Shown here: one piece after another, positions 1-64,000 of the stretch
Numbering within the stretch: position 1 is the stretch's first letter
Layout: each line of letters starts with the position of its first letter
Source of the DNA: a virus
IMG/VR virus record: IMGVR_UViG_3300022602_000029
Span: 64,001 to 128,000 of that record
Strand: one strand, 5' to 3'
Length of the DNA stretch: 64,000 nt
Position numbers and translations under genes: made by a program
Notes under the pieces: generated by a model
What the model was told of the DNA's origin: nothing
What the model saw: the letters and a program-made list of their open reading frames with translations, nothing else
The model's database searches: none

Positions 1-1176
1 AAATGCAACACTTCCGGCGGGTGTAATACTGCAGTAGGTGCTACTACCCTCCCTGCTAATACCACCGGAGTTTATAATGTCGCAGTAGGATATAACAATC
101 TCCAGTCTAACACCATAGGCTCATGCAACATCTCCATAGGCGCAGCCAACTTACTTTACAATACTTCTGGCTGCGCAAATACAGCAATCGGCCAACTTTC
201 TTTATATTGCAATAAAACCGGTTGCAATAACATCGCAATAGGCTATTGTACCCTCTATAACAATACCTATGGTAGCTATAATATCGCCATGGGCGGATGC
301 TCCATGAAGAATAATATCAGTGGCATCAGCAACGTCGCAATAGGCTATGGTACTCTCGGATGCAACACTACTGGCAGCTGCAACACCGCAATAGGGTCAC
401 GGAGCCTTTATGGCAATACTACAGGCGTTGGTAATACAGTAGTAGGCTATAATGCCAATGTATGTGGCCATGGCGGTAGCAACAACACCGCAGTAGGTAG
501 CCTCAGCCTCTACTTCAACACCTATGGCAACTACAATGTCGCAGTAGGTACCAGCAGCCTCTCCTGTAACACCACGGGTGCCTGCAACGTCGCAGTGGGT
601 GCCAGCAGCCTCTATTGCAATACCACTGGCTGCGCAAATACCGCAGTAGGAACCTACGGCCTCTACCTCAACACCACTGGCATCAGTAACACCGCACTAG
701 GATATATTGCTGGATGCACAAATACCACCGGAGTTAATAACACGTTCTTAGGTAATGGTGCTGTAGGATTAGCCGCAACATGTAGTAATACCATTACGCT
801 AGGTAATAGCTCGATCGCCACTATACGTGCACAGCAAACTAGCATAACAGCACTATCAGACTGCAGAGATAAGACTAATATCTGTGGACTACCGATTGGA
901 TTAGAATTCGTTCGCGCACTACGTCCAGTTAAGTTCGATTGGAATATGAGGGACGGAGCCAAGGTAGGAATACCAGAAGCTGGATTTATCGCCCAGGAAC
1001 TAGATGAGGTCCAAAAGAAATTCACAGCTACTGATTACTTGAATTTGATCATCAGTAACGAAGATGGATCGAGGCTAGAAGCTACTCCGGGTAAACTTTT
1101 ACCAGTACTAGTACGTGCTATCCAAGAACTCAGTATCGAAGTGGATAGATTACGTAGCCTAGTAGAACCACAATAA
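1..1176 (+). CDS. Tail fibre/adhesin with ~14-aa N-T-A/V-x-G repeats and a C-terminal intramolecular chaperone (peptidase S74-like); 5' partial
   Basis: Frame is open from base 1 (KCNTSGGCNTAVG...). Repeats end in a 'SDCRDKTNI...LRPVKFDW...GFIAQEL' chaperone-type tail. Confidence 0.85.
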   Translation, partial: KCNTSGGCNTAVGATTLPANTTGVYNVAVGYNNLQSNTIGSCNISIGAANLLYNTSGCANTAIGQLSLYCNKTGCNNIAIGYCTLYNNTYGSYNIAMGGCSMKNNISGISNVAIGYGTLGCNTTGSCNTAIGSRSLYGNTTGVGNTVVGYNANVCGHGGSNNTAVGSLSLYFNTYGNYNVAVGTSSLSCNTTGACNVAVGASSLYCNTTGCANTAVGTYGLYLNTTGISNTALGYIAGCTNTTGVNNTFLGNGAVGLAATCSNTITLGNSSIATIRAQQTSITALSDCRDKTNICGLPIGLEFVRALRPVKFDWNMRDGAKVGIPEAGFIAQELDEVQKKFTATDYLNLIISNEDGSRLEATPGKLLPVLVRAIQELSIEVDRLRSLVEPQ

Positions 1177-1240
1177 ATCCGCCAGGCCATTGACTTCTGA
1201 TAATTATCAGTATATATTACTGTATCAATCAGAGGATTCA

Positions 1241-2176
1241 ATGGCAAAAACAATAATCTACATCGATGGCGGCGCAGGCCGTGTTATCGCGGCAATACCC
1301 GCATTACTCAAATTCAACAGACTCAACCCAACCCTAGATTGGGCGCTGATCATACCCGCTTGGGACTATCTACTTTGGAGCATTCCGGAACTACAAGATC
1401 GTACCTATGGCGCAGACACCAAAGGCATCTGGGACAATGTGATCAAAGAAGCAGATCTAATCATGACTCCTGAGCCCTATAGGCTACCTGCTTACTTCCG
1501 CCAAGAGATCAGTCTAGTAGAAGGGTTTGATAGAGAGATCAATGGAACTACAGATCATAGTGATCTAGGTATTCCTAAGATGATATTCAGCAAGACTGAA
1601 GAAAAATGGGCAGTCAATACCATAGCTGATGTCAAACAGCAACAGCAGAAAGCCAAAACTATCGTGATACAACCATTCGGTAGAGGTGCTACCTTGGATC
1701 GCAATGATGTCATCGACAGCGCCAGCCGTAGCCTTAGCGCAGATGGCTATATCAGCCTGACTAAGAAACTGGCCGCTAGGTATAACATGATATTTTTCGG
1801 AGAGCAACAACTACAGATCACCACCGACAGTTACACAGTCAAGTTACCTCCACAGACTGACCTACGCATGTGGGCATCATTGATCAGCTATGCTGACTAT
1901 TTCGTAGGGGTAGATTCGGTGGGACAACATATGGCACGTGCAGTAGGTTGTCCAGGAACTGTTATATTTGGTAGCACGTTCCCTGTCAATACCAGCTATC
2001 CAGATTATTTCCAAATCATAGAGAAAGCAGGACAGAAAAAATACAGTCCGATACGTATCACTGGACTAGACAGCGTGTTAGCAGATCGTTATAATGATAC
2101 TATGATGGATTTTGATGAGAGTGAAATCACTAATATCTACAACATGATCGTAGCAGACATAGAGAAAACAAAATAA
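1241..2176 (+). CDS. GT9/heptosyltransferase-like glycosyltransferase
   Basis: N-terminal GGAGRVIAAIP and C-terminal FVGVDSVGQHMARAVG motifs. Start moved to ATG 1241 behind a GAGGA RBS. Confidence 0.7.
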   Translation: MAKTIIYIDGGAGRVIAAIPALLKFNRLNPTLDWALIIPAWDYLLWSIPELQDRTYGADTKGIWDNVIKEADLIMTPEPYRLPAYFRQEISLVEGFDREINGTTDHSDLGIPKMIFSKTEEKWAVNTIADVKQQQQKAKTIVIQPFGRGATLDRNDVIDSASRSLSADGYISLTKKLAARYNMIFFGEQQLQITTDSYTVKLPPQTDLRMWASLISYADYFVGVDSVGQHMARAVGCPGTVIFGSTFPVNTSYPDYFQIIEKAGQKKYSPIRITGLDSVLADRYNDTMMDFDESEITNIYNMIVADIEKTK

Positions 2177-3870
2177 TGTATAATATACTAGCGATTAATC
2201 CTGGACATAATGGGTCAGCGGCATTGGTATCGGATGGCAAGGTAGTATTCTACGCAGAAGAAGAACGTCTAAGCCGTATGAAATATGACGGCAATCCTTT
2301 CCGTGCTATGTTGACTGTGTTAGAAAGCACACATGTAGATGAACTAGTGATCGGCGGAACCAGCCCCGACCTAGTCAAACTACCTTGGACCTATGAAGAT
2401 GCTTATACAGCACTGGTCCGCAAGTTTAATCCCAAGGTAAAAGTAACTAATCTTGGACATCAGCATCATCTTGGACATGCCGCAGGCGCTTTTTATAATA
2501 GTGGATTCACTACTGCTGTAGCAGTGATAGCCGATGGTGCCGGTAGTGTACACAGCGCCAAGATGGGCGACGCAGAAGATAGTCCTGTTACCAGTGGATT
2601 TGAAACAGAAAGCATCTACAAGTGCAGTTATCCCAATGGGTTTGATACCGTGTATAAACGCTATGCTGACGGTAGTGCTAGATATTTTGACAACGGAGTA
2701 CAGGAGTTTGATAATTCTGTCACTATCACTAAAGCCTATGAAGCTGTCAGTAACTATCTAGGATTTGGTTTTATCGAAGCTGGTAAGACCATGGGACTAG
2801 CACCCTACGGAAAGTATGACTCTAACATACCTAATTTCTTTGTAGAAGGTAAAGGCAACAAAAATCTATTGCAACCTATGTATCCGGCCGGTGCTCTAAT
2901 AGATGAAAATAGATTTACATACTTGCGCAGGACCCAAGATCCATCTGTATGGCATCATGATTTCAGTAAGGTCCGTGATATAGACAAGAATCTAGCCTGG
3001 CACATACAGCAAGAATCGCAGGAACAACTGGGCGATATCATCGAGTTAGCTGTACAGAAGACAGGAGAAAAGAATGTGGTTATCGCAGGAGGCTATGGAC
3101 TTAACTGTGTAGCCAACTACTATTACCTAGAAAGATTTCCCGAGCTTAATATCTATGTAGATCCCATAGCACACGATGGTGGAACAGCACTAGGTCTGGC
3201 GCTTTTAGCATGGCATCTACATAGCAACAGCACTATTCCTAATCCTCTTACTACCTTATATCTAGGCCTAGAGCCGTCATATGATGATCTCAAAGCGATA
3301 CATAGTAAAAACCTTAAGGTCGTGGATGATGTCACACCTGATGATATCGCACAGTTATTGGTCGATCAAAATATCGTGGCCATGTTTAGGGGAAGTGCCG
3401 AAGCAGGCCCTAGAGCATTAGGTAATAGAAGTATCTTATTTGATCCTCGCGGTGCTAATGGTAAAGATTTTGTAAACAAGGTCAAGGGTCGTGAATGGTT
3501 CAGACCATTCGCTGGAAGTGTATTGGAAGAATATGCGCACGAATGGTTTGAGATGAGAGGCTTGAAATCTAGCCCATTTATGATGTATGCCATCAATGTA
3601 TTACCTAGTAAACTAGGAGAGATTCCTGCTGTAACTCACGTAGATGGAACATGCCGTGTACAAACAGTAAGTAAGGGTGACAATATAGACTACTATAATC
3701 TGATTAACTCGTTTTATAAGATGACCGGAGTTCCTATGTTGTTTAATACCAGTTTTAATCTAGCCGGTGATCCTTTGGTTGAAACACTAGAAGATGCCAT
3801 TGACACGCTGGCAAGATCGGATATAAAATATCTATATCTATCAGAAGTAGGAAAGCTAATAATAAAATAA
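2176..3870 (+). CDS. Carbamoyltransferase (NodU/CmcH family)
   Basis: GHNGSAALV, EEERLSR, HHLGHAAGAF, GPRALGNRSIL, RPFA and NTSFN motifs. Confidence 0.92.
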   Translation: MYNILAINPGHNGSAALVSDGKVVFYAEEERLSRMKYDGNPFRAMLTVLESTHVDELVIGGTSPDLVKLPWTYEDAYTALVRKFNPKVKVTNLGHQHHLGHAAGAFYNSGFTTAVAVIADGAGSVHSAKMGDAEDSPVTSGFETESIYKCSYPNGFDTVYKRYADGSARYFDNGVQEFDNSVTITKAYEAVSNYLGFGFIEAGKTMGLAPYGKYDSNIPNFFVEGKGNKNLLQPMYPAGALIDENRFTYLRRTQDPSVWHHDFSKVRDIDKNLAWHIQQESQEQLGDIIELAVQKTGEKNVVIAGGYGLNCVANYYYLERFPELNIYVDPIAHDGGTALGLALLAWHLHSNSTIPNPLTTLYLGLEPSYDDLKAIHSKNLKVVDDVTPDDIAQLLVDQNIVAMFRGSAEAGPRALGNRSILFDPRGANGKDFVNKVKGREWFRPFAGSVLEEYAHEWFEMRGLKSSPFMMYAINVLPSKLGEIPAVTHVDGTCRVQTVSKGDNIDYYNLINSFYKMTGVPMLFNTSFNLAGDPLVETLEDAIDTLARSDIKYLYLSEVGKLIIK

Positions 3871-4686
3871 ATGCAAAAATATCATTTTATATCAGGATTA
3901 CCGCGTAGTGGATCTACGTTATTAACATCAATCCTAAAACAAAATCCTAGATTTACCGCACAGATAAGTGATCCATTGCATGATTATGCCAGGAACATAT
4001 TAACCACTACACACGCCAGCGTAGGTATGGAGTCTGCGGTACCTATAGAAAAACGCCAAAGGTTGATCAAAGGTCTTTTTAAGGCATTTTACGAAGATGG
4101 TAATGAAGTATGTTTTAATACTAATCGTGCCTGGACTTCGCAGACTCCACTGGTAAGAGATCTATTCCCCGGTAGCAAGATCATCATCTGTATAAGGGAT
4201 GTGCCTTGGATATTGGACAGTTTTGAACAGCTCAATGCCAAGAATCCCTATACGATAAAAGCCTTATATCATCACCAAGATCTAGGCACGGTATATCATA
4301 GATCTCAATCTTTGATGGATCCAAACAACGGATATGTAGCAGGTCCTATTACCTGTCTAAAACAGGCCCTTTTCAGCAATGAAAAAGATATGTTGTGCGT
4401 AGTCGATTATGATGCGCTATCTAAAAGGCCACAAGAAACTATGGAAACGATATATGGTTTCTTAAACGAACCCTACTATGATCACGATTTTGATAATGTC
4501 GAAGATAGCTACGACGAGTTTGATGAAGCTACCAACATAAAGGGTCTACATACAGTTAGGAAAAAAGTAGAATATAAACAGAGAAAACCGATCATCCCAT
4601 CAGATCTATGGCAACAAAATGTTGGACAGAGTTTCTGGAAGTTTGATTTTGATCATATAAAGAGACAAATACTATGGATAGAATAA
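3871..4686 (+). CDS. Sulfotransferase
   Basis: 5'-PSB loop ISGLPRSGSTLL; IICIRD motif. Confidence 0.85.
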   Translation: MQKYHFISGLPRSGSTLLTSILKQNPRFTAQISDPLHDYARNILTTTHASVGMESAVPIEKRQRLIKGLFKAFYEDGNEVCFNTNRAWTSQTPLVRDLFPGSKIIICIRDVPWILDSFEQLNAKNPYTIKALYHHQDLGTVYHRSQSLMDPNNGYVAGPITCLKQALFSNEKDMLCVVDYDALSKRPQETMETIYGFLNEPYYDHDFDNVEDSYDEFDEATNIKGLHTVRKKVEYKQRKPIIPSDLWQQNVGQSFWKFDFDHIKRQILWIE

Positions 4687-5462
4687 GCAGAAAATTTAAC
4701 AAACAACTACAGGAACCTCAAGCACCCCAGAATCAACCTCGGCGGGTATTGATAGGAACTCCATGTTATGACGGTCGTATCGAAGTGTGGTATGCCAACA
4801 GCCTCATCCAGACTATACGCATGGGACTACAACTAGGTATAGAGATCATGCCTATATGGTTAAGTTATGATGCCCTGATACAGCGTGCTAGGAACGATCT
4901 CATGGGCATAATGATAGAAAGTGGATTTGATGATATAGTGTTTATCGACAGTGATATAGATTGGGTACCTGAGGAATTTTTTAAGTTGTTGAACCATCCG
5001 GTAGATGTAGTCGGTGGAACATATCGTAAAAAAGGTGATCTAGAACAATATGTGGCCAAGATATTAGATACCAAGAGATCGAGAGATCCTAGCAATGGTT
5101 TAATACATGCAGAAGGATTAGGTACAGGATTCTTACGTATGTCCAAGGCTGCCGTACAGTATCTATGGGATAACAGCACGCCTTACGAAGAAAAAGATCA
5201 AGGAAAAGTGCGTCGTTGGATATTTGATGTAGAGATTAAAAACGGCGAGATTTTTAGCGAAGATATACTAGTATGCCAGAAACTAAACGACGGTGGCATA
5301 CCGGTTTGGTTAGACCCAACTATAACCTGCGGGCATATAGGAACCAAGAGATTTGCTGGAAACTTTGAAGCTTGGTACGACAATATGCAGAAAGGACAAA
5401 ATATGTCTCCGACTGGATATGGCGGAGCAACACCGCCCGATATTAAATCATTATACGAGTAA
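4674..5462 (+). CDS. GT-A fold glycosyltransferase
   Basis: VLIGTPCY, RARN, FIDSD (DxD), GTGF, SED and GHIG motifs. Confidence 0.75.
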   Translation: MDRISRKFNKQLQEPQAPQNQPRRVLIGTPCYDGRIEVWYANSLIQTIRMGLQLGIEIMPIWLSYDALIQRARNDLMGIMIESGFDDIVFIDSDIDWVPEEFFKLLNHPVDVVGGTYRKKGDLEQYVAKILDTKRSRDPSNGLIHAEGLGTGFLRMSKAAVQYLWDNSTPYEEKDQGKVRRWIFDVEIKNGEIFSEDILVCQKLNDGGIPVWLDPTITCGHIGTKRFAGNFEAWYDNMQKGQNMSPTGYGGATPPDIKSLYE

Positions 5463-5466
5463 TCAC

Positions 5467-6117
5467 ATGGGACGTTTTAGTGTAGAAAAAAGCATAGTTA
5501 CCAACGCACCGATAGCAGAACAACAGGGGGTAGGCGTCTATACTCCTCTACAGATGCCTACAACCTTTGACAAATACACTATCGCATTAGATAGAGACGG
5601 TGTCATGGTAGAATGCGGAGATGCTATCACAGGTCCAGACACATTCAACCCTATAGATGGATCATTTAGAGCAGTAGCTTTGATACGCAGTAAAGGACAC
5701 AAGATAGTAATATTGTTTGATCAACCAGGAGTCGTGCAGAAAAAAGTAACGATAGAACAGGTCGAAGATTGTAATAGACACATGCTACAGCTATTAGGAC
5801 AGGCAGGCTGCACTAGTATTGACGGTATATGGTATAACACCAGTAGTCGTAAAGAAGATGTTTATGCTAAACCTAATACTGGTTTATTCAAACATGCTGA
5901 GTCTAATAGTCCGGGGGTAAAGATCTCCGGGGGAGTATATGTCGGAGATAGTATCGAAGATCTAGTCATGGCAGACAAAGCCGGCGCTACTCCTGTACTA
6001 GTGTTAACCGGTAAAGGTCAGAAGACCGCTGAAAAACTCAAAAATCCTATCTATAGATTATTACAACCAAAAGTAAAAATCTATGATAATCTTATGAAGT
6101 TTGCGGAGGCACTATGA
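5467..6117 (+). CDS. gmhB: HAD phosphatase, GmhB/histidinol-phosphatase-like
   Basis: LDRDGV, KPNTG and VGDS motifs. Start moved to ATG 5467, just after the upstream stop. Confidence 0.7.
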   Translation: MGRFSVEKSIVTNAPIAEQQGVGVYTPLQMPTTFDKYTIALDRDGVMVECGDAITGPDTFNPIDGSFRAVALIRSKGHKIVILFDQPGVVQKKVTIEQVEDCNRHMLQLLGQAGCTSIDGIWYNTSSRKEDVYAKPNTGLFKHAESNSPGVKISGGVYVGDSIEDLVMADKAGATPVLVLTGKGQKTAEKLKNPIYRLLQPKVKIYDNLMKFAEAL

Positions 6118-7025
6118 AACCATTAGGCGGAAGTGAGCTCATGTATTATACAGTTGATAAACTGTTGAAAACCGGCTACAAAGATAAAGTTAATCTAATC
6201 CTTAGTTTTTGCGATCCTCAATATATAGATCCTACTAAAAAAAATATATTATGGCAACAGTTAAACACTAACGAAGAAACTGTAGCTCTGATGGGAGATC
6301 CTAAGTTTGTAGAAAAAATAGATGCCTTCGTTTGGGTTAGCCATTGGCAATATGAAAAGTTCTTAAAAGAGTTCAAGATGCCTGCTTATAAATGTATGGT
6401 CATAAAAAATGCCAGCCAACCGTGCCAATGGATTCCTAGAGAACAAGGGAAGTTTAAGTTAGTATACACTTCAACTCCTTGGAGAGGGTTGGATATATTG
6501 ATCAAGGCATTTAAGCTGTTGAATCGTTCTGATGTAGAACTCGATGTATTTTCTAGTACTAAGATATATGGACCTAAGTTTGAAGAACAGACCAAAGGTC
6601 AATTTGATCACCTATGGGAAGAGTGCAGGAATACACCGGGCATCACATATCACGGCTATGCCACTAACGATATAGTGCGAGATACTGTTAAGAAAGCACA
6701 CATATTTGCCTATCCTAATACCTTTGAAGAAACAAGTTGTATAAGTGCAATCGAAGCATTGATCTCGGGATGTAAAGTAGTTACAACAGGACACGGTGCC
6801 TTACCTGAAACCTGCGGAGAATGGGCAGATTATATACCTTACGGACCTAATAGAGATATAATGGCAGAGAGATTCGCTCACGCTCTTAATAGGGCGATTA
6901 ACCAATATTGGACGACCAATACACAAGAGTTACTTAAGAGACAGAACGAATACTATAATGGTTTCTATTCTTGGAATACACGTATCTTAGAGTGGCAAGG
7001 TTTGATAGATAGATTATCAAAATGA
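6114..7025 (+). CDS. GT4-like glycosyltransferase
   Basis: YTSTPWRGL and EETSCISAIEA (EX7E) motifs. Confidence 0.8.
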   Translation: MKPLGGSELMYYTVDKLLKTGYKDKVNLILSFCDPQYIDPTKKNILWQQLNTNEETVALMGDPKFVEKIDAFVWVSHWQYEKFLKEFKMPAYKCMVIKNASQPCQWIPREQGKFKLVYTSTPWRGLDILIKAFKLLNRSDVELDVFSSTKIYGPKFEEQTKGQFDHLWEECRNTPGITYHGYATNDIVRDTVKKAHIFAYPNTFEETSCISAIEALISGCKVVTTGHGALPETCGEWADYIPYGPNRDIMAERFAHALNRAINQYWTTNTQELLKRQNEYYNGFYSWNTRILEWQGLIDRLSK

Positions 7026-7639
7026 CAAAAAAGATATTGGTAATGGGCCTGCCGGGATCCGGCAAAACCACGTTTAGCCAAGAGCTCGTAAAAAGGCTCA
7101 TGCTTACCCACACGGTTAAATGGTTTAACGCCGATGCTGTCCGTGAGCAGTACAATGATTGGGATTTCAGCCCAGAAGGCCGTAAGCGGCAGGTCGAGCG
7201 CATGGGTGATCTAGCCAAGAAAGCCGAAGTTGATTTCGCCATATGTGATTTTGTATGTCCCACACAAGACCTGAGAGATGCGTTTGATGCTGATATAGTA
7301 ATATGGATGGATACTATCACAGCGGGTAGATTTGAAGATACTAACAAAGTATTCCAAAAACCTATCGATGTAGATTATCATGTAACCGATTGGAGCGATG
7401 AGTGGGTTAAAAGCATTTCAGCTTCTCTAGCCATACCTAAAAGCGAAAGCCATTTACGAAGCATAGCTAAAGCAGTCAGCTGGAGAACCCTGGGAACTGT
7501 TGATACATTTATATTAAGTTTTATCATCACAGGTCAGGCAAAAATGGCACTTGCTATTAGCGGAGTTGAGATCTTTACTAAAGTATTCCTATTTTGGGCA
7601 CACGAACGCATTTGGACCAGGGTAGGCTGGGGAAGATAA
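7022..7639 (+). CDS. cysC: Adenylylsulfate kinase-like P-loop kinase fused to a C-terminal DUF2061-like membrane domain
   Basis: GLPGSGKTT and NADAVR; C-terminal RSIAKAVSWR...HERIW. Confidence 0.7.
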   Translation: MTKKILVMGLPGSGKTTFSQELVKRLMLTHTVKWFNADAVREQYNDWDFSPEGRKRQVERMGDLAKKAEVDFAICDFVCPTQDLRDAFDADIVIWMDTITAGRFEDTNKVFQKPIDVDYHVTDWSDEWVKSISASLAIPKSESHLRSIAKAVSWRTLGTVDTFILSFIITGQAKMALAISGVEIFTKVFLFWAHERIWTRVGWGR

Positions 7640-7666
7640 TAAATACTATTATAAAAGGAGACTTAG

Positions 7667-7969
7667 ATGTCACAAATCACATTACAAAATGCCGTTGAAG
7701 TAACACCTGCTATCCCAGCAGTAACTTCAAATCAAGTCACTGTACTAGAAGTACGTGAAAACTTTGGTTGGAACTATGATCCAACACAACCTGGTGGATT
7801 TTTTGGTCCAGGACGCCCACAATCAGTAGAAGCTACTGTACTATTGAGCTCAGATCCACAGATCCAACGCACGATTACAGTATGGGAAGGTGATGCTTAT
7901 CTAGCAGTTCGTGGAACATGGACTGATGCTGATCTAGCTACTCGTATTACAGCGATACTAGGCGGTTAA
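7667..7969 (+). CDS. Hypothetical protein
   Basis: ORF preceded by TAAATA and an AAGGAG RBS. Confidence 0.7.
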   Translation: MSQITLQNAVEVTPAIPAVTSNQVTVLEVRENFGWNYDPTQPGGFFGPGRPQSVEATVLLSSDPQIQRTITVWEGDAYLAVRGTWTDADLATRITAILGG

Positions 7970-8388
7970 ATCAACTCTAGCAATAGTTCGATCTTAGTTT
8001 TTATAGATCGATTATTGAGGCTGGTTTTAACACCCTGGTGTAATGGCTTAGGCCATGCGTTAAGGTCACACCAAGCATATCCCGAATGCTCATCATTGAG
8101 CGTCGGGATAAATTCTTTTTCTACGATCAAAACGTAGGTATTATATTGAAACTGTTGGTCGTTACTAGTGAATAGTTCTAAAGGAACTATTTTTTTTATG
8201 ACCGGAGTTTTGCCTACTTCTTCTTCTATTTCTCTTTTAAGAGCATCATAGGGCGTATGGTCCTGTGGTTCTTTCTTTCCGCCCACAAGGCCCCATGTTC
8301 CTGCTGTCTTTCCTTGAGTCCTTAGCAAGAATAAAAATCTTTTAGTATCTTTAGTTAAGAATAAACCGCCACTGCAAACTATCTGCAT
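7966..8388 (-). CDS. NUDIX hydrolase
   Basis: Nudix box GGKKEPQDHTPYDALKREIEEEVG. Confidence 0.9.
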   Translation of the reverse strand: MQIVCSGGLFLTKDTKRFLFLLRTQGKTAGTWGLVGGKKEPQDHTPYDALKREIEEEVGKTPVIKKIVPLELFTSNDQQFQYNTYVLIVEKEFIPTLNDEHSGYAWCDLNAWPKPLHQGVKTSLNNRSIKTKIELLLELI

Positions 8389-9771
8389 TTATAATATTAA
8401 ACTCCAGTTACCTCTATCATACACACCTTCAAAAGATTTGGTCCATTGCGTACCATCCCATTTGTATTGTATCCCTGTATATGTATTAGTTATATAGGTA
8501 GTTGAAGTAACTTCTGCGGAATTGAAAATAACACTCCATGTCGTTCCATTAGTTGTTATTATATCATTAGCGTGGGCTATGAACTGTGAACCATTGAGAT
8601 TCTTCCATGCCTTGGCATCAGAGGGAATATCTTCTAATATTAGATATCTTGTATTAGGCTTAGTGATTCCTGGATTTAGTGTGGTAGGATCTACGATGGC
8701 ATCAATAGTACCTCTACCGTCGATTATGGTATTAGAAGGAATAGTATCTTGATCAAAGTTTAGATTTAGGTTAAAATCGTTTAAAGGATTCAAAGAGACA
8801 TAAGCGATGATCTGTGTCCCTGACGGAGTATTCAATCTAAGTTGGCTCAATCCTGCTGTAAATTCTCCAGGATATAAATCCAATAGCGTCTGCCACTGGA
8901 CTGAATGCACTGATGATGTGCTGGTCAAACTGTTATACAACTGATCATCCTTATATGGTATAAGGCTCGCTACTCCATCTAATACCAATAGATCGAAATT
9001 TCCAGGAGTTATGGCGGTCCTAGCGGTAGGAGTCTGTCCTTCGAAGAGATCAGTTAAACCTTGGTATGTAGAATAAGGTGCATTTTCTAATGTTCCTGTT
9101 GGCTCGGCATAGATATTGGCTATGATCTTGGTGATGATGCCCATCTGCAGTATCTTAGCAGGAGGGGTGATCCATATAGGACTATTAAAACTTATGCTAC
9201 ACACACTGATATCACTTTCTAATCCTTGGGGAATACTTCGACTCTCCCAAACCATACTGCTTATCTCTAGATAACTTAAACTGGTCCAATCGATATAGTT
9301 GTCAGAACTCTGTATCTCTAAAGCAGGATTGAACAACACAGCTATCTGTTCCCATAGTTGTAGTTTTTGTTCAGTGTTAGTTACCCATATATCGGCATTA
9401 AAGGTCACCTTATAGGGTGTAGGCATCATGCGCTGTACCGTATAGTTTTGACCCTGTGTGTTTACGTATTGTGATCCATCGGCATTCGTACCTCTTTCTC
9501 TTATCTGCACAGATTCTACGAAACTAGGATCCTGCATCCTATCTCGATCAAACTGTAGATCCTTAATATAACAAGATATAAACGGAGCACTTTGGATGAC
9601 ATTCTCGCTATTTTTACTAATAATCTGTGCTACCTGTCGACTCATGTCACCATACCGTACCGGTACCTGTGTAAGATTACCCCTAGCATCTTTGTAACTA
9701 AAGTTACTCATGACACGTATAAACTGTGTAAGGAATCTCCTTACCTGTCCATCATAAAAAAACTGGCTCAT
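8389..9771 (-). CDS. gp15: Tail sheath stabiliser/terminator (T4 gp15-like) with C-terminal extension
   Basis: N-terminus FFYDGQVRRFL, VPVRYG and MPTPY resembles gp15; neck-gene synteny. Confidence 0.8.
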   Translation of the reverse strand: MSQFFYDGQVRRFLTQFIRVMSNFSYKDARGNLTQVPVRYGDMSRQVAQIISKNSENVIQSAPFISCYIKDLQFDRDRMQDPSFVESVQIRERGTNADGSQYVNTQGQNYTVQRMMPTPYKVTFNADIWVTNTEQKLQLWEQIAVLFNPALEIQSSDNYIDWTSLSYLEISSMVWESRSIPQGLESDISVCSISFNSPIWITPPAKILQMGIITKIIANIYAEPTGTLENAPYSTYQGLTDLFEGQTPTARTAITPGNFDLLVLDGVASLIPYKDDQLYNSLTSTSSVHSVQWQTLLDLYPGEFTAGLSQLRLNTPSGTQIIAYVSLNPLNDFNLNLNFDQDTIPSNTIIDGRGTIDAIVDPTTLNPGITKPNTRYLILEDIPSDAKAWKNLNGSQFIAHANDIITTNGTTWSVIFNSAEVTSTTYITNTYTGIQYKWDGTQWTKSFEGVYDRGNWSLIL

Positions 9772-10982
9772 AATTTATCTGCTTTCGGTCTTAGTGCTTT
9801 ACTCAATGCTTGTCTTTGCGGCATAGTTACATTACCGACAGTGACGGTATTGGTATTATTAACGAATGTACCGAGCTGTGTTTGATTGATAGCTTTTCCA
9901 GCATTCAATGTGCCTGGGGCTACATCGTTGGCTCCGAAGTTATCCAGGGTCATCCTTACGCTACTTTCAACAAATACCCAGTAGTGTCCGTCCCATTTAT
10001 ACATGACGTTTGGTACATAATCTATCCTTAGGCAGTATTGTCCTACCACGGGATCTGTAGGATACGTTATTCCCATGGTGATAGGAGCACCATTTGGCGG
10101 GATAGCACCATTGGTCAAGTATCCTTGATATTGAGTATTTTTTCCTTCCGGACTGGAACTTAATACGAAACTGGCATCGAGGGCATTGTTATCACTGCTA
10201 ACATCAACGCCTGTTGTGACATCTACTGATCCAGATAATCCATTAGCATTAAGTGGTATAACATAATAGGCGGTGTTATCGTATCCACTTAATGGAACAT
10301 CTAGTTCAGCCTGTTGTATGATAGCTTCATTGACCTGTATATTGGTATTGTAGGTACTGAGTACATCTCGTAGGGTCTTATTACCATCTCCTGAAGGGGA
10401 ATCAAGTATCTCTTTAAATTCTTGGCTATCAACTAGTGGTTGGCATTTAGCTCTCAGCAGGTGCGGGTACCACGTTTGGCTAAATCCTGATGCAGTTCTC
10501 GTTACATCAGTTATTACATAAAATCTTTTTAAAGCCACTGTGCTATCGTCGAGTGCGTATTCGTCTTTTAGATGAGGTAGTTCTAATACATCTCCTGCCA
10601 TTATTTTGCGTCCCAGTGCATCATAGGTGGTCCTTAGATGGAAAGTCACCATGATATTATCATTTTGTAAGAATAATCCAAACTGGCTGAGATTGAAATC
10701 TATATCCTGCATCGTATAGATGACACGCATCTGATAAACATCAGGTTCATATTTCCTATCTCTGTTTTCCATGAATAACAGATCTTGTATTCCTAGTTCA
10801 GAAATATAGTTTCCGTTGTTAGGTATCGCAGGGCTACTCTCGCCTTCTTGCGGGTTTACTGGTCCTAGATATTTGTGCACGAAAACATCTGTGCCTCCTA
10901 CTTGGAATTGTTCGTTGATAACACGGTCTAGGAATCTGAAATCCGGACCTTTTTCTGGTTTATATAAACTTAGGCGTGGCAT
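9768..10982 (-). CDS. gp14: Neck protein (T4 gp14-like)
   Basis: EQFQVGGTDVFVHKY and FGLFLQND resemble gp14. Start set at ATG 10982, after TATAAATA. Confidence 0.7.
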   Translation of the reverse strand: MPRLSLYKPEKGPDFRFLDRVINEQFQVGGTDVFVHKYLGPVNPQEGESSPAIPNNGNYISELGIQDLLFMENRDRKYEPDVYQMRVIYTMQDIDFNLSQFGLFLQNDNIMVTFHLRTTYDALGRKIMAGDVLELPHLKDEYALDDSTVALKRFYVITDVTRTASGFSQTWYPHLLRAKCQPLVDSQEFKEILDSPSGDGNKTLRDVLSTYNTNIQVNEAIIQQAELDVPLSGYDNTAYYVIPLNANGLSGSVDVTTGVDVSSDNNALDASFVLSSSPEGKNTQYQGYLTNGAIPPNGAPITMGITYPTDPVVGQYCLRIDYVPNVMYKWDGHYWVFVESSVRMTLDNFGANDVAPGTLNAGKAINQTQLGTFVNNTNTVTVGNVTMPQRQALSKALRPKADKL

Positions 10983-11010
10983 AGTAGTATATTTATAGGT
11001 AAATAACAGT

Positions 11011-11847
11011 ATGGCCCAATACAACAATTACCCACCTAATCCTGCGTATCCTCCTACTAATCCCATAACTCCGGATTACGAGGCGTATCTAAAACAGCTT
11101 GAAGTGTCACGCCAAGATGTTGTCGAATATGTTAGAACCATGTTAGGTTATGGAATGGTTGACGTTGAGCTCGATCCCGCACATTACAATACAGCTATAG
11201 ATAAAGCATTGGCCAAGTATCGTCAGCGCAGTAGTAATGCTGTAGAAGAAAGTTTTGGATTCTTGACCTTAGAGATCGATCAGAACGAATATGTATTACC
11301 TAGAGAAGTCCAAAGCGTCCGTGAGATATTCCGACGTAGCATCGGCTCAAGGACAGGCGGTGGTGATGGCGGATCATTATTTGAGCCATTTAATCTAGCC
11401 TACAGCAATACCTATTTGCTTAGTACCAGCAACATGGGAGGTATCGCTACCTACTATATGTTCGCTAGTTATCAGAAAGAAGTAGGTAAGTTATTTGGTA
11501 GTTATATCCTGTTTGATTTTAACTCTGTAACTAAAAAGCTACGCATCACACAGCGTCCAAGAGGACAAGAAAGTGTCTTATTATGGATGTATAATCAACG
11601 TCCAGATTTCCAACTATATACAGATACCTATTCAGGGATATGGTTAAAAGATTATACTCTAGCACTATGTAAGATCATGCTAGGTGAAGCACGTGAAAAA
11701 TTCGCCACTATCGCTAGTCCACAAGGCGGAACACAGTTAAATGGACAGGCCCTCAAAACTGAGGGTAGAGAACTAATCGAAAAACTAGAACTTGAATTGA
11801 TTAATAATCACGATAATCAAACACCAATGTGGTTTACCAGGGGTTGA
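11011..11847 (+). CDS. gp13: Neck protein (T4 gp13-like)
   Basis: MLGYGMVDVELD...AIDKAL and GGTQLNG motifs. Confidence 0.8.
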   Translation: MAQYNNYPPNPAYPPTNPITPDYEAYLKQLEVSRQDVVEYVRTMLGYGMVDVELDPAHYNTAIDKALAKYRQRSSNAVEESFGFLTLEIDQNEYVLPREVQSVREIFRRSIGSRTGGGDGGSLFEPFNLAYSNTYLLSTSNMGGIATYYMFASYQKEVGKLFGSYILFDFNSVTKKLRITQRPRGQESVLLWMYNQRPDFQLYTDTYSGIWLKDYTLALCKIMLGEAREKFATIASPQGGTQLNGQALKTEGRELIEKLELELINNHDNQTPMWFTRG

Positions 11848-11892
11848 TCTCTACATCTAAATGTAATAAACTATAAACAAGCAGGAGACACT

Positions 11893-12543
11893 ATGATTAT
11901 AGGCTTTGTTGGTTTAATAGGCAGCGGTAAAGATACAGCCGCAGATTACTTAGTTAACTTCCACGGATTTAGACGAGACAGTTTCGCCAGCACACTCAAA
12001 GATGCTGTAGCCGCGGTATTCGGTTGGGACCGAACATTACTAGAAGGCAGGACCAAAGAAGGTCGCGAATGGCGAGAACAGGTAGATCCATGGTGGGCTG
12101 AGAGATTGAATATGCCTACGCTGACTCCCCGTTGGGTCCTGCAGTATTGGGGCACAGACGTTATCCGCAACGGATTCCATAACGACATGTGGATAGCTAG
12201 CCTAGAAAATAAGATGCGCAAAACTACTGATGACATAGTGATCAGCGATGTTAGATTTCCTAACGAGATAACTGCTATACACAACAGTGGTGGCATCGTG
12301 GTACGAATAAAGAGAGGCGCCGATCCTGAATGGTTTATAGATGCTGAACACTATAATGCTGGACCTAATGGAAATTTGGATTGGGCGTTAAGTAAAAATC
12401 GATTAACTGCTCACAATGTACACTCTAGCGAATACAGCTGGGTCGGTGGTAATATAGATCATATCGTTATTAATGATTCCACGATCGATGATCTTTTCCA
12501 GCAGATTAAAAATCTGGTACCAAATCTCCCTGTCTCCAACTGA
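11893..12543 (+). CDS. gp1: Deoxynucleoside monophosphate kinase (T4 gp1-like)
   Basis: GLIGSGKDT, FASTLKD, LQYWGTD and DVRFPNE motifs. Confidence 0.9.
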   Translation: MIIGFVGLIGSGKDTAADYLVNFHGFRRDSFASTLKDAVAAVFGWDRTLLEGRTKEGREWREQVDPWWAERLNMPTLTPRWVLQYWGTDVIRNGFHNDMWIASLENKMRKTTDDIVISDVRFPNEITAIHNSGGIVVRIKRGADPEWFIDAEHYNAGPNGNLDWALSKNRLTAHNVHSSEYSWVGGNIDHIVINDSTIDDLFQQIKNLVPNLPVSN

Positions 12544-12844
12544 CGCCTTCATCTAGTAGTAGTCTCTGGCAGTTGGCACATACTGATTTGAGATTAGCAT
12601 GGCGACAGTTATCTAAATTTCCATCTATGTGATATACATTGAACTGTTTGGAATATCTGCTAGTGAAGCCGCATTTGTCGCATTTCAGTTTTAACTTGTA
12701 TCCTGCCCTGGCCCATCTTGGGATTCCTTCTTCTCTTCCCCTAACACAATGGTCGCACTGACTCCTATAATAGGTCTTGCCCTCTTTGTGATAGTTAACA
12801 GCCCTTGGCCTAGTTCCGCATTTTTTACATAATAATCTCGACAT
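12506..12844 (-). CDS. Zn-ribbon/HNH protein
   Basis: CxxC pairs and VYHIDGNLDNCRHANLKSVCANC. Start set at ATG 12844. Confidence 0.7.
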   Translation of the reverse strand: MSRLLCKKCGTRPRAVNYHKEGKTYYRSQCDHCVRGREEGIPRWARAGYKLKLKCDKCGFTSRYSKQFNVYHIDGNLDNCRHANLKSVCANCQRLLLDEGVSWRQGDLVPDF

Positions 12845-12944
12845 ATGCGCCCTTTTGTTGCCCTTTACAAACGTATTTAATACGGTAAAAAATCTTGTGG
12901 TATCGCTAAATAAAACAAAGTGATCCAAATTAGGAGATTCAACA

Positions 12945-15900
12945 ATGGGAACAACACTAAATTCACCAGGCGTATCAGTAAGCGTAATAGACCAGAGTTT
13001 TTACACACCAGCTGCCCCTGGAACGGTTCCGATGTTTTTCGTAGCATCGGCCGCAAACAAAATTAATAGTTCCGGAGTTATTGCCCAGGGAACTATACCA
13101 GCTAACGCAGGTACAGTATATACGATTTCAAGTCAACTAGATCTAGTTAATACATTTGGTACACCTCTGTTCCCTACAGATAGCCAAGGTAACAGCATCA
13201 ACGGCGGCGAGCAAAATGAATATGGATTACAGGCTGCCTACAGCAGTTTAGGTGTTAACAACCTAGCATATGTTGTTAGAGCTAATATCGATCTAAGCCA
13301 GTTATCAGCTAGCGCATCTGTTCCAACTGGTCTACCAGTCAATGGAACATATTGGTTAGATACAGGCAACACACAGTTTGGAGTTTATGAGTGGGATGCT
13401 GTAAACAAAGTATTCACTTTACAAACACCATTAATCATCGATGACAGTAACTCAGCTACAGACACTGCAGATGGATTGACTCCTAATCAAAGTTTTGGTA
13501 CATTAGGTGCCTATGCTGTAGTCGCTACCAGCATGAATAAAGGTCAAGTATGGTACAAAAACGAATCCAATAACTGGGTGATCGTTGGTACTAATACAGA
13601 ATCACAGTTTGGATCCAGCATCAGCGGATACACATTTAAATCTAACTCTTGGGTAACAAGCTATCCATTGGTGACCAGCACTGGTATACAAGGCCTAACA
13701 GGTGGTAGCACATTCTATATCAATGGAACACAGATCACTATTGGATCAACATCTACTAACAGCGTGGCTACAACTATCAATAGCCTAATGCCACAGAACG
13801 GTGTAGGAGCCAAGGTTAACAGTAGCGGTTATATAGAACTATATGCTGATTCTAGAGCCGACGGGGTAACCACTAACGATGGACAAATCGTGCTAAGTGG
13901 AACGACATCAACTCTAGTAGCGTTAGGATTGACAGCAGGTACATATGCTCCTGTGGCATTGACACTAGCACCGCATACACAAGTTCCTAAATATGCTTCA
14001 CTGGGTGTACCTAGTGGTAGTGTATACGTCAAGACAACCAGCGCTAGCGTTGGTGCTGATTGGATCATTAGATTATACAATGCGAATACAGCAGTATGGA
14101 CTACAGTTTCTGCTCCTATATATGGCGGAACAGATGCAGCCTTAGTTGCTCTAGATCCAGTAGGCGGTGGTGGCCAGATAGCAGTAGGTACCTTATTCGT
14201 AGAAAGCAACTTCGACCACGGTAAGAATACATATAATAGTCCCAAAGAAGCTGAGTTTAGAGTCATGCGTAGATCAGCTACTAAACCTACTACTATAGTA
14301 GGCGGACAAAGCGTATCGTCTTTTGTTATTCATAGAGGCGCTAGTACAGTTACTACCGTTTACAGTTTCTCAATAGATGAAAGTATCCCCGGAATAAACG
14401 GATATCAAAATACATCTACTATCACAGTAGCTACTATCACTGCTAGCACAGGATCAACAAGTACTACAGTGAGTGGTTCTAGTATAGTGACACAGATCAG
14501 TGCTGCCGGATTTGCAGAAATCAGCGCCAGTATCAACAGTAGTGGTTATCTAACAATCACTCATGCAAGTGGTGGAGATTTCCGTCTAACTGATATCAAC
14601 TCAACAGGCATACTCAGCACATTAGGCTATACAGCTACAGGAAATAATCCTACAGCGAATCTACTGGCTCCAGGAGCTTTTGATTCATATACCTTCAAAG
14701 GTTCAAACTGGGCTCCGTTGGTATTTGAAGCATTAACTACAGAACCAACGACTAGCCCAACTAATGGACAGTTATGGTATGGAAGTAATCTAGAAGATGT
14801 TGATATCTTATATCATAACGGCACTACATGGGTAGGATATCAATATGCTGGTAATGGTTACCAAGGAGTTGATCCTGCGTTCCCTAACAGCGATCCTAAT
14901 GGACCTATCATAGCCGCAGTACAACCTACTAAACAGAGCGATGGTACAGCATTAGAAAACGGTGATATATGGATTAACAGCTCAAGTTCAGTTATATATG
15001 GCCAAGCTATATATGTTTACAATGGCAATACTTTAACATGGGTCCTACAAGATCCTTCCGATCACGTTACACCTAATGGCTGGGTATTTGCTGACGCACG
15101 CTGGGCAACAAGTGGTCAGGCTACTCAACCAAGCTCTATTAAATCATTGTTGACAAGTAACTATCTAGATCCAGACGCACCGGATCCAGCACTATATCCA
15201 GAAGGCACACGCTTATGGAATCTACGTCGTAGTGGATACAACGTCAAGAAATATGAAGTCGGTTATATCAACATCTACGAAAACAACGGTGTCAATCCTA
15301 GATATCAAAATGACCCAATGGAGGGTCAAGGTAACACTACCCCATATAACGCTAACCGTTGGGTAACAGTTAGCCCTAATGACTATTTAGGTAGAGGTGT
15401 ATTCGGAAGATATGCACAGCGAGGCTTTGTTGTAGCGAGTTTGAAATCAGCTATAGATACAAATACAAAAGCTAGAGATACCGATACAGTTATATTCAAT
15501 CTATCTGCTTGCCCTGGATACCCAGAAGCGATACAGAACTTGATCGAACTAAATTCTGATAGAGGTTACACAGGATTTGTAGTGGGAGATACTCCATTCC
15601 GTTTACCTAGCGATACTACTTCTCTAGCCAACTGGGGTACCAACGCAGCCGGTGCTGTTGATAATGGAGAGCAAGGCGCTGTTAGTTATGATGACTACAT
15701 GGCTATGTTCTATCCAAGTGGTTATACGAATGATAACACAGGAAATCCTATCATCGTACCACCAAGCCATATGATGATACGCACTATTATTGAAAGCGAT
15801 CAGAAATCATATCCTTGGTTTGCTCCAAGCGGTGTGAACAGAGGAGCTATCGATAATGCTACATCAGTAGGTTATGTAGATAGCGCAGGTGATTTTATTA

Positions 15901-16379
15901 CGGCAGCCTTACCACAGAGCACACGCGATGTAATGGCTCAGAATGGAAAGATCAATCCTTTAGCAACACTAAATGGGGTTGGTATCGTTAACTATGGTAA
16001 CTATACTAGGGCCCACACAGCAAGTGCGTTAGACAGGATCAACGTAGCTAGATTGGTAGCTTATCTAAGACGCCAGCTAGGTATTTTGGCTCAACCTTAT
16101 CTGTTTGAACCAAATGATTCTGGTACTAGAGCCGCAATACAAAAAGCCGCAGAAAGTCTGTTTATTGAATTAGTCAATCAACGTGCTATCTATGACTATA
16201 TTGTAGTTTGCGATTCTAGCAACAACACACCAGCAAGGATCGATAGAAACGAACTATGGTTGGATGCGGCTATCGAACCAGTTAAAGCAGTTGAGTTTAT
16301 CTATATACCATTGAGACTGTTGAATACAGGCGCTATAGCATCAGGAAATCTTGGTGCTGGATTCCCCGGTTCAAATTAA
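12945..16379 (+). CDS. gp18: Contractile tail sheath (gp18-like) with large insertion domains
   Basis: SPGVSVSVID N-terminus; PWFAPSG, DRINVARL, FEPND and EFIYIP C-terminus. Confidence 0.93.
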   Translation: MGTTLNSPGVSVSVIDQSFYTPAAPGTVPMFFVASAANKINSSGVIAQGTIPANAGTVYTISSQLDLVNTFGTPLFPTDSQGNSINGGEQNEYGLQAAYSSLGVNNLAYVVRANIDLSQLSASASVPTGLPVNGTYWLDTGNTQFGVYEWDAVNKVFTLQTPLIIDDSNSATDTADGLTPNQSFGTLGAYAVVATSMNKGQVWYKNESNNWVIVGTNTESQFGSSISGYTFKSNSWVTSYPLVTSTGIQGLTGGSTFYINGTQITIGSTSTNSVATTINSLMPQNGVGAKVNSSGYIELYADSRADGVTTNDGQIVLSGTTSTLVALGLTAGTYAPVALTLAPHTQVPKYASLGVPSGSVYVKTTSASVGADWIIRLYNANTAVWTTVSAPIYGGTDAALVALDPVGGGGQIAVGTLFVESNFDHGKNTYNSPKEAEFRVMRRSATKPTTIVGGQSVSSFVIHRGASTVTTVYSFSIDESIPGINGYQNTSTITVATITASTGSTSTTVSGSSIVTQISAAGFAEISASINSSGYLTITHASGGDFRLTDINSTGILSTLGYTATGNNPTANLLAPGAFDSYTFKGSNWAPLVFEALTTEPTTSPTNGQLWYGSNLEDVDILYHNGTTWVGYQYAGNGYQGVDPAFPNSDPNGPIIAAVQPTKQSDGTALENGDIWINSSSSVIYGQAIYVYNGNTLTWVLQDPSDHVTPNGWVFADARWATSGQATQPSSIKSLLTSNYLDPDAPDPALYPEGTRLWNLRRSGYNVKKYEVGYINIYENNGVNPRYQNDPMEGQGNTTPYNANRWVTVSPNDYLGRGVFGRYAQRGFVVASLKSAIDTNTKARDTDTVIFNLSACPGYPEAIQNLIELNSDRGYTGFVVGDTPFRLPSDTTSLANWGTNAAGAVDNGEQGAVSYDDYMAMFYPSGYTNDNTGNPIIVPPSHMMIRTIIESDQKSYPWFAPSGVNRGAIDNATSVGYVDSAGDFITAALPQSTRDVMAQNGKINPLATLNGVGIVNYGNYTRAHTASALDRINVARLVAYLRRQLGILAQPYLFEPNDSGTRAAIQKAAESLFIELVNQRAIYDYIVVCDSSNNTPARIDRNELWLDAAIEPVKAVEFIYIPLRLLNTGAIASGNLGAGFPGSN

Positions 16380-16409
16380 TGGTAAATATAAAGAATAAGG
16401 AGCATTTTG

Positions 16410-17039
16410 ATGGCAATATCTAGTTTAATAAATTATTCAGTACCTTTAGCTGGAGGCGGGCAGAGCGCCGCTAACCAGGGCTTACTGATGCCAAAACTGA
16501 AATATCGTTTCAGAGTAACATTCGTTGGATTCGGTGCTAATAATAACACATTCGAGTTAACTAAACAGGTCGTGACTGCAGGTCGTCCAAGTGTTTCCTG
16601 GGAAAACGTAGAACTCAATGTATATAACAGTAAGATAAACTATGCTGGAAAATATACATGGGATGCTGTGCAGATCGTGTTAAGAGATGACGTAACCAAC
16701 GCAGTAACACAGTTAGTTGGTCAACAGATCCAGAAACAGTTTGATTTCTTTGAACAGAGTTCGGCGGCATCGGGAAGTGATTATAAATTCCAAACTAATA
16801 TCGAGATACTAGATGGTGGAAATGGAACAAATTCTCCAACTACTCTTGAACAGTTTGAACTCTATGGTTGCTACATACAAAAAGCCGCATATCAACAAGG
16901 TGATTACAAAACCAGCGATGCTATGGATATTACCTTAGATCTTAAGTTTGATAACGCACTACAATACAACGGTGATGGATCTCTAGGTGGTATTGGTACC
17001 TCAGTAGCAAGGACATTAGGTCAAGTAGCTACAAGCTAA
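16410..17039 (+). CDS. gp19: Tail tube protein (gp19-like)
   Basis: Follows the sheath gene; PKLKYRFRV and LKFDNA motifs; AAGGAG RBS. Confidence 0.85.
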   Translation: MAISSLINYSVPLAGGGQSAANQGLLMPKLKYRFRVTFVGFGANNNTFELTKQVVTAGRPSVSWENVELNVYNSKINYAGKYTWDAVQIVLRDDVTNAVTQLVGQQIQKQFDFFEQSSAASGSDYKFQTNIEILDGGNGTNSPTTLEQFELYGCYIQKAAYQQGDYKTSDAMDITLDLKFDNALQYNGDGSLGGIGTSVARTLGQVATS

Positions 17040-17052
17040 TAGACCTAAAAAT

Positions 17053-17076
17053 AAAGGCCCTTAGGGGCCTTTTTTT
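17053..17076 (+). terminator. Intrinsic terminator after the tail tube gene
   Basis: AAAGGCCC-TTAG-GGGCCTTT stem-loop followed by a T-tract. Confidence 0.85.
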
Positions 17077-17093
17077 ATCACATAAATATTGCT

Positions 17094-18266
17094 ATGAGCG
17101 CTTTTACATCTTTCCTATCTACAGTATTATCTGAAGGCTGGATGCGTGATCAAGAACATGCCAGTAAGCTATACAGAGCAGATGGTGTTTATGATTTCGC
17201 ACCTAAAACAGCATGGATATACTATGTTACATTCCAAATAAACAGCAATGTTCTAGGAGCTGCCTCAGGATCAGCGCAGGTAGCAAATAAGTTTTTCATC
17301 AGCCAAAGTTGGAAAAATAGGATGTATGATGGGAATACTATCGGCCAGTTAGTTAAATCTGCTGATCTTCCTAAATTCAATATATCGACTGAGACATTGA
17401 ATCAATACAATAGGAAAACACAGGTAACTACCAAGTTAGAATATCTACCACTGAATATAACGTTCCATGATGATCAGGCCAATGCCACTAGTGATCTTTG
17501 GTTCGCCTATTATAACTATATGTTCGCTGATGGGTATTATAGTCCTGCTAACTCTCCGGGAAATCAGGGATATATAAGCCTTGTACAACAGCAATACTAT
17601 AATAGCGATAACAAATACTCAGTGGAACCTACCAGATATGGTTATGATCCTCAAAATAAATATCCCTTCTTTGATAGCATTACGATTTATCTGATGAACA
17701 AACAAAAATATTATAGTTTTACTTTGATAAATCCTATCATCAAAGAATGGAGGCATGGCGATGTTGATCAAAATCAAGGAAATAAATTCTTAGAAAATAA
17801 AATGACCTTGGCATATGAGACTATAGCCTATGATAAAGGAAATACAGGAAACATCAAACCGGCCTTTAACAAAACACATTACGATACCACTCCTAGCCCT
17901 CTAGCTATCGCGGGAGGTGGTAGCAGTAGTCTTTTTGGAGAAGGGGGAGTAGTAGCAGGAGCCACAGGAATATTCGGAGCCAACGGATCATTCTCCGCCG
18001 CATTATCTTCCAATGATCCATGGGCATTTGCCAAGGTAGCTATTCAGACTGCTAACCTAGCTAAAAATGTCTCTAATCTTAATACAGCGGCCACAGTCAA
18101 TGAACTAACTAACCAGGGATTGGCTCAGCTGAATAGTATAGCGACCAGCGCCAAATCAGGTAGTTCGGTCATACCTCCTGGATTTAGTTTTCCAGGAGTG
18201 GGATTTAACGGCGGCGCCCCTACCACTACAGCCCAGCCTTCTAATATAACTTATAATAAAGTATGA
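17094..18266 (+). CDS. Tube-like baseplate/tail tube initiator (gp48/gp54-like)
   Basis: VKSADLPKF...ITFHDD tube-family motif; position after gp19. Confidence 0.6.
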   Translation: MSAFTSFLSTVLSEGWMRDQEHASKLYRADGVYDFAPKTAWIYYVTFQINSNVLGAASGSAQVANKFFISQSWKNRMYDGNTIGQLVKSADLPKFNISTETLNQYNRKTQVTTKLEYLPLNITFHDDQANATSDLWFAYYNYMFADGYYSPANSPGNQGYISLVQQQYYNSDNKYSVEPTRYGYDPQNKYPFFDSITIYLMNKQKYYSFTLINPIIKEWRHGDVDQNQGNKFLENKMTLAYETIAYDKGNTGNIKPAFNKTHYDTTPSPLAIAGGGSSSLFGEGGVVAGATGIFGANGSFSAALSSNDPWAFAKVAIQTANLAKNVSNLNTAATVNELTNQGLAQLNSIATSAKSGSSVIPPGFSFPGVGFNGGAPTTTAQPSNITYNKV

Positions 18267-18640
18267 CCTTATACAATAACATTCCCCAATCTACATCAGG
18301 CGGATCTAGTTCAGATGCCACTGTGCAATATTTCAGTACTTTCTATCAGAAGCCTATTAGTCTTAGTGATCAAGACCTGGCGGCAGTGACCGGTTTCTTC
18401 CAAGGAGCTGGATTTAGTTTAGAGAATGCTAGATCTATAGCTACTATAATACTCAGCCAGGCCAAACTAACCAACTCAGATGCTTATACTATTATAGATA
18501 CCTTGAGAAAGTTAAATGGCCTACAGTTAAGCACCATAGTGGCAGAAATATTGAACACTAACAGATTTAAAACTAGCAGCCTAGGTACATCAAATCTTTC
18601 GACTACTGCTGATGAAGTATCGAGAAACATAATAGCATGA
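18263..18640 (+). CDS. Hypothetical protein
   Basis: ORF coupled to both neighbours by ATGA overlaps. Confidence 0.7.
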   Translation: MTLYNNIPQSTSGGSSSDATVQYFSTFYQKPISLSDQDLAAVTGFFQGAGFSLENARSIATIILSQAKLTNSDAYTIIDTLRKLNGLQLSTIVAEILNTNRFKTSSLGTSNLSTTADEVSRNIIA

Positions 18641-19077
18641 GTCTAAGATTTAATCAGGGATTTTTTAGCATCAAGAATCCAGAAAAATACATAGGATTAG
18701 GGACACCTCGTTTCCGTAGTAGTTGGGAGCTGTCGGTTATGAAGATGTGCGATGAGAACGAAGCGATACATCAATGGGCCAGCGAAAGTATAAAAATACC
18801 CTACAAAGATCCTCTAAGCGGTAAACCTACTGTTTATGTACCTGACTTCTTGGTCATATTCCAAGATAATAAAAAACAAAAACGTGCCGAAGTATGGGAG
18901 ATAAAACCTGCCAATCAAACCCTGAAAGAAAAGGTAGGCAAAAATATCTACAATCAGGCGCAGTACATACGTAACATGGTTAAATGGGCGGCAGCCAAGG
19001 CCTACTGTAGCCAGAACGGAATGAAGTTCCGTATTATAACAGAACATGATTTATACCATACCGGTAAAAAGATGTGA
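18637..19077 (+). CDS. gp4: Head completion nuclease (T4 gp4-like)
   Basis: RSSWE, WASE, YVPDF, EIKP and KWAAA motifs. Confidence 0.85.
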   Translation: MSLRFNQGFFSIKNPEKYIGLGTPRFRSSWELSVMKMCDENEAIHQWASESIKIPYKDPLSGKPTVYVPDFLVIFQDNKKQKRAEVWEIKPANQTLKEKVGKNIYNQAQYIRNMVKWAAAKAYCSQNGMKFRIITEHDLYHTGKKM

Positions 19078-19090
19078 TAAGTAGTAGACT

Positions 19091-19564
19091 ATGACAAAGA
19101 AGCTAGAAGAACTATTAGATATAAATCCGCTCAAGGAAGAATCTGCTCCCCTTCCGGAAACACTACCAGAAAATCCCGTAATCTCGCTAGAAGAAAAACT
19201 AGAAGAGTTTGATAAAATAGCCAGTGCCCTACCTCGTGTGAGAGGGCTAGGAGATATATCAGATCTAGAACTAGATAATCTAGCAAAGAAAGCAGAAGAA
19301 GCCTATGATGACATCATGGATCTAGGTATGCAGGTCGAGCCCAAATATAGCGCTCGTATGTTTGAAGTGGCTACAGGTATGCTTAATGCCGCTATAACAG
19401 CCAAAACAAATAAGATTGAAAAGAAGCTGAAAATGGTAGATCTACAGCTGAAAAAACTAGCTATAGATAAGAAAAGCGGCAAGGGTGACGAGATCGAAGG
19501 TGAAGGCTTCATCGTCACGGATCGTAACAGCATCCTTGAAAAACTTAAAAATCTTAATAAATAA
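19091..19564 (+). CDS. Probable terminase small subunit (gp16-like)
   Basis: Helical ARMFEVATGML...KL...TDRNSILEKL pattern resembles T4-like TerS; lies near TerL. Confidence 0.6.
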   Translation: MTKKLEELLDINPLKEESAPLPETLPENPVISLEEKLEEFDKIASALPRVRGLGDISDLELDNLAKKAEEAYDDIMDLGMQVEPKYSARMFEVATGMLNAAITAKTNKIEKKLKMVDLQLKKLAIDKKSGKGDEIEGEGFIVTDRNSILEKLKNLNK

Positions 19565-19580
19565 AGCATAGGATACTGAC

Positions 19581-20192
19581 ATGACATCATTTAAACAACT
19601 ACTGTCCGAGAGCACTAAGAAATATAACTTTAGAGTTAAAATCGCCGGAGCTTTTGACAAAGACAACGAAACCAAACTGGAATCATTACTAGATAAGTTC
19701 AAGGTTTCTAGTTTTAAAAAATCAGGAACAACTCCTGTGCAGAGCTTTCCTTTAGATTTTCCTAAGTTAAGGAATGAACTAGTTTCTATCTATGAAGTTA
19801 CAGTAGATTATCCAACTACACCGTTCGAACTTACAGAATACCTAAATAACAATATCAATATTCCTAAAGAACACCTAATAGTAAAAACACCAGGTGATCC
19901 TACAGAAGCATACCAAGAGCCAGTAGAAAAAAGAACAGAGGCATTGCTCAATGATGGAGAATATAAAGAATCTCCAAATGCCAAGTTTGAAGATTACTAC
20001 GGTGACAAATACAACTCAGGATTCGTCAAAGAACTAAACGATATCTTGAAGTTGCAGAGAAGAGAGAGAGGTGAAGTCATACCCGAGTCTAAGCCAGATG
20101 ATATTATCAAGAACCCAGGTCAGACTTTAAATGATATCCCGCAAAATAACAAGTCGCTATTAAAGCAGGCTACAGATCCAAGGAAACGATAA
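19581..20192 (+). CDS. Hypothetical protein with a capsid-targeting-like N-terminus
   Basis: Starts MTSFKQLLSE; late promoter and RBS upstream. Confidence 0.6.
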   Translation: MTSFKQLLSESTKKYNFRVKIAGAFDKDNETKLESLLDKFKVSSFKKSGTTPVQSFPLDFPKLRNELVSIYEVTVDYPTTPFELTEYLNNNINIPKEHLIVKTPGDPTEAYQEPVEKRTEALLNDGEYKESPNAKFEDYYGDKYNSGFVKELNDILKLQRRERGEVIPESKPDDIIKNPGQTLNDIPQNNKSLLKQATDPRKR

Positions 20193-20193
20193 T

Positions 20194-21819
20194 ATGCAAA
20201 TGATCAATGTACTACAGAGACTAGCAGAGCTAGATTCTAAAAATCCAAATGTAGCTAATCCATTAGCCGCTGGAAAGAAAGTCATGGAGGCTGATCAGAT
20301 GCCCCAACTTCCTGAACTTAAATCAGTTAATGAACTAAAAGCACTAAGTGGTTTAAAACCGGTAGCAGAATGCGGCATCATGGAACTAGGTGGCGGTGAG
20401 ATGATGAACGCACATCCCCGTCCTCCAGCAAGTTTCAGTATCAATGCCACAGCAGCCGATGGCGCTGAAGTCAGCAGTATGCTAAGTGATATTTTAAATC
20501 TCGCAGGCGTACATAAGGTAGGCGATGAGCACATGCCTGCTGTAGATGGTCCTCAAACATCTATGATACAGACAGCTCCTATGGCACACGGAATGGATGC
20601 TAAAGATGCTATGAGATCAGCGCTAGATAAAATGAATGCGCCCGGCGATGAAATGCATGATATGGATGAACCCGAAGACGGGGCCATGGACGATATGCCT
20701 ATGACAGACGAAGAAGAGATGCCTATGTCTACAGCTGGATTTGGAGATGCAGGCGGAGCCGGAGCCGCTGAACCAATGTCAGCTCAAGGGCTAGGTAGTG
20801 GCGGTACAGACAGTCCTGTTAGTTCTATGGCTGACGAAATACGCGACATGGCCGATAAGTTAAGTCAGATCGAAGACAAAGAAGACTTGCCAGGACTAGA
20901 CAAAGATCAAAAAGCAGACGAGGCCTACAACAACACTCCTGCTGATCCCACAAATGTTCCTCTAGGTAACTCCAACGATTTTTCTTATAATCCTAATATG
21001 GGAGCAGGCGCTTCACGACACGGATTAGGCACACAGCCTACCGCGATGGCCGAAGACCTAGAAGATCAACTATATTCAGAATATAAAAAGTTTGTTAGCG
21101 AAGCCAAAGCTGATTGCTGTTGCGAAGAGAAAGGCAAAAAAGCCTGTCCAGTACACGGTAAAAAAAAAGCTAACGAAGGCCTAAATCACAATCACGCAGG
21201 ACCTAAGATTGAACACGCCGATGTAGAAGCCTGCGTTAAGTGCGCAGAGACTATGGGCGTGGCTTTAGAACACGAAAACATGCAGGCACTACATGACTGC
21301 ATGGAAAGTTTCCCCAAGTTCCATAAACACATCACGAACAAGTATAACGAGTGCTGGGAAGATTTCCACACTAAATGCTGTGAACATTACCATAATAGAA
21401 ACGGCCATGAGATGATAGCTGACGAAGACCATACCGGACAAGCAGGAGTCGCAGGGCCTGGTATAATGGCAGGTGGTGGTGGCAGCTACGGCATGTATGA
21501 ATCTAAAAAGAAAAAAGGCGATGGCAATCTAGCTAACAACTATCCTCCCTATGACAAGGTAACACGCGGTGACGTTATCGCCGGTGCCAAAGGCCAAGAT
21601 CAAATGGGCGGTAAGAAAAAGACTAAAGAAGGCGATGATAAAAGTCTAAGTAAAGCTGCCAAGACAGTTAAGAAAGGTGCCCTACACAAACAAGAAGGTA
21701 TTCCACAAGACAAAAAGATTGGAACAGATAAACTGAAAAGTCTAAAGAAAAGAGGCACACCTTTAGAAAAAAAACGTGCTAACTTTGCCCTTAATATACA
21801 GGGCAAGGGTAAAAAATAA
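20194..21819 (+). CDS. Low-complexity acidic/Met-rich protein with a Cys/His-rich segment and a basic C-terminus (possible head-internal protein)
   Basis: 541-aa ORF in the packaging operon with a modular composition. Confidence 0.55.
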   Translation: MQMINVLQRLAELDSKNPNVANPLAAGKKVMEADQMPQLPELKSVNELKALSGLKPVAECGIMELGGGEMMNAHPRPPASFSINATAADGAEVSSMLSDILNLAGVHKVGDEHMPAVDGPQTSMIQTAPMAHGMDAKDAMRSALDKMNAPGDEMHDMDEPEDGAMDDMPMTDEEEMPMSTAGFGDAGGAGAAEPMSAQGLGSGGTDSPVSSMADEIRDMADKLSQIEDKEDLPGLDKDQKADEAYNNTPADPTNVPLGNSNDFSYNPNMGAGASRHGLGTQPTAMAEDLEDQLYSEYKKFVSEAKADCCCEEKGKKACPVHGKKKANEGLNHNHAGPKIEHADVEACVKCAETMGVALEHENMQALHDCMESFPKFHKHITNKYNECWEDFHTKCCEHYHNRNGHEMIADEDHTGQAGVAGPGIMAGGGGSYGMYESKKKKGDGNLANNYPPYDKVTRGDVIAGAKGQDQMGGKKKTKEGDDKSLSKAAKTVKKGALHKQEGIPQDKKIGTDKLKSLKKRGTPLEKKRANFALNIQGKGKK

Positions 21820-21831
21820 GCAGTATGACCC

Positions 21832-21858
21832 AATAGCCCCTTAGGGGGCTATTTTTTT
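21832..21858 (+). terminator. Intrinsic terminator
   Basis: AATAGCCCC-TTAG-GGGGCTATT stem followed by a T-tract. Confidence 0.85.
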
Positions 21859-21872
21859 CAGTAAATAAAAAT

Positions 21873-23462
21873 ATGACAACTAATAGATTTGATGGTAACC
21901 TAGTTAAAACTGCTCACAGTAAGCAAAAATATACCGAGCAGGATATAATTGATCTAGGCGCTTGTATGGATCCTATTACTGGTCCACATCATTTCCTTGA
22001 TAACTTTTTTTACATACAACATCCTACTAAAGGACGTTTACGATACGACGCATTTGAATATCAACGTAGGTTAATAGACAGTTATCACAATCATAGATTT
22101 AATGTAAACCTATTACCTCGCCAGACTGGTAAGACTACCACAGCGGCGGGCTATCTCTTATGGTATGCCATGTTCGTGCCAGATGCTACGATACTAATCG
22201 CCGCACACAAATATACAGGGGCCCAGGAGATCATGAGTAGGATACGGTTCGCCTATGAATTATGTCCTGATCATATACGTTGCGGAGTTACCAGTTATAA
22301 CAAACAGAGTATAGAGTTTGATAATGGAAGCCGTATCATAGCACAGACGACTACAGAAACAACAGGTCGAGGTTTGTCACTATCACTACTATATGCAGAT
22401 GAGTTTGCGTTCGTTCCGCCCAATGTGGCTACAGAATTCTGGACTTCGATATCACCTACCCTAGCTACTGGTGGTAAAGCTATCATCACATCTACTCCGA
22501 ACAGTGATGAAGATCAATTCGCTACAATCTGGAAAGAAGCAAATAAGCGTCTAGATGAATTCGGTAACACACAAGAAATAGGACGCAACGGTTTCTTCCC
22601 CTTTAAAGCGCATTGGAGGGAACATCCTGATAGAGACGACAAGTGGGCAGAAGAAGAACGAAGTCGAATCGGCGAAGAACGTTTCCGCCGTGAACACGAC
22701 TGCGAATTCTTGGTATTTGATGAAACACTAGTTAACAGTATTTGCCTAGCAGAACTTGAAGGAATCGAACCGATTTTGAAAATGGGACAGGTGCGTTGGT
22801 ATAAAGAAATCGATCCAAAATCCACCTATGTAGTAGCTCATGATCCTAGTCTCGGTACTGGAGGTAACTACGCAGGTATAGAAATATTTGAACTACCTAG
22901 CATGGAACAGGTAGGAGAATGGCAACATAATCTTACGCCAATACAACAACAAGTAAAGGTACTAAGAGAAATCTGCAAATATATAGATAACAAATGTCTA
23001 GAATCAGGGAAGAATGCCACTATCTATTTTAGCATAGAAAACAACACAGTAGGAGAAGCCGCATTGGTAGCTATCAACGAGATGGGAGAAGAAAGCATAC
23101 CGGGTATGTTCCTAAGCGAGCCTGTGAAAAGAGGACATGTGCGTAGATTCCGTAGAGGATTTAACACTACTCATAACAGTAAAATATCTGCCTGTAGCAA
23201 GGCCAAACAGTTGATAGAACAGGGAAAAATCAAGATCAACAGCAAGAGTCTTATATCAGAGCTTAAGACTTTTGTGGCCGCAGGTATAACTTTCAAAGCC
23301 AAAGATCAGCAATATGATGACTTGGTTTCAGCATTATTGTTGGCAGTGAGAATGATAGTTATGCTAGGTGACTGGGATCCTATAATCTATAATAAGATGG
23401 TCGAGGATGCCAAGATGGATGACTACGAAATGCCCATGCCTATCTACGTCAGCAGTTTTTAA
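21873..23462 (+). CDS. terL: Terminase large subunit (T4 gp17-like)
   Basis: Walker A PRQTGKT, Walker B LLYADE, ITSTPN, HDPS and DDLV motifs. Confidence 0.95.
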   Translation: MTTNRFDGNLVKTAHSKQKYTEQDIIDLGACMDPITGPHHFLDNFFYIQHPTKGRLRYDAFEYQRRLIDSYHNHRFNVNLLPRQTGKTTTAAGYLLWYAMFVPDATILIAAHKYTGAQEIMSRIRFAYELCPDHIRCGVTSYNKQSIEFDNGSRIIAQTTTETTGRGLSLSLLYADEFAFVPPNVATEFWTSISPTLATGGKAIITSTPNSDEDQFATIWKEANKRLDEFGNTQEIGRNGFFPFKAHWREHPDRDDKWAEEERSRIGEERFRREHDCEFLVFDETLVNSICLAELEGIEPILKMGQVRWYKEIDPKSTYVVAHDPSLGTGGNYAGIEIFELPSMEQVGEWQHNLTPIQQQVKVLREICKYIDNKCLESGKNATIYFSIENNTVGEAALVAINEMGEESIPGMFLSEPVKRGHVRRFRRGFNTTHNSKISACSKAKQLIEQGKIKINSKSLISELKTFVAAGITFKAKDQQYDDLVSALLLAVRMIVMLGDWDPIIYNKMVEDAKMDDYEMPMPIYVSSF

Positions 23463-23473
23463 TAAATATAGCT

Positions 23474-25378
23474 ATGAAAACTATCGAAATAATCAGCCAG
23501 GATTTGTTTGACAAAATCCGCAGTCGTTTTGAAAATCTCCAGATGGGGGATGAATCAGGCGAAGTCACTATGGACCCTCGCAAAGCTAGATTTTATGACT
23601 TTGATTTTACTATCGAAAGCCATAATCTAGGACGAGTCAGCATCAGTATCAATGAGTTAGGTACGCTTAAGATGTTTTATGGTAAGAGCATCTTAGAAGA
23701 TATAGATCCTATCAGCAAAGACTATTGGTACGATTTCCTAAGAGAAATGCGTAGTTTCGCTATGCGTAGATTATTGAGATTTGATACAAGAGACATAACG
23801 AAATCTAATCTAAACAAGGATGATTTCCAATATCTAGCAACCAATGGTAGCAAGGAAGAAAACATGAATGAATCACAGTTTAAGGGCGGTAGGATGACTA
23901 GCCATAGGATGTTAGAAAGAACCAAGCTAGTAATCAAACATAAAAAAGGTGTAGAAGAAGGACAACCTAGAGGAATGCCTAGCAACATCGCGGCTATCTT
24001 TATCGAGAATGAAGAAGGTGAGCGTTACAAATATCCATTCATACATACTGCCGGAGCCAAAGCTATGCAACGTCATGTAGCCAACGGCGGGCGTCCATAT
24101 GATGAATTAGGACGACACATCATAGACACCAGTAGCAAGATAGCTCAACTAAGTGCATTCCATAGACACATGGGCAGGCATGATCAACTTAATCAAGAGG
24201 TCCACGAAATAGCAGGTAAGACAGGCGCCAAACTAGAAAGCCTGCGCCAGCATATCAACTCTCTACATGGACAGAGAGGATATGAAGCTTTCGCCGAAAC
24301 ATTTGAACCCGTAGCCAATGGTTATTCTGAAGAGATAGATGATGTGACTATGGAAGATTATAAAAATAAATTTACAGTCAGCAGTTTCAGAGAAGATCTA
24401 GCACAATATTTTCCATTGATACACAGCATCATGCAGGAAGCCGGTACTATCGATCTAGAAGAATATGTCAATGAAGGAGACATCTGTGACGATTGTGAAC
24501 ATGATCCCTGTATCTGTAACAAAGACACAGTCAAAGAAAATGAGTTCGATATTTTCCGTAAATGGACCGAATCAGTAGCCGAAGGTGGTATAGAACCAGA
24601 TACGTTAGGTGAACTGGTTGAACTGTTAGGTAGCCAAGATCTAGCTCAAGTAGGAGTTGATGCCACTAGCACCATAGAAGCTCTGAAAGGTATAGGAATC
24701 GAAGATGATGAATTACAAAAAGATCTAGAAGCTATCGCTAAAAATAGTGACGGCCAAGCTAATCCTCAACATACCATATTGGCCTGGCTACAGAAGATAG
24801 ATCCCCAGGCGGCAGCAGAACTGGAACAAGGAGCACAACAACAGCCAGAGCCGGCTCCAGAAGCTCAACCTGCTCAACAACCAGATCCACAGCAGATGGC
24901 ACAGCAACAGATGCCAGTAGATCCTCAACAACAAATGCCTATGGCTGAATCTGAACAAGACGAAGACGAAATGCATGGGAAAGAACCTAAGTCTAAGGGT
25001 AAGACTGTTAGAGACTTAGCACATTGGTTAGGCGCTTTCTACAATAAAGCTTTCAAAGCTGAAGGGTTTAAAAGTCCTTGGAGGAAAGGTCCTACTGAAC
25101 TAGGAATCATGGCCGAAAAAGAATTTGGACCTCACCACGCACACCTAGTTAAAGAACTAATGGGTATGAAGGGCGGTGAAACTAAACTAGAACGTGCCGC
25201 ACGTAGAAGTCACGAGCGTAAACAAGAAATGGAAGGATCCGAAAGTGTGTTAGGACACAAGGACATAGAGCCAAAGATGGCTAGTGCCACACGCAAAGGT
25301 CAACCAGAAGCAGGGATGAAAATGTCAGAAGCAGGAGAGTTCGACGCTATCCTAAGGCTAGCAGGACTATCAAAATAA
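23474..25378 (+). CDS. Large hypothetical protein (probably virion-associated)
   Basis: 634-aa ORF behind a leaderless late promoter; Gln/Pro-rich linker; ends ILRLAGLSK. Confidence 0.65.
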   Translation: MKTIEIISQDLFDKIRSRFENLQMGDESGEVTMDPRKARFYDFDFTIESHNLGRVSISINELGTLKMFYGKSILEDIDPISKDYWYDFLREMRSFAMRRLLRFDTRDITKSNLNKDDFQYLATNGSKEENMNESQFKGGRMTSHRMLERTKLVIKHKKGVEEGQPRGMPSNIAAIFIENEEGERYKYPFIHTAGAKAMQRHVANGGRPYDELGRHIIDTSSKIAQLSAFHRHMGRHDQLNQEVHEIAGKTGAKLESLRQHINSLHGQRGYEAFAETFEPVANGYSEEIDDVTMEDYKNKFTVSSFREDLAQYFPLIHSIMQEAGTIDLEEYVNEGDICDDCEHDPCICNKDTVKENEFDIFRKWTESVAEGGIEPDTLGELVELLGSQDLAQVGVDATSTIEALKGIGIEDDELQKDLEAIAKNSDGQANPQHTILAWLQKIDPQAAAELEQGAQQQPEPAPEAQPAQQPDPQQMAQQQMPVDPQQQMPMAESEQDEDEMHGKEPKSKGKTVRDLAHWLGAFYNKAFKAEGFKSPWRKGPTELGIMAEKEFGPHHAHLVKELMGMKGGETKLERAARRSHERKQEMEGSESVLGHKDIEPKMASATRKGQPEAGMKMSEAGEFDAILRLAGLSK

Positions 25379-25398
25379 AACAACAAGGAATAGTTAAC

Positions 25399-25956
25399 AT
25401 GGATCCAAGATTTTTTAGAAAATATTCAGATTTGATCAAAGAAGCTGAACAGATGAACGAGCTTAGTCCAGATCTAATGCGCAGAGCAGCAGATGCGGCA
25501 ACCGCCAAGGCTGATAGACTAAAAGGTCCCGAAAATAAAGATGATAGACTAAAAGCCAGACGTCAGGAAGAAAAGTTTTATCAAGGGCAGGTTGATAGAT
25601 CTAATGCCAATCCAGAAGCTGGAACACAAGCAACAGCAAACGCTTATGCTGAAAAATTAAAACAAAATGGTTGGAATCAGATTACCAATCCTCGGCAAAT
25701 TCAACAGGCAGCTGCATCACTTGGGTGGGACAAATATAGTCAACCACCAGAAGGAGTAACATGGTTTACTCACTCGCAAAGCGGAGAGGCTGCATACATC
25801 GATCCTAAGAACGGTCAATTGGTTCGTTCAAGTAACACCCAGCAACGAGTGCGTCATTCGTTTGGAAATGCTAAAGGTATGCATCCAGCAGCAAGTGACT
25901 CGCAAAAATGGAATGCAAACAACCCCCCACAAAATATATTCCAACCGGGAAAATAA
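25399..25956 (+). CDS. Hypothetical protein with a capsid-targeting-like N-terminus
   Basis: Starts MDPRFFRKYSDLIKEAEQMNELSPD; AAGGA RBS. Confidence 0.6.
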   Translation: MDPRFFRKYSDLIKEAEQMNELSPDLMRRAADAATAKADRLKGPENKDDRLKARRQEEKFYQGQVDRSNANPEAGTQATANAYAEKLKQNGWNQITNPRQIQQAAASLGWDKYSQPPEGVTWFTHSQSGEAAYIDPKNGQLVRSSNTQQRVRHSFGNAKGMHPAASDSQKWNANNPPQNIFQPGK

Positions 25957-26101
25957 TTGGCAAAATAAAATCAAAATACAGCAGGTTAATTCTTGCGATG
26001 ATAAATAAAAGTGTGTATAGTTAACTATATGCACTTTTTCTTTTTTAGTCAGTTGGCTTTAAAAGAATGGCACATAAAATTAAACATTAAGGAAAAACAT
26101 T

Positions 26102-27082
26102 ATGGCAACTTTAGCAGAAATCAGAGCGAAACTTCAAGCATCTTCACAACAAAACACTGGCTCGGGTGGTGGAGACAACGCAATATACCCCCACTGGAAC
26201 ATTCAAGAAGGCACTAACGCTACCGTTAGATTCTTACCAGATGCGGATCCAAATAACACTTTCTTCTGGGTAGAACGTAACATGATCAAGTTACCGTTCG
26301 CCGGAGTAAAAGGTGATACAAACAGTAAACCAGTCGAAGTCCAAGTTCCATGCATGGAAATGTGGGGCGAGACATGTCCAATCTTAACTGAGGTGCGTCC
26401 TTGGTTTAAAGATAAAAGCCTAGAAGCTATGGGTCGTAAATATTGGAAAAAGAAATCATATCTATTCCAAGGTTTCGTAGTAGACAGCAGTCTACAAGAA
26501 GACAAAGTCCCAGAAAATCCAATCCGAAGATTTATTATTGGTAGTCAAATCTATAACATCATCAAGGCAGCTTTGCTAGATCCAGATTTCGCAGAACTGC
26601 CAACCGATTATGTACGTGGTACAGATTTCCGTATCACTAAAACATCAAAAGGTGGATATGCTGATTATTCAACATCAGTATGGGCACGTCGTGAACGTGC
26701 TCTAAGCGATGAGGAAAATGCAGCCATCAAACAGTATGGCGTGTTTGATCTCAAGAGTTTCTTACCAAAGAAACCAGGCGATGTAGAACTCAAAGTCATG
26801 AAAGAAATGTTTGAAGCATCAGTAGATGGTGAAGCATTTGATATGGACAAGTGGGGACAATACTTCAAACCAAATGGATATAACAATGCGAATAAACCAT
26901 CAGCATCAACTCCATCAGCGGCATCTGTGTCAAGCACACCAGCATCAGCAGATGAAGATGGCGACGACGAACCAGCAAGTGTGTCAACAGCACCTACAGC
27001 GCCAGCATCAACAACAGGCGACGCAGGCAGCAGAGCGCAAGACATCCTTGCGATGATCCGTAACCGTCAAAAAGCAGAATAA
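26102..27082 (+). CDS. gp32: Single-stranded DNA-binding protein (T4 gp32-like)
   Basis: ATVRFLPD, CMEMWGETCP, TSKGGYADYSTS; acidic low-complexity tail. Confidence 0.92.
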   Translation: MATLAEIRAKLQASSQQNTGSGGGDNAIYPHWNIQEGTNATVRFLPDADPNNTFFWVERNMIKLPFAGVKGDTNSKPVEVQVPCMEMWGETCPILTEVRPWFKDKSLEAMGRKYWKKKSYLFQGFVVDSSLQEDKVPENPIRRFIIGSQIYNIIKAALLDPDFAELPTDYVRGTDFRITKTSKGGYADYSTSVWARRERALSDEENAAIKQYGVFDLKSFLPKKPGDVELKVMKEMFEASVDGEAFDMDKWGQYFKPNGYNNANKPSASTPSAASVSSTPASADEDGDDEPASVSTAPTAPASTTGDAGSRAQDILAMIRNRQKAE

Positions 27083-27093
27083 GGAGATAGACC

Positions 27094-28152
27094 ATGGTAA
27101 AGAGCTTTGATATCTCAAAGTTCCGTAAGTCTATCACTAAAAGTATCGATGGCTTAGGAATTGGTTTCAATGATCCAACTGATTGGATTTCAACTGGCAA
27201 CTATGCCCTAAACTATCTTATCTCTGGGGACTTCTTTAAGGGGGTTCCCCTAGGTAAGGTTACAGTTTTTGCGGGCGAAAGTGGAGCAGGTAAGAGTTAT
27301 ATTTGTTCCGGCAATATTGTGCGTCATGCACAAGAACAAGGTATTTTTGTTATCCTTATTGACAGCGAAAATGCTTTAGATGAAGACTGGTTGAAAGCAT
27401 TGGGTGTCGACACTGGCGAACAAAAACTGCTTAAACTCAACATGGCGATGATTGACGATGTAGCAAAAACTATCCATGAGTTCATGAATGAATATAAAAC
27501 TATGGATGCTACAGATCGTCCAAAAGTTTTATTCGTCATCGATTCATTGGGTATGTTGTTGACTCCTACTGATATTAATCAGTTTGAAGCAGGTGATTTA
27601 AAAGGTGACATGGGTCGTAAGCCCAAGGCATTGACAGCACTTGTTCGTAACTGTGTAAACATGTTCGGTAGTTATAATGTTGGATTAGTTTGTACTAATC
27701 ACACATACGCAAGTCAAGACATGTTCGATCCAGATGATAAAATCTCAGGCGGTCAAGGATTTGTTTATGCGAGTAGTATCGTAGTTGCCATGAAAAAACT
27801 CAAACTCAAAGAGGATGAGGATGGTAATAAAATTAGTGATGTAGTAGGCATTAGATCAGCCTGTAAAGTCATGAAAACTCGGTATGCTAAACCTTTTGAA
27901 AGCGTCCAGGTCAAGATTCCATATTCGACTGGTATGAGCCCTACAAGTGGGCTGGTTGACATGTTTGAGAAGATGAATGTATTATCTAAAGTAGGAAACA
28001 AACTAGCCTACACCAATAAAGAAACTGGTGAAATAATGGCTGAATTCCGTAAAAATTGGACTGAAGACAAACTAAAGTTGATCATGCAACAATGGGATGA
28101 AAATTCAGTCAATCCAGTAACTACTGTCGAAGAGGAGGCTGAAGAAGCATAA
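27094..28152 (+). CDS. uvsX: RecA-like recombinase
   Basis: AGESGAGKS, DSENA, VIDSLG and SGG motifs. Confidence 0.95.
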   Translation: MVKSFDISKFRKSITKSIDGLGIGFNDPTDWISTGNYALNYLISGDFFKGVPLGKVTVFAGESGAGKSYICSGNIVRHAQEQGIFVILIDSENALDEDWLKALGVDTGEQKLLKLNMAMIDDVAKTIHEFMNEYKTMDATDRPKVLFVIDSLGMLLTPTDINQFEAGDLKGDMGRKPKALTALVRNCVNMFGSYNVGLVCTNHTYASQDMFDPDDKISGGQGFVYASSIVVAMKKLKLKEDEDGNKISDVVGIRSACKVMKTRYAKPFESVQVKIPYSTGMSPTSGLVDMFEKMNVLSKVGNKLAYTNKETGEIMAEFRKNWTEDKLKLIMQQWDENSVNPVTTVEEEAEEA

Positions 28153-28400
28153 TGGATGAAACATTAATCATGGAAATGTGGGATACGTTCAAAGAATATA
28201 TCCCTGAGAAAAACAAGGATATGGCCGCGACACAATATGTCGATTATCTTATCGGTAAGGACGTTGAGTCTAGTATCCTCGAAGGGTTGGTAGGATATGA
28301 TAATCATCTCGATGATGCCATCAAACAGGCGTTAGCTGAAGAAGGCTCTGATAGCGATGATTACGAAGAAGATGCTGACTACTACGAAGACGAGGACTAA
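28152..28400 (+). CDS. Small acidic hypothetical protein
   Basis: ORF coupled to uvsX by a TAATG overlap. Confidence 0.7.
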   Translation: MDETLIMEMWDTFKEYIPEKNKDMAATQYVDYLIGKDVESSILEGLVGYDNHLDDAIKQALAEEGSDSDDYEEDADYYEDED

Positions 28401-28859
28401 ATGGCCCAATGGTATGCCAAGGTTAGCCAGGACATATCACATCTCCCGAGCTGTATCGATTATTTCTATAAAGAACTAGCAGACGCCAAGGGTGAAACTA
28501 AGATTTACGGAAATATCGAAAAAGCTAGCTCAATATTACCAGGAATAGTTGAACATCGATTTAACCAGCTTCAAGAGATTGAAGCTGTGTTAGAGTATCT
28601 AAACATAGAACTTAGACGTGTTCGATCAAAGACATTTAAAAAATATCTTGAGAACTATCAAAGGTCATTAAGCTCAAGAGATGTTGAAAAATATGTCGAC
28701 GGCGAAGCAGATGTAGTTGATATGGAAAAGATTATCAACGAATTCGCTCTATTACGTAATCAGTGGTTAGGCATAGTCAAAGGTCTTGACATTAAACAAT
28801 GGCAACTTTCAAACATAATCAAACTTAGGACTGCGGGTCTAGAAGACGCATCATTATAA
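28401..28859 (+). CDS. uvsY: Recombination mediator
   Basis: Helical protein with DVEKYVDGE and LDIKQWQLSNIIKLRTAG; uvsX-uvsW synteny. Confidence 0.8.
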   Translation: MAQWYAKVSQDISHLPSCIDYFYKELADAKGETKIYGNIEKASSILPGIVEHRFNQLQEIEAVLEYLNIELRRVRSKTFKKYLENYQRSLSSRDVEKYVDGEADVVDMEKIINEFALLRNQWLGIVKGLDIKQWQLSNIIKLRTAGLEDASL

Positions 28860-30091
28860 TGTATATCGAAGACATGATTTTCTATTGTGTAGGTCTGCAT
28901 GGAAACAAGTTGATTCCTGCGCCTCATTTTTTCACGACTAAAGAAAAATCTTTGATATCAAGTTTTTTCACACAGGTTTCTGCCGGTAATAGCCTCACTG
29001 AAAAACAAGCAATAGTCATTGAAAATATATTTAAATCACATGTTTTAGAAATTACCAGGTATATAGGAGTTGATGTAACTCAATATCTTACATCTCCACA
29101 ATATAGGCTAGGAAAACGGTCTAGCTCAACTTCTCGATCATGCAGAATGATACTAGACGACGATGGGATTAGGAAAATCGCCTTAGAATTTCCATATGAT
29201 GAAAAGTTAATAGAAAATATTAAAAAAATACGTGTCTCTATGTCGGAAGAAACCGGAATAGTTTCTAAAAATCACGTGGTTTGGGATAATGCCAAGCGTA
29301 TATGGAAATGTAGAGTGACCGAATATATACTTTCTTGGATAAATCAAAATATTGTCAATGATAATTTTGTTATTGACGAAGAAATTAAAAATCTGTTGGA
29401 AGAAGTAAGAAATATTGAACAAAACGTCGAGGAATATTTTCCTATAGTCGTGTTTGAGGAAGGAAATTTCAAATATCTCAACACACATAAAAATATTCCA
29501 CAACCTAAGAGTAATCATTTGTTAGAAGTGCTGTTCGAGGCGAAAAAATATGGTATAGACACATGGAGTGAAGATATTGATCTGGCTCTTCAAGATATTT
29601 CTATCAAAAGTTTTACGAGATCATTTTTGAAATCACAAAATCTCATCAAACATACTACTACTTTTTCAATCGACGGTACGATCGTAGATTTCTCGCAACT
29701 AGAAGATGTGATAAGATATAACGGAACGATACTAGGAGTCATTCCTGCTGGAGATGAATATAAATCTTTACGTGCGTTCTATCTAGAGATGAGAAATTTA
29801 GGATATCATGACGATGAAATGTGTGCCCTGTTTAGGGTAGACAATGAAAAAGGAAAAATCACCAATGATTTTATCAAGGAGCATTCTTTGAATAATCCTA
29901 TATCAGAAAAAATCAAGATTTTTTTCGTTAGTACAAAGATGCCTAAACCATTGATAAAAAATCAGATAAAAATAGGTACCGTTATTACCCTAGGATCTAT
30001 TAATGCCCATCATAGCCTGAGAAATTTTATTAACCATCATCACAATGTGTTAACATATAAGATGAAATTAGAAAAAAATGCCAACTTGTAA
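28859..30091 (+). CDS. Hypothetical protein
   Basis: 410-aa ORF between uvsY and uvsW; AT-rich. Confidence 0.7.
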   Translation: MYIEDMIFYCVGLHGNKLIPAPHFFTTKEKSLISSFFTQVSAGNSLTEKQAIVIENIFKSHVLEITRYIGVDVTQYLTSPQYRLGKRSSSTSRSCRMILDDDGIRKIALEFPYDEKLIENIKKIRVSMSEETGIVSKNHVVWDNAKRIWKCRVTEYILSWINQNIVNDNFVIDEEIKNLLEEVRNIEQNVEEYFPIVVFEEGNFKYLNTHKNIPQPKSNHLLEVLFEAKKYGIDTWSEDIDLALQDISIKSFTRSFLKSQNLIKHTTTFSIDGTIVDFSQLEDVIRYNGTILGVIPAGDEYKSLRAFYLEMRNLGYHDDEMCALFRVDNEKGKITNDFIKEHSLNNPISEKIKIFFVSTKMPKPLIKNQIKIGTVITLGSINAHHSLRNFINHHHNVLTYKMKLEKNANL

Positions 30092-31541
30092 AGTTATAAT
30101 AAAAGACGAAGTCAATGTTAAGATAGAAAATCTCGATCTCGACACGAGAAAGGCATTGGTCAAGAAATTTAAGTATGAAGACCCCACGGCGAGGTATCGT
30201 CCTGCCTATAAACTAGGACGTTGGGATGGTAGCATACCATTTTTTGGTCTTGGAGGAACCACTTATCTTTCTTTGATCGAACGTGTCCTTGAAGAATTAG
30301 AAAATCGTAACTACTACATAGAGATAGAAGATCTACGAAATAGTCCTACCTTAGAATTTCCTGAAATTTCTGAAGATTTTTGGGGGGATGCTACATGGCC
30401 CAAAGGACACAGATACGAGGGAGAAAAAATAAGATTGAGAGATGACCAAGTTGAAGTCGTGAATATCTTTTTGCGTAATCCTCAAAGCATACAGGAGATA
30501 GCTACCGGTTTTGGTAAGACCATCACCACCGCAACTTTGGCGAAAATTTGTGAAAAATACGGTCGTACGATAACTATCGTTCCTAATAAAAGTTTAGTAG
30601 AACAGACTGAGGAAGATTTTATCAACGTAGGACTAGACGTAGGTGTCTACTACGGAGATAGAAAAAATCTAGATAAGACACACACTATCTGTACTTGGCA
30701 AAGTCTTAATATTTTAGATAAAAACTCAAAAAATGCCTCAGAAAATTCCGAAATTTTAACACTGGCAGAATTGCTTGAAGGAGTGAGATGTGTAATGGTC
30801 GATGAAGTTCATCAGGCCAAGGCAGAAGTTTTAAAAAAACTAATGACTCACAATCTAGCTAATGCTCCTATACGTTGGGGACTTACAGGAACTATTCCAA
30901 AACAGGATTTTGAGGTGGAAACCATCAAAGCAAGTATTGGAGATATCGTAAATCAAGTAAAAGCACACACTCTGCAAGAAAAAGGCGTATTAAGTAACTG
31001 CCACGTAAATGTTATACAAACATCTGAATGGAAAGAATTTGGAAGCTATGCAGAGGAGTTGAAATATCTAGTAACAGATGAAAAACGCATGACCTATATC
31101 ACTAATCTCGTTAAAGAAATTTCTAAAAATGGAAACACGTTGGTATTGGTTGACAGGATAGAATCAGGACGTATAATAACAAGTAATATAGAGGAAAGTG
31201 TATTCATTTCAGGTGAAGTGAAAACTAAAGATCGTAAAGAAGAATATGATGAAGTTAGGACAAGTGATAACAAAATTATTGTGGCGACTTATGGTGTGGC
31301 CGCTGTGGGCATTAATATTCCTCGGATCTTTAACTTGGTTCTTCTTGAACCCGGAAAGAGCTTTGTCCGTGTTATCCAATCTATTGGGCGAGGTATTAGG
31401 AAAGCAGAGGATAAGGACTTCGTACAGATCTGGGACCTTACAGCCGCATCAAAATACGCCAAGAGACATTTAACAGAACGTAAGAAATTCTATAAAGAAG
31501 CACACTATCCTTTTACGATAGAAAAAACAAAATATCAATGA
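30078..31541 (+). CDS. uvsW: SF2 helicase
   Basis: ATGFGKT, VDEVH, GLTGT and QSIGRGIR motifs. Confidence 0.92.
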   Translation: MPTCKVIIKDEVNVKIENLDLDTRKALVKKFKYEDPTARYRPAYKLGRWDGSIPFFGLGGTTYLSLIERVLEELENRNYYIEIEDLRNSPTLEFPEISEDFWGDATWPKGHRYEGEKIRLRDDQVEVVNIFLRNPQSIQEIATGFGKTITTATLAKICEKYGRTITIVPNKSLVEQTEEDFINVGLDVGVYYGDRKNLDKTHTICTWQSLNILDKNSKNASENSEILTLAELLEGVRCVMVDEVHQAKAEVLKKLMTHNLANAPIRWGLTGTIPKQDFEVETIKASIGDIVNQVKAHTLQEKGVLSNCHVNVIQTSEWKEFGSYAEELKYLVTDEKRMTYITNLVKEISKNGNTLVLVDRIESGRIITSNIEESVFISGEVKTKDRKEEYDEVRTSDNKIIVATYGVAAVGINIPRIFNLVLLEPGKSFVRVIQSIGRGIRKAEDKDFVQIWDLTAASKYAKRHLTERKKFYKEAHYPFTIEKTKYQ

Positions 31542-32257
31542 TTTTGTTTTTTAGAATCCCAATATATTTTGCGAGATTCAGACATACGTTTTTTAGTTTC
31601 TTCAGACATCACTCTACCTTTTAATTTTTCAGATACTATTTTTTTCTGGGCATCTGTTTTAGCAGGCATTGTTTTGCCTATCTGATTCTTTGATATCTTT
31701 TTCTTAGTTTCTTCAGAATGTTTATATCCTTTTCGAGATTCTAATATTTTATCAACGGTTGATTGTGCAATCACCTTCCCGGTGTGTGATTTTGATAATT
31801 TTTGTTTTTGCTCTTCGGACATTTCTCTACCTTTATTAGGACTAACTTGTCCTTTACGAGTTTTTGAAATTTTCTTACGAGTTTCTTCTGAAACATTTTT
31901 ACCTTTATGTAATCTAGACATTAATTCTGTAAATTTATTTTTTGCCAATTCATAAAATCTACCTCTGGATATTTTCCTTATCTGTCCTTTATTTTCTACC
32001 CTTAATATCATCCATGCCGCGTACCACATCTTCTTAGTATGTTCTTCAGATACAGTCATTTTAGGAAGTAGCAAGTGACATAGTCTGTGCTCTCTTGCTG
32101 TTAACTTTACTAAATTAGTCAAATCGTTTGACCCACCCAAACTTTTAGGTATAATATGATGATTCTCTGAGTAAATTTCTTTTGATAAATCTCTTGACCT
32201 TGCTCGGTTAATAATGCTATTATAAACATTAGTATACTTGTTCTGTAAATATATCAT
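31535..32257 (-). mobile_element. Free-standing HNH homing endonuclease with NUMOD3 repeats
   Basis: HHIIPKSLGGSN...EH..CH plus four KG..SEETxKKIS-type repeats; own TATAAATA (32278-32285) and GAGGA RBS; antisense to its neighbours. Confidence 0.88.
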
Positions 32258-32296
32258 TTAATAGTTCCTCGTATACTTATTTATAGGAGAATTAAA

Positions 32297-32800
32297 GTTC
32301 AAATACTAACACTAGAAAACAAAACATTTTATCTCAATGATCTACCTGAGGAGATAGAAGAAGACATGAGGTTTGCTGTCTTAGATAACAGTGACGCTTC
32401 TAATCCAGACTACTTCTACATACCTCTAATTTTCCTGGAGAGTTTTACTGGTCCAGCAGTGGTATTAAGGATTGGTAATAGAGAAGTAACAATGCCATTA
32501 GATTGGTGTACCATCGTCGGAGATCCCGAAGGTCCTGACATGGAAGTGTTACCGATCACTAGTCTCAATGACAGAGGATTCAAAACTTTTTGTTTTAATC
32601 CATTAGGTAGTTTTAGACCAGAATTCCATGAGATTGATATCATAAATGTCTATCCAGATGTCAAATGGTATTTTCCTAAGATGAGGCAAGGGCAGTTACT
32701 CTGCACTCCTTTAGAACCGGGCGAGAATCCACTCTGTGCCTATTTCGTGAAAGAAGTCAGCAGACAAAGTGAATTGGTGGACTACACCAAATGCTGGTAA
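32297..32800 (+). CDS. Hypothetical protein; probable true start is upstream of the tracked ATG 32366
   Basis: AGGAGA RBS followed by the in-frame GTT-CAA-ATA-CTA... reading ILTLENKTFYLNDLPEEIEED into MRFAVLD. Confidence 0.6.
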   Translation, partial: VQILTLENKTFYLNDLPEEIEEDMRFAVLDNSDASNPDYFYIPLIFLESFTGPAVVLRIGNREVTMPLDWCTIVGDPEGPDMEVLPITSLNDRGFKTFCFNPLGSFRPEFHEIDIINVYPDVKWYFPKMRQGQLLCTPLEPGENPLCAYFVKEVSRQSELVDYTKCW

Positions 32801-33045
32801 AACACAGCATAGAAATGGTGGTATTCCACTATGATGGTGGCAAACATGGTGCTTGGGCAAAACAAACAGATGGCTCAGGAACGGCGTATGGACACTACAA
32901 TCGCACCGAATGGTGGCCTTGCGAAAATATCTTAGAACCTTTACAATATACTGAAGCATTAGAATTATCAGAGACTGTTCCTGCGCTAAAGATAGCTCTA
33001 GAGCAGGTATCTCTATTGTATAAACTCAGCAAGGAAGAAAAATGA
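32791..33045 (+). CDS. Hypothetical protein
   Basis: C-terminal PALKIALEQVSLLYKLSKE is paralogous to the next gene. Confidence 0.6.
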   Translation: MLVKHSIEMVVFHYDGGKHGAWAKQTDGSGTAYGHYNRTEWWPCENILEPLQYTEALELSETVPALKIALEQVSLLYKLSKEEK

Positions 33046-33263
33046 GCAATGTGATGTACGGTGCTGGTCCTAGTTATGCCAAGGCAGGGCAAGTATTGAC
33101 AGCAGGCGGATGGAAAGATCTATCAGGAATTCCATTGAATGATTATCAACTTTGGAGAGAGATACAAGAAAACGCAGAAAAGACTCCATCACTTAAAATC
33201 GCATTACAAAATCTAATCAATCTACACAACTTAACTAAAGACCATGGCGACAGCGAAACTTGA
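33042..33263 (+). CDS. Hypothetical protein
   Basis: C-terminal PSLKIALQNLINLHNLTKD; ATGA overlap. Confidence 0.65.
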   Translation: MSNVMYGAGPSYAKAGQVLTAGGWKDLSGIPLNDYQLWREIQENAEKTPSLKIALQNLINLHNLTKDHGDSET

Positions 33264-33708
33264 TATCAAACGTGAACTATCAGCGGTAGATAAGAAAAAC
33301 TACGAGTTCTATGACAAGCTAGAGGACGACGAAAAAAAGGCGTTCAGTCCATATATCTTGATGCGATACACTTCAAATGTACAGGGCGATAAAGATACAC
33401 AAGAATGGTTTTTAGAAATGACTAACGAACTGGTCAATAAAAATCACTGGACGTTGAGCAAAGATCATAAGCCATTGTTATGGAAACTATTCGCAGGAGT
33501 AGGCACCGGCGTAACAGCATTCCACCCATATCTAGCAGGTGGCAAAAAAGAAAAAGCAGTCAAGATAGAAAAACTATTGGCAGAATTATATCCAGCTAAG
33601 AAGATGGAAGACATTAAACTATTAGCTAGTTTAATGTCTAAGGAGGACAAGGAAGAATTATTCGATAAGATGGGGTTTGACAAGAAACAACGGAAGGAAT
33701 ATGAGTGA
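33244..33708 (+). CDS. Hypothetical protein of the replication module
   Basis: 154-aa ORF in the operon. Confidence 0.7.
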   Translation: MATAKLDIKRELSAVDKKNYEFYDKLEDDEKKAFSPYILMRYTSNVQGDKDTQEWFLEMTNELVNKNHWTLSKDHKPLLWKLFAGVGTGVTAFHPYLAGGKKEKAVKIEKLLAELYPAKKMEDIKLLASLMSKEDKEELFDKMGFDKKQRKEYE

Positions 33709-34400
33709 TAGCATTGGTTAATCAACCACACAACTGTGTTCACTGCGGCAAGAGTTTTATGCAGGAAAAAACTCTCTATGCTCACATGTGCGAAAATAAA
33801 AGAAGGGCCATGCAGAAAGATGAAAAACGAGTCCAGGCCGGTTATATGGCGTTTAATAGATTTTTTAGGCTCACTCAAAACGCAAAGAAAGATAAGACCT
33901 ATGAAGATTTTTGCAAGAGTCCTTATTATAATGCTTTTGTTAAATTTGGTAGTTTTGTTACTAATGTAAATCCGTTATACGCAGACAAGTTTATAGACTA
34001 TGTGATCAAGAGCGGAGTCAAACTAGATCATTGGGCGAGAGATGATTTATATGATACATATCTCTATGAGACTATTAAAACTGAACCAGTCGAAAGTGCT
34101 ATACAACGCAGTCTACAACATATGATGGAATGGGGAGATACTAGCGGAGCACAATTCAATCATTATTTTAACTATGTCAATCTCAATCGCGCTGTACAGG
34201 ATATACGGGGTGGCAAGATCACTCCCTGGCTGATATTAAACTGTCGATCAGGCAAAGAACTTTTAAATAAGTTTAACGATGAGCAGTTAGATATCATAGC
34301 ACCTGCTTTGGATCTACCCTACTGGTTAAAGAAGTTCAAACAGGTGCCTGCTGATGTCATATTGGTCAAAGAGATTTGCCAAGGAGCGGGAATAGAATGA
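33705..34400 (+). CDS. Hypothetical protein with an N-terminal C2H2-like Zn finger
   Basis: CVHCGKSF...YAHMC; GTG start in a GTGA overlap. Confidence 0.65.
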   Translation: MIALVNQPHNCVHCGKSFMQEKTLYAHMCENKRRAMQKDEKRVQAGYMAFNRFFRLTQNAKKDKTYEDFCKSPYYNAFVKFGSFVTNVNPLYADKFIDYVIKSGVKLDHWARDDLYDTYLYETIKTEPVESAIQRSLQHMMEWGDTSGAQFNHYFNYVNLNRAVQDIRGGKITPWLILNCRSGKELLNKFNDEQLDIIAPALDLPYWLKKFKQVPADVILVKEICQGAGIE

Positions 34401-34798
34401 CTGAACAAGAAAAAGAAATATTAGAGCAGTGGACTGCGAGGCACAATGTCGCGATTCTAGATACTAATAAACGTGTATCGAGATATATGAGGTTACAGCC
34501 TAGATACTTCACAGATGATATCGACTACAATTACATAGATCAAAATCATATCCAACATCAAACTGAAACCCTATATACAGTAACCATACCAGAGAGCAGT
34601 CTACATCGTATCGCTGAATTTGAACAGCGTGTGTTCAACCGCATGATAAAAGATGGCAGTTACAATCTGTTTGAAATCATGATGGGACAGAAGGAGCGTG
34701 AGAAATATCTCGCTGAAAAATATCCAGCGGTCAAGAAAGCACAAGAACAATATAGCATGATACTTAAACTAGCAGAAAGCGGAGAACTCAGTGCCTGA
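34397..34798 (+). CDS. Hypothetical protein
   Basis: Start set at the ATGA overlap at 34397. Confidence 0.65.
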   Translation: MTEQEKEILEQWTARHNVAILDTNKRVSRYMRLQPRYFTDDIDYNYIDQNHIQHQTETLYTVTIPESSLHRIAEFEQRVFNRMIKDGSYNLFEIMMGQKEREKYLAEKYPAVKKAQEQYSMILKLAESGELSA

Positions 34799-35369
34799 TA
34801 TCGATATAGATTTTGCGGATAGGAATAAAGTGCTCGACATCATCAAACATATTCCTGCTTCTCTCGACGGAGCCAAGAAACACAACACAGGCGTCTACTG
34901 CCAAAGTATTCCTATTAATCCGTTAACAGGACAGGCTAACATAAACTACAAAGAAGCAGAAGAAAGAGGTTATTTCAAGATCGATTTCTTAAATGTTAGT
35001 GCCTATGAAGGTATCAAAAATGAAGAACATATCAAAGAATTATTATCTATAGAACCTCTTTGGGATTTGATGTATGAGAAAGAAGTTTGTGATCAACTAT
35101 TCCACGTCAACGGCTATCATGTTCTATTAGCCAGGCTTAGACCCAAGACTATATTAGATCTAGCAACAGTGCTGGCACTCATAAGACCGGGCAAACGTCA
35201 CTTGATAGATCAGTGTGCCCAGGATGGATTCGATAGCATACAAGAGGAAGTGTGGTCCCAAACTGACGAAGGGTATAGTTTTAAAAAGAGTCATGCTGTA
35301 GGCTATGCCCACGTGATTGCTATGCAGTTAAATTTGATTTGCGAGCGTGTCAGTTACGGGTTTTCTTAG
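34791..35369 (+). CDS. Miniature DNA polymerase III alpha (DnaE)-like protein, palm/finger core only
   Basis: PDIDIDF, HNTGVY, FKIDFL, ALIRPG and GYSFKKSHAVGYA match DnaE motifs in order within 192 aa. Confidence 0.8.
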   Translation: MPDIDIDFADRNKVLDIIKHIPASLDGAKKHNTGVYCQSIPINPLTGQANINYKEAEERGYFKIDFLNVSAYEGIKNEEHIKELLSIEPLWDLMYEKEVCDQLFHVNGYHVLLARLRPKTILDLATVLALIRPGKRHLIDQCAQDGFDSIQEEVWSQTDEGYSFKKSHAVGYAHVIAMQLNLICERVSYGFS

Positions 35370-35733
35370 AAGACCTTACTAGTTGTATCGATCTTCGTTT
35401 TATGCGTTTTTCGGCTATATCGCCGAGATTTACAGTGGGTCCAAAAATTATTTCTATATCTTTGCTATTGAATGTTTTGATGTAGGGCCTATAAGAGATC
35501 AACATATCTTTTAAGAAAATATTGATAGGGATCTTGCGATTTGATTCCCACCACCAAGTTTCTCCAAGTTCTAGAAATACCTGCTTTTCTTCATCAGATT
35601 TCATGCACTCAAGGTCGTAGATGCTGGTCACGAATTCATCATAGTTGATGATTATACCGACATATTCTATTTCATTTGACTTAATGCACGTAATAAATGG
35701 GAGTTTGTCCTGTATGGTGTTCTTGATTGTCAT
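35350..35733 (-). CDS. Hypothetical protein
   Basis: 127-aa ORF, divergent from 35753. Confidence 0.7.
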   Translation of the reverse strand: MTIKNTIQDKLPFITCIKSNEIEYVGIIINYDEFVTSIYDLECMKSDEEKQVFLELGETWWWESNRKIPINIFLKDMLISYRPYIKTFNSKDIEIIFGPTVNLGDIAEKRIKRRSIQLVRSSKKTRN

Positions 35734-35752
35734 GAGTTAAAATAAATACTTA

Positions 35753-36610
35753 ATGCTAAAATGCCCAGTCTATTTATACCCCAATTCATTTACCATAATA
35801 TTGGATTTGGACCTGAACACGAGGATTTACAATAATATGTACCAACGAGAAATACAACTGCAAAAGGGTCTGAAAAACACCATTCAGTTCCAGTTTAAAA
35901 ACAGTGATCAAAAGTTTGTTAACATATCCACTGGTACATTCGTTTTTAATATGTTTGATGCTATAAATCAAAGGCAACTGGTTTCTAGGGTATTAGATGT
36001 AGTAGATGACGGCGTAACAACCTCTACTAGAGGACTAGCTACTCTAACAATATACGACGGAGATACTGTAGATCTAGACAATGGAAAATATCAGTTTTCA
36101 GTATCTGCTTACGATAGCGATGGTAGTTACGAGCCCACTTATGCCAATACCTATTATGCTATGGCAGGTACTCTCGAGCTACGTAGCGACGGATATCCTA
36201 CACTTCAACAGAGCTATGAAGTATTTGATTTCCAACCAGAGTTCGATTACACACAGAGCCTTTATCTCTACTACAGCGGCAATATTCCTAGCCATCCGGA
36301 ATTCGCAGGCAACACGGCCCTCCATACTGTCAGCTATCATATGACTGGGTATCGTGGACAGGTCTGGGTGGAAGGTACCCAAGATAATAGCCCTAACTAT
36401 TTTTCAGGATTTGTAGAGATAGATGGGACAAGAAAAACATACGGTCAAGGTCTAGTTGGTTTTACTGGAAACGACTATCAAAACTTTTATGGGGTATGGA
36501 GTTATATTAGGATAATCTATCAACCGACGCCAAACCCGATCAACATGAGCAACGATTACTTATCTATATCTTATCGCGGTACATTTGACAAAGCTATCTA
36601 TAGATATTAA
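35753..36610 (+). CDS. Hypothetical beta-rich late protein
   Basis: TAAATA 4 nt before the ATG. Confidence 0.65.
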   Translation: MLKCPVYLYPNSFTIILDLDLNTRIYNNMYQREIQLQKGLKNTIQFQFKNSDQKFVNISTGTFVFNMFDAINQRQLVSRVLDVVDDGVTTSTRGLATLTIYDGDTVDLDNGKYQFSVSAYDSDGSYEPTYANTYYAMAGTLELRSDGYPTLQQSYEVFDFQPEFDYTQSLYLYYSGNIPSHPEFAGNTALHTVSYHMTGYRGQVWVEGTQDNSPNYFSGFVEIDGTRKTYGQGLVGFTGNDYQNFYGVWSYIRIIYQPTPNPINMSNDYLSISYRGTFDKAIYRY

Positions 36611-36619
36611 ACTAGTAGC

Positions 36620-37618
36620 ATGAGTCTCATGCTACAGGCACTACAAGCCGTATTACCTCCAAATCGAAAACAAACGCCATCAGGGTGGATTAGTTTTGAT
36701 GCTCCCTGTTGCCATTATAGAGGAGAGACCAAAGACGACCGTAAGCGCGGTGGAGTCATGATTACCGGCGATGCGTTTACCTATCATTGTTTCAACTGTA
36801 ACTTCAAGGCAGGTTGGAGCCCTGGTAAAATACTAAGCAACAACACAAGGAAGTTATTCAGCTGGATGGGTGTTCCAGAAAGCGAGATAACACACTTGGC
36901 CATGGAAGCTGTCAAGGCACAAGACGCCATTCCTAGGTTGAAAAAAGAACTCAGTTTTGAACTCAAAGAAGTAGAGTTACCGGAAGCCGCTATGACCATA
37001 ACAGAGTGGCTCAATACGCCATACCTACCAGACATAGCAGAAGATCTAGGTAAGGTAGTAGACTATGTATTAAGCAGAGGAATGGCCTTAGAATGGTATG
37101 ATTGGATGTGGAGTCCTGCCCCGGGATACATCGATCGCGTGATCATACCGTTCTATCAAGACTATAAGCTAGTAGGATATACCGCACGTAAGATCACAGA
37201 TGGCAAGCCTAGATATCTGGCGCATAGCCAACCTGGATATGTGTTCAATCTCACAAGGCAACCGCTAGGAAGAAAGTATACTGTAGTAGTAGAAGGACAC
37301 TTTGATGCTATCGCTATAGACGGAGTATGTATAGGACACAATGATCCAAATGAAACACAGATAGCCCGCATCAATACATTGAATAAAGAAATCATCGTAG
37401 TGCCAGACAGAGATCGAGCTGGATCTAAGATGCTAAAATCGGCGGTAGATAACGGATGGAGCGCCAGCCTTCCACCTTGGGGAGATGACGTAAAGGATGT
37501 AGCTGACGCAGTGAAGAAATATGGTAGACTATATGTCTTAGCCACTATCCTACACTACAGGACAGACAACAAGCTAAAAATACAAGTAATGAAAAAGAAA
37601 CTAGAAGGAATGGGATGA
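36620..37618 (+). CDS. gp61: DNA primase (T4 gp61-like)
   Basis: Zn finger (APCC...YHCFNC); TOPRIM VVEGHFDA and PDRD; KDVAD. Confidence 0.9.
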   Translation: MSLMLQALQAVLPPNRKQTPSGWISFDAPCCHYRGETKDDRKRGGVMITGDAFTYHCFNCNFKAGWSPGKILSNNTRKLFSWMGVPESEITHLAMEAVKAQDAIPRLKKELSFELKEVELPEAAMTITEWLNTPYLPDIAEDLGKVVDYVLSRGMALEWYDWMWSPAPGYIDRVIIPFYQDYKLVGYTARKITDGKPRYLAHSQPGYVFNLTRQPLGRKYTVVVEGHFDAIAIDGVCIGHNDPNETQIARINTLNKEIIVVPDRDRAGSKMLKSAVDNGWSASLPPWGDDVKDVADAVKKYGRLYVLATILHYRTDNKLKIQVMKKKLEGMG

Positions 37619-39066
37619 TAAAACAAGACAAAGAAAAACCTAACTATGATTATGAGATACAGAAACTATACCTGGAAATGTTTCTCAGCGATGCTGAAAC
37701 TTTTAGCCGTTGCCAGAGCATATTCGACCCTGAAAATTTCGACCAAAAACTGAGAGAGACAGCGGAGTTTATCACACGGTATGTAGACGAATATAAAGTG
37801 ATTCCAGACGTTACTATCGTCAACGCCAGCTGTAAAAGAGAACTACAGACAGTGAGCTTACCACAACAAAACTATGAATGGCTCAAGGACGAATTTGAAC
37901 AATTTTCTCGACACAAGGCCCTAGAACGTGCTATCATGAAGAGTTTTGATCTGTTAGAAAACGGCGAGTACGGCCCGGTGGAAAAGCTGGTCAAAGACGC
38001 TATACAGGTCAGTTTGACCAAAGATATGGGTACAGATTACTTTGAAGATCCCAAGGCTAGGCTGACGGCACTGAAAGACGGAAATGGTCAAATTTCCACC
38101 GGTTGGCCCAGCATAGACAAGAAATTATACGGTGGCTTCAATCGCGGAGAATTGAATATTTTCTGCGCTGGATCAGGAGGCGGTAAGAGCTTGTTCCTAG
38201 CCAACATGGGCGTAAACTGGGCTCTACAGGGCTTGAATGTGCTTTACTTAACTTTTGAATTGAGCGAAAAATTAGTGGCCATGAGGCTGGATTCTATGGT
38301 CACCGGCATCACTACACGTGAGATTTTCAAAAGCATAGATGATGTAGAATTAAAGGTTAAAATGGTGGGAAAACAGGCGGGAAGCATACAGATCAAGTAT
38401 ATGCCCTCAGGAAAAAATTGTAACGATATTCGGTCGTATTTGAAGGAATATCAGGTCAAAAAAGGCCTAAAACCTGACGTAATTTTAATAGATTACCTGG
38501 ATTTAATGATGCCACTAAATGTGAAGGTATCGCCCAGTGATCTGTTTGTTAAAGACAAATATGTGTCAGAAGAGATAAGAAACTTGGCCATGGAAACCCA
38601 GTGCATCACGGTAACCGCTAGCCAGTTAAACAGGGCCGCAGTTGAAGAAATCGAGTTTGATCACAGCCATATTTCCGGTGGATTATCAAAGATCATGACA
38701 GCGGATAATGTCATCGGTATCTTTACCAGCCGTGCCATGCGTGAGCGGGGACGCTATCAGATACAGTTCATGAAGACCAGATCCAGCAGTGGTGTTGGAC
38801 AGAAGGTCGATCTAGAGTTCAATGTAGAAACCCTGCGCATATCAGACCTAGGAGAAGAAGGTGATGCTCCAAATCAATCACAGGGAGCCAGCCGTGCGCC
38901 ATCTAGCGTCTATGCGGGATTGAAGCGTACCAGTACCGTCGGCACAGATCCTGAAACTGGAGAAGTAGATCCCACGCAGGGTGCCAACGCACCCAAGATA
39001 CGTGCTGAAGCGGGCAGTGCCGCTATACGCAAGATGTTGGCATCGCTCAACAACGAGCGTGATTAG
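37615..39066 (+). CDS. gp41: Replicative DnaB-like helicase (T4 gp41-like)
   Basis: AGSGGGKS, IDYLD, TASQLNR and KTR motifs. Confidence 0.93.
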   Translation: MIKQDKEKPNYDYEIQKLYLEMFLSDAETFSRCQSIFDPENFDQKLRETAEFITRYVDEYKVIPDVTIVNASCKRELQTVSLPQQNYEWLKDEFEQFSRHKALERAIMKSFDLLENGEYGPVEKLVKDAIQVSLTKDMGTDYFEDPKARLTALKDGNGQISTGWPSIDKKLYGGFNRGELNIFCAGSGGGKSLFLANMGVNWALQGLNVLYLTFELSEKLVAMRLDSMVTGITTREIFKSIDDVELKVKMVGKQAGSIQIKYMPSGKNCNDIRSYLKEYQVKKGLKPDVILIDYLDLMMPLNVKVSPSDLFVKDKYVSEEIRNLAMETQCITVTASQLNRAAVEEIEFDHSHISGGLSKIMTADNVIGIFTSRAMRERGRYQIQFMKTRSSSGVGQKVDLEFNVETLRISDLGEEGDAPNQSQGASRAPSSVYAGLKRTSTVGTDPETGEVDPTQGANAPKIRAEAGSAAIRKMLASLNNERD

Positions 39067-39629
39067 AACCAGCTGGCTATTTCTTTGCGGCCCGCTAGCT
39101 CTATGCCATTGAGCCACTGCTGATCGCCCGAGCCACCGAATACCGTGTTGACTTCAGCGGGCACCGTGAGCCATCTATGCCCATCGCTCCAGGGATGCTC
39201 TCCGCTCATCTCACCTTCTAGCTCTCCAGGGCCTAGGATGCGCTGGCCCACTACGCAACGCCAGGCCCTAGGACCCTCGTTGGTGGCTATGGCGGCCAAT
39301 ATGCTGGTCTCGTTGGTGATACCGATCTCGTCCGTGATCTGGCGTGTGTTGGCCACGGCCCAATCCATCGTGTGCACGATCTGCACACGGTTCTGTTCCA
39401 TGGGCCCGCCGTAGTAGGCCAAGCCCTTCCATTCGCTGCACTGTATGCCCGCGTTTTCCAGCACAGCCGTGACCGGTACTTGGTTCTGGCTGGGCTTGTT
39501 GATGACCACCATGCTGGAGCCCGCATCCCAGTGGCTAGTTACCAGGATCAGGCTCCTGTGGTAGTCAGTGTGATAGGTATTGGGTATAGCTACTAGTAGC
39601 TGTCCCACTAGATTCTTGCCTGTCTTCAT
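39063..39629 (-). CDS. YqgE/AlgH (UPF0301)-like protein
   Basis: LVGQLLVAIP, VVINKP, YYGGPM and GELEGE...WLTVPA pattern. Confidence 0.75.
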   Translation of the reverse strand: MKTGKNLVGQLLVAIPNTYHTDYHRSLILVTSHWDAGSSMVVINKPSQNQVPVTAVLENAGIQCSEWKGLAYYGGPMEQNRVQIVHTMDWAVANTRQITDEIGITNETSILAAIATNEGPRAWRCVVGQRILGPGELEGEMSGEHPWSDGHRWLTVPAEVNTVFGGSGDQQWLNGIELAGRKEIASWF

Positions 39630-39656
39630 AACAGTATTTATAGGTTAAATACTCTC

Positions 39657-40346
39657 ATGAACATAAGAGAATTCACACCGGGTGTAGAACTACATGACGA
39701 ACTCAACCCAAAGATCTGGGCGGGCGAAGAGCTCAAGCCCGAAGTAAGGTTGGCCCTGGAGCACATAGCACACAAGTTCATACTGTTCCTGGGCTTCCCG
39801 GTCAGGGTAGAAGATGTCATAATAACCGGTAGCCAGACCGCCTACACCTACACGGCAGCATCGGACATAGATCTACACGTGATAGTGGCCTTCAGCAATA
39901 TCCAGTGCGATCAACCCGTGCAGGAGCTGTTCGACACCAAACGCCAGCTGTGGAAAGCGGAACACGACATAGACATCTACGGTATACCAGTGGAATGCTA
40001 TGTAGAGGACACGGCCCGCCCGGTAGAAGGCCACAGCTACAGCATAGAACGCGATCAGTGGCTACATCGGCCTAGGCCTCTCAAGACACACGCCCTGCCC
40101 CCTGATGTTATAGCTAAAACCACAGCTTGGACACAGCAGATACGTGCGGCCATAGCCAGCAGGAACTTGGCTGTGATCGCCAAGACCAAGGCCATGCTGA
40201 AAGACTATAGGGCCCGGGGCCTGGGCAGGGAAGGTGAGATGGGCACGGCCAATCTGGTGTTCAAGACCTTAAGGAACAATGGCGTCATACACGACCTAAT
40301 GAAGAGCCTGAGACATTTGGAAGATCGCAAGCTGAGTCGCCGTTGA
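39657..40346 (+). CDS. Pol-beta superfamily nucleotidyltransferase
   Basis: IITGSQ...SDIDLHV (GS...DxD) with a downstream ECYVED; N-terminus MNIREF. Confidence 0.8.
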   Translation: MNIREFTPGVELHDELNPKIWAGEELKPEVRLALEHIAHKFILFLGFPVRVEDVIITGSQTAYTYTAASDIDLHVIVAFSNIQCDQPVQELFDTKRQLWKAEHDIDIYGIPVECYVEDTARPVEGHSYSIERDQWLHRPRPLKTHALPPDVIAKTTAWTQQIRAAIASRNLAVIAKTKAMLKDYRARGLGREGEMGTANLVFKTLRNNGVIHDLMKSLRHLEDRKLSRR

Positions 40347-40371
40347 CCCTAGCCAAATATCCCAGTATACT
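40343..40371 (+). promoter_or_regulatory. Sigma70 promoter, leaderless, for the nucleotidase gene
   Basis: TTGACC-N17-TATACT, then 6 nt to ATG 40378. Confidence 0.75.
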
Positions 40372-40377
40372 AGTAGT

Positions 40378-40881
40378 ATGAAAACACTATATCTAGACAT
40401 GGATGGCGTAGTAGCCGACTGGGAAACCGCCGCCCGCAGGTTCATGGACAACCGACAGGTGCCCGATATCAATGGCCGCTGGCCCGACGGTGAATGGCAC
40501 AAGATCCGCGACAACAGGCACTTCTATAGAGATCTGCCTACCATGCCCGGAGCTGAAGACTTGATCACACTGGCACGACAGTTCCGAGACCAAGGGGGCT
40601 GGAGGCTCTGTATGCTGACCGCCATACCACACAACAATGACATGCCCGATGTTTACCACGACAAGATCGATTGGATGCGGGATCGCTGGCCCGAGATACG
40701 TGTGCACTTTGGCCCCTACTCACATGACAAACAGGTGCACTGCCAACCAGGTGATATATTGGTGGACGATCGCCCCTCCAACATAGCAGAATGGCAGGCC
40801 AAAGGTGGCGTTGGAATCGAAGTTAAAAACAGGGATCTGGCTTCAGCCATAGAAATACTGAGGAGCCGCTTCAGGGCGTAG
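40378..40881 (+). CDS. 5'(3')-deoxyribonucleotidase (HAD, NT5C-like)
   Basis: YLDMDGVVAD, MLTA and LVDDRPSN motifs. Confidence 0.88.
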   Translation: MKTLYLDMDGVVADWETAARRFMDNRQVPDINGRWPDGEWHKIRDNRHFYRDLPTMPGAEDLITLARQFRDQGGWRLCMLTAIPHNNDMPDVYHDKIDWMRDRWPEIRVHFGPYSHDKQVHCQPGDILVDDRPSNIAEWQAKGGVGIEVKNRDLASAIEILRSRFRA

Positions 40882-40963
40882 AGAGCCCAACAAGCGCGAA
40901 GCGCGAGCGGTAAAAAAGATTTTTTCACTATCTGATTAAATACTGTGTTAAAGGAGATGAGGA

Positions 40964-41056
40964 ATGTTAGAGTTCTTTGCCGTGAGCCTAGTGGGTTTGG
41001 CCCTGCTGATCTTATTCATCGCTATCTTTAGATACTTTAGTGGAGATGATCAATGA
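40964..41056 (+). CDS. 30-aa single-pass membrane peptide
   Basis: MLEFFAVSLVGLALLILFIAIFRYFSGDDQ; RBS and TAAATA upstream; ATGA-coupled to the next ORF. Confidence 0.5.
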   Translation: MLEFFAVSLVGLALLILFIAIFRYFSGDDQ

Positions 41057-41187
41057 GATTCTGGAAAGTGACCTATCTGTTAGGCGACAGCGAAAATACC
41101 ACAGTGATAAGGGCCCTAAATCGTGCTATGATAGAACGTAGCATACCATCAGATTGGCGGATCGTAGGAGTAGAAGAAATAAGATGA
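41053..41187 (+). CDS. 44-aa hypothetical protein
   Basis: ATGA overlaps at both ends. Confidence 0.5.
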   Translation: MRFWKVTYLLGDSENTTVIRALNRAMIERSIPSDWRIVGVEEIR

Positions 41188-41450
41188 CACACAAGACTAT
41201 AACATGGCAGCTGGGACTGACTGGCACTGAAGTGAAAGAAGGCACCAAACGACTGAGCAAGTTGCACGTAGAGCTGGATAGATGGCACAAGGCCAATGGA
41301 TTCAAACAGCGTATATTCAATCTACAGATAACCCGTCCCTATACCTACGAAGCTGTGATAGACACGACAGATCCCAAGATCGAGCTGTTTTTAAATACTT
41401 TCCTACTGACCGCTGGCTCACAGTATACGCTGACAACTGTAGGCCAATAG
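41184..41450 (+). CDS. Hypothetical protein
   Basis: Start set at the ATGA overlap at 41184. Confidence 0.6.
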   Translation: MTHKTITWQLGLTGTEVKEGTKRLSKLHVELDRWHKANGFKQRIFNLQITRPYTYEAVIDTTDPKIELFLNTFLLTAGSQYTLTTVGQ

Positions 41451-41687
41451 AAACAGCGTACAAGACTTTTCCTGTCGGAAAGTGACTCCACAGAGATAAG
41501 CGTTGTGCAGAGTCCAAGTATCCCAGCACCATTCTCTATAGTGAGGACCCACGGAGCGTTCTAGCCAATCTTCTACGCTAGAGACAGCCTGCACCCAATC
41601 TGGTTGCCCATTGAACTCTATTATGGGCCAAGGTGCCACCGCCCGGTAGGGTAACCGTAGAGCAGGATGGTCATACAGTGCGGGCAT
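41418..41687 (-). CDS. Hypothetical protein
   Basis: TAAATA 5 nt before the ATG. Confidence 0.65.
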   Translation of the reverse strand: MPALYDHPALRLPYRAVAPWPIIEFNGQPDWVQAVSSVEDWLERSVGPHYREWCWDTWTLHNAYLCGVTFRQEKSCTLFLLAYSCQRIL

Positions 41688-41902
41688 GACTTTATTTACA
41701 CAGGGCCCGAAAAAGGTCAGGCTAGGGCAAAAAAATTGCTGTGCAAAATTTGCGGTGTAGGGCGATCTAGATCTAGGTGGTTTTAATCTAAGTCACTTTA
41801 GATTTAGGGGAAAAAATGGCAAGCTAGCTGTAGCTTTTACACAACAGCTTGTGCATGCACCTCCCCACCCCAGGGGCCCCTCGGGTGCCAGCAGGCAGGT
41901 CA

Positions 41903-42178
41903 TCAGGCCGTGCGCCTGCGGGCCTTGAACATATCCACCAGGGCAAGGTCTGCAGTAGCCAGGTGGGGCTCACGTCTCGTCACTGGCGCGGCAGCGCTGT
42001 CCTTAGGTGTGAACAGGTTGACCGTAGCTGAGGTAGCTGTAGTTATAGCACTAGCTGTGCCCACTACTAGCCTGTAAAGGGTCTGCGTGATCACTGTGGC
42101 CACGATCCCAATGCCCACTCCTGCTGCCATGCTGACGAACTCGTAGTAGTGTGCTGTGAGGAAGAGGTGTAACGTCAT
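41903..42178 (-). CDS. Small membrane protein
   Basis: Hydrophobic AAGVGIGIVATVI segment; GGAG RBS. Confidence 0.55.
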   Translation of the reverse strand: MTLHLFLTAHYYEFVSMAAGVGIGIVATVITQTLYRLVVGTASAITTATSATVNLFTPKDSAAAPVTRREPHLATADLALVDMFKARRRTA

Positions 42179-42212
42179 GTGGGACTCCTAGGGTTAATAG
42201 TTAAGGGCGATG

Positions 42213-42416
42213 TTAGATCGTATCGTCGATGACTTCTGCACTAAGGCAGTCGTTGATGTAAAGCACAGGGCCTTGGCTGTATTCACGCACGCCCACCATG
42301 CTGGCATCTACCGCACACTCGTATTCCATGTTCATGCTGATCTTCACGGGCAGAGTGGGATCGACCCTGCTTAAGATCTCTATCAGTTCTGCTACTGTTA
42401 ATGTATCGTTTGTCAT
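42213..42416 (-). CDS. Small acidic hypothetical protein
   Basis: Own promoter at 42445-42473 and an AAGGAGC RBS. Confidence 0.7.
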   Translation of the reverse strand: MTNDTLTVAELIEILSRVDPTLPVKISMNMEYECAVDASMVGVREYSQGPVLYINDCLSAEVIDDTI

Positions 42417-42486
42417 AGTGTGCTCCTTTGTTTGCTATGTATGTATTATACAGTCTTTTGGATGACCCGTCAAAGTCTAGGGTCTT

Positions 42487-42735
42487 TCAGCAGTCTGGAT
42501 CGAAATCGCGCCATTCATCGGCTTCGGTGGGATCTTCTTCAGGCGCTTCTTCATCCCAGATGACTTCTTCGTCGATCACGCCTAGATCCTCGACAGTGAT
42601 CTCACCGTCGGTAACCCCTTGGAATGCTGTGCGGAAACTCTGATGCTCAGCTAGGAAATCCAGGATCTCCTCTTTAGAAGTGCCCTCAGGAACTGTCAAC
42701 TCTTGGCTTAGGGTGGTAGTAACGATAACTTTCAT
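42487..42735 (-). CDS. Highly acidic small protein ending EADEWRDFDPDC
   Basis: Start set at ATG 42735, behind an RBS and a consensus promoter. Confidence 0.7.
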   Translation of the reverse strand: MKVIVTTTLSQELTVPEGTSKEEILDFLAEHQSFRTAFQGVTDGEITVEDLGVIDEEVIWDEEAPEEDPTEADEWRDFDPDC

Positions 42736-42787
42736 GTCAGCTCCTTTGTTGTTCATGTATGTATTATAACCCCAAATCCTAGTCCTG

Positions 42788-42988
42788 TCAACCTCTAAGG
42801 ACATTGAAGATGGAGTTCTGTAAATCTGCCACCTCATCGCTGGCGACATAGAAGTCTGTGCGGGGATCCCAGTACTCGCCTGCCTTTGGATCGTAGTACA
42901 GGACACGACCGTTGGGATAGTGGAATGGACCCTCTAGGCCCTTACGGCTAGTGAACTCCTGATTGTGCTTGAAAACGGTGTATGCCAT
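42788..42988 (-). CDS. Hypothetical protein
   Basis: RBS and promoter upstream; GRVLYYDPKAGEYWDP motif. Confidence 0.7.
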   Translation of the reverse strand: MAYTVFKHNQEFTSRKGLEGPFHYPNGRVLYYDPKAGEYWDPRTDFYVASDEVADLQNSIFNVLRG

Positions 42989-43061
42989 TGTGGGCTCCTT
43001 GTTGTCTATGTATGTATTATACTGCCAAAAAAAAGACCCGAGTCAACCGTAGGGTCTTTGA

Positions 43062-43271
43062 TCATTCTAGTGTTACCTGCACTGCTGCCGCTTCCCAGTC
43101 TCTGAGGGCGAATGTGGTGTTGCCCGCTCGTATCACCATAGCTGATCCCTTTGAGGCTGCGTGCAGCTTCCTCACGACTTCTCCTGGGATGAAACCCAGT
43201 TCCTTGAGCCGGTCATCACAGCAGTGTGTGATGCGTGCAGTGATTCCCAGCTCTAGTTCAGTGAGATTCAG
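43062..43271 (-). CDS. feoA: FeoA-like (SH3-fold) protein with a CTG start; not in the ORF track
   Basis: Translated by hand: (M)NLTELELGITARITHCCDDRLKELGFIPGEVVRKLHAASKGSAMVIRAGNTTFALRDWEAAAVQVTLE. RLxELGFxPGE and FALRxxEA match FeoA. Confidence 0.75.
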   Translation of the reverse strand: MNLTELELGITARITHCCDDRLKELGFIPGEVVRKLHAASKGSAMVIRAGNTTFALRDWEAAAVQVTLE

Positions 43272-43522
43272 ATGTCATCCTCAAGGGCTAGCTCATCTAC
43301 GGCTGCGTTGAAATCATCGATGAGGTCCTGCAGGCTCAGTTGTGATCGCTCCTTCTTGCGGCGCGGCTTCACTGAGCTACCCTCTTGATACACTAGCCAT
43401 ACGTGATCACAGCAGTAGCTTTTGCCTGTGATGCTGGGCCGACCGCAGGCCTTGCTGAGATCCAGCACACCCTCGCCCAGGTAGGTACAGGTGGATTCGT
43501 GATAGTTGTCATGTGTGCTCAT
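43268..43522 (-). CDS. Cys/His protein resembling the GcrA C-terminal domain
   Basis: C-x14-CG-x6-SYCxxH-xxx-VYQ pattern. Confidence 0.5.
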   Translation of the reverse strand: MSTHDNYHESTCTYLGEGVLDLSKACGRPSITGKSYCCDHVWLVYQEGSSVKPRRKKERSQLSLQDLIDDFNAAVDELALEDDI

Positions 43523-43782
43523 CGTGAGACCTTTTGTTCTAGTTCGTTGATCTGTCGTTGATATCTGTTGATCAGCTCGCGTTGTTCTACCATGCCTTTG
43601 GCCGCGTGATCTAGGGCATCTTCGTATCGAGTTGCGGCGTCATGCTCACCTTCCTGCCGTGCTATCCAATCGGCCGCCCAGAACAGGGCCAAGAAGCACC
43701 AGAACTGCCAACCCCAGGAAGGCACTCCCAGGCTATCGATCAGGATGCCTAGGGTGCAGTAAATGGCTATGCGCTCGATCAT
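43519..43782 (-). CDS. Membrane protein with a coiled-coil tail
   Basis: Hydrophobic, Trp-rich N-terminal half. Confidence 0.6.
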   Translation of the reverse strand: MIERIAIYCTLGILIDSLGVPSWGWQFWCFLALFWAADWIARQEGEHDAATRYEDALDHAAKGMVEQRELINRYQRQINELEQKVSR

Positions 43783-44645
43783 GTGCGTCTCATGCAGGTA
43801 GTCTTGGCCATAGCTTGCCAGTTGGTAGGAAAGGCTGCTCTCAAGTCGGCCAGCTTCAAGACCATGCGCAGGCTCAGCTCGCGTAGCTTGTCCTTGTGAT
43901 CTGTTATGAAGGCCAACAGCTCATCCCTTACAACGGGGTCGAACTCATATTTGTCCAGCATACCATCGCCTACGATCTGATTGATCCTTAGCATCTTTTC
44001 GCGCTGTGTGTCCATCTGGAGATCGATGTAGTGGCAGCGACTCTCCAATGCGTCCAAGTGGCTACGTAGCTTCTTGCTCTTGACGTGCTCGAACTTGATG
44101 TTAGTGATGAATATGGCTGAGCCCTTGAACTCGAAACGATCTGGGATGCCTTCACTGCGCAACATACGGCTGTCTGTGTTCCAGGCTATCCATCTCTTGG
44201 CGCTGGAGTCTAGGGCACCTTTGAGTATGTTCAGACTCAGCTCATCCAACAAGATCTGATCGCAGTCATCGAAGACCACTACGTTCTTCTCAGCGGCAAA
44301 CTCATATAGCTTGCTGTAGAGACCTAGTGCGCTCATGGCACCCTTCACGATCTCGTATTTGGGTTTGCGTTCGGCCAAGGTGTCAAACAGGCCGTCCTTC
44401 TGGAGCACAGCTTCTACGCCAAAGCTCTTGCCTACGCCTGGAGGGCCACTCACGATCATTGCACGCACGGTGCCTGACTTGACTGCCTTGGTCATGTCGT
44501 CTAGGATCGTGAATCTCTCTCTCAATCTCTCGATGATCTCTTGATCGCTCTCCTTGGCTACCTCACGCTCGCGTTGTGCGATGGCTGCTGTGTCGAACTC
44601 CAAGATCGTGGTGCCCGCTGTGGGCTTGGTGCTGGCTTTGGCCAT
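43779..44645 (-). CDS. AAA+ ATPase
   Basis: Walker A GPPGVGKS, Walker B VVFDDCD, ALESR. Confidence 0.85.
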   Translation of the reverse strand: MAKASTKPTAGTTILEFDTAAIAQREREVAKESDQEIIERLRERFTILDDMTKAVKSGTVRAMIVSGPPGVGKSFGVEAVLQKDGLFDTLAERKPKYEIVKGAMSALGLYSKLYEFAAEKNVVVFDDCDQILLDELSLNILKGALDSSAKRWIAWNTDSRMLRSEGIPDRFEFKGSAIFITNIKFEHVKSKKLRSHLDALESRCHYIDLQMDTQREKMLRINQIVGDGMLDKYEFDPVVRDELLAFITDHKDKLRELSLRMVLKLADLRAAFPTNWQAMAKTTCMRRT

Positions 44646-44710
44646 GTATTGCTCCTGCGTTGTTTAAAATCGTATTATAACATTATTTACTAGCCGAGTC
44701 AACCGCTAGT

Positions 44711-44824
44711 TTATCCAAAAAGGTATCGGGCCAAGGCGTTGCCCAGCACTACCAACATGATCGTGCAGGTGGCCAGGGTGAGAGCAGCCAAGAGTAGCAG
44801 GAGAGGGATTGGATCGTCTTTCAT
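44711..44824 (-). CDS. 37-aa membrane peptide
   Basis: MKDDPIPLLLLLAALTLATCTIMLVVLGNALARYLFG; TGATG overlap. Confidence 0.5.
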   Translation of the reverse strand: MKDDPIPLLLLLAALTLATCTIMLVVLGNALARYLFG

Positions 44825-44997
44825 CAGTAGGTTTCCTTGACTATGTAGTAGATATCGTCCGGGTAGAGTTCCTTGAATGCATCGGTCTTGATGTAGTCGT
44901 TCAGGGCCTGTGCATTCATGAACTTGCGATGGTACACTCCCACGTGCGTGTCTTTACGGCATACGGTTAGGTATACGCTTTTTGCGTGTCCGGCCAT
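44824..44997 (-). CDS. 57-aa hypothetical protein
   Basis: MAGHAKSVYLTV...IVKETY; TAATG and TGATG overlaps. Confidence 0.6.
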   Translation of the reverse strand: MAGHAKSVYLTVCRKDTHVGVYHRKFMNAQALNDYIKTDAFKELYPDDIYYIVKETY

Positions 44998-45194
44998 TAC
45001 TTGTTGACCTTCACGTTAGTTTTGAATGCTGCCCCGAGGATGACCACTGCAGCCCAGGTCGAGAAATCGTATGGGATGTTGAGTGCGGGGAATAAGGTGT
45101 TCAGGGCCCACAGTGTGAGGAGCGGACCGATGGCCACCAGTACGGCTACCACGACGATGGCTCCCAGGAGCTCTGCTAGTTTGTTTGTTTCCAT
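44997..45194 (-). CDS. Small two-TM membrane protein
   Basis: Start set at ATG 45194 behind an AAGGA RBS. Confidence 0.65.
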   Translation of the reverse strand: METNKLAELLGAIVVVAVLVAIGPLLTLWALNTLFPALNIPYDFSTWAAVVILGAAFKTNVKVNK

Positions 45195-45230
45195 TTGTTT
45201 TCCTTTAGTGTTACAGCGGGGTCTTGGCAC

Positions 45231-45479
45231 TTAGTAGTGCATAGGATGACCTACGTAGTTGTAGTCGTCCATAGGGTCTAGTTCGTCTTCAACTTCGGGC
45301 TCATACTCGTCATCAGGGAGCATGTTATTGCTCTCCATCATGTCGCCTACGTCCGCATCGCTCATGTAGCAGAGGCAAGCTTCTAATACTGTGTCTGCGT
45401 CTAAGAGACCTTCAGCTAGTAAGTCCATTAGCTTGACTGTGTTCTTGCGTGCCACGCTGCCGTTGTAGTATTCTATCAT
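45231..45479 (-). CDS. Acidic small protein ending DDYNYVGHPMHY
   Basis: Own promoter and RBS. Confidence 0.7.
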   Translation of the reverse strand: MIEYYNGSVARKNTVKLMDLLAEGLLDADTVLEACLCYMSDADVGDMMESNNMLPDDEYEPEVEDELDPMDDYNYVGHPMHY

Positions 45480-45583
45480 CTAGTGCTCCTTTTACTGCTT
45501 AAAAACTTATTATAACGCATTCTGTCCAAAATGTCAAATGCGCTGTAATAAGCCCTTATGGGCTGTAGGGTTATTATATAACA

Positions 45584-45739
45584 TTAATCCACGTAGTAGT
45601 CAACCGTTTGCAATAGTGTGCTCATTGCGTTCTCTAACTCGTTAAAGCACTCCAGTTCCGCTAGTTGTACCCCATCGCATGTTGCCTCCAACAGCATAGC
45701 TTCCACTTCCGCTAGTTTAACAAGTATTGCATCTTTCAT
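45584..45739 (-). CDS. 51-aa acidic protein
   Basis: MKDAILVKLAEVEAMLLE...VDYYVD; own promoter at 45759-45787 and RBS. Confidence 0.65.
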   Translation of the reverse strand: MKDAILVKLAEVEAMLLEATCDGVQLAELECFNELENAMSTLLQTVDYYVD

Positions 45740-45822
45740 TTGTGCTCCTTAAAAACTTATTATAACGCATTTTGGCAAAACTGTCAAATGCGTTATAAAA
45801 AGCCCTTACGGGCTTAGTGTTA

Positions 45823-46008
45823 TTATGCGTCCAGTTCCATTTCCTCTATGTTAGTAACAACATCTTTCAGTCCGTCCTCTAACGCCTCTGCTATTAAATT
45901 ACGCTGTGCTGTCTCAGCGTTAACTCTGCTACTGTAAACGCCTGTATTATAAAAAGCGTTCTCATCGTCGCCCCATCCCAGCACTTGCACAATGTAAACT
46001 TTTTGCAT
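45823..46008 (-). CDS. Small acidic hypothetical protein
   Basis: AAGGAGC RBS; promoter at 46035-46063. Confidence 0.65.
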   Translation of the reverse strand: MQKVYIVQVLGWGDDENAFYNTGVYSSRVNAETAQRNLIAEALEDGLKDVVTNIEEMELDA

Positions 46009-46108
46009 GCCAGCTCCTTTGTTAGTGTAAGTGTATTATACAATAAAAAAGAAACCCGCACAAATGGCGGGCCTTTGGGAGTGTGGCCCAAAAGCCACAC
46101 CACCATGA

Positions 46109-46714
46109 TTACTCGTTGACTGCGCTCACACCTCCGTCTAGATCGATCTCTTGATTCTCCTCGTCTTCATACTCGGCAATCGTTTCTGATATCGCAAACA
46201 TCTCATCGAGATCCTCGGGGATGGCATCCTTGACTTGATCGCTAGTCATGTCAGAGAGATTGTAGCCTTCATCCCCGTCTGCATCAAACACGCCACAGAA
46301 GGCCATTCCGGATTCATAGTAATAGGCCTTTACACCGAACCCTAGATCAAGTAACCTTTCGTAGGCAGCGATAGGAGGGGCCCAGGCACTGTCAAAGTAA
46401 AAACTGACGCTGTTAGAATCTAACCTAGTGATACTGCCATCATCACCCCCGACGTCCCACTTAGTGCCCCACTCGTTGACACAATAATCATACCAGTTTT
46501 TGTAACCGTGTTTGATCTTGTTGTCTAGCTCTTTCTGCTCTAGTGCCGCCTGCTCATCAGGATCTCCCACACGGCCTGCCACGATCTGTAGATCGGATGG
46601 GATAGGAATAAACTCATCGAGCAGTCTACTATCAGCAAATGCTCGTGCCGCACGCTCGATCATCTCTGGGTCTGTGTGGGTTAACTTGAGGTTGTTGTTA
46701 CACCAGTTTGGCAT
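46109..46714 (-). CDS. YubB/Api92-like ferredoxin-fold protein (DUF1281-type)
   Basis: MPNWCNN, WGTKWD, FDSAWAPP and YYESGMAFCG motifs. Confidence 0.75.
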   Translation of the reverse strand: MPNWCNNNLKLTHTDPEMIERAARAFADSRLLDEFIPIPSDLQIVAGRVGDPDEQAALEQKELDNKIKHGYKNWYDYCVNEWGTKWDVGGDDGSITRLDSNSVSFYFDSAWAPPIAAYERLLDLGFGVKAYYYESGMAFCGVFDADGDEGYNLSDMTSDQVKDAIPEDLDEMFAISETIAEYEDEENQEIDLDGGVSAVNE

Positions 46715-46723
46715 AGGATCTCC

Positions 46724-46885
46724 TTAAATGGTTGAAGTGTCTATTATACTGTCTGCTAGTAAGACTGTGATCTCATAGGCTTTTTTACAACGGAATCTCG
46801 CCTGCGCTTTTTGCTGTGCCTCATAGGAGCTCGAGGCCTGGACAGCGATCTCCTTGCCGCGATATAGGCAGATGTAATCTCTCAT
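46724..46885 (-). CDS. 53-aa hypothetical protein
   Basis: MRDYICLYRGKEIAVQASSSYEAQQKA...; AAGGAG RBS. Confidence 0.6.
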   Translation of the reverse strand: MRDYICLYRGKEIAVQASSSYEAQQKAQARFRCKKAYEITVLLADSIIDTSTI

Positions 46886-47067
46886 GCAGTCTCCTTTGGG
46901 GTCATAAGTTTACGCATATCTCTCATAAACAAACGGATGGCTTCTGCATCCGGTGCGAACAGTTCATCCCTGAGATCCCACATCTCTGTGGCCGCCATAA
47001 GGATGTCACAGTTGGTGTTTTGCTCGGCATACGCTTGTACTCTCTCACACGCTTCTGCTATTAACAT
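46882..47067 (-). CDS. Small hypothetical protein
   Basis: GGGAGC RBS and a TATAAT upstream. Confidence 0.6.
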   Translation of the reverse strand: MLIAEACERVQAYAEQNTNCDILMAATEMWDLRDELFAPDAEAIRLFMRDMRKLMTPKETA

Positions 47068-47159
47068 AAGTGCTCCCTTTAAAAGTAATATTATAGCGTC
47101 AAATTAGATTGGACTTACATGGGCGTGGCTAAAAAGCCACTTGGTCCCAATGCCTGGTA

Positions 47160-47345
47160 TTAGATATCGTATTGGTCAGCGTACCATTCGTCGTCGATCA
47201 TGTTCTGGCGATTGCGGAACTCGTTGTAGTCACGCTCGTCTTCAGCCATGTTTTCCTCAACTTGTGCGCCTGCTTGGTCTAGTGTGAGACCTTGTGCTAA
47301 CAGCTCTGCGATCTGTGCGTTGTACTCTTCCTGGCTATAAAACAT
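47160..47345 (-). CDS. Highly acidic small protein
   Basis: Own promoter at 47372-47400 and RBS. Confidence 0.65.
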   Translation of the reverse strand: MFYSQEEYNAQIAELLAQGLTLDQAGAQVEENMAEDERDYNEFRNRQNMIDDEWYADQYDI

Positions 47346-47408
47346 AAGTGCTCCTTTGTTGCTATGTGACGATTATACTGCCAAATAATACCCGAGTCAA
47401 CCGTAGGG

Positions 47409-47663
47409 TTAATATTCGTAGAACTCAACCGTAGGATCCAAGGCCTTGAGCTCTGCGGCCACTTGTGTCAGTTGCTTGTAGCGGCGCTGGACTTCACTGC
47501 GAGGTAACTCACCATCACAGCTAAGGTTCTCAGGGCTTAGTGCCGCATCGATGTGTGCAGCGAGTTGGCGGCGGCCTACTGCTGTAGTGATCTCATACTG
47601 GCGGCCGTTGAACATGGCGTTCCACTTGTTTTGCTGGGCGATGTAGGCTTTGAGTGCTGTCAT
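47409..47663 (-). CDS. Hypothetical protein
   Basis: Own promoter at 47684-47712; LSPENLSCDGE motif. Confidence 0.7.
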   Translation of the reverse strand: MTALKAYIAQQNKWNAMFNGRQYEITTAVGRRQLAAHIDAALSPENLSCDGELPRSEVQRRYKQLTQVAAELKALDPTVEFYEY

Positions 47664-47775
47664 ATGTGCTCCTTAAAAACATTATTATACTGCCAAATAA
47701 TACCCCAGTCAACCTTAGGGTCTTTCTCTCAGTCCTTCCCTGCACGCTGCGTCGTGAAACCTGATGACATGGTCG

Positions 47776-47815
47776 TGAAAAAGCCCCAGAGATCCAACGT
47801 TAGGATCCTGGGGCT
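47776..47815 (-). terminator. Intrinsic terminator downstream of the wHTH gene
   Basis: On the minus strand: AGCCCCAG-GATCC...GGATC-T-CTGGGGCT followed by a T-tract. Confidence 0.75.
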
Positions 47816-47856
47816 AGTGCCTGGGGAGCGACTACCAGGACTTTGGGAGCAACCTA

Positions 47857-48132
47857 TTAAAGGGTGATGCCCAGGGCCATGGCCTTGTAACCTAGAGCTA
47901 CTAGCTCCTGGCTTGGGGTTCCCATTACATACTCTACCACGTGAGCGTTGTTACCTGCTACACGGTTCTTACGATATACAGCGAAACCATGCTGACGAAC
48001 ACGGCTGACCTCAGCGCTGATGTTTTTGATACCAAAACGCTTTTCAGCTTGGCTAGCAGTAATACGCTCGCCGGCCTGTAGTGCCTTGAATAACTTGTAT
48101 GCTTTGGTTTCTTGATTGAACTTCTTAATCAT
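47857..48132 (-). CDS. Winged-helix DNA-binding protein
   Basis: KLFKALQAGERITASQAEKRFGIKNISAEVSRVRQHG HTH pattern followed by a beta-wing. Confidence 0.6.
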   Translation of the reverse strand: MIKKFNQETKAYKLFKALQAGERITASQAEKRFGIKNISAEVSRVRQHGFAVYRKNRVAGNNAHVVEYVMGTPSQELVALGYKAMALGITL

Positions 48133-48179
48133 TTTTGTTGTTTCCTATATGTTGCTGTACTTAAACAGTTACATATATA

Positions 48180-48470
48180 TTACGCTTTCTTTACTGGCTT
48201 TGCAACTGGTTTTTTATCCAACTTCTTACTATTTCGTCCAACTGATCTAATGCTTGTTTCATTCTTCGCTCCAAATTCTTTTGTTACGTAATAGCGGATT
48301 AGGGATCTCTGGATCATCGTTACGAGATCCCCGTTGTCATCCGTGATGAACCGGACCGGACAGCGTCCCCAGGTGCCCAACCTTTGGAACTCTTCGAACC
48401 ACTTGCGATGGGCCTTGAGTTCCGGGTCAAAGACTACCCAGGGTCTACACATGTATGAGAGTCTACTCAT
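48180..48470 (-). CDS. Hypothetical protein with a basic tail
   Basis: ORF preceded by the GACCCCGCTG motif. Confidence 0.6.
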   Translation of the reverse strand: MSRLSYMCRPWVVFDPELKAHRKWFEEFQRLGTWGRCPVRFITDDNGDLVTMIQRSLIRYYVTKEFGAKNETSIRSVGRNSKKLDKKPVAKPVKKA

Positions 48471-48498
48471 TGGGTATTACAGCGGGGTCTCTGTATGT

Positions 48499-48906
48499 TT
48501 AGAAAGGTGCGTCTTCGAGATCGGCCTTAGTAGCGATACCTAATGGAGCCATGCCCTCTAGCGCTGGAACCTGTGGAGTTACCGCAGCCTTAGCTGGAGT
48601 TTCTTTCTTAGGCTTCTTAGCTTCTTTGTTAGGCTTTTGCTCTTTCTTGGCAGCCTGTGTAGAGACCCCACGCTTCTCAGCGGCAGCTTCGAGAGCGGCA
48701 CGCACGGCTTTGTTGCCGTTGTCAAAGTTGATGCTCAACAGGTATGCTACAGCATCTTCCTTGGTCATGGGGTTCTTGAGCTCGATGATATCGATATCTT
48801 TGTGCCCATTTTTACGTAGTACCTTGACACGCATAGCGTCATTGCAGAAGCGGACTTTGAACTCACCGTTTTGTTTTGAAACTCCGGCATGTGTGAACTT
48901 AGACAT
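48499..48906 (-). CDS. Hypothetical protein with a Lys/Ala-rich tail
   Basis: Start set at ATG 48906 (AAGGAG RBS); promoter at 48959-48987. Confidence 0.7.
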   Translation of the reverse strand: MSKFTHAGVSKQNGEFKVRFCNDAMRVKVLRKNGHKDIDIIELKNPMTKEDAVAYLLSINFDNGNKAVRAALEAAAEKRGVSTQAAKKEQKPNKEAKKPKKETPAKAAVTPQVPALEGMAPLGIATKADLEDAPF

Positions 48907-48983
48907 GTTAATCTCCTTGTAAATGTCTGTGTGTGAAAAATAACTAACTGGAACTATTAATATAGCACAGCTAGTTCGAACTG

Positions 48984-49259
48984 TCAACTGTTAATAGTTT
49001 CGAAAGGGCTCAGATCTTCGGTCTGTGGCTGATCCGCCACACCCTCACCATCCAACCAAGCTAACACCATCTCGATTGGAATCTCGAGCACGTTGGCGAT
49101 GGTTTTGGCACTCATGCCGTCGATGTAGAGTTGCTCGATATCATATGCGATGTCTTTCATTGCGCTCATTTCGTTCTCCAGTTTAGTGATTTCAATCTCA
49201 TCCCTAACCCCTCGGCTAGGGCTTTCCCTTAGTGCTTGTAGTCGAGCATGGATACTCAT
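48984..49259 (-). CDS. Small HTH-like protein
   Basis: GMSAKTIANVLEIPIEMVLAWL pattern; RBS. Confidence 0.6.
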   Translation of the reverse strand: MSIHARLQALRESPSRGVRDEIEITKLENEMSAMKDIAYDIEQLYIDGMSAKTIANVLEIPIEMVLAWLDGEGVADQPQTEDLSPFETINS

Positions 49260-49271
49260 AGTTGCTCCTTG

Positions 49272-49760
49272 TTAAGCGATTAGTTCCATAGTGTCAGAAA
49301 CAGAAGCCAATGCTTCAGCTAGTGGCACTAGCTTGTTGTAAAACTTCACGTCTGATTCGTAGGTGTTGCCCGCATACCACACACCATCCTGCATGATGTA
49401 GTACCATTCAGCGCCGCAGCCTTCAGCACGCTCAAAGAACTTGTCAAAGGTGTCGTCTACCTTCCACTCAGTACCAGTCTCGCCGCGATCGCGTCCGTAA
49501 AAGGTACAGCTATCACCGTGCTCGGCATCGTAGGCTGCCTGCTGATCTTCAGTGAGATCGTATGTGCTGAATGCATGCTTCTCTCCGATGTTCTTCTTGA
49601 GGCTGCTGAGATCGCCCAGTGATACTAGCTGGTTGGCCTTTGAGCTGTCGTAGTGTTGGGCTAAGAGTTGGCCATTGTGCTCTAGGTAGCCATCCCAGTG
49701 GCAGTATACGCTCTTGCAGTTGCTGCCGTGCATGACTCCGATGCGTGATCTTGTTCCCAT
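49272..49760 (-). CDS. Hypothetical phage protein (MGTRSRIG...YCHWDGY type)
   Basis: Own promoter at 49794-49822 and RBS. Confidence 0.75.
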   Translation of the reverse strand: MGTRSRIGVMHGSNCKSVYCHWDGYLEHNGQLLAQHYDSSKANQLVSLGDLSSLKKNIGEKHAFSTYDLTEDQQAAYDAEHGDSCTFYGRDRGETGTEWKVDDTFDKFFERAEGCGAEWYYIMQDGVWYAGNTYESDVKFYNKLVPLAEALASVSDTMELIA

Positions 49761-49818
49761 AAAGTTCGCTCCTTTTTGTTTAACAATAGATATATTATAC
49801 GATCAAAACTGCCGCCCG

Positions 49819-50043
49819 TCAACCAAAGGCACGCAATAACCCTACAACCATTATGGCTATTGATATCACGTTCACTGTCAGCTGTGGGCGATTCTTGACC
49901 CGATAGGCCCAGAAGGTAAAGGCCGCTGTGCCTACGGTGAAGCTCACGATGTTCCAGGGATAGGCCGCGGGCCCCACGCTGTTGAGTGCATGCCCTAGTA
50001 CTATGAGTACTGCGCCCGCCCACTGCACATGATCTAGCTTCAT
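49819..50043 (-). CDS. Small multi-pass membrane protein
   Basis: Three hydrophobic segments. Confidence 0.65.
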   Translation of the reverse strand: MKLDHVQWAGAVLIVLGHALNSVGPAAYPWNIVSFTVGTAAFTFWAYRVKNRPQLTVNVISIAIMVVGLLRAFG

Positions 50044-50312
50044 ACCACTTCCAACATGTTAGCTGGCACCTTCCAGAGACCCTCTGTGGTGCTGACCGTG
50101 ACGTATTTCTGTGCGATCTTGGTCACACTGCCCTGCATGGTTCGGCCGCGCCGCACGCTGTTAAAGGTCACTGCCTGCCCTAGGCGTAGCCCGCGCTTGT
50201 TTTCAGAGATCAGCCTGTGACGGGCGAACTTGACAGCTTCAGTGATGGTGTTCAATTCATCATTAGTGAACGAACCATGGATGATGGCTTGGTTGACTTG
50301 ATCGATGTTCAT
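50040..50312 (-). CDS. Hypothetical protein with an SH3-like C-terminus
   Basis: Own promoter at 50334-50362 and RBS. Confidence 0.65.
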   Translation of the reverse strand: MNIDQVNQAIIHGSFTNDELNTITEAVKFARHRLISENKRGLRLGQAVTFNSVRRGRTMQGSVTKIAQKYVTVSTTEGLWKVPANMLEVV

Positions 50313-50358
50313 GAGTGCTCCTTAAAAAAACTTAGTATACTATCGGTTTTACCATTTG

Positions 50359-50763
50359 TCAAGCTTCTTTATAGTGCTTCCACTTGTTGTGATCTCCTGC
50401 TCGCTTGCCTTTTTCCGAATGGCATAAACTACAGAGTTCCTGTAGATTTTGTGGACGATTGTCCGTGTTATCACCGTTCTTGTGATCTACTTCTGTGCTT
50501 AGTTTAAAGCCTGTAGATGCTACCAAGTCCCAATCTACTACACAGGGGAACCCTAGCCTGCTATTAATGTTAGAACAACGATTTTTCTTGAACCTTTTAA
50601 CCCCCGGAGCCAATGGATAATCCATATAGCTGTTCTTGTGACAAGTGCCGCAGAACACTCTATATCTCACATCTGATCCACCTACTCGTCCCCTCTGAGT
50701 GGCGCAGAGACTGCCACAGCCTGGGTTGATACAGATCGGTCTAAAATGTAATACTCGTCCCAT
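50359..50763 (-). CDS. HNH endonuclease with Zn-binding motifs
   Basis: EVDHKNGDNTDNRPQNLQELCSLCH. Confidence 0.8.
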   Translation of the reverse strand: MGRVLHFRPICINPGCGSLCATQRGRVGGSDVRYRVFCGTCHKNSYMDYPLAPGVKRFKKNRCSNINSRLGFPCVVDWDLVASTGFKLSTEVDHKNGDNTDNRPQNLQELCSLCHSEKGKRAGDHNKWKHYKEA

Positions 50764-50816
50764 AAGTCGCTCCTTGTTAGTCTATGTCGCTATTATACTG
50801 CCAAAATAAAGACCCT

Positions 50817-51137
50817 TCAATCTCCCCGGGTATCAGTGTTGAGCTCTGGGCGCAACTGCCTGCGTAGCTCCACTTCTCTGCGGTGCGCCTCGGCCTTGCC
50901 CCTGATGACTTCTAACACTGCTACAGTGATCTGGCTCTTGTCCTCTAGCAGCCTCAGCACTGAGCAGAGGCTCCAGTCCTTGGCCTCCGTGTGCGCACGA
51001 TAGAAGTGCTTGGCAGCACGGGTCCTGGCGCTTTTCAACGCTGTAGACTCTGTCTTAGCCGTGACACCCACGTAGCGCAGTGTGCCCACTGTCAGCTGAT
51101 AGATCACATGATTTCGATCGGTTCTTTTCTTTCTCAT
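50817..51137 (-). CDS. GIY-YIG-like nuclease-domain protein
   Basis: VIYQL...RYVGVT; R..KH; HRREVEL...PELN. Leaderless from promoter 51144-51172. Confidence 0.65.
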   Translation of the reverse strand: MRKKRTDRNHVIYQLTVGTLRYVGVTAKTESTALKSARTRAAKHFYRAHTEAKDWSLCSVLRLLEDKSQITVAVLEVIRGKAEAHRREVELRRQLRPELNTDTRGD

Positions 51138-51200
51138 ACACATATTATACAGTCGGTTTTACCATTTGTCAACCCTATGCTTGTAAAGATATGTAAAGCT

Positions 51201-51461
51201 TCAATCAGTAGGTCCCTTCTGCACCCTAGCCGCGGGATCTCCTCCGAGGATCCTCTTGATCTCAGTATCTGGATCACCCCGGGCCCTGGCCGATCTCCAT
51301 TCCGTTTCTCGCTGCTCGTCCTGAGCGCTGTCCTCTGTATACTGTCCGGGGCACACAGCATAGTCTGAATCACAGGCCGTGCCCCACAACAGCTCCGCTA
51401 AGACCCAGATCAAGAACACCACGAGGAACATGGTTTCTAGGGTCCAATCCGTCTTTTTCAT
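51201..51461 (-). CDS. Small membrane-anchored protein
   Basis: Hydrophobic N-terminus; GAAGG RBS. Confidence 0.5.
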   Translation of the reverse strand: MKKTDWTLETMFLVVFLIWVLAELLWGTACDSDYAVCPGQYTEDSAQDEQRETEWRSARARGDPDTEIKRILGGDPAARVQKGPTD

Positions 51462-51484
51462 AGTTAGATACCTTCTTTGATCTT

Positions 51485-51745
51485 AGAGAAACCCCGGCAG
51501 GACCTTCACGATCCCTGCCGAGGCTCAATCTGGGCTACTGCTAGTTCAGTTCCCAGAGCCCTCCTCCCCGTTTATGACTACCTCATATACGGTATAGCAC
51601 GCGGCTGCCTCCGCGAGGATTCTAGCACAGCACGGCTCCATGATGATCGCTCATCTCAGCTAGGCTGCCTCCTTAGTTCCGGCGCTTATCTAGACCACGG
51701 CAGCGGCTAGATCAAACCCGGGATTCTCTGTGCTATAGGCTTATA
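51485..51745 (-). ncRNA. Candidate ~260-nt structured small RNA
   Basis: Promoter at 51752-51780, several clean hairpins including a GNRA loop, and a terminal GC-rich hairpin; no credible ORF. Confidence 0.5.
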
Positions 51746-52088
51746 GTCACTAGTATACAGCCAATACACTACTAGGTCAACGTGTATATAGTACTAGACA
51801 CATATACACTCATGTAGCTATACACACATGTAGACATATACTCTAGCTCAAGATCCACACGCACATACCAGGACGGCTCTTAGCAGCGGGGTCATTTTAG
51901 ATCTAACTGTATATAGCTGGCTATATGGTCCTAGACCGTAGGGGCGCAGAATCAGGGGATTTCTGGTAAAATCGGTAGGAAAAACTGTGAAAACCATACC
52001 TAGATCTGTTGTTTCTACGCTGAAATCTAGCGTAATAAATCTTGACAGGCCGTTTGGCGAGACAGGCTATGCCAAAATACTTTTCAAG

Positions 52089-52141
52089 TTATCCACAGGC
52101 TATCCACAGCTTATACACATGTTATACACTCGTTATCCACT
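52089..52141 (+). repeat. Five tandem DnaA boxes at 11-bp period
   Basis: TTATCCACA 52089, CTATCCACA 52100, TTATACACA 52111, TTATACACT 52122, TTATCCACT 52133. Confidence 0.85.
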
Positions 52142-52485
52142 GGGTTGTCAACGTAGAAGTCACCCTGCTATCCCCTGCTAGAGCTTTACAGCGGGGTCAT
52201 CTTACAGTACAGCCAGAGTTAACTAGAGTTAGCATCTATCTTCTACTAGAAGATCTGGGCTATTCTAGCTTTTTTTACCGCTGAGCCTTACAGGCTAACT
52301 ACGGACTAACTAAGGGTTAACTAGCTACAGCGGGGTCTTTACAGCTATTAGACTATTCGTGTATACTGTGTGTACTGCGATTAGATATCTTATACGGGCA
52401 TTTGTATCTAGAATCACTATGAGTAGCCGGTGATGTGTGTCACTAGCACTTAGACATATTGCTTCTTGGCTATAAATATCTCTAT

Positions 52486-53640
52486 ATGAGATACAAAGAA
52501 TTCGCACCTACTGAGTCTGTTACAGCTGGTACATCTGATTGGCAACCGCTTTATCAGCTTTCACGACAGCTATATCAGCACGTCTATATCAAGGCTCTGG
52601 GACCGCGTGTTAGAGTACAGGTCAAGGACCTAGACAGCGTCTACACAGATCGCGATGGTAGTGATCTAGATGGTAAGATAGATCTAGAGTTTTGGCTAGA
52701 CGCTCCGCATGACTGGGACGTTATTAAGCAGAGCTACGAAGCTGGTGAGGATGATCACTGGCTAGTTGACTATCACATCACAGAAGCCGCTGATCAAGTA
52801 GCTGATGCTATACGTCGCTACTATGGCGATACTTGGGCTGAGATCAGCAATGAGCTAGAGGGCGGTTGGGGAGTGGATGGATCAGTCACAGAAGATGTGC
52901 AGTCGGCGGAACCGCTACCTCTGCGTGGCTATGAGAATCTCTACGTAGAAGATAGTTCACAAGGGCCCTTGCTCTATGGTGTAGACCTAGAATGGCACGG
53001 GGAATCGGGCATCATAGGTTGGTTTGACTTCACGGCTAATCTCTCGACTGGTGTATTCGAGATAACTGGTAATAGGGCCAACAGAACTAGTGGGGGCGAG
53101 TTCGACACTGACGGTGACCTAGAGCGGTGGATCGAAAGCTGTATCGAGGACGCACAGCGCGAGTATGGTACCGATTGGGATGATATCGATAGCGAGCTAC
53201 ACGGCAGCTGGGGAGTAGATGACACTGATGAATCCCTTGGTCAAGTGGCCAGCTTAGAAGCTACACCCATAAAAAACATCGATTCAGATCGTCTACAGCA
53301 GGCCATCACTACCATAGCCCAGTTGGTGCACGATCGACAGATGGCCTATGGTGTGGCCCAGCGTAGCACCCTAGAAAAGGAACAGGCCGCCAGATACCAA
53401 AAACGCTACGCCGCTGTAGCCGCAGATCGACTCAAGGCAGAACAGGGCGAACTGGCCGTGGCAGATCTGGCTACGGCCCTGTATCGATATGTCTATCAAC
53501 ATCAAGCAGGGCACCCCATGGGCGGTAGCAAGAGCCATAACCCCCTGCTACGTGACTTTTTAGAAAATGATGTTACTGTGTCAGTAGATGATCAAGGCGG
53601 ACTGCATCCCGAAGAAAGCAGTTGGGGTGTCGACAGCTGA
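52486..53640 (+). CDS. Acidic three-module protein; each module ends in WGVD
   Basis: Start set at ATG 52486 (MRYKEF), 7 nt after TATAAATA. Confidence 0.7.
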   Translation: MRYKEFAPTESVTAGTSDWQPLYQLSRQLYQHVYIKALGPRVRVQVKDLDSVYTDRDGSDLDGKIDLEFWLDAPHDWDVIKQSYEAGEDDHWLVDYHITEAADQVADAIRRYYGDTWAEISNELEGGWGVDGSVTEDVQSAEPLPLRGYENLYVEDSSQGPLLYGVDLEWHGESGIIGWFDFTANLSTGVFEITGNRANRTSGGEFDTDGDLERWIESCIEDAQREYGTDWDDIDSELHGSWGVDDTDESLGQVASLEATPIKNIDSDRLQQAITTIAQLVHDRQMAYGVAQRSTLEKEQAARYQKRYAAVAADRLKAEQGELAVADLATALYRYVYQHQAGHPMGGSKSHNPLLRDFLENDVTVSVDDQGGLHPEESSWGVDS

Positions 53641-54809
53641 TGAGAGCACGGGATTTCCTGCTGTTGGAATACGACAGATCCAAGACCCTAAAGACCTTTG
53701 GCACCAAGCTACTGCAGGCCCTGGCTAGAGATCCCACAGCGGACCCCAAGCTCAAACATCAGCAGGATCCCAAGCAGGTATTAGATCAGATAGAAACTAA
53801 CGACCCCACTGAGCACAAGGAATACACACAATGGCTGGCCAAATGCTACAGCAATGAGGCGGTCAAGCTAGAGGACATCAACAGCAAGGCACAAGAAGCC
53901 CTGGCCCTTTATCATCAGATGAAACGCAAGCGCCTGTTCCGTGGTGAATACAGCGCCTGGGGTGACATCTACAAGCTGTCATTCCGTGATCTGCTGAAGG
54001 TGGTGAATACTGCCCAGCTGAGCCAACAGCTGAATCGAGAAAAGAAAGAACGACCCAAGGGTAGCGCCACAGAAATACTACGCAACGACCAAGTGCGTAT
54101 CTTGAAGATCAACGATGAGGCCGCGGCCAAATACTACGGGCAGGGCACCACATGGTGCACTTCAGGTGACAAGGACAATCGTTTCAACTACTACAACGAC
54201 AAAGGCCCCATATTCGTGCTACTGCCCCAACACCCCCAGTATCAGGGTGAAAAGTATCAGATACACATAGCCACAGATCAGTTCATGGACCCCCAGGATG
54301 AGCCAGCAGGCGGGGGTACTGACATGGGCAGTTGGTATCTGTTGAAACGACGCTTTGGCGACATCACCTCCGTGATAGCAGAAAACGACCCCAACATTTA
54401 CCTTAACCTATACTTGATAGATGAAGTCACGTTCAACAGAGTATTGGACAAGGTCAAGGCCCTGGCCTATAGACGGGTGGGTGAGTTCCGTGATCTCTAC
54501 GGTGAAGATGCTCTACCCGATGATTGGATAGAAGAATACAATGAGTTTCTGGAAGAACTGGATCGGAGGGCCCTGATAGATCTACAGCAGGAACTAGACT
54601 ACCAAGATGGCCATCACAGGGATCTATTGGCCATACCAGATATGATAGCCTTGCCTATACTCAGCGAGCACTATGGTGTGCTGGGCGATCTAGACAACGG
54701 TGATCTTGCCCATGATCTAGCGCAGGCCATAGGCTACGGTATCGTGATCCAACATGATGGCAAGGGCAAGTTTACCGTAACTCTAGACCACCAATACGAC
54801 CCACATTAG
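53640..54809 (+). CDS. Hypothetical protein with a TxWC(T/I)S domain
   Basis: Starts MRARDFLLLE at a TGATG overlap; GTTWCTS motif shared with the 61977 protein. Confidence 0.65.
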   Translation: MRARDFLLLEYDRSKTLKTFGTKLLQALARDPTADPKLKHQQDPKQVLDQIETNDPTEHKEYTQWLAKCYSNEAVKLEDINSKAQEALALYHQMKRKRLFRGEYSAWGDIYKLSFRDLLKVVNTAQLSQQLNREKKERPKGSATEILRNDQVRILKINDEAAAKYYGQGTTWCTSGDKDNRFNYYNDKGPIFVLLPQHPQYQGEKYQIHIATDQFMDPQDEPAGGGTDMGSWYLLKRRFGDITSVIAENDPNIYLNLYLIDEVTFNRVLDKVKALAYRRVGEFRDLYGEDALPDDWIEEYNEFLEELDRRALIDLQQELDYQDGHHRDLLAIPDMIALPILSEHYGVLGDLDNGDLAHDLAQAIGYGIVIQHDGKGKFTVTLDHQYDPH

Positions 54810-55588
54810 GGTCCAGGGCTGAATATGGGCTTGGCCGCTAGGCTATCCGATGGGGGCTGTAGTATGGTCCAATCCGTGCCCAAGACAGGAGTTAGGTGTA
54901 TGTGGCTACGGGGTATCCAATACTTGTCTCCATCTATCTTGAGCTGATCCACTAGGTTGCTGAATGCGCTGTCTATCAGGATCATGGCCTGGGCACCCTC
55001 TATGACCTTGAGCCAATCAAACACGCTGTCAGTCAAGGCCCTTATTTCTATGCGTTGCCAGTCCGAAGGTACGTTGCTGAGATCAGCCGCACACCTGTAG
55101 GTGCTACCCTCTGTGTGATAGACCATGTACTGCTCTTGGGTCACTACCTTATCATAGAGCCGTTGCTCTCGCTCTGGGTTCCTAGTGATGCACTCACCTA
55201 GGGTCCATTTCTTCAGGAAGGGTACCCCCGCTTTAGAATACTTGAACTCGTCAAAATGCTGTATCTGGAAGAAGGGCTGTTGGCTCAGTTCTGGGCGTAT
55301 GTTCAGGGCCTGGTATAGGCATATGATCTCATCGCACTTGAAGGCCTTGAGCCTCTTTTCGGGCTCGGTATAAAAGAAGTCGCCCTTGCTGTCTTCGGGT
55401 ATGGGTATCCAGTGTACCCAAGGCACTGTCTCTTTGACAGACCCCCAGAATGGCTCACAGATGGGCCAATAGATCTGGTAGCCCTCATCGGCCCAGTATC
55501 GGGCGATGGGCAGGGCTATGATGATATCACCTAGCCCCCTTGATTGTATGATTCCTAGTTTCTTCATATTTTTAGTTATCGAATTCAA
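54806..55588 (-). CDS. GT9-like glycosyltransferase
   Basis: RGLGDIII N-terminal motif; LIDSAFSNL. Confidence 0.6.
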   Translation of the reverse strand: MNSITKNMKKLGIIQSRGLGDIIIALPIARYWADEGYQIYWPICEPFWGSVKETVPWVHWIPIPEDSKGDFFYTEPEKRLKAFKCDEIICLYQALNIRPELSQQPFFQIQHFDEFKYSKAGVPFLKKWTLGECITRNPEREQRLYDKVVTQEQYMVYHTEGSTYRCAADLSNVPSDWQRIEIRALTDSVFDWLKVIEGAQAMILIDSAFSNLVDQLKIDGDKYWIPRSHIHLTPVLGTDWTILQPPSDSLAAKPIFSPGP

Positions 55589-56513
55589 AAAGTTGATCGA
55601 GCAATGTTGGCGCTTGGCTCGGGGGTGTTATAGAAGGACTGTGTAACAAGATCTCCTCAGCGGTCTTGGCCGTATGGGTAGTGTTGTTGTTTTCATCTAC
55701 GGTCTTGGCCCTGCGTCCTGCTGTATAGGTGATAGGGTATTTCTTTAGTATCAACTGACCCTGTTGCTGTGTGTAGAACGCATCTCCGCATTCTCTGTTA
55801 CAGTAGAACACTAGATCTCCTGCTAGGTCCTGTTGCCGACAGAACGTGATCAGATTGGTATGATCCTGATCAGTAAAGGTCTGGCTATAACTGGTAAAGC
55901 TATCTCTATAGGGTGGGTCAAAGAACCAAAAGGTCCTGCCCTGTTTCAGCGCAGTACAGTTCTGCCAGATACCGCAGGTGATGTCTACCCTTTGTAGGAA
56001 GTTATGCCATTCTATAACATTGTCTCTGTCATAGACCTTGACCGTTTGATTTAGCAATCCGCTGGGTGTGGCGAATCTGCCATTGCTGGTCTGGTTAGTC
56101 TGCCATATGCCGTTGAAACCGGTCTTCATCAAGAAGTAAAGGCTAGCACTTTCATCTGTGCTGTTCCATTGATGCCAGTTAGTGGTATACTCTCTGCGTA
56201 GGTCGTAGTAGAAAGCCTTGCGATCTATCTTAGATAAAGGTAGATACTGTAGCGTGAGGGCATCCATACGGGCCATGAAGTTCACGTGATCTGATTTGAT
56301 AGCCCTGTAGATACCTATGATCTCTGCGTTGATATCATTCAAGATAAACTTAGTGATGTTGGGACAGTTTTGGGCTACCCAACACATCATAGCGCCTCCT
56401 CCAAAGAAGGGTTCAGCGTAGGTATCATACCCAGATGTGGGTATGCCTGGATCCACTAGATATTTAGGGATCATCTTGTTCTTGCCACCTGCCCAGATAT
56501 ATAATGGTTTCAT
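55572..56513 (-). CDS. dam: DNA adenine methyltransferase (D12 class, Dam-like)
   Basis: WAGGK, EPFFGGGA, NDIN and DPPY motifs. Confidence 0.9.
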   Translation of the reverse strand: MKPLYIWAGGKNKMIPKYLVDPGIPTSGYDTYAEPFFGGGAMMCWVAQNCPNITKFILNDINAEIIGIYRAIKSDHVNFMARMDALTLQYLPLSKIDRKAFYYDLRREYTTNWHQWNSTDESASLYFLMKTGFNGIWQTNQTSNGRFATPSGLLNQTVKVYDRDNVIEWHNFLQRVDITCGIWQNCTALKQGRTFWFFDPPYRDSFTSYSQTFTDQDHTNLITFCRQQDLAGDLVFYCNRECGDAFYTQQQGQLILKKYPITYTAGRRAKTVDENNNTTHTAKTAEEILLHSPSITPPSQAPTLLDQLFEFDN

Positions 56514-56519
56514 CCTATT

Positions 56520-56560
56520 ATTATACAGGGTTGACTCGGATCTGTCAATGATGTTATAAT
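56520..56560. promoter_or_regulatory. Overlapping divergent sigma70 promoters with a central GATC
   Basis: Minus: TTGACA(56548-43)-N17-TATAAT(56525-20). Plus: TTGACT(56531-36)-N18-TATAAT(56555-60). GATC at 56539-56542. Confidence 0.75.
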
Positions 56561-56592
56561 GGTGTTGTAAATATCACAAAGGAACTACAGCA

Positions 56593-57372
56593 GTGGCAAA
56601 AAACTCATACAAACATTCCGGGACCCTAGGCGATCTAGTATATAGCCTACCTATAGTAAGTTACACAGGGGGTGGCAAATTCTATCTCCACCTCAATCAG
56701 ATCGATTGGATAGGCAAGCATTATTATGGAGCAGACCCTAGCCCATTCCATCAGGGACGCATGACCCTAAAAGATTACGAGTTCATGAAATCATTTATGT
56801 TGGCACAGCCCTACATAGAATCCTTCGAACCTCTAGATACTAAAAAACACGAGATCACCCATAACCTGGATCGATTCCGTGCTCCTTTCGTGGGACACCC
56901 TGGCAACTATGTGGACCTATATGCCAATGTGTTTAATATCACAGATGCGGCCATCCATGAGCAACTGCGTACCACACCCTGGTTGACAGCACCCGCTCCA
57001 GTAGCCCCAGAAGGCATCAGTGTCATAGTCAATAGGACCGGACGTTGGGTTCCTGGACAGCGCAATCCACGTTACGATGAATGGAAAGCTGATGGCCTGG
57101 ATCAAGAAGCATTATTTGTTGGACTGAAAAACGAGTACGAAGATTTCGTTAAGTTATCTGGATGGGAAAACTGTAAATATCAGCCTACTAATACCCTGCT
57201 AGAAGTAGCGAATCTGATCAAAGGAGTTAACGCATTTATTGGTAATCAATCAGTGGCATTATCATTGGCTATTGGATTGGGCGCAGAGTTTTATTGTGAA
57301 GGGCGCAGAGACTTACCTATAGAACGCAATGAGTGTTACTTTCCTAAACAGCCGAATGGCTACTACTTCTGA
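56593..57372 (+). CDS. GT9-like glycosyltransferase
   Basis: HSGTLGDLVYSLP and FIGNQSVALSLAIGLG motifs; GTG start. Confidence 0.6.
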   Translation: MAKNSYKHSGTLGDLVYSLPIVSYTGGGKFYLHLNQIDWIGKHYYGADPSPFHQGRMTLKDYEFMKSFMLAQPYIESFEPLDTKKHEITHNLDRFRAPFVGHPGNYVDLYANVFNITDAAIHEQLRTTPWLTAPAPVAPEGISVIVNRTGRWVPGQRNPRYDEWKADGLDQEALFVGLKNEYEDFVKLSGWENCKYQPTNTLLEVANLIKGVNAFIGNQSVALSLAIGLGAEFYCEGRRDLPIERNECYFPKQPNGYYF

Positions 57373-57426
57373 TTTGACGTAGCTTCCTTTATGTGTTACA
57401 GTAACGTGTACTAATAAATACACGTT

Positions 57427-58872
57427 ATGAATATGTTTGAAATAGCCACCCCTAAACTTAAAAAGCGAGTACTAAAAGCACTCGACAATATCGAAGACGA
57501 CGCTGTACTGAAAAAGATACTGCATCAAATGAAAGGTGATATCTTTGGCGGTAATCTAAAGAAAGCCTTAGAAAATAGCGGCATCAAAGATAAGTTTACT
57601 TCTGGACATCAAAAGGCCTATCAGTGGTTATGTAGAGAAATCGAGCATACAGAAGCTCCTTTGGAAGATAAAGTACATTTAGTAAAACTACTAACAGATC
57701 AATCTAATCTGATCAAACCTGAAGTGTTTACCAGTCCTACTACAGGACGTAGCATCCTAGACAGTCTAAGTCCTAAGATTAAAAATAACAAAGTTTTTAA
57801 AGATATTATTGAACCTTTGATGATGTTTGGTATGGCAGGACCTACAGGAATGGGCCCAGGCGAAGCCGCTATGATCGTACTAACTGCTGGTGCTAAAGAA
57901 AATACTGATAAAAAAGGTGGAGACTTTTCTATAGGAGATTGGAAAGTTGAGATCAAGATGGGTGGGGCGGTACCCCCGGGAGATAGCGGACAAAAGGTCG
58001 GCGATCAAGAGATAAAGAAACTATTAGATATTGCTAAGAAGCATGGCATCTCAGAAGAAGAGATTGGATACAGGAGAGGCGCATTGAATCCCAGTTTCGA
58101 AAGAGGATGGCTACCTGCTCTGTTTCAAGCCTATGCAGGTAAAGAAGGAGAAGACAAATCTAGAGAACTACTGGGAAAATATCTCAAAGTTATCTATCCT
58201 CCAATAGATGATGGATTGGTATCTACAGTCTATGCTGGACTAGGCCAACCGGGCAATAATAAAGTATTGATGCCGTTGATCTATAACATGTATAAGAAAA
58301 GTCACATGTGGGACAGCATGTGTTTTATTGATAAAGACACACTAGAGTATGCTAATACTTTAGAAGCGAGCGACATACCAGAAACGGCAGGAGTTAGCTA
58401 TAAACTAAGACAAGGTGGCGATACCTACGCTGTGGCTTCGGGGGCATTCATGCTATATCTAAAGCCTGACCCTAACGCTGAAGAGGGCGGAGATGTTCCT
58501 AACATAGAATTGAACCCACCAAAGAAGAAAAATAAAAAAACCAAAGTTGATCCTAGACAGCAAGACCTTTTTGATCCTGTTGAACTACAGAAAAAGGCTG
58601 ACAAAGTAAAACAAGATCTATCAATAGAACAACAAAGGGCAGAGATATTAAAAGATCCTAGCAATCCCATCACCCAGGCTTATAGTAATATAATCAATGG
58701 TCTACCAAAAGATTTAGATCCTGCTGAACGAACAGCTGAACTAGATCTATTTTTGAGCACTATCAGCGATGGCTTAATAAATGGATTGGATCCAAAAGCT
58801 ATCGCAAAGAACTTAATGGATCAGAACATCTATGAAAGCCAGTTAAGGCGATTAAAACAGTTGATCGTTTGA
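57427..58872 (+). CDS. Large protein with a PD-(D/E)xK nuclease-like motif
   Basis: GPGE...GGDFSIGDWKVEIK; leaderless late promoter. Confidence 0.5.
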   Translation: MNMFEIATPKLKKRVLKALDNIEDDAVLKKILHQMKGDIFGGNLKKALENSGIKDKFTSGHQKAYQWLCREIEHTEAPLEDKVHLVKLLTDQSNLIKPEVFTSPTTGRSILDSLSPKIKNNKVFKDIIEPLMMFGMAGPTGMGPGEAAMIVLTAGAKENTDKKGGDFSIGDWKVEIKMGGAVPPGDSGQKVGDQEIKKLLDIAKKHGISEEEIGYRRGALNPSFERGWLPALFQAYAGKEGEDKSRELLGKYLKVIYPPIDDGLVSTVYAGLGQPGNNKVLMPLIYNMYKKSHMWDSMCFIDKDTLEYANTLEASDIPETAGVSYKLRQGGDTYAVASGAFMLYLKPDPNAEEGGDVPNIELNPPKKKNKKTKVDPRQQDLFDPVELQKKADKVKQDLSIEQQRAEILKDPSNPITQAYSNIINGLPKDLDPAERTAELDLFLSTISDGLINGLDPKAIAKNLMDQNIYESQLRRLKQLIV

Positions 58873-58897
58873 CATCTTCCAAAAAATAGCGCATAAT
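58869..58897 (+). promoter_or_regulatory. Sigma70 promoter for the cell wall hydrolase gene
   Basis: TTGACA-N17-CATAAT. Confidence 0.7.
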
Positions 58898-58982
58898 AGC
58901 TTATTAAGAGCCTATTTCTCCACCATATCGAGTGGATGAGATAACTATATTACCAAAACTAAACTAGGAAAAGGAGGTCGTA

Positions 58983-59561
58983 ATGACGGAATTAACACTA
59001 GATAGAGTAGAAGCGAATACAGCTAAAGCAGAACGATTAGGAATAATATTCAAAGCCTGCATCATGCTGATAGGATTCTTAGTATGTGTAAACATGCTGA
59101 CCTATGCCGTTCATCGCAAGTTGGCACAATCAGAAGTCGTAGAAGATAATAATATCACAGCGGCTGTGAGAGAAAGACAAATCGGATGTCTAGCCAAAAA
59201 CATCTATCACGAAGCAGGAGCAGAGCCATTTGAAGGTAAAGTAGCCGTAGCACAGGTGACATTAAACAGGGCTAACAATAGCCAATTCCCTGGAGATATC
59301 TGCGGAGTCATTTATCAAAAAAACTTTGTCTATGATAAACTCATATGCCAGTTCAGCTGGTATTGTGACAGAGAAACAGGAGTGCGTCCTATCAACAAGG
59401 CCATGTTCAACGAAAGCGAAGAAGTGGCAAAGAAAGTACTGCTAGAAGGCTTTAGGCTTCCAGGCCTAAAAGATGCCTTATACTATCACGGGGATTATAT
59501 CAATCCACATTGGAACAAGCAACCAATCGCCCATATCGGTCATCACATCTTTTACAAGTAA
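58983..59561 (+). CDS. sleB: Cell wall hydrolase (SleB/Hydrolase_2) with an N-terminal TM segment
   Basis: CLAKNIYHEAGAE, AVAQVTLNR, QFSW, YYHGDY and IGHHIFY motifs. Confidence 0.9.
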   Translation: MTELTLDRVEANTAKAERLGIIFKACIMLIGFLVCVNMLTYAVHRKLAQSEVVEDNNITAAVRERQIGCLAKNIYHEAGAEPFEGKVAVAQVTLNRANNSQFPGDICGVIYQKNFVYDKLICQFSWYCDRETGVRPINKAMFNESEEVAKKVLLEGFRLPGLKDALYYHGDYINPHWNKQPIAHIGHHIFYK

Positions 59562-59570
59562 GGAAGTAAC

Positions 59571-59897
59571 ATGAATAGAACTATGATGGAGTTTATCTCT
59601 AAGTGGCCACGCTGGATCTGGTATTTCGTTAGGGATCATCTAGCTAAGATGTCAGCACATACCCTAGGTTGGTTCAGTATTATCTTGTGCCATTTTGCGG
59701 CTATTCCTACCCTGCTAGCTGTTCTTTTTGGACAAAGCGACAAGTTACCTCCCGTGGACCTTATGCTGTTCATCTGGAGCGCACTGATCACTATGTTCTT
59801 TAAGGCCATGATCGAGAAGAATTTCTTATATATTTCTACGATCTGTATGGGATTTGTAGCACAGACTGTGATCATGAGCTTGATCTTGTTCAAGTAG
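59571..59897 (+). CDS. Three-TM membrane protein (holin candidate)
   Basis: Hydrophobicity and position next to the hydrolase; holin function is inference only. Confidence 0.5.
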   Translation: MNRTMMEFISKWPRWIWYFVRDHLAKMSAHTLGWFSIILCHFAAIPTLLAVLFGQSDKLPPVDLMLFIWSALITMFFKAMIEKNFLYISTICMGFVAQTVIMSLILFK

Positions 59898-59910
59898 AAA
59901 TAAATATCTC

Positions 59911-60612
59911 ATGCGCATACATGAGATAAACGAATCTGAAGCCTGGCAGAAATCTTCGGGCAAAAACAAGAATGGTGGCCTTAACGCCAAAGGCGTTAAG
60001 AGCTATCGAGCTAGTCATCCCGGCAGTCATCTACAAACTGCTGTAACTACTAAACCTAGCAAACTGAAAAAAGGGTCCAAAGCCAGCAAGAGACGCAAGA
60101 GTTTCTGTGCCCGCATGAAGGGGATGAAGAAACATCGTACTGGTGCCAAGACCAAACACGATCCAAATTCACGCATTAACAAAAGTCTACGCAAATGGCA
60201 TTGTGAAAGCATTGAAGAGATGCAGGATTTAATCTTAGCAGGAGATCTTTACATTGGCCTGTTAAAGGAAAATGCCGTATCAGATTTAGAAAAAGATCTC
60301 AAGGACCCTAAGAGCTACGATGCTATAGATCATATGATGACGGCTATAGCTAAGAAGCATAATATATCTCCCAAAAAACTACACGATGAATTCGTAGAGA
60401 AACACGGAGAACTGCCAGACGACTGGATCAGTGAAAACTTCGCAGATGGTAAAAAGCCCGGACGTAAAGGGTTGAGCAAACGCCTACATGTTAATACCAA
60501 AGGCACTGCGGCAGAACTAGAAAAACGTGCCCATAATGCCACAGGTGAGAAACAACGTATGTTACACTTTGTGGCCAACATGAAAGCTGGCAAAAAGAAG
60601 GCACATAAATAA
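59911..60612 (+). CDS. Modular basic/acidic protein
   Basis: Starts MRIHEINE; very basic KNGGLN...SFCARM...KWHC module. Confidence 0.65.
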   Translation: MRIHEINESEAWQKSSGKNKNGGLNAKGVKSYRASHPGSHLQTAVTTKPSKLKKGSKASKRRKSFCARMKGMKKHRTGAKTKHDPNSRINKSLRKWHCESIEEMQDLILAGDLYIGLLKENAVSDLEKDLKDPKSYDAIDHMMTAIAKKHNISPKKLHDEFVEKHGELPDDWISENFADGKKPGRKGLSKRLHVNTKGTAAELEKRAHNATGEKQRMLHFVANMKAGKKKAHK

Positions 60613-60616
60613 AAGT

Positions 60617-61195
60617 ATGAGAATGAGCGAACTCCTGCCTGAAGTGAGAGATCACGGATCCGGCCACAACAATATGATGGATACCAATCCTACCGAGAGT
60701 GGATTCTCTTACGATTCAGAACATGGCGGGATGATGCCTAATCGCGAAGATCCAGATGATGCTGAACACTGCATATGGGTAGATGGCAAGTTATTTCGCA
60801 CCTACTGGGGTAAAGATGTCGCTATGCGAATGGCTCACGAACTACATCGTAAATATCCCCATAGACACATTGAAGTAAAGCCTAAGTTCCAAGCAGAACA
60901 ACATGATAGTATGCGCATGACTAATAATACCATAGATGACTCAGAGGCTAGAGAAAATGACGAAGGTGGTAGTGTATCAGGTAAAGTGGTATCTAACTTT
61001 ATGGAGAAGACATCTCCTAAACTATGCAGAAGTCCCAAACGTCTAGGACGTAGTGATCATAGTAGCTGTGTAGCACAGGGTCTAAGACCACATCAATCAA
61101 AAGGTAAAGGCCATACTGATGGCAACGGGCATTACCTCAAAGGCCATAAGGCTAAATCCGTCAAATATGGCGGTAATGTTAAAGACTATAGTTAA
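60617..61195 (+). CDS. Hypothetical modular protein
   Basis: Starts MRMSELLPE, 5 nt after TAAATA. Confidence 0.65.
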   Translation: MRMSELLPEVRDHGSGHNNMMDTNPTESGFSYDSEHGGMMPNREDPDDAEHCIWVDGKLFRTYWGKDVAMRMAHELHRKYPHRHIEVKPKFQAEQHDSMRMTNNTIDDSEARENDEGGSVSGKVVSNFMEKTSPKLCRSPKRLGRSDHSSCVAQGLRPHQSKGKGHTDGNGHYLKGHKAKSVKYGGNVKDYS

Positions 61196-61200
61196 AAAAT

Positions 61201-61228
61201 TTGACAGCCGCGTCTTAGGTAGTATAAT
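61201..61228 (+). promoter_or_regulatory. Sigma70 promoter
   Basis: TTGACA-N16-TATAAT upstream of ugd. Confidence 0.75.
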
Positions 61229-61249
61229 TACTACTAACACAGGACCACT

Positions 61250-61990
61250 ATGATCGGAATAATCGGATACGGAATGGTCGGCAAGGCAGTTGAATACGGA
61301 TTCCCAAACTGTAAATCACTGATCGTCGATCCACAATACTCAACATTGACAATAGAACAGCTCTGCGAATCAGAAGTTGAAGCTATATTTGTCTGCGTGC
61401 CAACACCTACAGATGACACAGATTATGCCGTCCTCAAGGATGTTCTAAACAGGATCAAACAATCCGCATACCGAGGATTGACTATAGTCAAAAGCACCAT
61501 ACTACCACATCATCTAGAAGGGTACGATGTAGTTTACAATCCAGAGTTCTTAAGTCGTGCTACAGCCAATAGCGATTTTGTTAATCCACCTTTAGTGTTA
61601 ATAGGAGGCGACAGGAGCGCGGCATTATTAGATATCTATAAGAAATATTCTATCGTCAATCTTAAAGTAGTGATATGCACAGATATCAAGACTGCGTCGC
61701 TGGCCAAATATACCATGAACAGTTTTTATGCTCTTAAGATAACCTATATGAATGCGATCTATGACATCGCTGAAAAGATGGGAGTTGACTATCAATCGAT
61801 CACTGAGATATTAAGATATCAATATTGGATGGGCACACATCATTTTGATGTGCCGGGTCCTGATGGAGATAGGGGGTTTGGTGGTCCTTGCCTTCCTAAA
61901 GACACCGAAGCACTAGCTAAAGAATTTGATGTTGAATTATTAAAAGTTGTATTATCAATTAACAGGAACTATCGAGATGGAACCATTTGA
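61250..61990 (+). CDS. ugd: UDP-glucose/GDP-mannose dehydrogenase family protein
   Basis: GYGMVG, CVPTP, KST, NPEFL and GFGGPCLPKD motifs. Confidence 0.9.
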   Translation: MIGIIGYGMVGKAVEYGFPNCKSLIVDPQYSTLTIEQLCESEVEAIFVCVPTPTDDTDYAVLKDVLNRIKQSAYRGLTIVKSTILPHHLEGYDVVYNPEFLSRATANSDFVNPPLVLIGGDRSAALLDIYKKYSIVNLKVVICTDIKTASLAKYTMNSFYALKITYMNAIYDIAEKMGVDYQSITEILRYQYWMGTHHFDVPGPDGDRGFGGPCLPKDTEALAKEFDVELLKVVLSINRNYRDGTI

Positions 61991-62609
61991 TTATAAAGTT
62001 GTTGAGATATTACAAGAAAAATATAAAAGCGAAAAACCAATAGTTAAAAAAATTCCAAAAGACTGCGATGTCTTGTATAATGGAGAACATGGTCTTTTAG
62101 TCGTACCTAGAACCGTTAAAGCTATAGCATCGCTTACTAAAAAGACTATATGGTGCATAAGTTATCCTATCGATAATCCAGATCATTCTTTCTACACCTA
62201 TTCATCAAATGCCTACGTATTCATTAGCGCATCTAAAGACATATATGGGTGGCATGTAGACTTAAAAACAGGATATGGTAAATTTATTACACAGTATTCT
62301 AATAAGTTACATGGAATTGGAAAGCAACAAATCATAGATTTACCTCCTATTAGAGAACTGTTTGATCTTATAGAAAATGAAATTCTTAAGAGTGCTAAAC
62401 TATCTTATTATTATTCTTTAACTATGATACAAGGAAGATGGCAGAAGTGTGAAGGGGTTATATTTGAGGACGACATATTTTCTAAAAAATATCTACATCT
62501 TCTTAGGAAGCATGGAGAAGAATTGCCAGAATATAAAGTTCATACAGATGATAAGTTTTTTTGGGGTTTTATAAGAAAGCAGTGGAACGTTATCAAATCT
62601 TGGTTTTAG
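61977..62609 (+). CDS. Hypothetical protein with a TxWC(T/I)S domain
   Basis: LVVPRTVKAIASLTKKTIWCIS; start set at ATG 61977. Confidence 0.55.
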   Translation: MEPFDYKVVEILQEKYKSEKPIVKKIPKDCDVLYNGEHGLLVVPRTVKAIASLTKKTIWCISYPIDNPDHSFYTYSSNAYVFISASKDIYGWHVDLKTGYGKFITQYSNKLHGIGKQQIIDLPPIRELFDLIENEILKSAKLSYYYSLTMIQGRWQKCEGVIFEDDIFSKKYLHLLRKHGEELPEYKVHTDDKFFWGFIRKQWNVIKSWF

Positions 62610-63141
62610 AAAAGTTTTTTTCAAAATTTCTTTGTTGCCTTACTGCTTCTTTATTGATTTTAGTAACATTGCCGACTGATATGGCAATACGTTTAGATTT
62701 AATATTTCTAACACCGTGCGGTTCTGAAGTGTTAAGTCTATGCCAAGTGGCTTTTGGAATAACAGCATCGTAGGTTATAGGAGATTCGTCGTCTGCTTGC
62801 TCTGTCCATATAGTATGAACATCTTCACCACCACACTCTAATAAGAAATTATAGGCATAAGTTCTTGTCGTATCTACATGTACAGCTAGGCTGTCATTGA
62901 TTGTTTGAACAATAGCATAATAAGATTCTTGTTCAAACAATGGACCTATATGTCGATCGATCCAATCTTTGATAATTCCGTCTACATTGTAGGTATTAAA
63001 GTTTCTATAGCTAGATTTTGAATTTTTAGAAAATCTATAAGTTGTATTTGATGTGTTTATTAAATCAAAAACCGATTGTATAACTTCATCTGAAGGTAAT
63101 GGTATTTCCGGATGATAGGTAAGAAATTTATCGTGCTCCAT
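62593..63141 (-). CDS. 2OG-Fe(II)/cupin-like oxygenase
   Basis: HVD...PHGV...RIAISV pattern. Confidence 0.55.
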   Translation of the reverse strand: MEHDKFLTYHPEIPLPSDEVIQSVFDLINTSNTTYRFSKNSKSSYRNFNTYNVDGIIKDWIDRHIGPLFEQESYYAIVQTINDSLAVHVDTTRTYAYNFLLECGGEDVHTIWTEQADDESPITYDAVIPKATWHRLNTSEPHGVRNIKSKRIAISVGNVTKINKEAVRQQRNFEKNFSKTKI

Positions 63142-63179
63142 TGATCTTGTCTTTAGTTTATGCTATATTTACATGTAAC

Positions 63180-63788
63180 ATGTCGCCTATTATAAAAACT
63201 AAATTTCCAACAGATAATGTTCCCTGGGAAAAGATATATCAAGATTTTGTCGATTCTAACTTTTTAGATAAACCAGGTTCTGCTGGAACCGGGAATACTG
63301 ATACAACATATTTTAGTCATCTGCGTAGAGATTTAGAACCTTGGGCAGAGGGTTTTCGCAATCACTTATTGGAAATAGTATGTCCGTTGTTACATTGGGC
63401 ACAATCTCCGACTTGGAATGATCTTGTTCTTAGAACATGGATGAATAGATATCGGAAAACTGGTGGTACTGTAAAACACACACATAGATGGACTGAACTA
63501 GCAGTAGTTTGGTATCTAAAGGCTGAAGATGGTGCTGCCAACTTTGTATATGAACACAATGATCGACAATCAGAAATACCAGTTACGACCGGAGATATAT
63601 TGATATTTCCTGGTGATCTACCTCATCTAGCAAAAGAACAACTATCTGATGATTCAAGGATCATCATGGCAACAAATTTATCTTGGACGTATAGATGTAT
63701 AGATAAAGTAAGCATAGAAACATTTGACAAGATATTAAGCAGTAGACTAGCCTACCTACATTCAGTACTATCTAGCGGAAATGATTAA
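63180..63788 (+). CDS. 2OG-Fe(II) oxygenase-like protein
   Basis: WMNRY...HTH...VWYL...GDILIFPGDLPH...RIIMATN. Confidence 0.7.
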   Translation: MSPIIKTKFPTDNVPWEKIYQDFVDSNFLDKPGSAGTGNTDTTYFSHLRRDLEPWAEGFRNHLLEIVCPLLHWAQSPTWNDLVLRTWMNRYRKTGGTVKHTHRWTELAVVWYLKAEDGAANFVYEHNDRQSEIPVTTGDILIFPGDLPHLAKEQLSDDSRIIMATNLSWTYRCIDKVSIETFDKILSSRLAYLHSVLSSGND

Positions 63789-63826
63789 TCTATAAATATT
63801 GCAAAGCATATTAAAAAGGAACTTTT

Positions 63827-64000
63827 ATGGTAATTGACTTAAACGTAACAAGTACATGCAATCTAGCGTGTACTTATTGCTCTGAGGGATACGAGTGCGG
63901 CCTATCAACTGCCTATGAAGAAAACACAGAAGTAACGCTGGATGATATAGAGCAATTTATGGCTAAGATAGATGATCCTAAACGAGACATATATTTCTGG
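63827..64000 (+). CDS. Radical SAM enzyme, 3' partial
   Basis: Translated by hand: MVIDLNVTSTCNLACTYCSEG (CxxxCxxC); AAGGA RBS and TATAAATA upstream. Confidence 0.8.
   Translation, partial: MVIDLNVTSTCNLACTYCSEGYECGLSTAYEENTEVTLDDIEQFMAKIDDPKRDIYFW

Follow-up and report, generated by a model that had tools for sequence, protein, structure and literature searches.

The question raised by this locus is whether a dense run of small genes with their own strong promoters is simply the early region of a large phage, or whether it is built from modular cassettes through which genes are exchanged. The window, i.e. the whole stretch of 64,000 nucleotides analysed here, belongs to the 194-kb record of an uncultivated freshwater T4-like giant phage, which is about 54% complete, contains a T4-type capsid gene and has its closest cultured relatives among the PA5oct-type Pseudomonas phages (46-51% protein identity). 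The small genes form a minus-strand block (Table 1), with a GC content of ~0.49-0.51 vs 0.35-0.43 in the plus-strand flanks. Judged from its sequence, this region appears to be an early, hyperplastic stretch of the phage made of PeSL-type (promoter-early stem-loop) regulatory cassettes, a reading to which we assign a probability of about 0.8.

Promoters were scored against TTGACA-N17-TATAAT with at least 10 of 12 matches, an E. coli-type consensus. There were 14 such sites on the minus strand between 42445 and 51780 and none on the plus strand; four matched at 12/12 and seven at 11/12 positions. A 15th promoter, at 43047, has a 19-nt spacer because of a T-run, and two further sites have only a good -10 box (cassettes 9 and 11). 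The total of ~17 promoters in 9.4 kb (14 strong, three weaker) agrees well with the first-pass annotation, which had counted about 16 minus-strand sigma70 promoters, 13 of them near-consensus with a 17-nt spacer. In 300 dinucleotide shuffles of the array strand the mean number of sites was 0.28 and the maximum 3. The density of 1.5 promoters per kb compares with 0.114 per kb-strand elsewhere in the genome, a rate predicting about 1 site (Poisson P about 1e-11 for the excess). An independent profile HMM, trained solely on the cassettes of relatives, gave 17 matches in 42418-51782, every one on the minus strand, and six in the rest of the 194-kb record, all weak, thus the array holds 17 of the 23; cassette 9 was missed by this HMM and is known from reading the sequence. 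In 80 related IMG/VR loci around a g22 homologue, 903 promoters were on the array strand vs 126 on the opposite strand. The promoter-cassette architecture recurs clade-wide.

Table 1. Features of the array and the recombinase gene discussed in the text (-35 start, first base of the -35 box of N17 sites)
Feature	Position	Strand	-35 start	Genes driven	Remarks
Small-gene block g01-g33, putative early region	41000-51780	-			about 31-33 genes; ORF and RBS reading
Cassette-rich part of block	42417-51780	-
Cassette 1	51462-51780	-	51780	g01	promoter 51752-51780, TTGACC/TATACT, 10/12
g01	51201-51461	-			behind unusual 290-nt untranslated leader of cassette 1
Cassette 2	51137-51172	-	51172	g02	12/12 promoter
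g02	50817-51143	-			GIY-YIG-like motif, read by eye
Cassette 3	50764-50820	-	50820	g03
g03	50359-50763	-			predicted HNH endonuclease; Pfam HNH_3 and PHROG HNH matches
Cassette 4	50313-50362	-	50362	g04 (50040-50312), g05 (49819-50043)	50330-50362 88% identical to 51140-51172 of cassette 2 (33 nt, family D9)
Cassette 5	49761-49822	-	49822	g06 (49272-49760), g07 (48984-49259)
Cassette 6	48907-48987	-	48987	g08 (48499-48906), g09 (48180-48470), g10 (47857-48132, winged HTH)
Cassette 7	47664-47712	-	47712	g11 (47409-47663)	47684-47721 95% identical to 47372-47409 of cassette 8 (38 nt, family D1)
Cassette 8	47346-47400	-	47400	g12 (47160-47345)	downstream of g11
Cassette 9, weak	47068-47122	-		g13 (46882-47067), g14 (46724-46885)	-10 good (TATAAT 47090-47095), -35 poor
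Cassette 10	46715-46771	-	46771	g15	within end of g14
g15	46109-46714	-			very acidic; DUF1281_C-like, lead only
Cassette 11	46009-46105	-		g16 (45823-46008)	two strong terminator hairpins, T-run, TATAAT 46035-46040; HMM match
Cassette 12	45740-45815	-	45787	g17 (45584-45739)	terminator hairpin, then 12/12 promoter in second inverted repeat
Cassette 13	45480-45565	-	45537	g18 (45231-45479), then g19-g21 (44711-45194)	copy of cassette 12: 45490-45564 85% identical to 45740-45814 (75 nt, family D4)
Cassette 14	44646-44702	-	44702	g22, g23, g24, g25
g22	43779-44645	-			NrdC.10-like AAA ATPase
g25	43062-43262	-			FeoA-like
Cassette 15	42989-43060	-		g26 (42788-42988)	8-bp stem then T-run, -35 in loop, 19-nt spacer
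Cassette 16	42736-42791	-	42791	g27 (42487-42735)	12/12 promoter
Cassette 17	42417-42473	-	42473	g28 (42213-42416), g29
RecA/UvsX-like recombinase gene	27094-28152	+			Pfam RecA match, E 2e-18

The cassettes are about 55-75 nt long and consist, in this order, of GG, a near-consensus -35 box, a 17-nt spacer, the -10 box, a conserved start region of the ACATACATA type, a leader rich in A, and finally AAGGAGC with the ATG. In the consensus derived from 739 unique cassettes of the clade the conservation reaches past both hexamers, and GGAG lies 15-24 nt downstream of the -10 box in 413 of them. The shared leader ending in AAGGAGC and followed by a small ORF, described in the first reading, is present at most promoters: AAGGAGC ends about 11 of the 17 window cassettes, 5-7 nt upstream of the ATG. 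In cassette 2 the ATG is only 7 nt downstream of the -10 box, a spacing kept in six of seven relatives, so the g02 mRNA is probably leaderless. The long leader of cassette 1 gave no Rfam match above threshold. The upstream gene commonly stops within the -35 box or at most 15 nt from it, and in 170 of 934 cassettes the TGA within the -35 box serves as its stop codon (as for g05 and the -35 box of cassette 5); most units are therefore without a terminator. When AT content was compared, it was 0.55-0.57 immediately upstream of the cassettes vs 0.51 farther upstream, and no marked AT-rich region was found there.

The units had been proposed to have the order promoter, hairpin, RBS. The promoter and the RBS stand, but most cassettes lack a hairpin; the hairpins that do occur overlap the promoter or lie ahead of it, and never separate it from the RBS. 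From the -10 box to the ATG, the leader is in fact unusually unstructured (-3.3 vs -7.3 kcal/mol for random same-strand segments), and upstream of the cassettes the folding energy is overall the same as random. Three of the 17 window cassette regions fold better than their shuffles (45787, z -4.37; 45537, z -3.13; the terminator pair before 46040, z -4.15), and in about six the -35 box sits in the loop of a short stem of 5-8 bp. Across the clade, stems enclosing the -35 box were found in 10% of cassettes vs 3.5% of permuted sequences, and spacer hairpins in 10.3% vs 2.5% of shuffled ones. The hairpins are real, but confined to a minority of cassettes.

Four stretches had been reported to recur within the array (at 43016/47372/47684/50792, near 43037 and 47391, near 45499 and 45749, and near 50343 and 51153); all were found as placed, and they correspond to our repeat families D1, D2, D4 and D9. 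Such likeness could arise in an ordinary early region of no special mobility, through selection for strong promoters and RBSs, with breaks elsewhere being lost as they destroy genes. Dozens of early promoters are common in T4-type phages, and orthologous genes have upstream spacers scarcely more similar (0.34) than unrelated genes do (0.31). This explanation is, however, difficult to reconcile with long identity where promoter function imposes no constraint: the spacers of 47400 and 47712 agree at 16 of 17 bases, and the copies at 45537 and 45787 are alike over 75 nt. Adjacent near-identical cassettes bracket g11, g17 and g02-g03, which is the outcome expected of insertion by cassette recombination.

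Fixed gene order and content among relatives had been named beforehand as a possible refutation of shuffling, and this is clearly not the case: both differ, even relative to a 98.3%-identical contig, and breakpoints lie inside cassettes, which supports the shuffling by recombination proposed in the first-pass annotation. That metagenome contig (L084), the single near-identical relative available and a fragment of 3.1 kb, matches the window at 98.3% on both sides of a replacement, in which 808 nt with three other genes stand in place of g26 and g27. The left crossover is just past the -10 box of cassette 15 (43047) and the right one in the Shine-Dalgarno sequence of cassette 17 (42473); the incoming genes have homologues elsewhere in the arrays of other relatives and none in this genome. 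In another pair of loci, L074 carries a 1128-nt insert between two cassettes where the insert-free L079 has a single hybrid cassette, and the 493-nt insert of L066 is likewise matched by a chimeric cassette at the empty site in L048. Each hybrid matches, in its left and right halves, the two cassettes that flank the insert in the other relative, which argues against an ordinary early region.

Adjacency of genes gives a similar picture. Pairs of window genes without an intervening promoter were neighbours in 227 of 258 cases among relatives vs 40 of 99 for pairs with one, although these counts are not phylogenetically independent. Promoter-bearing junctions thus break far more often than promoter-free ones, contrary to what a region without special mobility would give. 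There are exceptions in both directions, since g04 and g05 are never neighbours in relatives despite having no promoter between them, and g07 and g08 are neighbours in 32 of 34 cases despite having one. Breakpoints fell in cassette windows in 58% of cases, while these windows make up 20% of positions; roughly half of the gene junctions carry a cassette, so breaks limited to junctions would often land there, and the figure alone shows little against a null of junction-only breaks. Selection for viable junctions could in this way place breakpoints at cassettes without mechanistic hot spots. With the hybrids and the adjacency counts taken together with the long identities, we regard an ordinary early region as unlikely.

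Across relatives, individual genes consistently have or lack a promoter of their own: one is present upstream of 40 of 41 homologues of g06 and 138 of 149 of g22, and rare or absent for g09 (0/44), g24 (0/122) and g15 (1/44). The g08-g09-g10 block is kept in relatives, cassette 14 with g22-g25 forms a conserved unit that anchors the array, and g11 is placed elsewhere in relatives, heading a g11-g27-g15 operon. The mobile unit is a promoter-led gene or small operon, and comparison of the relatives shows that it is at the cassettes, the joints of the array, that genes come and go, are replaced or change place.

The array recalls integrons in its small units, mostly of one gene, which vary in order and content, come from a common pool and have recurring boundary sequences, some with short inverted repeats. 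In an integron, cassettes are captured and put into new order at defined sites by a site-specific recombinase dedicated to this task. The likeness suggested at first is an analogy only, because no integrase was found: there was no match to tyrosine or serine recombinases (Phage_integrase, PF00589; Resolvase, PF00239) in the 194-kb record or among the array proteins, the record being ~54% complete, so that a recombinase could sit in the missing part. In integrons a single promoter precedes cassettes that have none, whereas here every unit has its own; no common structured, attC-like 3' site was found across the cassettes; and the crossover point varies within the repeat (spacer, past the -10 box, or Shine-Dalgarno), which fits homology-driven rather than site-specific exchange. 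An integron-like system is thus largely refuted, and we give it next to no weight.

Mobility might alternatively be driven by the small nucleases of the array, if g02 and g03 cut nearby DNA and repair copied their neighbours between co-infecting phages, as with the homing endonucleases of T4. The HNH matches of g03, the presence of g02 homologues at various positions and in both orientations (loci L045 and L047), and the near-identical D9 promoters bracketing the two genes are all consistent with this. Such a process would, however, account only for the movement of g02, g03 and their neighbours, while the L084, L074/L079 and L066/L048 events are far from nuclease genes and have cassette-to-cassette crossovers; moreover, g02 is without a family match, and only a motif spotted by eye points to a nuclease. 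As the general explanation this seems very improbable.

A strand-specific motif, AAGACCCCGCTGTA, occurs within the genome only in the array region, is conserved in relatives, where it stands at the corresponding gene junctions, and makes up short arrays of its own at the head of the early region. The array may be an actively maintained, integrase-free exchange system with two kinds of joint, the sigma70 cassette and AAGACCCCGCTGTA, the latter serving either as a site for protein binding or recombination or as a phage-specific promoter, a counterpart to what nt-1 has in its 'PmSL' middle-promoter cassettes; hairpins whose loop contains the -35 box could then be targets of the neighbouring small nucleases. 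We consider this extension rather unlikely.

The PeSL-type reading rests on comparison with elements defined in RB49 and phi1 and described also in T4/PST and KVP40/nt-1 (Arbiol et al. 2010, PMC2839356; Comeau et al. 2014, PMC4122927); the initial attribution to RB43-type phages is not supported, RB43 being named solely for PeSL-like sequences near g43. The resemblance itself holds. A PeSL is a near-consensus sigma70 N17 promoter with the SD and ATG at its 3' end and a stem-loop, in or beside the promoter, that can serve as terminator or attenuator; such elements cluster in plastic regions, upstream of ORFans (PMC2839356, PMC4122927). The window cassettes have the same near-perfect TTGACA-N17-TATAAT, finish at their 3' side with the SD and ATG of the gene that follows, and stand before ORFans in a plastic region; the phage likewise has a T4-type capsid gene. 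Their density is similar (eight in ~5 kb in RB49, ~17 in 9.4 kb here). As in PeSLs, close relatives differ by indels and replacements whose ends fall in cassettes, the empty site retaining a hybrid, and the crossover zone, from the -10 box to the ATG, matches the one reported for the RB49/phi1 mini-circles (PMC2839356). Window hairpins, if any, cover the promoter boxes, lie in the gap separating them or come directly ahead of them, arrangements that are among the five PeSL sub-classes (PMC2839356). Unlike in PeSLs, the stem-loop is a minority feature (clade-wide ~10% with the -35 in the loop, ~10% with a spacer hairpin), a marked AT-rich upstream region is lacking, the upstream gene often ends in the -35 TGA and most units are without a terminator; the present phage is also only distant kin of the PeSL phages. 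With the early and hyperplastic regions of T4 the array shares many strong host-type promoters, driving early genes that are small and non-essential and lie on the strand not used by the structural genes, but its promoters are nearer to the E. coli-type consensus and share an extended conserved start region and leader, and therefore form recognisable repeat families.

If the PeSL-type reading is correct, unmodified host RNA polymerase would fire all cassette promoters on DNA entry, yielding many small proteins of mostly unknown function. Transcripts would probably read through and pile up along the array, because few terminators are present and genes often have their stop codon within the -35 box that follows. 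Exchange would proceed by homologous recombination over the 30-70 nt that cassettes have in common, with the UvsX-like system of the phage itself as the probable machinery and no need for a dedicated site-specific recombinase; the product of the RecA/UvsX-like gene is the likely enzyme.

Only a few of the ~30 array proteins match named families (HNH, wHTH, AAA/NrdC.10-like, FeoA), most cassette-driven proteins having no family or only PHROGs of unknown function, and about a third are without a homologue in 160 related loci. No known anti-defence family was matched among the ~30 proteins, and the proposal that they form an immediately expressed host-takeover or anti-defence library is, at most, plausible. 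PeSL cassettes are a phenomenon already known in T4-like phages, and here they appear to be met in a new phage group.

Between positions 41000 and 51800 the window contains about 31-33 small minus-strand genes (g01-g33) with plus-strand blocks on either side, and the GC content of this array is about 0.5, as opposed to 0.35-0.43 in the flanks. The promoter array described in the first-pass annotation was borne out: the minus strand carries 14 promoter-like sites, all with a 17-nt spacer and at least 10/12 matches, where same-strand shuffles gave 0.28 such sites. These 14 sites form an unbroken run in the genome-wide promoter list, their density being 1.5 per kb in the array and 0.114 per kb-strand in the rest of the genome. 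A profile HMM trained solely on the cassettes of relatives (promoter, leader and ribosome-binding site) placed 17 matches in 42418-51782, whereas the remainder of the record gave only 6, all weak. At a 15th site, cassette 43047 (cassettes are named by the start of the -35 box), the spacer is 19 nt owing to a T-run, and two further sites have a good -10 box only. Most cassettes end with AAGGAGC, 5-7 nt 5' of the ATG. The four repeated stretches noticed at first reading are all present and are parts of more extended repeat families, with identities of 95% over 38 nt, 85% over 75 nt and 88% over 33 nt, and near-identical neighbouring cassettes flank g11, g17 and g02-g03.

The same architecture was found in relatives, which were drawn from IMG/VR and JGI metagenome contigs. 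In 80 IMG/VR loci (1.2 Mb), which are the surroundings of homologues of g22 (NrdC.10-like ATPase, 64-80% identical), the array strand has 903 such promoters and the opposite strand 126. Beyond the hexamers, the clade consensus includes GG 5' of the -35 box, a ACATACATA-type start region and an A-rich leader. In 170 of 934 unique clade cassettes the upstream gene stops with a TGA inside the next -35 hexamer, by far the commonest single offset, which leaves most units without space for a terminator. Having or lacking a promoter of its own is a conserved property of each gene: g06 (40/41), g08 (52/61), g11 (31/32) and g22 (138/149) have one in relatives, whereas g05 (0/35), g09 (0/44), g23 (0/84) and g24 (0/122) never do. 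The mRNA of g02 is probably leaderless, since its ATG lies only 7 nt past the -10 box, a spacing found in six of the seven relatives with g02 homologues. The FeoA-domain ORF (g25) has none of the start codons ATG, GTG and TTG at its 5' end, an arrangement that is identical in L084, a metagenome contig of 3094 nt; presumably it uses an unusual start codon or is translationally coupled to g24.

Positions of features in the window
Feature	Position	Strand	Remark
RecA/UvsX-like protein	27094-28152
FeoA-domain ORF (g25)	43062-43262	-	Pfam E 6.6e-11
g02	50817-51143	-
g02 promoter and start	51135-51172	-
Stop TGA within next -35 box, examples	49819-49822, 48984-48987, 50359-50362, 42788-42791
(A)AGACCCCGCTG(TA) copies	45212-45223, 48478-48489, 51882-51893, 52187-52198, 52326-52337	-
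Untranslated stretch (290 nt)	51462-51751	-	terminator-like hairpin near 51490-51530, at its end
DnaA-box-like 9-mers	52089-52145		TGTGGATAA and near variants

When the array proteins of the window were compared with the related loci by tblastn, a partly conserved backbone emerged (g06-g07, g08-g09-g10 and g22-g23-g24, followed by the plus-strand flank genes), while g04, g05, g11, g15, g18, g19, g26 and g27 varied in position. In many relatives g11-g27-g15 form a single operon upstream of g06; in the window the three genes lie at three separate sites, each preceded by one cassette. Similarly, g26 follows g10 in L089 and most relatives, but in L081/L082 and the window it follows g25; on both sides its homology stops in cassettes. 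Comparing cassette gene order across relatives, as had been suggested at the outset, thus showed that the order varies. Pairs of window genes without an intervening promoter were adjacent in 227 of 258 occurrences among relatives and pairs separated by a promoter in 40 of 99 (32 of these 40 being g07-g08), counts that are not phylogenetically independent. As a counter-example, g04 and g05 were never adjacent in relatives.

Locus pairs of moderate closeness had 132 breakpoints, of which 76 fell in the zone from -40 to +70 relative to a -35 start; this zone makes up 20% of positions. The test is significant against random positions, but it is weak evidence for crossovers in cassettes since a cassette is present at about half of the gene junctions anyway. 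The sequences of the junctions are stronger evidence. Locus L074 has a 1128-nt insert with a cassette on each side, and at the same site L079 has one cassette, whose left part corresponds to the left and whose right part to the right cassette of L074; the same hybrid pattern was seen between L066 and L048 with a 493-nt insert. The closest comparison is with L084, which is 98.3% identical to window positions 44504-43006 and 42428-41641, and has 808 nt between the identical stretches where the window has 577 nt. The homology breaks off immediately past the -10 box of cassette 43047 and restarts at the Shine-Dalgarno sequence of cassette 42473. In place of g26 and g27, L084 has three other small ORFs, none of which has a homologue in the present genome and two of which have homologues elsewhere in the arrays of other relatives. 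This replacement resembles that reported for the T4-like phages RB49 and phi1, whose mini-circle crossovers lie between the -10 box and the ATG (PMC2839356).

Three things are thus shown: the promoters are present, their architecture is conserved, and the joints at which genes are exchanged lie at them. The promoters would be fired early in infection by the host RNA polymerase, and the exchange itself may proceed by homologous recombination across the shared 30-70 nt, probably catalyzed by the UvsX-like system of the phage. If a circle had been inserted by one crossover with a resident cassette, near-identical cassettes would be left around the inserted gene, and this is the arrangement seen around g11, g17 and g02-g03. 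The initial analogy with integrons did not hold up: site-specific, integron-like capture is unlikely, because no integrase or resolvase was found in the record (about 54% complete) and the crossover points vary within the cassette. The core of the first-pass annotation, PeSL-like (promoter-early-stem-loop) cassettes shuffled by recombination, is supported by the hybrid cassettes and by the crossovers seen in L084.

PeSLs are the closest known match to the cassettes of the array (PMC2839356, PMC4122927). The likeness had been drawn to phages of the RB43 type; PeSLs were defined in RB49 and phi1, and RB43 was mentioned only for PeSL-like sequences near g43. There are, however, differences: here only a minority of the cassettes have stem-loops, there is no AT-rich region upstream, the upstream stop codon often overlaps the -35 box, and the phage is far from those in which PeSLs were described.

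The idea of a hairpin in every cassette had to be dropped. When 74-nt windows around each promoter were folded, significant structure was found in only three cassettes (45787, 45537 and a double terminator before the TATAAT at 46035-46040), and upstream of the promoter there was no general enrichment, the folding energy being no better than random (-7.7 vs -7.2 kcal/mol). About six other cassettes have a short 5-8-bp stem with the -35 box within the loop, most clearly cassette 43047, where a T-run follows the stem. Among 739 unique clade cassettes, stems enclosing the -35 box occurred in 10% (3.5% with partners permuted) and spacer hairpins of at least 5 bp in 10.3% (2.5% in shuffled sequences). 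Hairpins are therefore genuine, but only in a minority of the cassettes. The promoter-hairpin-RBS order proposed earlier is not supported as regards their placement: no cassette has a hairpin between the promoter and the ribosome-binding site, and the leader 3' of the -10 box is markedly unstructured. The observed positions fit the sub-classes described for PeSLs, whose stem-loops lie upstream, cover one of the two boxes (-35 or -10) or fall between them (PMC2839356). In L084 (1450-1480, compared with window 43025-43060) the -35 box is destroyed (TTGACT changed, 1 nt lost), and the surrounding stem and T-run are intact; the hairpin of cassette 43047 may therefore be retained for its own sake, perhaps as a terminator.

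A second motif, (A)AGACCCCGCTG(TA), has exactly five copies in the 194-kb record, all of them intergenic and within or at the head of the array. It is strand-specific in relatives (24 vs 0), is kept there at the same junctions (g08|g09 and g18|g19), and in L060 and L002 forms short arrays of its own with 300-400-nt spacing. A MotA-box-like middle promoter was considered for the GACCCCGCTGTA motif, but in two window copies the start codon is 11-25 nt further on, which leaves no room for a -10 box. Candidate roles for the motif are those of a phage-specific promoter, of a binding site and of a second type of joint between cassettes. The T4 late-promoter word TATAAATA was not enriched in the genome (5+5 copies, about 11 expected per strand) and was dropped as a contrast between early and late regions; late transcription probably uses another signal. 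Two observations concern the head of the array. The first array promoter is followed by an untranslated stretch, perhaps a long leader or a non-coding RNA, whose best Rfam match, gyrA RNA, scored 22 bits against a threshold of 45; Rfam gave nothing near threshold in 40500-53000, and a tRNA scan of the window found none. In the divergent region that separates the array from the plus-strand genes there are clustered DnaA-box-like 9-mers.

The window corresponds to bases 64001-128000 of a single virus record of 193,746 bp, which has been classified as linear. Among the proteins encoded in the record are a T4-type major capsid protein (Pfam Gp23, E 3e-80), a DnaB-like helicase, a Dam-type methylase and a tail sheath of 1144 aa. 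The closest cultured relatives, the PA5oct-type Pseudomonas giant phages, share only 46-51% protein identity, and the 10-kb array region had no megablast match among 50,697 phage records; the phage is therefore an uncultivated, distantly T4-like one. Around its own NrdC.10 homologue PA5oct has tightly packed operons, not single-gene units.

In Pfam and PHROGs searches with about 30 array proteins, clear family matches were obtained only for g03 (HNH), g10 (winged HTH), g22 (AAA, NrdC.10-like) and g25 (FeoA); beyond these there were only weak DUF matches, and no known anti-defence family was found. A GIY-YIG-like motif is visible by eye in g02, which had no family match, and g06 falls into a viral family that is widespread and has no known function. 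Protein-atlas comparison returned viral hypothetical clusters only, with DUF1281_C as a lead for g15. Twelve array proteins have a pI of 4.1-4.8, and the net charge is -30 for g15, -21 for g27 and -18 for g18, which would be compatible with DNA mimicry, although this is speculation. With so few family matches, the suggestion that the array is a host-takeover or anti-defence library is only a reasonable guess.

PeSL-type shuffling has so far been known from cultured T4-type coliphages, vibriophages and a cyanophage, and to the specialist its occurrence here is expected rather than surprising. The array and its counterparts in relatives add a large clade of giant phages, uncultivated and from fresh water. 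With more than 900 cassettes in 1.2 Mb of related loci, promoter-defined units, a common pool of small genes and one replacement between 98%-identical genomes, the clade is a natural data set on the turnover of early-gene repertoires. The mobile genes of the array are obvious candidates for roles in host takeover and counter-defence, which makes the array a shortlist for functional screens.

Follow-up and report, generated by a model that had tools for sequence, protein, structure and literature searches.

A structured noncoding RNA of about 258 nt at the head of an early transcript in uncultivated giant phages

Comparison of homologous sequences makes it close to certain that the minus strand of the window encodes a real, selected, structured, and noncoding RNA of ~258 nt. 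The window is the whole 64,000-nt stretch of DNA that was analyzed, i.e., bases 64001–128000 of a 193,746-base IMG/VR virus record that is ~54% complete. The RNA is previously uncatalogued and has no Rfam family, and its distribution is narrow, the carriers being a small group of uncultivated giant T4-like phages. It would form the head of the leftmost early transcript, directly 5′ of a gene for a small membrane protein. As to its role, we tentatively favor that of a leader acting in cis, either as a sensor or as an attenuator.

Genomic setting and homologues

The large terminase of the record has its nearest cultured counterpart in the Pseudomonas jumbo phage PA5oct (57% identity). The RNA sits in a 997-nt gap that separates a divergent 393-aa gene from the leading member of an array of small early genes. 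This array runs leftward over 10 kb and has a near-consensus sigma-70 promoter at each gene. The G+C content is ~49–51% in the early-gene block (window 38000–56000) vs ~35–44% in the flanking structural and late regions. ARAGORN detected no tRNA genes, either in the window or across the full 194-kb record. Within the array, a 108-aa protein (50817–51143, minus strand) has an N-terminal pattern (...VIYQLT...YVGVT...R...H) that to the eye resembles GIY-YIG; Pfam and PHROG gave no match for the protein, whose gene adjoins an HNH endonuclease gene at 50359–50763. The coordinates of the features discussed below are given in Table 1.

Five homologues of the RNA are present in metagenome contigs and are 97% to 60% identical to it, and L002/L022 is its sole near relative in IMG/VR; the number of independent lineages is only four. 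Contigs L078, L079, L083, and L084 were obtained through homologues of the downstream 86-aa protein, and L081, an 18.8-kb contig whose genes are in the same order, was obtained through a homologue of the upstream 393-aa protein. A member of the small membrane-protein family lies 3′ of the RNA in six of six copies, a linkage that is partly by construction, as the downstream gene was the route to four of the five homologues. Four further contigs (carrying P0001, P0003, P0008, and P0011) have the same gene order with a noncoding gap of at least 400 nt.

The deepest lineage is L081, where a 252-nt stretch is recognizably the same RNA, with the gene for a 98-aa homologue of the small membrane protein after it. 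Here the TTGACC-N17-TATACT promoter is followed first by a tRNA-Met(CAU) gene with an encoded CCA (L081:5012–5088, minus strand) and then by the RNA, and an extra 81-aa gene (L081:5191–5436, minus strand) lies between the DnaA boxes and the promoter. From these two inserts, it follows that the head of the early region accepts insertions while the module of promoter, RNA, and gene is kept. L079 looks like a recombinant with a crossover inside the invariant core, because the 5′ third of its RNA (L079:985–1236) resembles the lineage of the window and the 3′ third, together with the downstream gene, resembles the lineage of L078.

Searches beyond these contigs covered cultured phages, bacteria, and metagenomes. 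By blastn, cultured phages had no match to the region, and E. coli genomes had none to the RNA region. Pattern scans of IMG/VR with the second hairpin and with the twin pattern gave chance matches or coding repeats plus the one near relative, and two scans combining blocks conserved across the family gave the near relative only. A looser pattern for the 3′ domain found 42 loci, none of which was matched by the covariance model, and two conserved-block patterns had no match in 185,579 GTDB species genomes. The model (R1, see below) detected no copy in PA5oct and, in the genome record of the window itself, none beyond the one described. Seventeen kin IMG/VR records, which were selected for a similar terminase and include two complete genomes of 354 and 322 kb, also had no copy. 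Scanning metagenomes with a 20-mer of the core gave a single match, in the unrelated contig L080, which we attribute to chance since about two chance matches are expected for the 20-mer searched; the contig carries an exact 22-mer of the RNA core, CTAAGGAGGCAGCCTAGCTGAG (L080:2914–2935), and no further similarity.

The earlier note, which was made from the sequence alone, had placed a TTGACC-N17-TATACT promoter ahead of the RNA, and a promoter scan concurs. The −35/−10 arrangement is retained in L078, L079, L083, and L081. The predicted transcript start should lie 1–3 nt before helix P0; we infer both the 5′ and the 3′ end of the RNA. On the other side, the ribosome-binding site of the downstream gene lies within 17–33 nt of the RNA. 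Homologues of the encoded 86-aa protein are 92–27% identical; the protein has no family match, and a protein atlas likewise gave no useful lead. The promoter scan found no promoter between the RNA and this gene in the window or in L081, and therefore the gene must be expressed by transcription through the RNA. No promoter-like site was found on the plus strand in 50756–52337, the range scanned for an antisense promoter, whereas a type I toxin mRNA leader of the hok/zorO kind would have one overlapping it or next to it.

In all lineages the RNA comes directly after the promoter that opens the leftward early array, and it stays promoter-proximal even where a tRNA is inserted (L081). It could therefore be a cis-acting processive antitermination RNA, which would modify the transcribing polymerase and so let it read through stops in the 10-kb array. 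The put RNAs of HK022 are likewise folded RNAs immediately downstream of an early promoter, but they are far smaller and simpler than a 258-nt RNA. Moreover, nearly every downstream gene in the array has a near-consensus promoter of its own, terminator-like sites in the array are not enriched (9 vs 7.3 expected), and no boxA-like sequence is conserved, a candidate GCUCU stretch having been rejected as part of the covarying P6 stem. We consider a put-like role very unlikely.

A second role suggested by position is that of an origin transcript, which would form an R-loop or a primer beside the DnaA-box array in the manner of ColE1 RNA II or the T4 origin transcripts. The RNA lies ~340 bp from phased DnaA boxes, and DnaA-box-like repeats occur close to the L083 promoter and in the upstream region of L081. 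However, transcription runs away from the DnaA boxes, the boxes of L081 are ~600 bp from the RNA with the 81-aa gene and the tRNA between, and the compensatory changes and G-U pairs indicate selection on RNA pairing and not on DNA sequence alone. An origin transcript is in our view highly improbable.

The repeats of the two relatives are rows of 9-mers with 11-nt spacing, CTGTGTATAG three times in L083:190–230 and TGTGGATAG/TGTGGATAA in L081:5670–5720; both rows are upstream of the conserved promoter, consistent with the DnaA array in the window. The same upstream regions share a motif, (A/T)GACCCCGCTG, which is found at 51883–51892 and 52188–52197 of the window and in the same orientation at L083:52–61 and 163–172 and at L081:5181–5190, 5470–5479, and 5749–5758. 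Often seen as ATGACCCCGCTG just before or after small genes, it is conserved and probably a signal, e.g., a phage-specific promoter or protein site.

Table 1. Features of the RNA and its surroundings, in window coordinates; double changes are pairs altered on both sides
Feature	Position	Strand	Remarks
Sigma-70-type promoter, TTGACC-N17-TATACT	51752–51780	−	Promoter scan agrees, 10/12 matches
Structured RNA, 258 nt, 11 helices	51487–51744	−	Closed by P0, P7 at end; covariance model R1, 285 bits
P0	51740–51737 with 51561–51558	−	Closes ~183-nt domain that starts near the predicted transcript start
P1	51623–51735	−	Closes multi-way junction; UAGCACAG 51735–51728 with CUGUGCUA 51630–51623
P2, long hairpin	51679–51721	−	Apical loop UGCC 51702–51699; double changes in 5/18 pairs
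P2 tip, AUCUAG-CCGC/GUGG-U-CUAGAU	51712–51688	−	
89-nt hyper-conserved core	51598–51686	−	Junction, first twin, GNRA hairpin, P1 3′ strand, second twin
First twin hairpin, AGG-AGGCAG-CCU	51662–51673	−	3 pairs, invariant
GNRA-capped hairpin in short closing helix	51635–51660	−	GAUGA-GCGA-UCAUC at 51655–51642
Second twin hairpin, GCGG-AGGCAG-CCGC	51601–51614	−	Loop 51610–51605
P1′, GUGCUAUA	51593–51600	−	Alternative partner of 5′ segment 51737–51730
HpC, variable hairpin	51568–51592	−	Double changes in 4/8 pairs
P6 hairpin	51530–51556	−	3′ of P0 domain; double changes in 4/9 pairs
Terminal hairpin P7 with U-rich tail UUUCUCU	51485–51526	−	3′ of P0 domain; hairpin 51526–51490; ~14–17 bp, −26 kcal/mol
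77-aa ORF, not a gene	51477–51710	+	Open frame in window; broken in homologues
86-aa small membrane protein gene	51201–51461	−	Downstream of RNA in every copy
393-aa gene	52459–53640	+	Divergent; flanks 997-nt gap

Evidence for a folded, noncoding RNA

The 289-nt transcript has a predicted folding energy of −112.2 kcal/mol vs −97.3 ± 5.4 kcal/mol for shuffled sequences (z = −2.8). The covariance model R1 was built from the five closer sequences and has 253 positions and 82 pairs, and it matches the 60%-identical L081 over the full length at 75 bits (E = 5e-21). In an alignment of all six sequences, which was fitted to the model and hence favors it, 95.4% of the cells form standard pairs, and 26 of the 82 pairs are changed on both sides, compared with three to five when the partners are slid by one to three columns. 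None of 500 shuffles reached the observed pairing and covariation values. An independent MAFFT/RNAalifold run gave 18 compensated pairs, and numerous G-U pairs fit the minus strand alone. The structured noncoding RNA of ~260 nt that the earlier note had proposed is thus borne out by homologues that keep the fold through compensatory changes.

The RNA is also better conserved than the gene next to it. Nucleotide identity between the window and L083 is 77% in the RNA and 64% in the downstream gene, and between the window and L081 it is 60% and 44%, respectively. The 89-nt core shared with the window is identical at 89/89 positions in L002, at 88/89 in L078, and at 82/89 in L083. Between the window and L083, 13 of 20 fourfold-degenerate sites of the downstream gene differ, which amounts to saturation. 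At ~92% identity, the core greatly exceeds these synonymous sites in conservation.

A reading with no functional RNA at all would make the region a neutral spacer or let it code for protein, through a small sense ORF or through the 77-aa ORF of the plus strand. It could appeal to the 77-aa frame, which is open in the window and in which a conserved coding signal had been named in advance as a possible refutation of the RNA. The frame is split by a stop in L078/L079, shifted in L083, and absent in L081, i.e., broken in three of the four lineages, and it has no Pfam or PHROG match. Comparison of the homologues found no conserved ORF on either strand of the RNA region. Because the 77-aa frame is broken in the homologues, we conclude that the region is noncoding; the strong conservation and the structure-preserving substitutions already contradict a coding stretch or spacer, which we find barely credible. 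A leader peptide is also unlikely, since short AUG-initiated frames vary in position or frame among the homologues.

No known family was recognized. The earlier note had been unable to assign one, and our Rfam (15) search agrees, with no match in the window at gathering scores. When E values up to 10 were admitted, the gyrA RNA model gave 22.4 bits vs a threshold of 45, in a match that spans the terminal hairpin and the ribosome-binding site; it was not reproduced in the homologues, and we rejected it as chance. ARAGORN did not recognize the RNA as a tmRNA or tRNA-like molecule. The twin-hairpin sequence GGAGGCAGCC is one that we took to be SRP-RNA-like or 16S-like, a resemblance dropped since no model supports it. 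The motifs in a published survey of candidate structured RNAs in IMG/VR span 29–151 nt, and a motif had to match three or more regions (PMC10690425); for these reasons the RNA is unlikely to be among them.

Architecture of the RNA and pairing between its loops

The hairpins that the earlier note had described one by one are all present on the minus strand, namely the P2 tip, the GNRA-capped hairpin, the terminal hairpin, the two hairpins with GGAGGCAGCC, and both 8-bp partners of the 5′ segment. What had been described as a long irregular stem is instead two separate hairpins, HpC and P6. Six of the eight pairs of P1 are changed on both sides, and the junction that this helix closes holds P2, the first twin hairpin, and the GNRA-capped hairpin. 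The loop of the last is GCGA, or GCAA in L083 and L081, and its stem in L081 is GGAUCA/UGAUCC. After the P1 junction come the second twin hairpin, whose stem covaries (CCUU/AAGG in L081), the variable hairpin HpC, and P5. The sequence of HpC is replaced in L078/L079 and in L083, and the hairpin is retained. The terminal hairpin P7 has a predicted stability of −19 to −26 kcal/mol across the lineages, and it is followed in all of them by GGUUUCU, with the tail reading UUUCUYU. P7 is a possible weak terminator or 3′-end hairpin; the terminator scan did not call it, and part of the U-run can pair into the stem.

The identity of the twin loops, which had drawn attention to the region, is kept in three lineages and lost in L081, where the loops are UGGAGG and GUACAG. 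The two hairpins also differ in their comparative record. The first twin hairpin has no covariation and competes with an alternative hairpin, CAGC-CUA-GCUG in the window, which by reading corresponds to GAGGC-CUA-GCCUC in L081 with two compensated pairs. When the four lineages were read one by one, each had a second twin loop complementary to the P2 apical loop; the pairings are GGCAG/CUGCC, GGCAGC/GCUGCC, GGCAG/CUGCU, and, in L081, GUACAG/CUGUGC. In all four, this is the best or joint-best complementary pair of loops. Because the complementarity recurs in all four lineages with compensating changes, at two positions, we infer that the second twin loop may dock on the P2 apical loop as a kissing-loop contact.

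Two identical GGAGGCAGCC hairpins and several other GGA stretches had also suggested a CsrA/RsmA sponge, in which GGA displayed in loops would titrate a host protein of the CsrA family; CsrB, RsmY, and RsmZ similarly have hairpins with G-rich sequence bearing GGA. Judged by terminase, the closest cultured relative is a phage of Pseudomonas, a genus with Rsm proteins, although Pseudomonas may not be the host of the window phage. The RNA, in contrast to the known sponges, contains 8 GGA in 258 nt vs 6.5 in shuffles (P ~0.3), each GGA straddles a stem-loop border or sits in a stem of the consensus fold, and the GGA sites are not conserved in L081, whose twin loops have changed. Furthermore, the second twin loop has a better-supported partner within the molecule. 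With no excess of GGA, and no GGA contained entirely within a loop of the supported fold, the sponge proposed in the earlier note is unsupported, and we regard it as extremely improbable.

Action in cis or in trans

The earlier note had offered a sponge, a decoy against host defense, or a switchable leader of the 86-aa gene. Of these three ideas, the switchable leader is the most plausible, and the position that it presumed for the gene holds up, with a homologue directly 3′ in every copy and no promoter between. A covarying structured domain is thus found in the 5′ UTR of a recurring gene. We tentatively favor action in cis because the order of promoter, RNA, and gene is invariable, even in L081, a contig reached without use of the downstream gene, because the terminal hairpin has a conserved U-rich tail, and because candidate competing pairings are present. 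Under such a mechanism, host RNA polymerase would start at the sigma-70-type promoter and make the RNA as the opening portion of the leftmost early transcript, and the folded 5′ domain, either alone or with a ligand or protein bound, would choose between two states. In one state, P7 with its UUUCUYU tail would form, and transcription would stop or pause. In the other, competing pairings would block P7, with the 5′ strand of P7 paired to the P2 tip and P1 exchanged for P1′, such that polymerase and ribosomes would continue into the small membrane-protein gene.

The competing pairings are weakly supported. The mutually exclusive pairings of the 5′ segment proposed earlier are both largely kept; for P1′, 87.5% of the cells pair vs 15–57% in slid controls, with two double-changed pairs, but 41 of 500 shuffles do equally well. 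Among upstream partners for the 5′ strand of P7, the P2 tip ranks first in three lineages and second in the fourth, at −16.6 to −22.1 kcal/mol, values that are partly due to repeated GGCAG/CUGCC words. Other points also weigh against a cis leader: P7 is not called by the terminator scan, the downstream gene suggests no ligand, and the comparison covers only four independent lineages with four of the five homologues found via that gene.

The 89-nt core and the co-transcribed tRNA of L081 suit a stand-alone stable RNA at least equally well. Such an RNA would be discrete and act in trans. Termination or processing would free it at P7, and in L081 tRNA processing would release its 5′ side. Its compact fold would be catalytic or would serve to bind, or to imitate, some component of the host or the phage (e.g., as a protein-binding decoy), with the downstream gene expressed by read-through. 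We consider this quite possible, and nearly as likely as a cis leader, because a tRNA is co-transcribed in L081, because the 5′ end is closed, and because the core is nearly invariant. In L081, the tRNA-Met lies between promoter and RNA, as in phage operons for tRNAs and stable RNAs; the 5′ end of the transcript coincides with the closing helix P0; and P7 would shield the 3′ end. The conservation of the RNA above that of the neighboring gene points the same way, and a GNRA loop together with a kissing loop is typical of RNAs that fold autonomously. On the other hand, the same gene family always lies tightly 3′ and lacks its own promoter, no partner protein gene is evident nearby and no trans target can be named, and the RNA is present in a single copy per genome in a narrow lineage.

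Known systems resemble the RNA in part. As in riboswitch and attenuator leaders, it lies in the 5′ UTR of one gene family and combines a multi-helix junction with a near-invariant core, a GNRA loop, a probable kissing loop, a stable end hairpin with a U-rich tail, and candidate exclusive pairings; the lysine riboswitch, for instance, is a large junction aptamer stabilized by loop–loop contacts. Unlike those leaders, the RNA has no Rfam family and no suggested ligand, and its end hairpin is atypical and uncalled by the terminator scan. The rnaC and rnaD RNAs of T4 (species 1 and 2, NC_000866 70908–71171) are also structured and phage-encoded, and the L081 copy resembles them further in sharing a unit with a tRNA. 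However, our RNA is about twice as long, most of its members have no adjoining tRNA, and a protein gene is always 3′. With filters off, model R1 scored no more than 3.5 bits across T4 69500–74500, the region of rnaC/rnaD and the tRNAs, which gives no sign of similarity.

Few phage-encoded structured RNAs have a known role. The RNA described here offers strong comparative support, a defined architecture, a highly conserved core, and a fixed position in the early program beside a DnaA-box array, although its narrow distribution limits present claims. At 258 nt, it is compact and synthesizable, and in vitro probing does not depend on having the uncultivated phage. A bolder proposal, which we hold to be rather doubtful, is that it is a new compact riboswitch-like sensor or protein-capturing RNA that, as the very first product of infection, reads or alters the state of the host and sets early expression, with a fold that is based on the kissing loop of P2 and the second twin hairpin and on a GNRA contact and is unrelated to described aptamers or ribozymes. 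If the RNA is a sensor or attenuator, it would be a case of an RNA controlling the very start of infection; a stand-alone RNA, in turn, would represent a new fold and probably a new host target.

Follow-up and report, generated by a model that had tools for sequence, protein, structure and literature searches.

A conserved array of putative DnaA boxes beside the early genes of a jumbo phage, probably a binding site for the host initiator

Groups of about five or more DnaA boxes lying outside an origin are known from bacterial chromosomes, where E. coli datA and the DnaA-box clusters of B. subtilis serve as titration or inactivation loci; datA action requires IHF. In phage T4, oriF and oriG each consist of a promoter with a downstream unwinding element and are primed through an R-loop, and the T4 origins are not known to carry DnaA boxes. 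The prevailing view is that DnaA is irrelevant to T4-type phages, which have their own replication proteins. In geometry, the closest described counterparts of the locus reported here are the arrays of E. coli oriC (R5M-tau2-I1-I2 and C3-C2-I3-C1; Rozgaja et al. 2011, reviewed in PMC4451416), and the nearest published phage case is that of the iss DnaA boxes in the left terminal repeat of T5-like phages (Heusterspreute 1987; Davison, bioRxiv 10.1101/866236). For jumbo or T4-like phages, our search of the literature on DnaA boxes found only a software-predicted "oriC" for phage G and for a Pseudomonas phage. An earlier reading of this DNA, made from its letters alone (hereafter the sequence-only reading), had noted that no T4-like phage with such an element was described, and in our literature search that statement stands; conserved boxes have been published for the T5-like phages (10.1101/866236). 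What is new here is a jumbo, PA5oct-related clade that carries an array of variable box number.

The window analysed is a stretch of 64,000 nucleotides, bases 64001–128000 of a 193,746-bp IMG/VR virus record, and the CheckV completeness of that record (54%) suggests a jumbo phage with a full genome of roughly 350 kb. The large terminase is most similar to that of the jumbo Pseudomonas phage PA5oct (57% amino acid identity), with Sinorhizobium phage Phosso at 50%. Tail sheath and tube proteins are among the products of the window, and late genes are preceded by T4-type TATAAATA words. The label "T4-like" given earlier is thus loosely acceptable as far as late promoter words and tail genes go, but the terminase is nearest to PA5oct. 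The phage's own replication set, also claimed at that stage, is indeed present: a DnaB-like helicase, a primase, an SSB, a further helicase and a RecA/UvsX-like protein (Table 1). A search of the 194-kb fragment for DNA polymerase B was negative, as was one of the same fragment for a gp59-type loader (gp59 N-domain), although the latter is a weak negative because the gp59 model matched none of the control genomes either. We also looked for a host through terminase relatives in bacterial MAG bins, but the taxa were inconsistent (Legionellales, Polynucleobacter, Aquiluna, Lishizhenia, Chitinophaga and Crocinitomicaceae) and were dismissed as binning noise. In base composition, window positions 38000–56000 form a block of 48–51% GC, against about 35–44% GC in the rest of the genome; this block spans the end of the helicase gene, the early-gene block, the control region and two late ORFs.

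The array itself is made up of five 9-mers on the plus strand, TTATCCACA at 52089, CTATCCACA at 52100, TTATACACA at 52111, TTATACACT at 52122 and TTATCCACT at 52133, with a start-to-start spacing of exactly 11 bp and gaps that are all four 2 bp long. Compared with TTATNCACA, two of the five boxes are exact and three have one mismatch; variation is confined to box positions 1, 5 and 9 and to the 2-bp spacers, while TAT (positions 2–4) and CAC (6–8) are invariant. On re-reading, every position and mismatch count in the original description was confirmed. Sites with at most one mismatch number 170 over both strands of the whole record (about 4.4e-4 per position and strand), and simple arithmetic from this density gives a chance expectation of about 6e-12 for five sites at fixed 11-bp offsets. 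The stretch of 200 bp holding the array is also the only one in the 194-kb record with more than three sites. A fairer comparison starts from any 11-bp tandem repeat and considers the chance that, in some register, it comes within one mismatch of the box; by arithmetic this chance is about 1%, and the doubt that it leaves is removed by the conservation data described below. Nor is the array a fresh slippage product, given that its five units are five different 11-mers. The array is not a chance occurrence. Neighbouring boxes share one orientation and are separated by 2 bp, as the spacing rule for cooperative DnaA-binding arrays demands, and on this basis (consensus plus 2-bp spacing) the earlier identification of the 9-mers as genuine DnaA boxes in a cooperative-binding geometry is borne out as a prediction from sequence.

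Table 1. Features at and around the DnaA-box array and replication genes of the phage (window coordinates)
Feature	Position	Strand	Basis or remark
DnaA-box array, n = 5, head to tail, 2-bp spacers (11-bp phasing)	52089–52141	+	sequence read
Gene-free control region, 1,024 bp, strand switch	51462–52485	.	ORF list
Block of small early genes with a near-consensus host-type promoter ahead of each	42445–51780	-	consensus scan
Outermost early sigma-70-type promoter: TTGACC, 17-nt spacer, TATACT	51752–51780	-	consensus scans
Lone box-like word CTATACACA, one mismatch	51818–51826	+	
Promoter-like site: TTTACA, 18-nt spacer, TATACT	52338–52367	+	consensus scan only
T4-type late promoter word TATAAATA	52472–52479	+	6 bp before ATG of ORF 52486–53640
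SSB	26102–27082		
RecA/UvsX-like protein	27142–27939		
Second helicase	30078–31541		
Primase	36620–37618		
DnaB-like helicase	37615–39066		

The strand switch in which the array lies, described in the sequence-only reading as about 1 kb of non-coding DNA between a minus-strand early gene array and plus-strand late genes, was confirmed. Its bounds are the start of the last minus-strand early gene at 51461 and that of the next plus-strand ORF at 52486, and the 1,024 bp in between have a GC content of 46%. The array is upstream of the head of the early-gene block. Within that block (42445–51780) the minus strand has at least 14 near-consensus sigma-70 promoters; promoter-like sites number 26, versus 12.4 ± 3.6 in shuffles, and all 11 of the sites that match at least 11 of 12 consensus positions are on the minus strand. 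The outermost early promoter is 309 bp from the box array, and the lone box-like word CTATACACA stands 37 bp upstream of this promoter's -35 hexamer in the opposite orientation, although it may instead belong to a separate TATATACACATG motif family common to the relatives. On the other side, the promoter-like site (found by consensus scan only) is 197 bp downstream of the array and directed away from it. Among the neighbouring genes, an HNH endonuclease (50359–50763, minus strand) is found within the small early genes, and a D12-class N6-adenine DNA methyltransferase (55572–56513, minus strand) is 3.4 kb from the array.

When the 1.1-kb intergenic region was compared by BLAST with 50,697 phage records, nothing matched, and in four distant cultured phages (PA5oct, Phosso, Vibrio phage 2.275.O and Serratia phage BF) the search for phased box pairs gave only background-like hits. 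The array is nevertheless kept in a strain variant, a 6.3-kb contig (L059) that is 97.4% identical to the record: boxes 1–4 are identical, and box 5 is TTGTCCACA, which has three changes but is still one mismatch from the consensus. Three more divergent relatives, G001 (149 kb), G002 (64 kb) and G003 (43 kb), have early-gene homologues at about 35–70% amino acid identity, and in each of them a cluster of 8–19 boxes lies beside homologues of the small early genes. In G001, four forward boxes at 11-bp phasing face five reverse ones (assigned by eye, one being a 2-mismatch word); in G002, 255 bp hold 19 boxes of a single orientation, none more than one mismatch from the consensus, with 11-bp phasing in runs; and in G003 four perfect boxes phased at 11 bp are accompanied by four others close by. 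All four clusters, that of our record included, lie inside the early block or at its border, so that while box number (5 to 19) and orientation differ among the relatives, the position beside the early genes is conserved. The intergenic DNA of the four can no longer be aligned, and the only 8-mers common to all of them are AAGTTATCCACAGG and ATATACAC pieces. A lack of conserved boxes or phasing in relatives, which the sequence-only reading had named as evidence against itself, is not what we found: three divergent relatives and one variant keep clusters beside the early-gene block. As judged from these comparisons, the array is a real, selected cis-element.

The relatives also allowed some of the surrounding DNA to be interpreted. 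The ORF at 52486–53640 (384 aa) has no family match and no relative in viral contigs, and is missing at the matching place in G002. It is one of two roughly 390-aa plus-strand ORFs (52486–54809) behind the late promoter word, neither of which belongs to a family of known function. No homologue of either ORF stands at the corresponding place in G002, and the pair therefore looks like an insertion; the putative insertion sits between the control region and a conserved 260-aa gene. In G001 (locus L063, 2724–2938 and 3223–3340), tRNA-Met and tRNA-Leu genes are driven by a perfect TTGACA-17-TATAAT promoter, and about 280 bp beyond them a terminator hairpin ends directly at the first DnaA box.

A broader survey bears on what binds such arrays. 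A search of 2.9 million viral contigs for the reduced core TATNCAC, repeated four times with 11-bp phasing, yielded 114 loci. The flanks had been left unspecified, and in the arrays returned they were T in 202 of 288 units and A in 248 of 288, that is, they complete full TTATNCACA boxes; the usual form of the unit in 11-bp arrays is GTTATCCACAG. Unique arrays with at least 3/4 full boxes made up 45 of 72 at 11-bp phasing and 27 of 68 at 12 bp, but 0 of 12 at 10 bp. Among loci L145–L235, the 12-bp arrays constitute a second population of phage arrays, with 3-bp spacers and units such as TTATCCACAGGG or TTATCCACATAG. Among 40 boxes from the four lineages of the jumbo clade, position 5, the "N" of the core, was by far the most variable (C in 25, A in 10, T in 3 and G in 2). 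E. coli DnaA is known from ChIP and mutation to favour pairs of boxes 2 or 3 bp apart and to be sensitive to this spacing in vivo (PMC11317965), and the low-affinity arrays of oriC have an exact 2-bp spacing (PMC4451416). The spacing of the phage arrays, 11 or 12 bp and never 10, matches this preference and makes DnaA binding very likely. Searches of the incomplete G000, G001 and G002 records for Bac_DnaA and Bac_DnaA_C domains found none. We consider it highly probable that host DnaA binds the array. One further array (L250, 1466–1560), the only one in the MAG bins that hold terminase relatives, with three boxes at 11-bp phasing and one inverted, was rejected as phage DNA: it is the rpmH-dnaA region of a Polynucleobacter MAG, the bacterium's own, and says nothing about the phage host, but it is a natural comparator for the phage arrays.

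Set beside the described systems, the array is most like those of E. coli oriC, with which it shares four to five 9-mers in the same orientation, exact 2-bp gaps and a mixture of consensus and near-consensus boxes; the two oppositely oriented, face-to-face arrays of G001 also recall E. coli oriC. Unlike those, the phage array is not flanked by an unwinding element, an IHF site or a GATC cluster, its boxes are mostly high-affinity-type words rather than weak sites, and it resides on a phage with its own helicase and primase. With the T5-like iss it has in common that host DnaA boxes are kept in non-coding DNA of virulent phages with their own replication enzymes, in the region of the genome that is expressed earliest; for T5 too the role is putative. 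The T5 boxes, however, number eight and are arranged as pairs 3 bp apart within inverted repeats of the terminal repeat, whereas ours form a direct 11-bp array; an inverted repeat that does flank the array (52013–52023 and 52148–52158, 10 of 11 positions) is no better than chance pairs in the region. Unannotated arrays of the (GTTATCCACAG)n type are also present in cultured phages, namely Berlinvirus A7 and other T7-like phages, Arthrobacter phages, Lactococcus phage AM1 and gokushoviruses, and comparable arrays occur in T5-like phages as well. The cultured-phage arrays use the same word, 2–3 bp spacers and a single orientation in gene-free DNA, as here, but belong to unrelated families, and several are at genome ends. 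Shigella phage A7 (L236, 22–150) has about nine boxes in one orientation within the first 150 bp of its record; Lactococcus phage AM1 (L237, 2502–2546) has three, with gaps of 3 bp and more, in a large intergenic region between divergent genes; and Arthrobacter phage EvePickles (L238, 50–103) has three about 50 bp from the right genome end, beside an HNH gene.

The reading that we favour, and hold to be quite possible, is that the array is a DnaA landing pad acting locally on early promoters, on a transcript-primed first round of replication, or on both. The array would then be a selected cis-acting pad for host DnaA at the head of an early region driven by host RNA polymerase. DnaA would very probably bind the five boxes cooperatively and form one short head-to-tail oligomer per phage genome, with successive molecules on one face of the helix, as expected from 2-bp spacers like those in the low-affinity arrays of E. 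coli oriC. This binding is the only well-supported step, and what lies downstream of it we infer: the oligomer might help or gate the opening of the first early promoters, and early transcripts or local unwinding might in turn help the first origin-dependent round of phage replication, so that phage start-up would depend on the DnaA status of the growing host. Possible models are T4 oriF and oriG, where initiation is tied to a promoter, and the R-loop of ColE1/pBR322, where a DnaA box assists helicase loading as a helper in an otherwise DnaA-independent replicon, although the unwinding element of oriF and oriG is absent beside the phage array.

Some observations are consistent with a local action of this kind and others speak against it. 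Among the former, G002 has a box 12 bp, and G003 one 14 bp, upstream of the -35 hexamer of a near-consensus promoter, in both cases reading with transcription. At 96 unrelated loci, the DNA within 500 bp of the arrays has 2.5 times as many strong sigma-70-type promoters as expected (25 versus 10.1), an enrichment that is confounded by the intergenic location of the arrays, where promoters are expected anyway. The phage also has a DnaB-like helicase, with no gp59-type loader detected in the fragment (again, a weak negative). On the other side, direct contact with RNA polymerase is unlikely in the present phage, since 309 bp separate the array from the nearest early promoter and 197 bp from the plus-strand promoter-like site; box number and orientation vary among relatives, which fits a role set by DnaA load rather than by exact architecture; no AT-rich unwinding element, IHF site or GATC cluster adjoins the array; and the four distant cultured phages have no such array. 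Among 139 ORFs next to arrays in other viral contigs, Pfam assignments showed no dominant or common replication family; RecT, primase, Rep3 and rolling-circle Rep were each found at only one or two loci. In T5, the mapped origins are away from the DnaA boxes (10.1101/866236). The common theme of the arrays is DNA that enters or is used first.

Other accounts of the array have to be weighed against this landing pad. That the repeats might be iterons for a phage-encoded DNA-binding protein, and merely resemble DnaA boxes, seems very unlikely to us. In its favour, most of the neighbouring early proteins have no known family and only 54% of the genome is covered, but the neighbouring ORFs of these incomplete genomes match no Rep family and include no Rep or DnaA-like initiator next to the array, and DnaA domain IV was not found in three of the clade's records. 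Moreover, the 9-mer, its free position 5 and its 2–3 bp spacing recur across numerous unrelated groups of phages and also in the rpmH-dnaA region of a bacterium, a recurrence that one shared host protein explains far better than the convergence of many phage proteins. If the protein is DnaA, its oligomer could melt an adjoining element and load a helicase, making the locus a DnaA-dependent origin of the chromosomal type; a DnaA-dependent early origin had been among the options of the sequence-only reading. The strand switch, the oriC-like box geometry and the undetected gp59-type loader (the same weak negative) are all in keeping with this, and three NAN trinucleotides (GAA AAG TAT, complementary strand) are located 3 nt from box 1. 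According to the basal unwinding rule, at least three DnaA-trios (NAN, ideally 3'-GAT-5') are needed within 16 bp of a box (PMC8287927); the array satisfies only the loosest form of this rule, upstream of box 1, with two trios (TAG AAG) downstream of box 5, and the rule is loose enough to be passed often by random DNA. The cumulative GC skew has a local minimum at the array, but skew tracks gene orientation and is uninformative on initiation. What we did not find at the array is an AT-rich unwinding element: the richest 40 bp are 70% AT, a value matched by 10.7% of genome windows. GATC sites are not clustered in the control region either (7.8/kb versus 9.5/kb in the surrounding 38–56 kb block), the IHF consensus WATCAANNNNTTR has no match between 51400 and 52500 (a test of the consensus only), and box orientation is not conserved in the relatives. 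An origin of this type is thus quite improbable, and by these tests the element qualifies neither as an oriC-type origin nor as a datA-type locus.

The absence of an IHF consensus bears equally on the reading that was first put forward, a sink or inactivator that would stop initiation at host oriC, either by stoichiometric titration of DnaA once the phage genome is amplified or by datA-like, catalytic stimulation of DnaA-ATP hydrolysis. The boxes are real, phased and conserved; their number and orientation are free to vary, up to 19 boxes in G002, as if only the DnaA load counted; and a phage with its own helicase, primase, SSB and recombinase does not need DnaA for replication. But datA needs a specific IHF site and a box arrangement that is not head to tail at 11 bp, and the datA-like version is not specifically supported, being one of several readings. 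A single incoming genome brings only five sites, so that titration would matter only after amplification, when host initiation is probably largely irrelevant. Comparable arrays are found in T7-like and T5-like phages, whose classical members degrade host DNA, so the sink idea does not generalise, and it leaves the fixed position beside the early genes unexplained. We regard it as unlikely. Much the same standing can be given to a docking or tethering role unrelated to initiation, in which bound DnaA, a protein that is largely membrane-associated, would hold, pause or shield early-entering DNA, as has been proposed for the injection stop of T5. T5-like phages keep eight DnaA boxes in the DNA of the first-step transfer (10.1101/866236), the arrays of cultured T7-like, Arthrobacter and Vibrio phages are within about 150 bp of the record end, in or near terminal regions, and the element described here adjoins the genes expressed first. 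Yet no array of the jumbo clade is near a contig end: ours is at 116 kb of 194 kb, those of G002 and G003 are mid-contig, and that of G001 is 5.5 kb from the end. The T5 model is itself a proposal, and a tether is, in our estimation, improbable here.

Whichever role applies, be it origin helper, promoter gate, sink or tether, it would add a host factor to the picture of lytic infection. The conserved early-region array argues against the view that DnaA is irrelevant to T4-type phages with their own replication proteins, and the presence of arrays in the jumbo clade and in many unrelated virulent phages suggests regular use of, or attack on, the host initiator. A more general proposal, which we offer as doubtful but worth stating, is that the arrays are a widespread phage cis-element, undescribed as a class (jumbo T4-like, T7-like, T5-like, 949-like and gokushoviruses), that captures the host initiator, and that in the jumbo clade the DnaA oligomer either loads the DnaB-like helicase without a gp59-type loader or catalytically switches off host DnaA-ATP. 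If that were true, lytic infection in general would involve DnaA, as a host factor or as a target. The function is directly testable, as cultured carriers exist (Berlinvirus A7, Lactococcus phage AM1 and T5-like phages), and the array provides a sequence signature for annotating phage control regions.

The control region has further features that may be of regulatory interest. Neither an Rfam family at gathering score nor a parS-like site was found in it. The leader of roughly 290 nt that runs from the outermost early promoter to the first early gene includes a sub-threshold match to the Rfam gyrA RNA motif (51473–51577, minus strand; 22.4 bits against a gathering score of 45, E = 0.012), and a repeat, GGCTGCCTCC, occurs in the same leader twice, 60 nt apart. 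Another word, CAGCGGGGTC, is found five times, always on the plus strand and only in the early and control region (window positions 45214, 48480, 51884, 52189 and 52328). Its reverse complement, ATGACCCCGCTGCT, occurs four times near the box cluster of G001, once within the terminator hairpin, and GCTACAGCAAGGT occurs four times in G002. These words often adjoin the TATATACACATG word common to the relatives, and the CAGCGGGGTC-type words may be a second conserved control motif.
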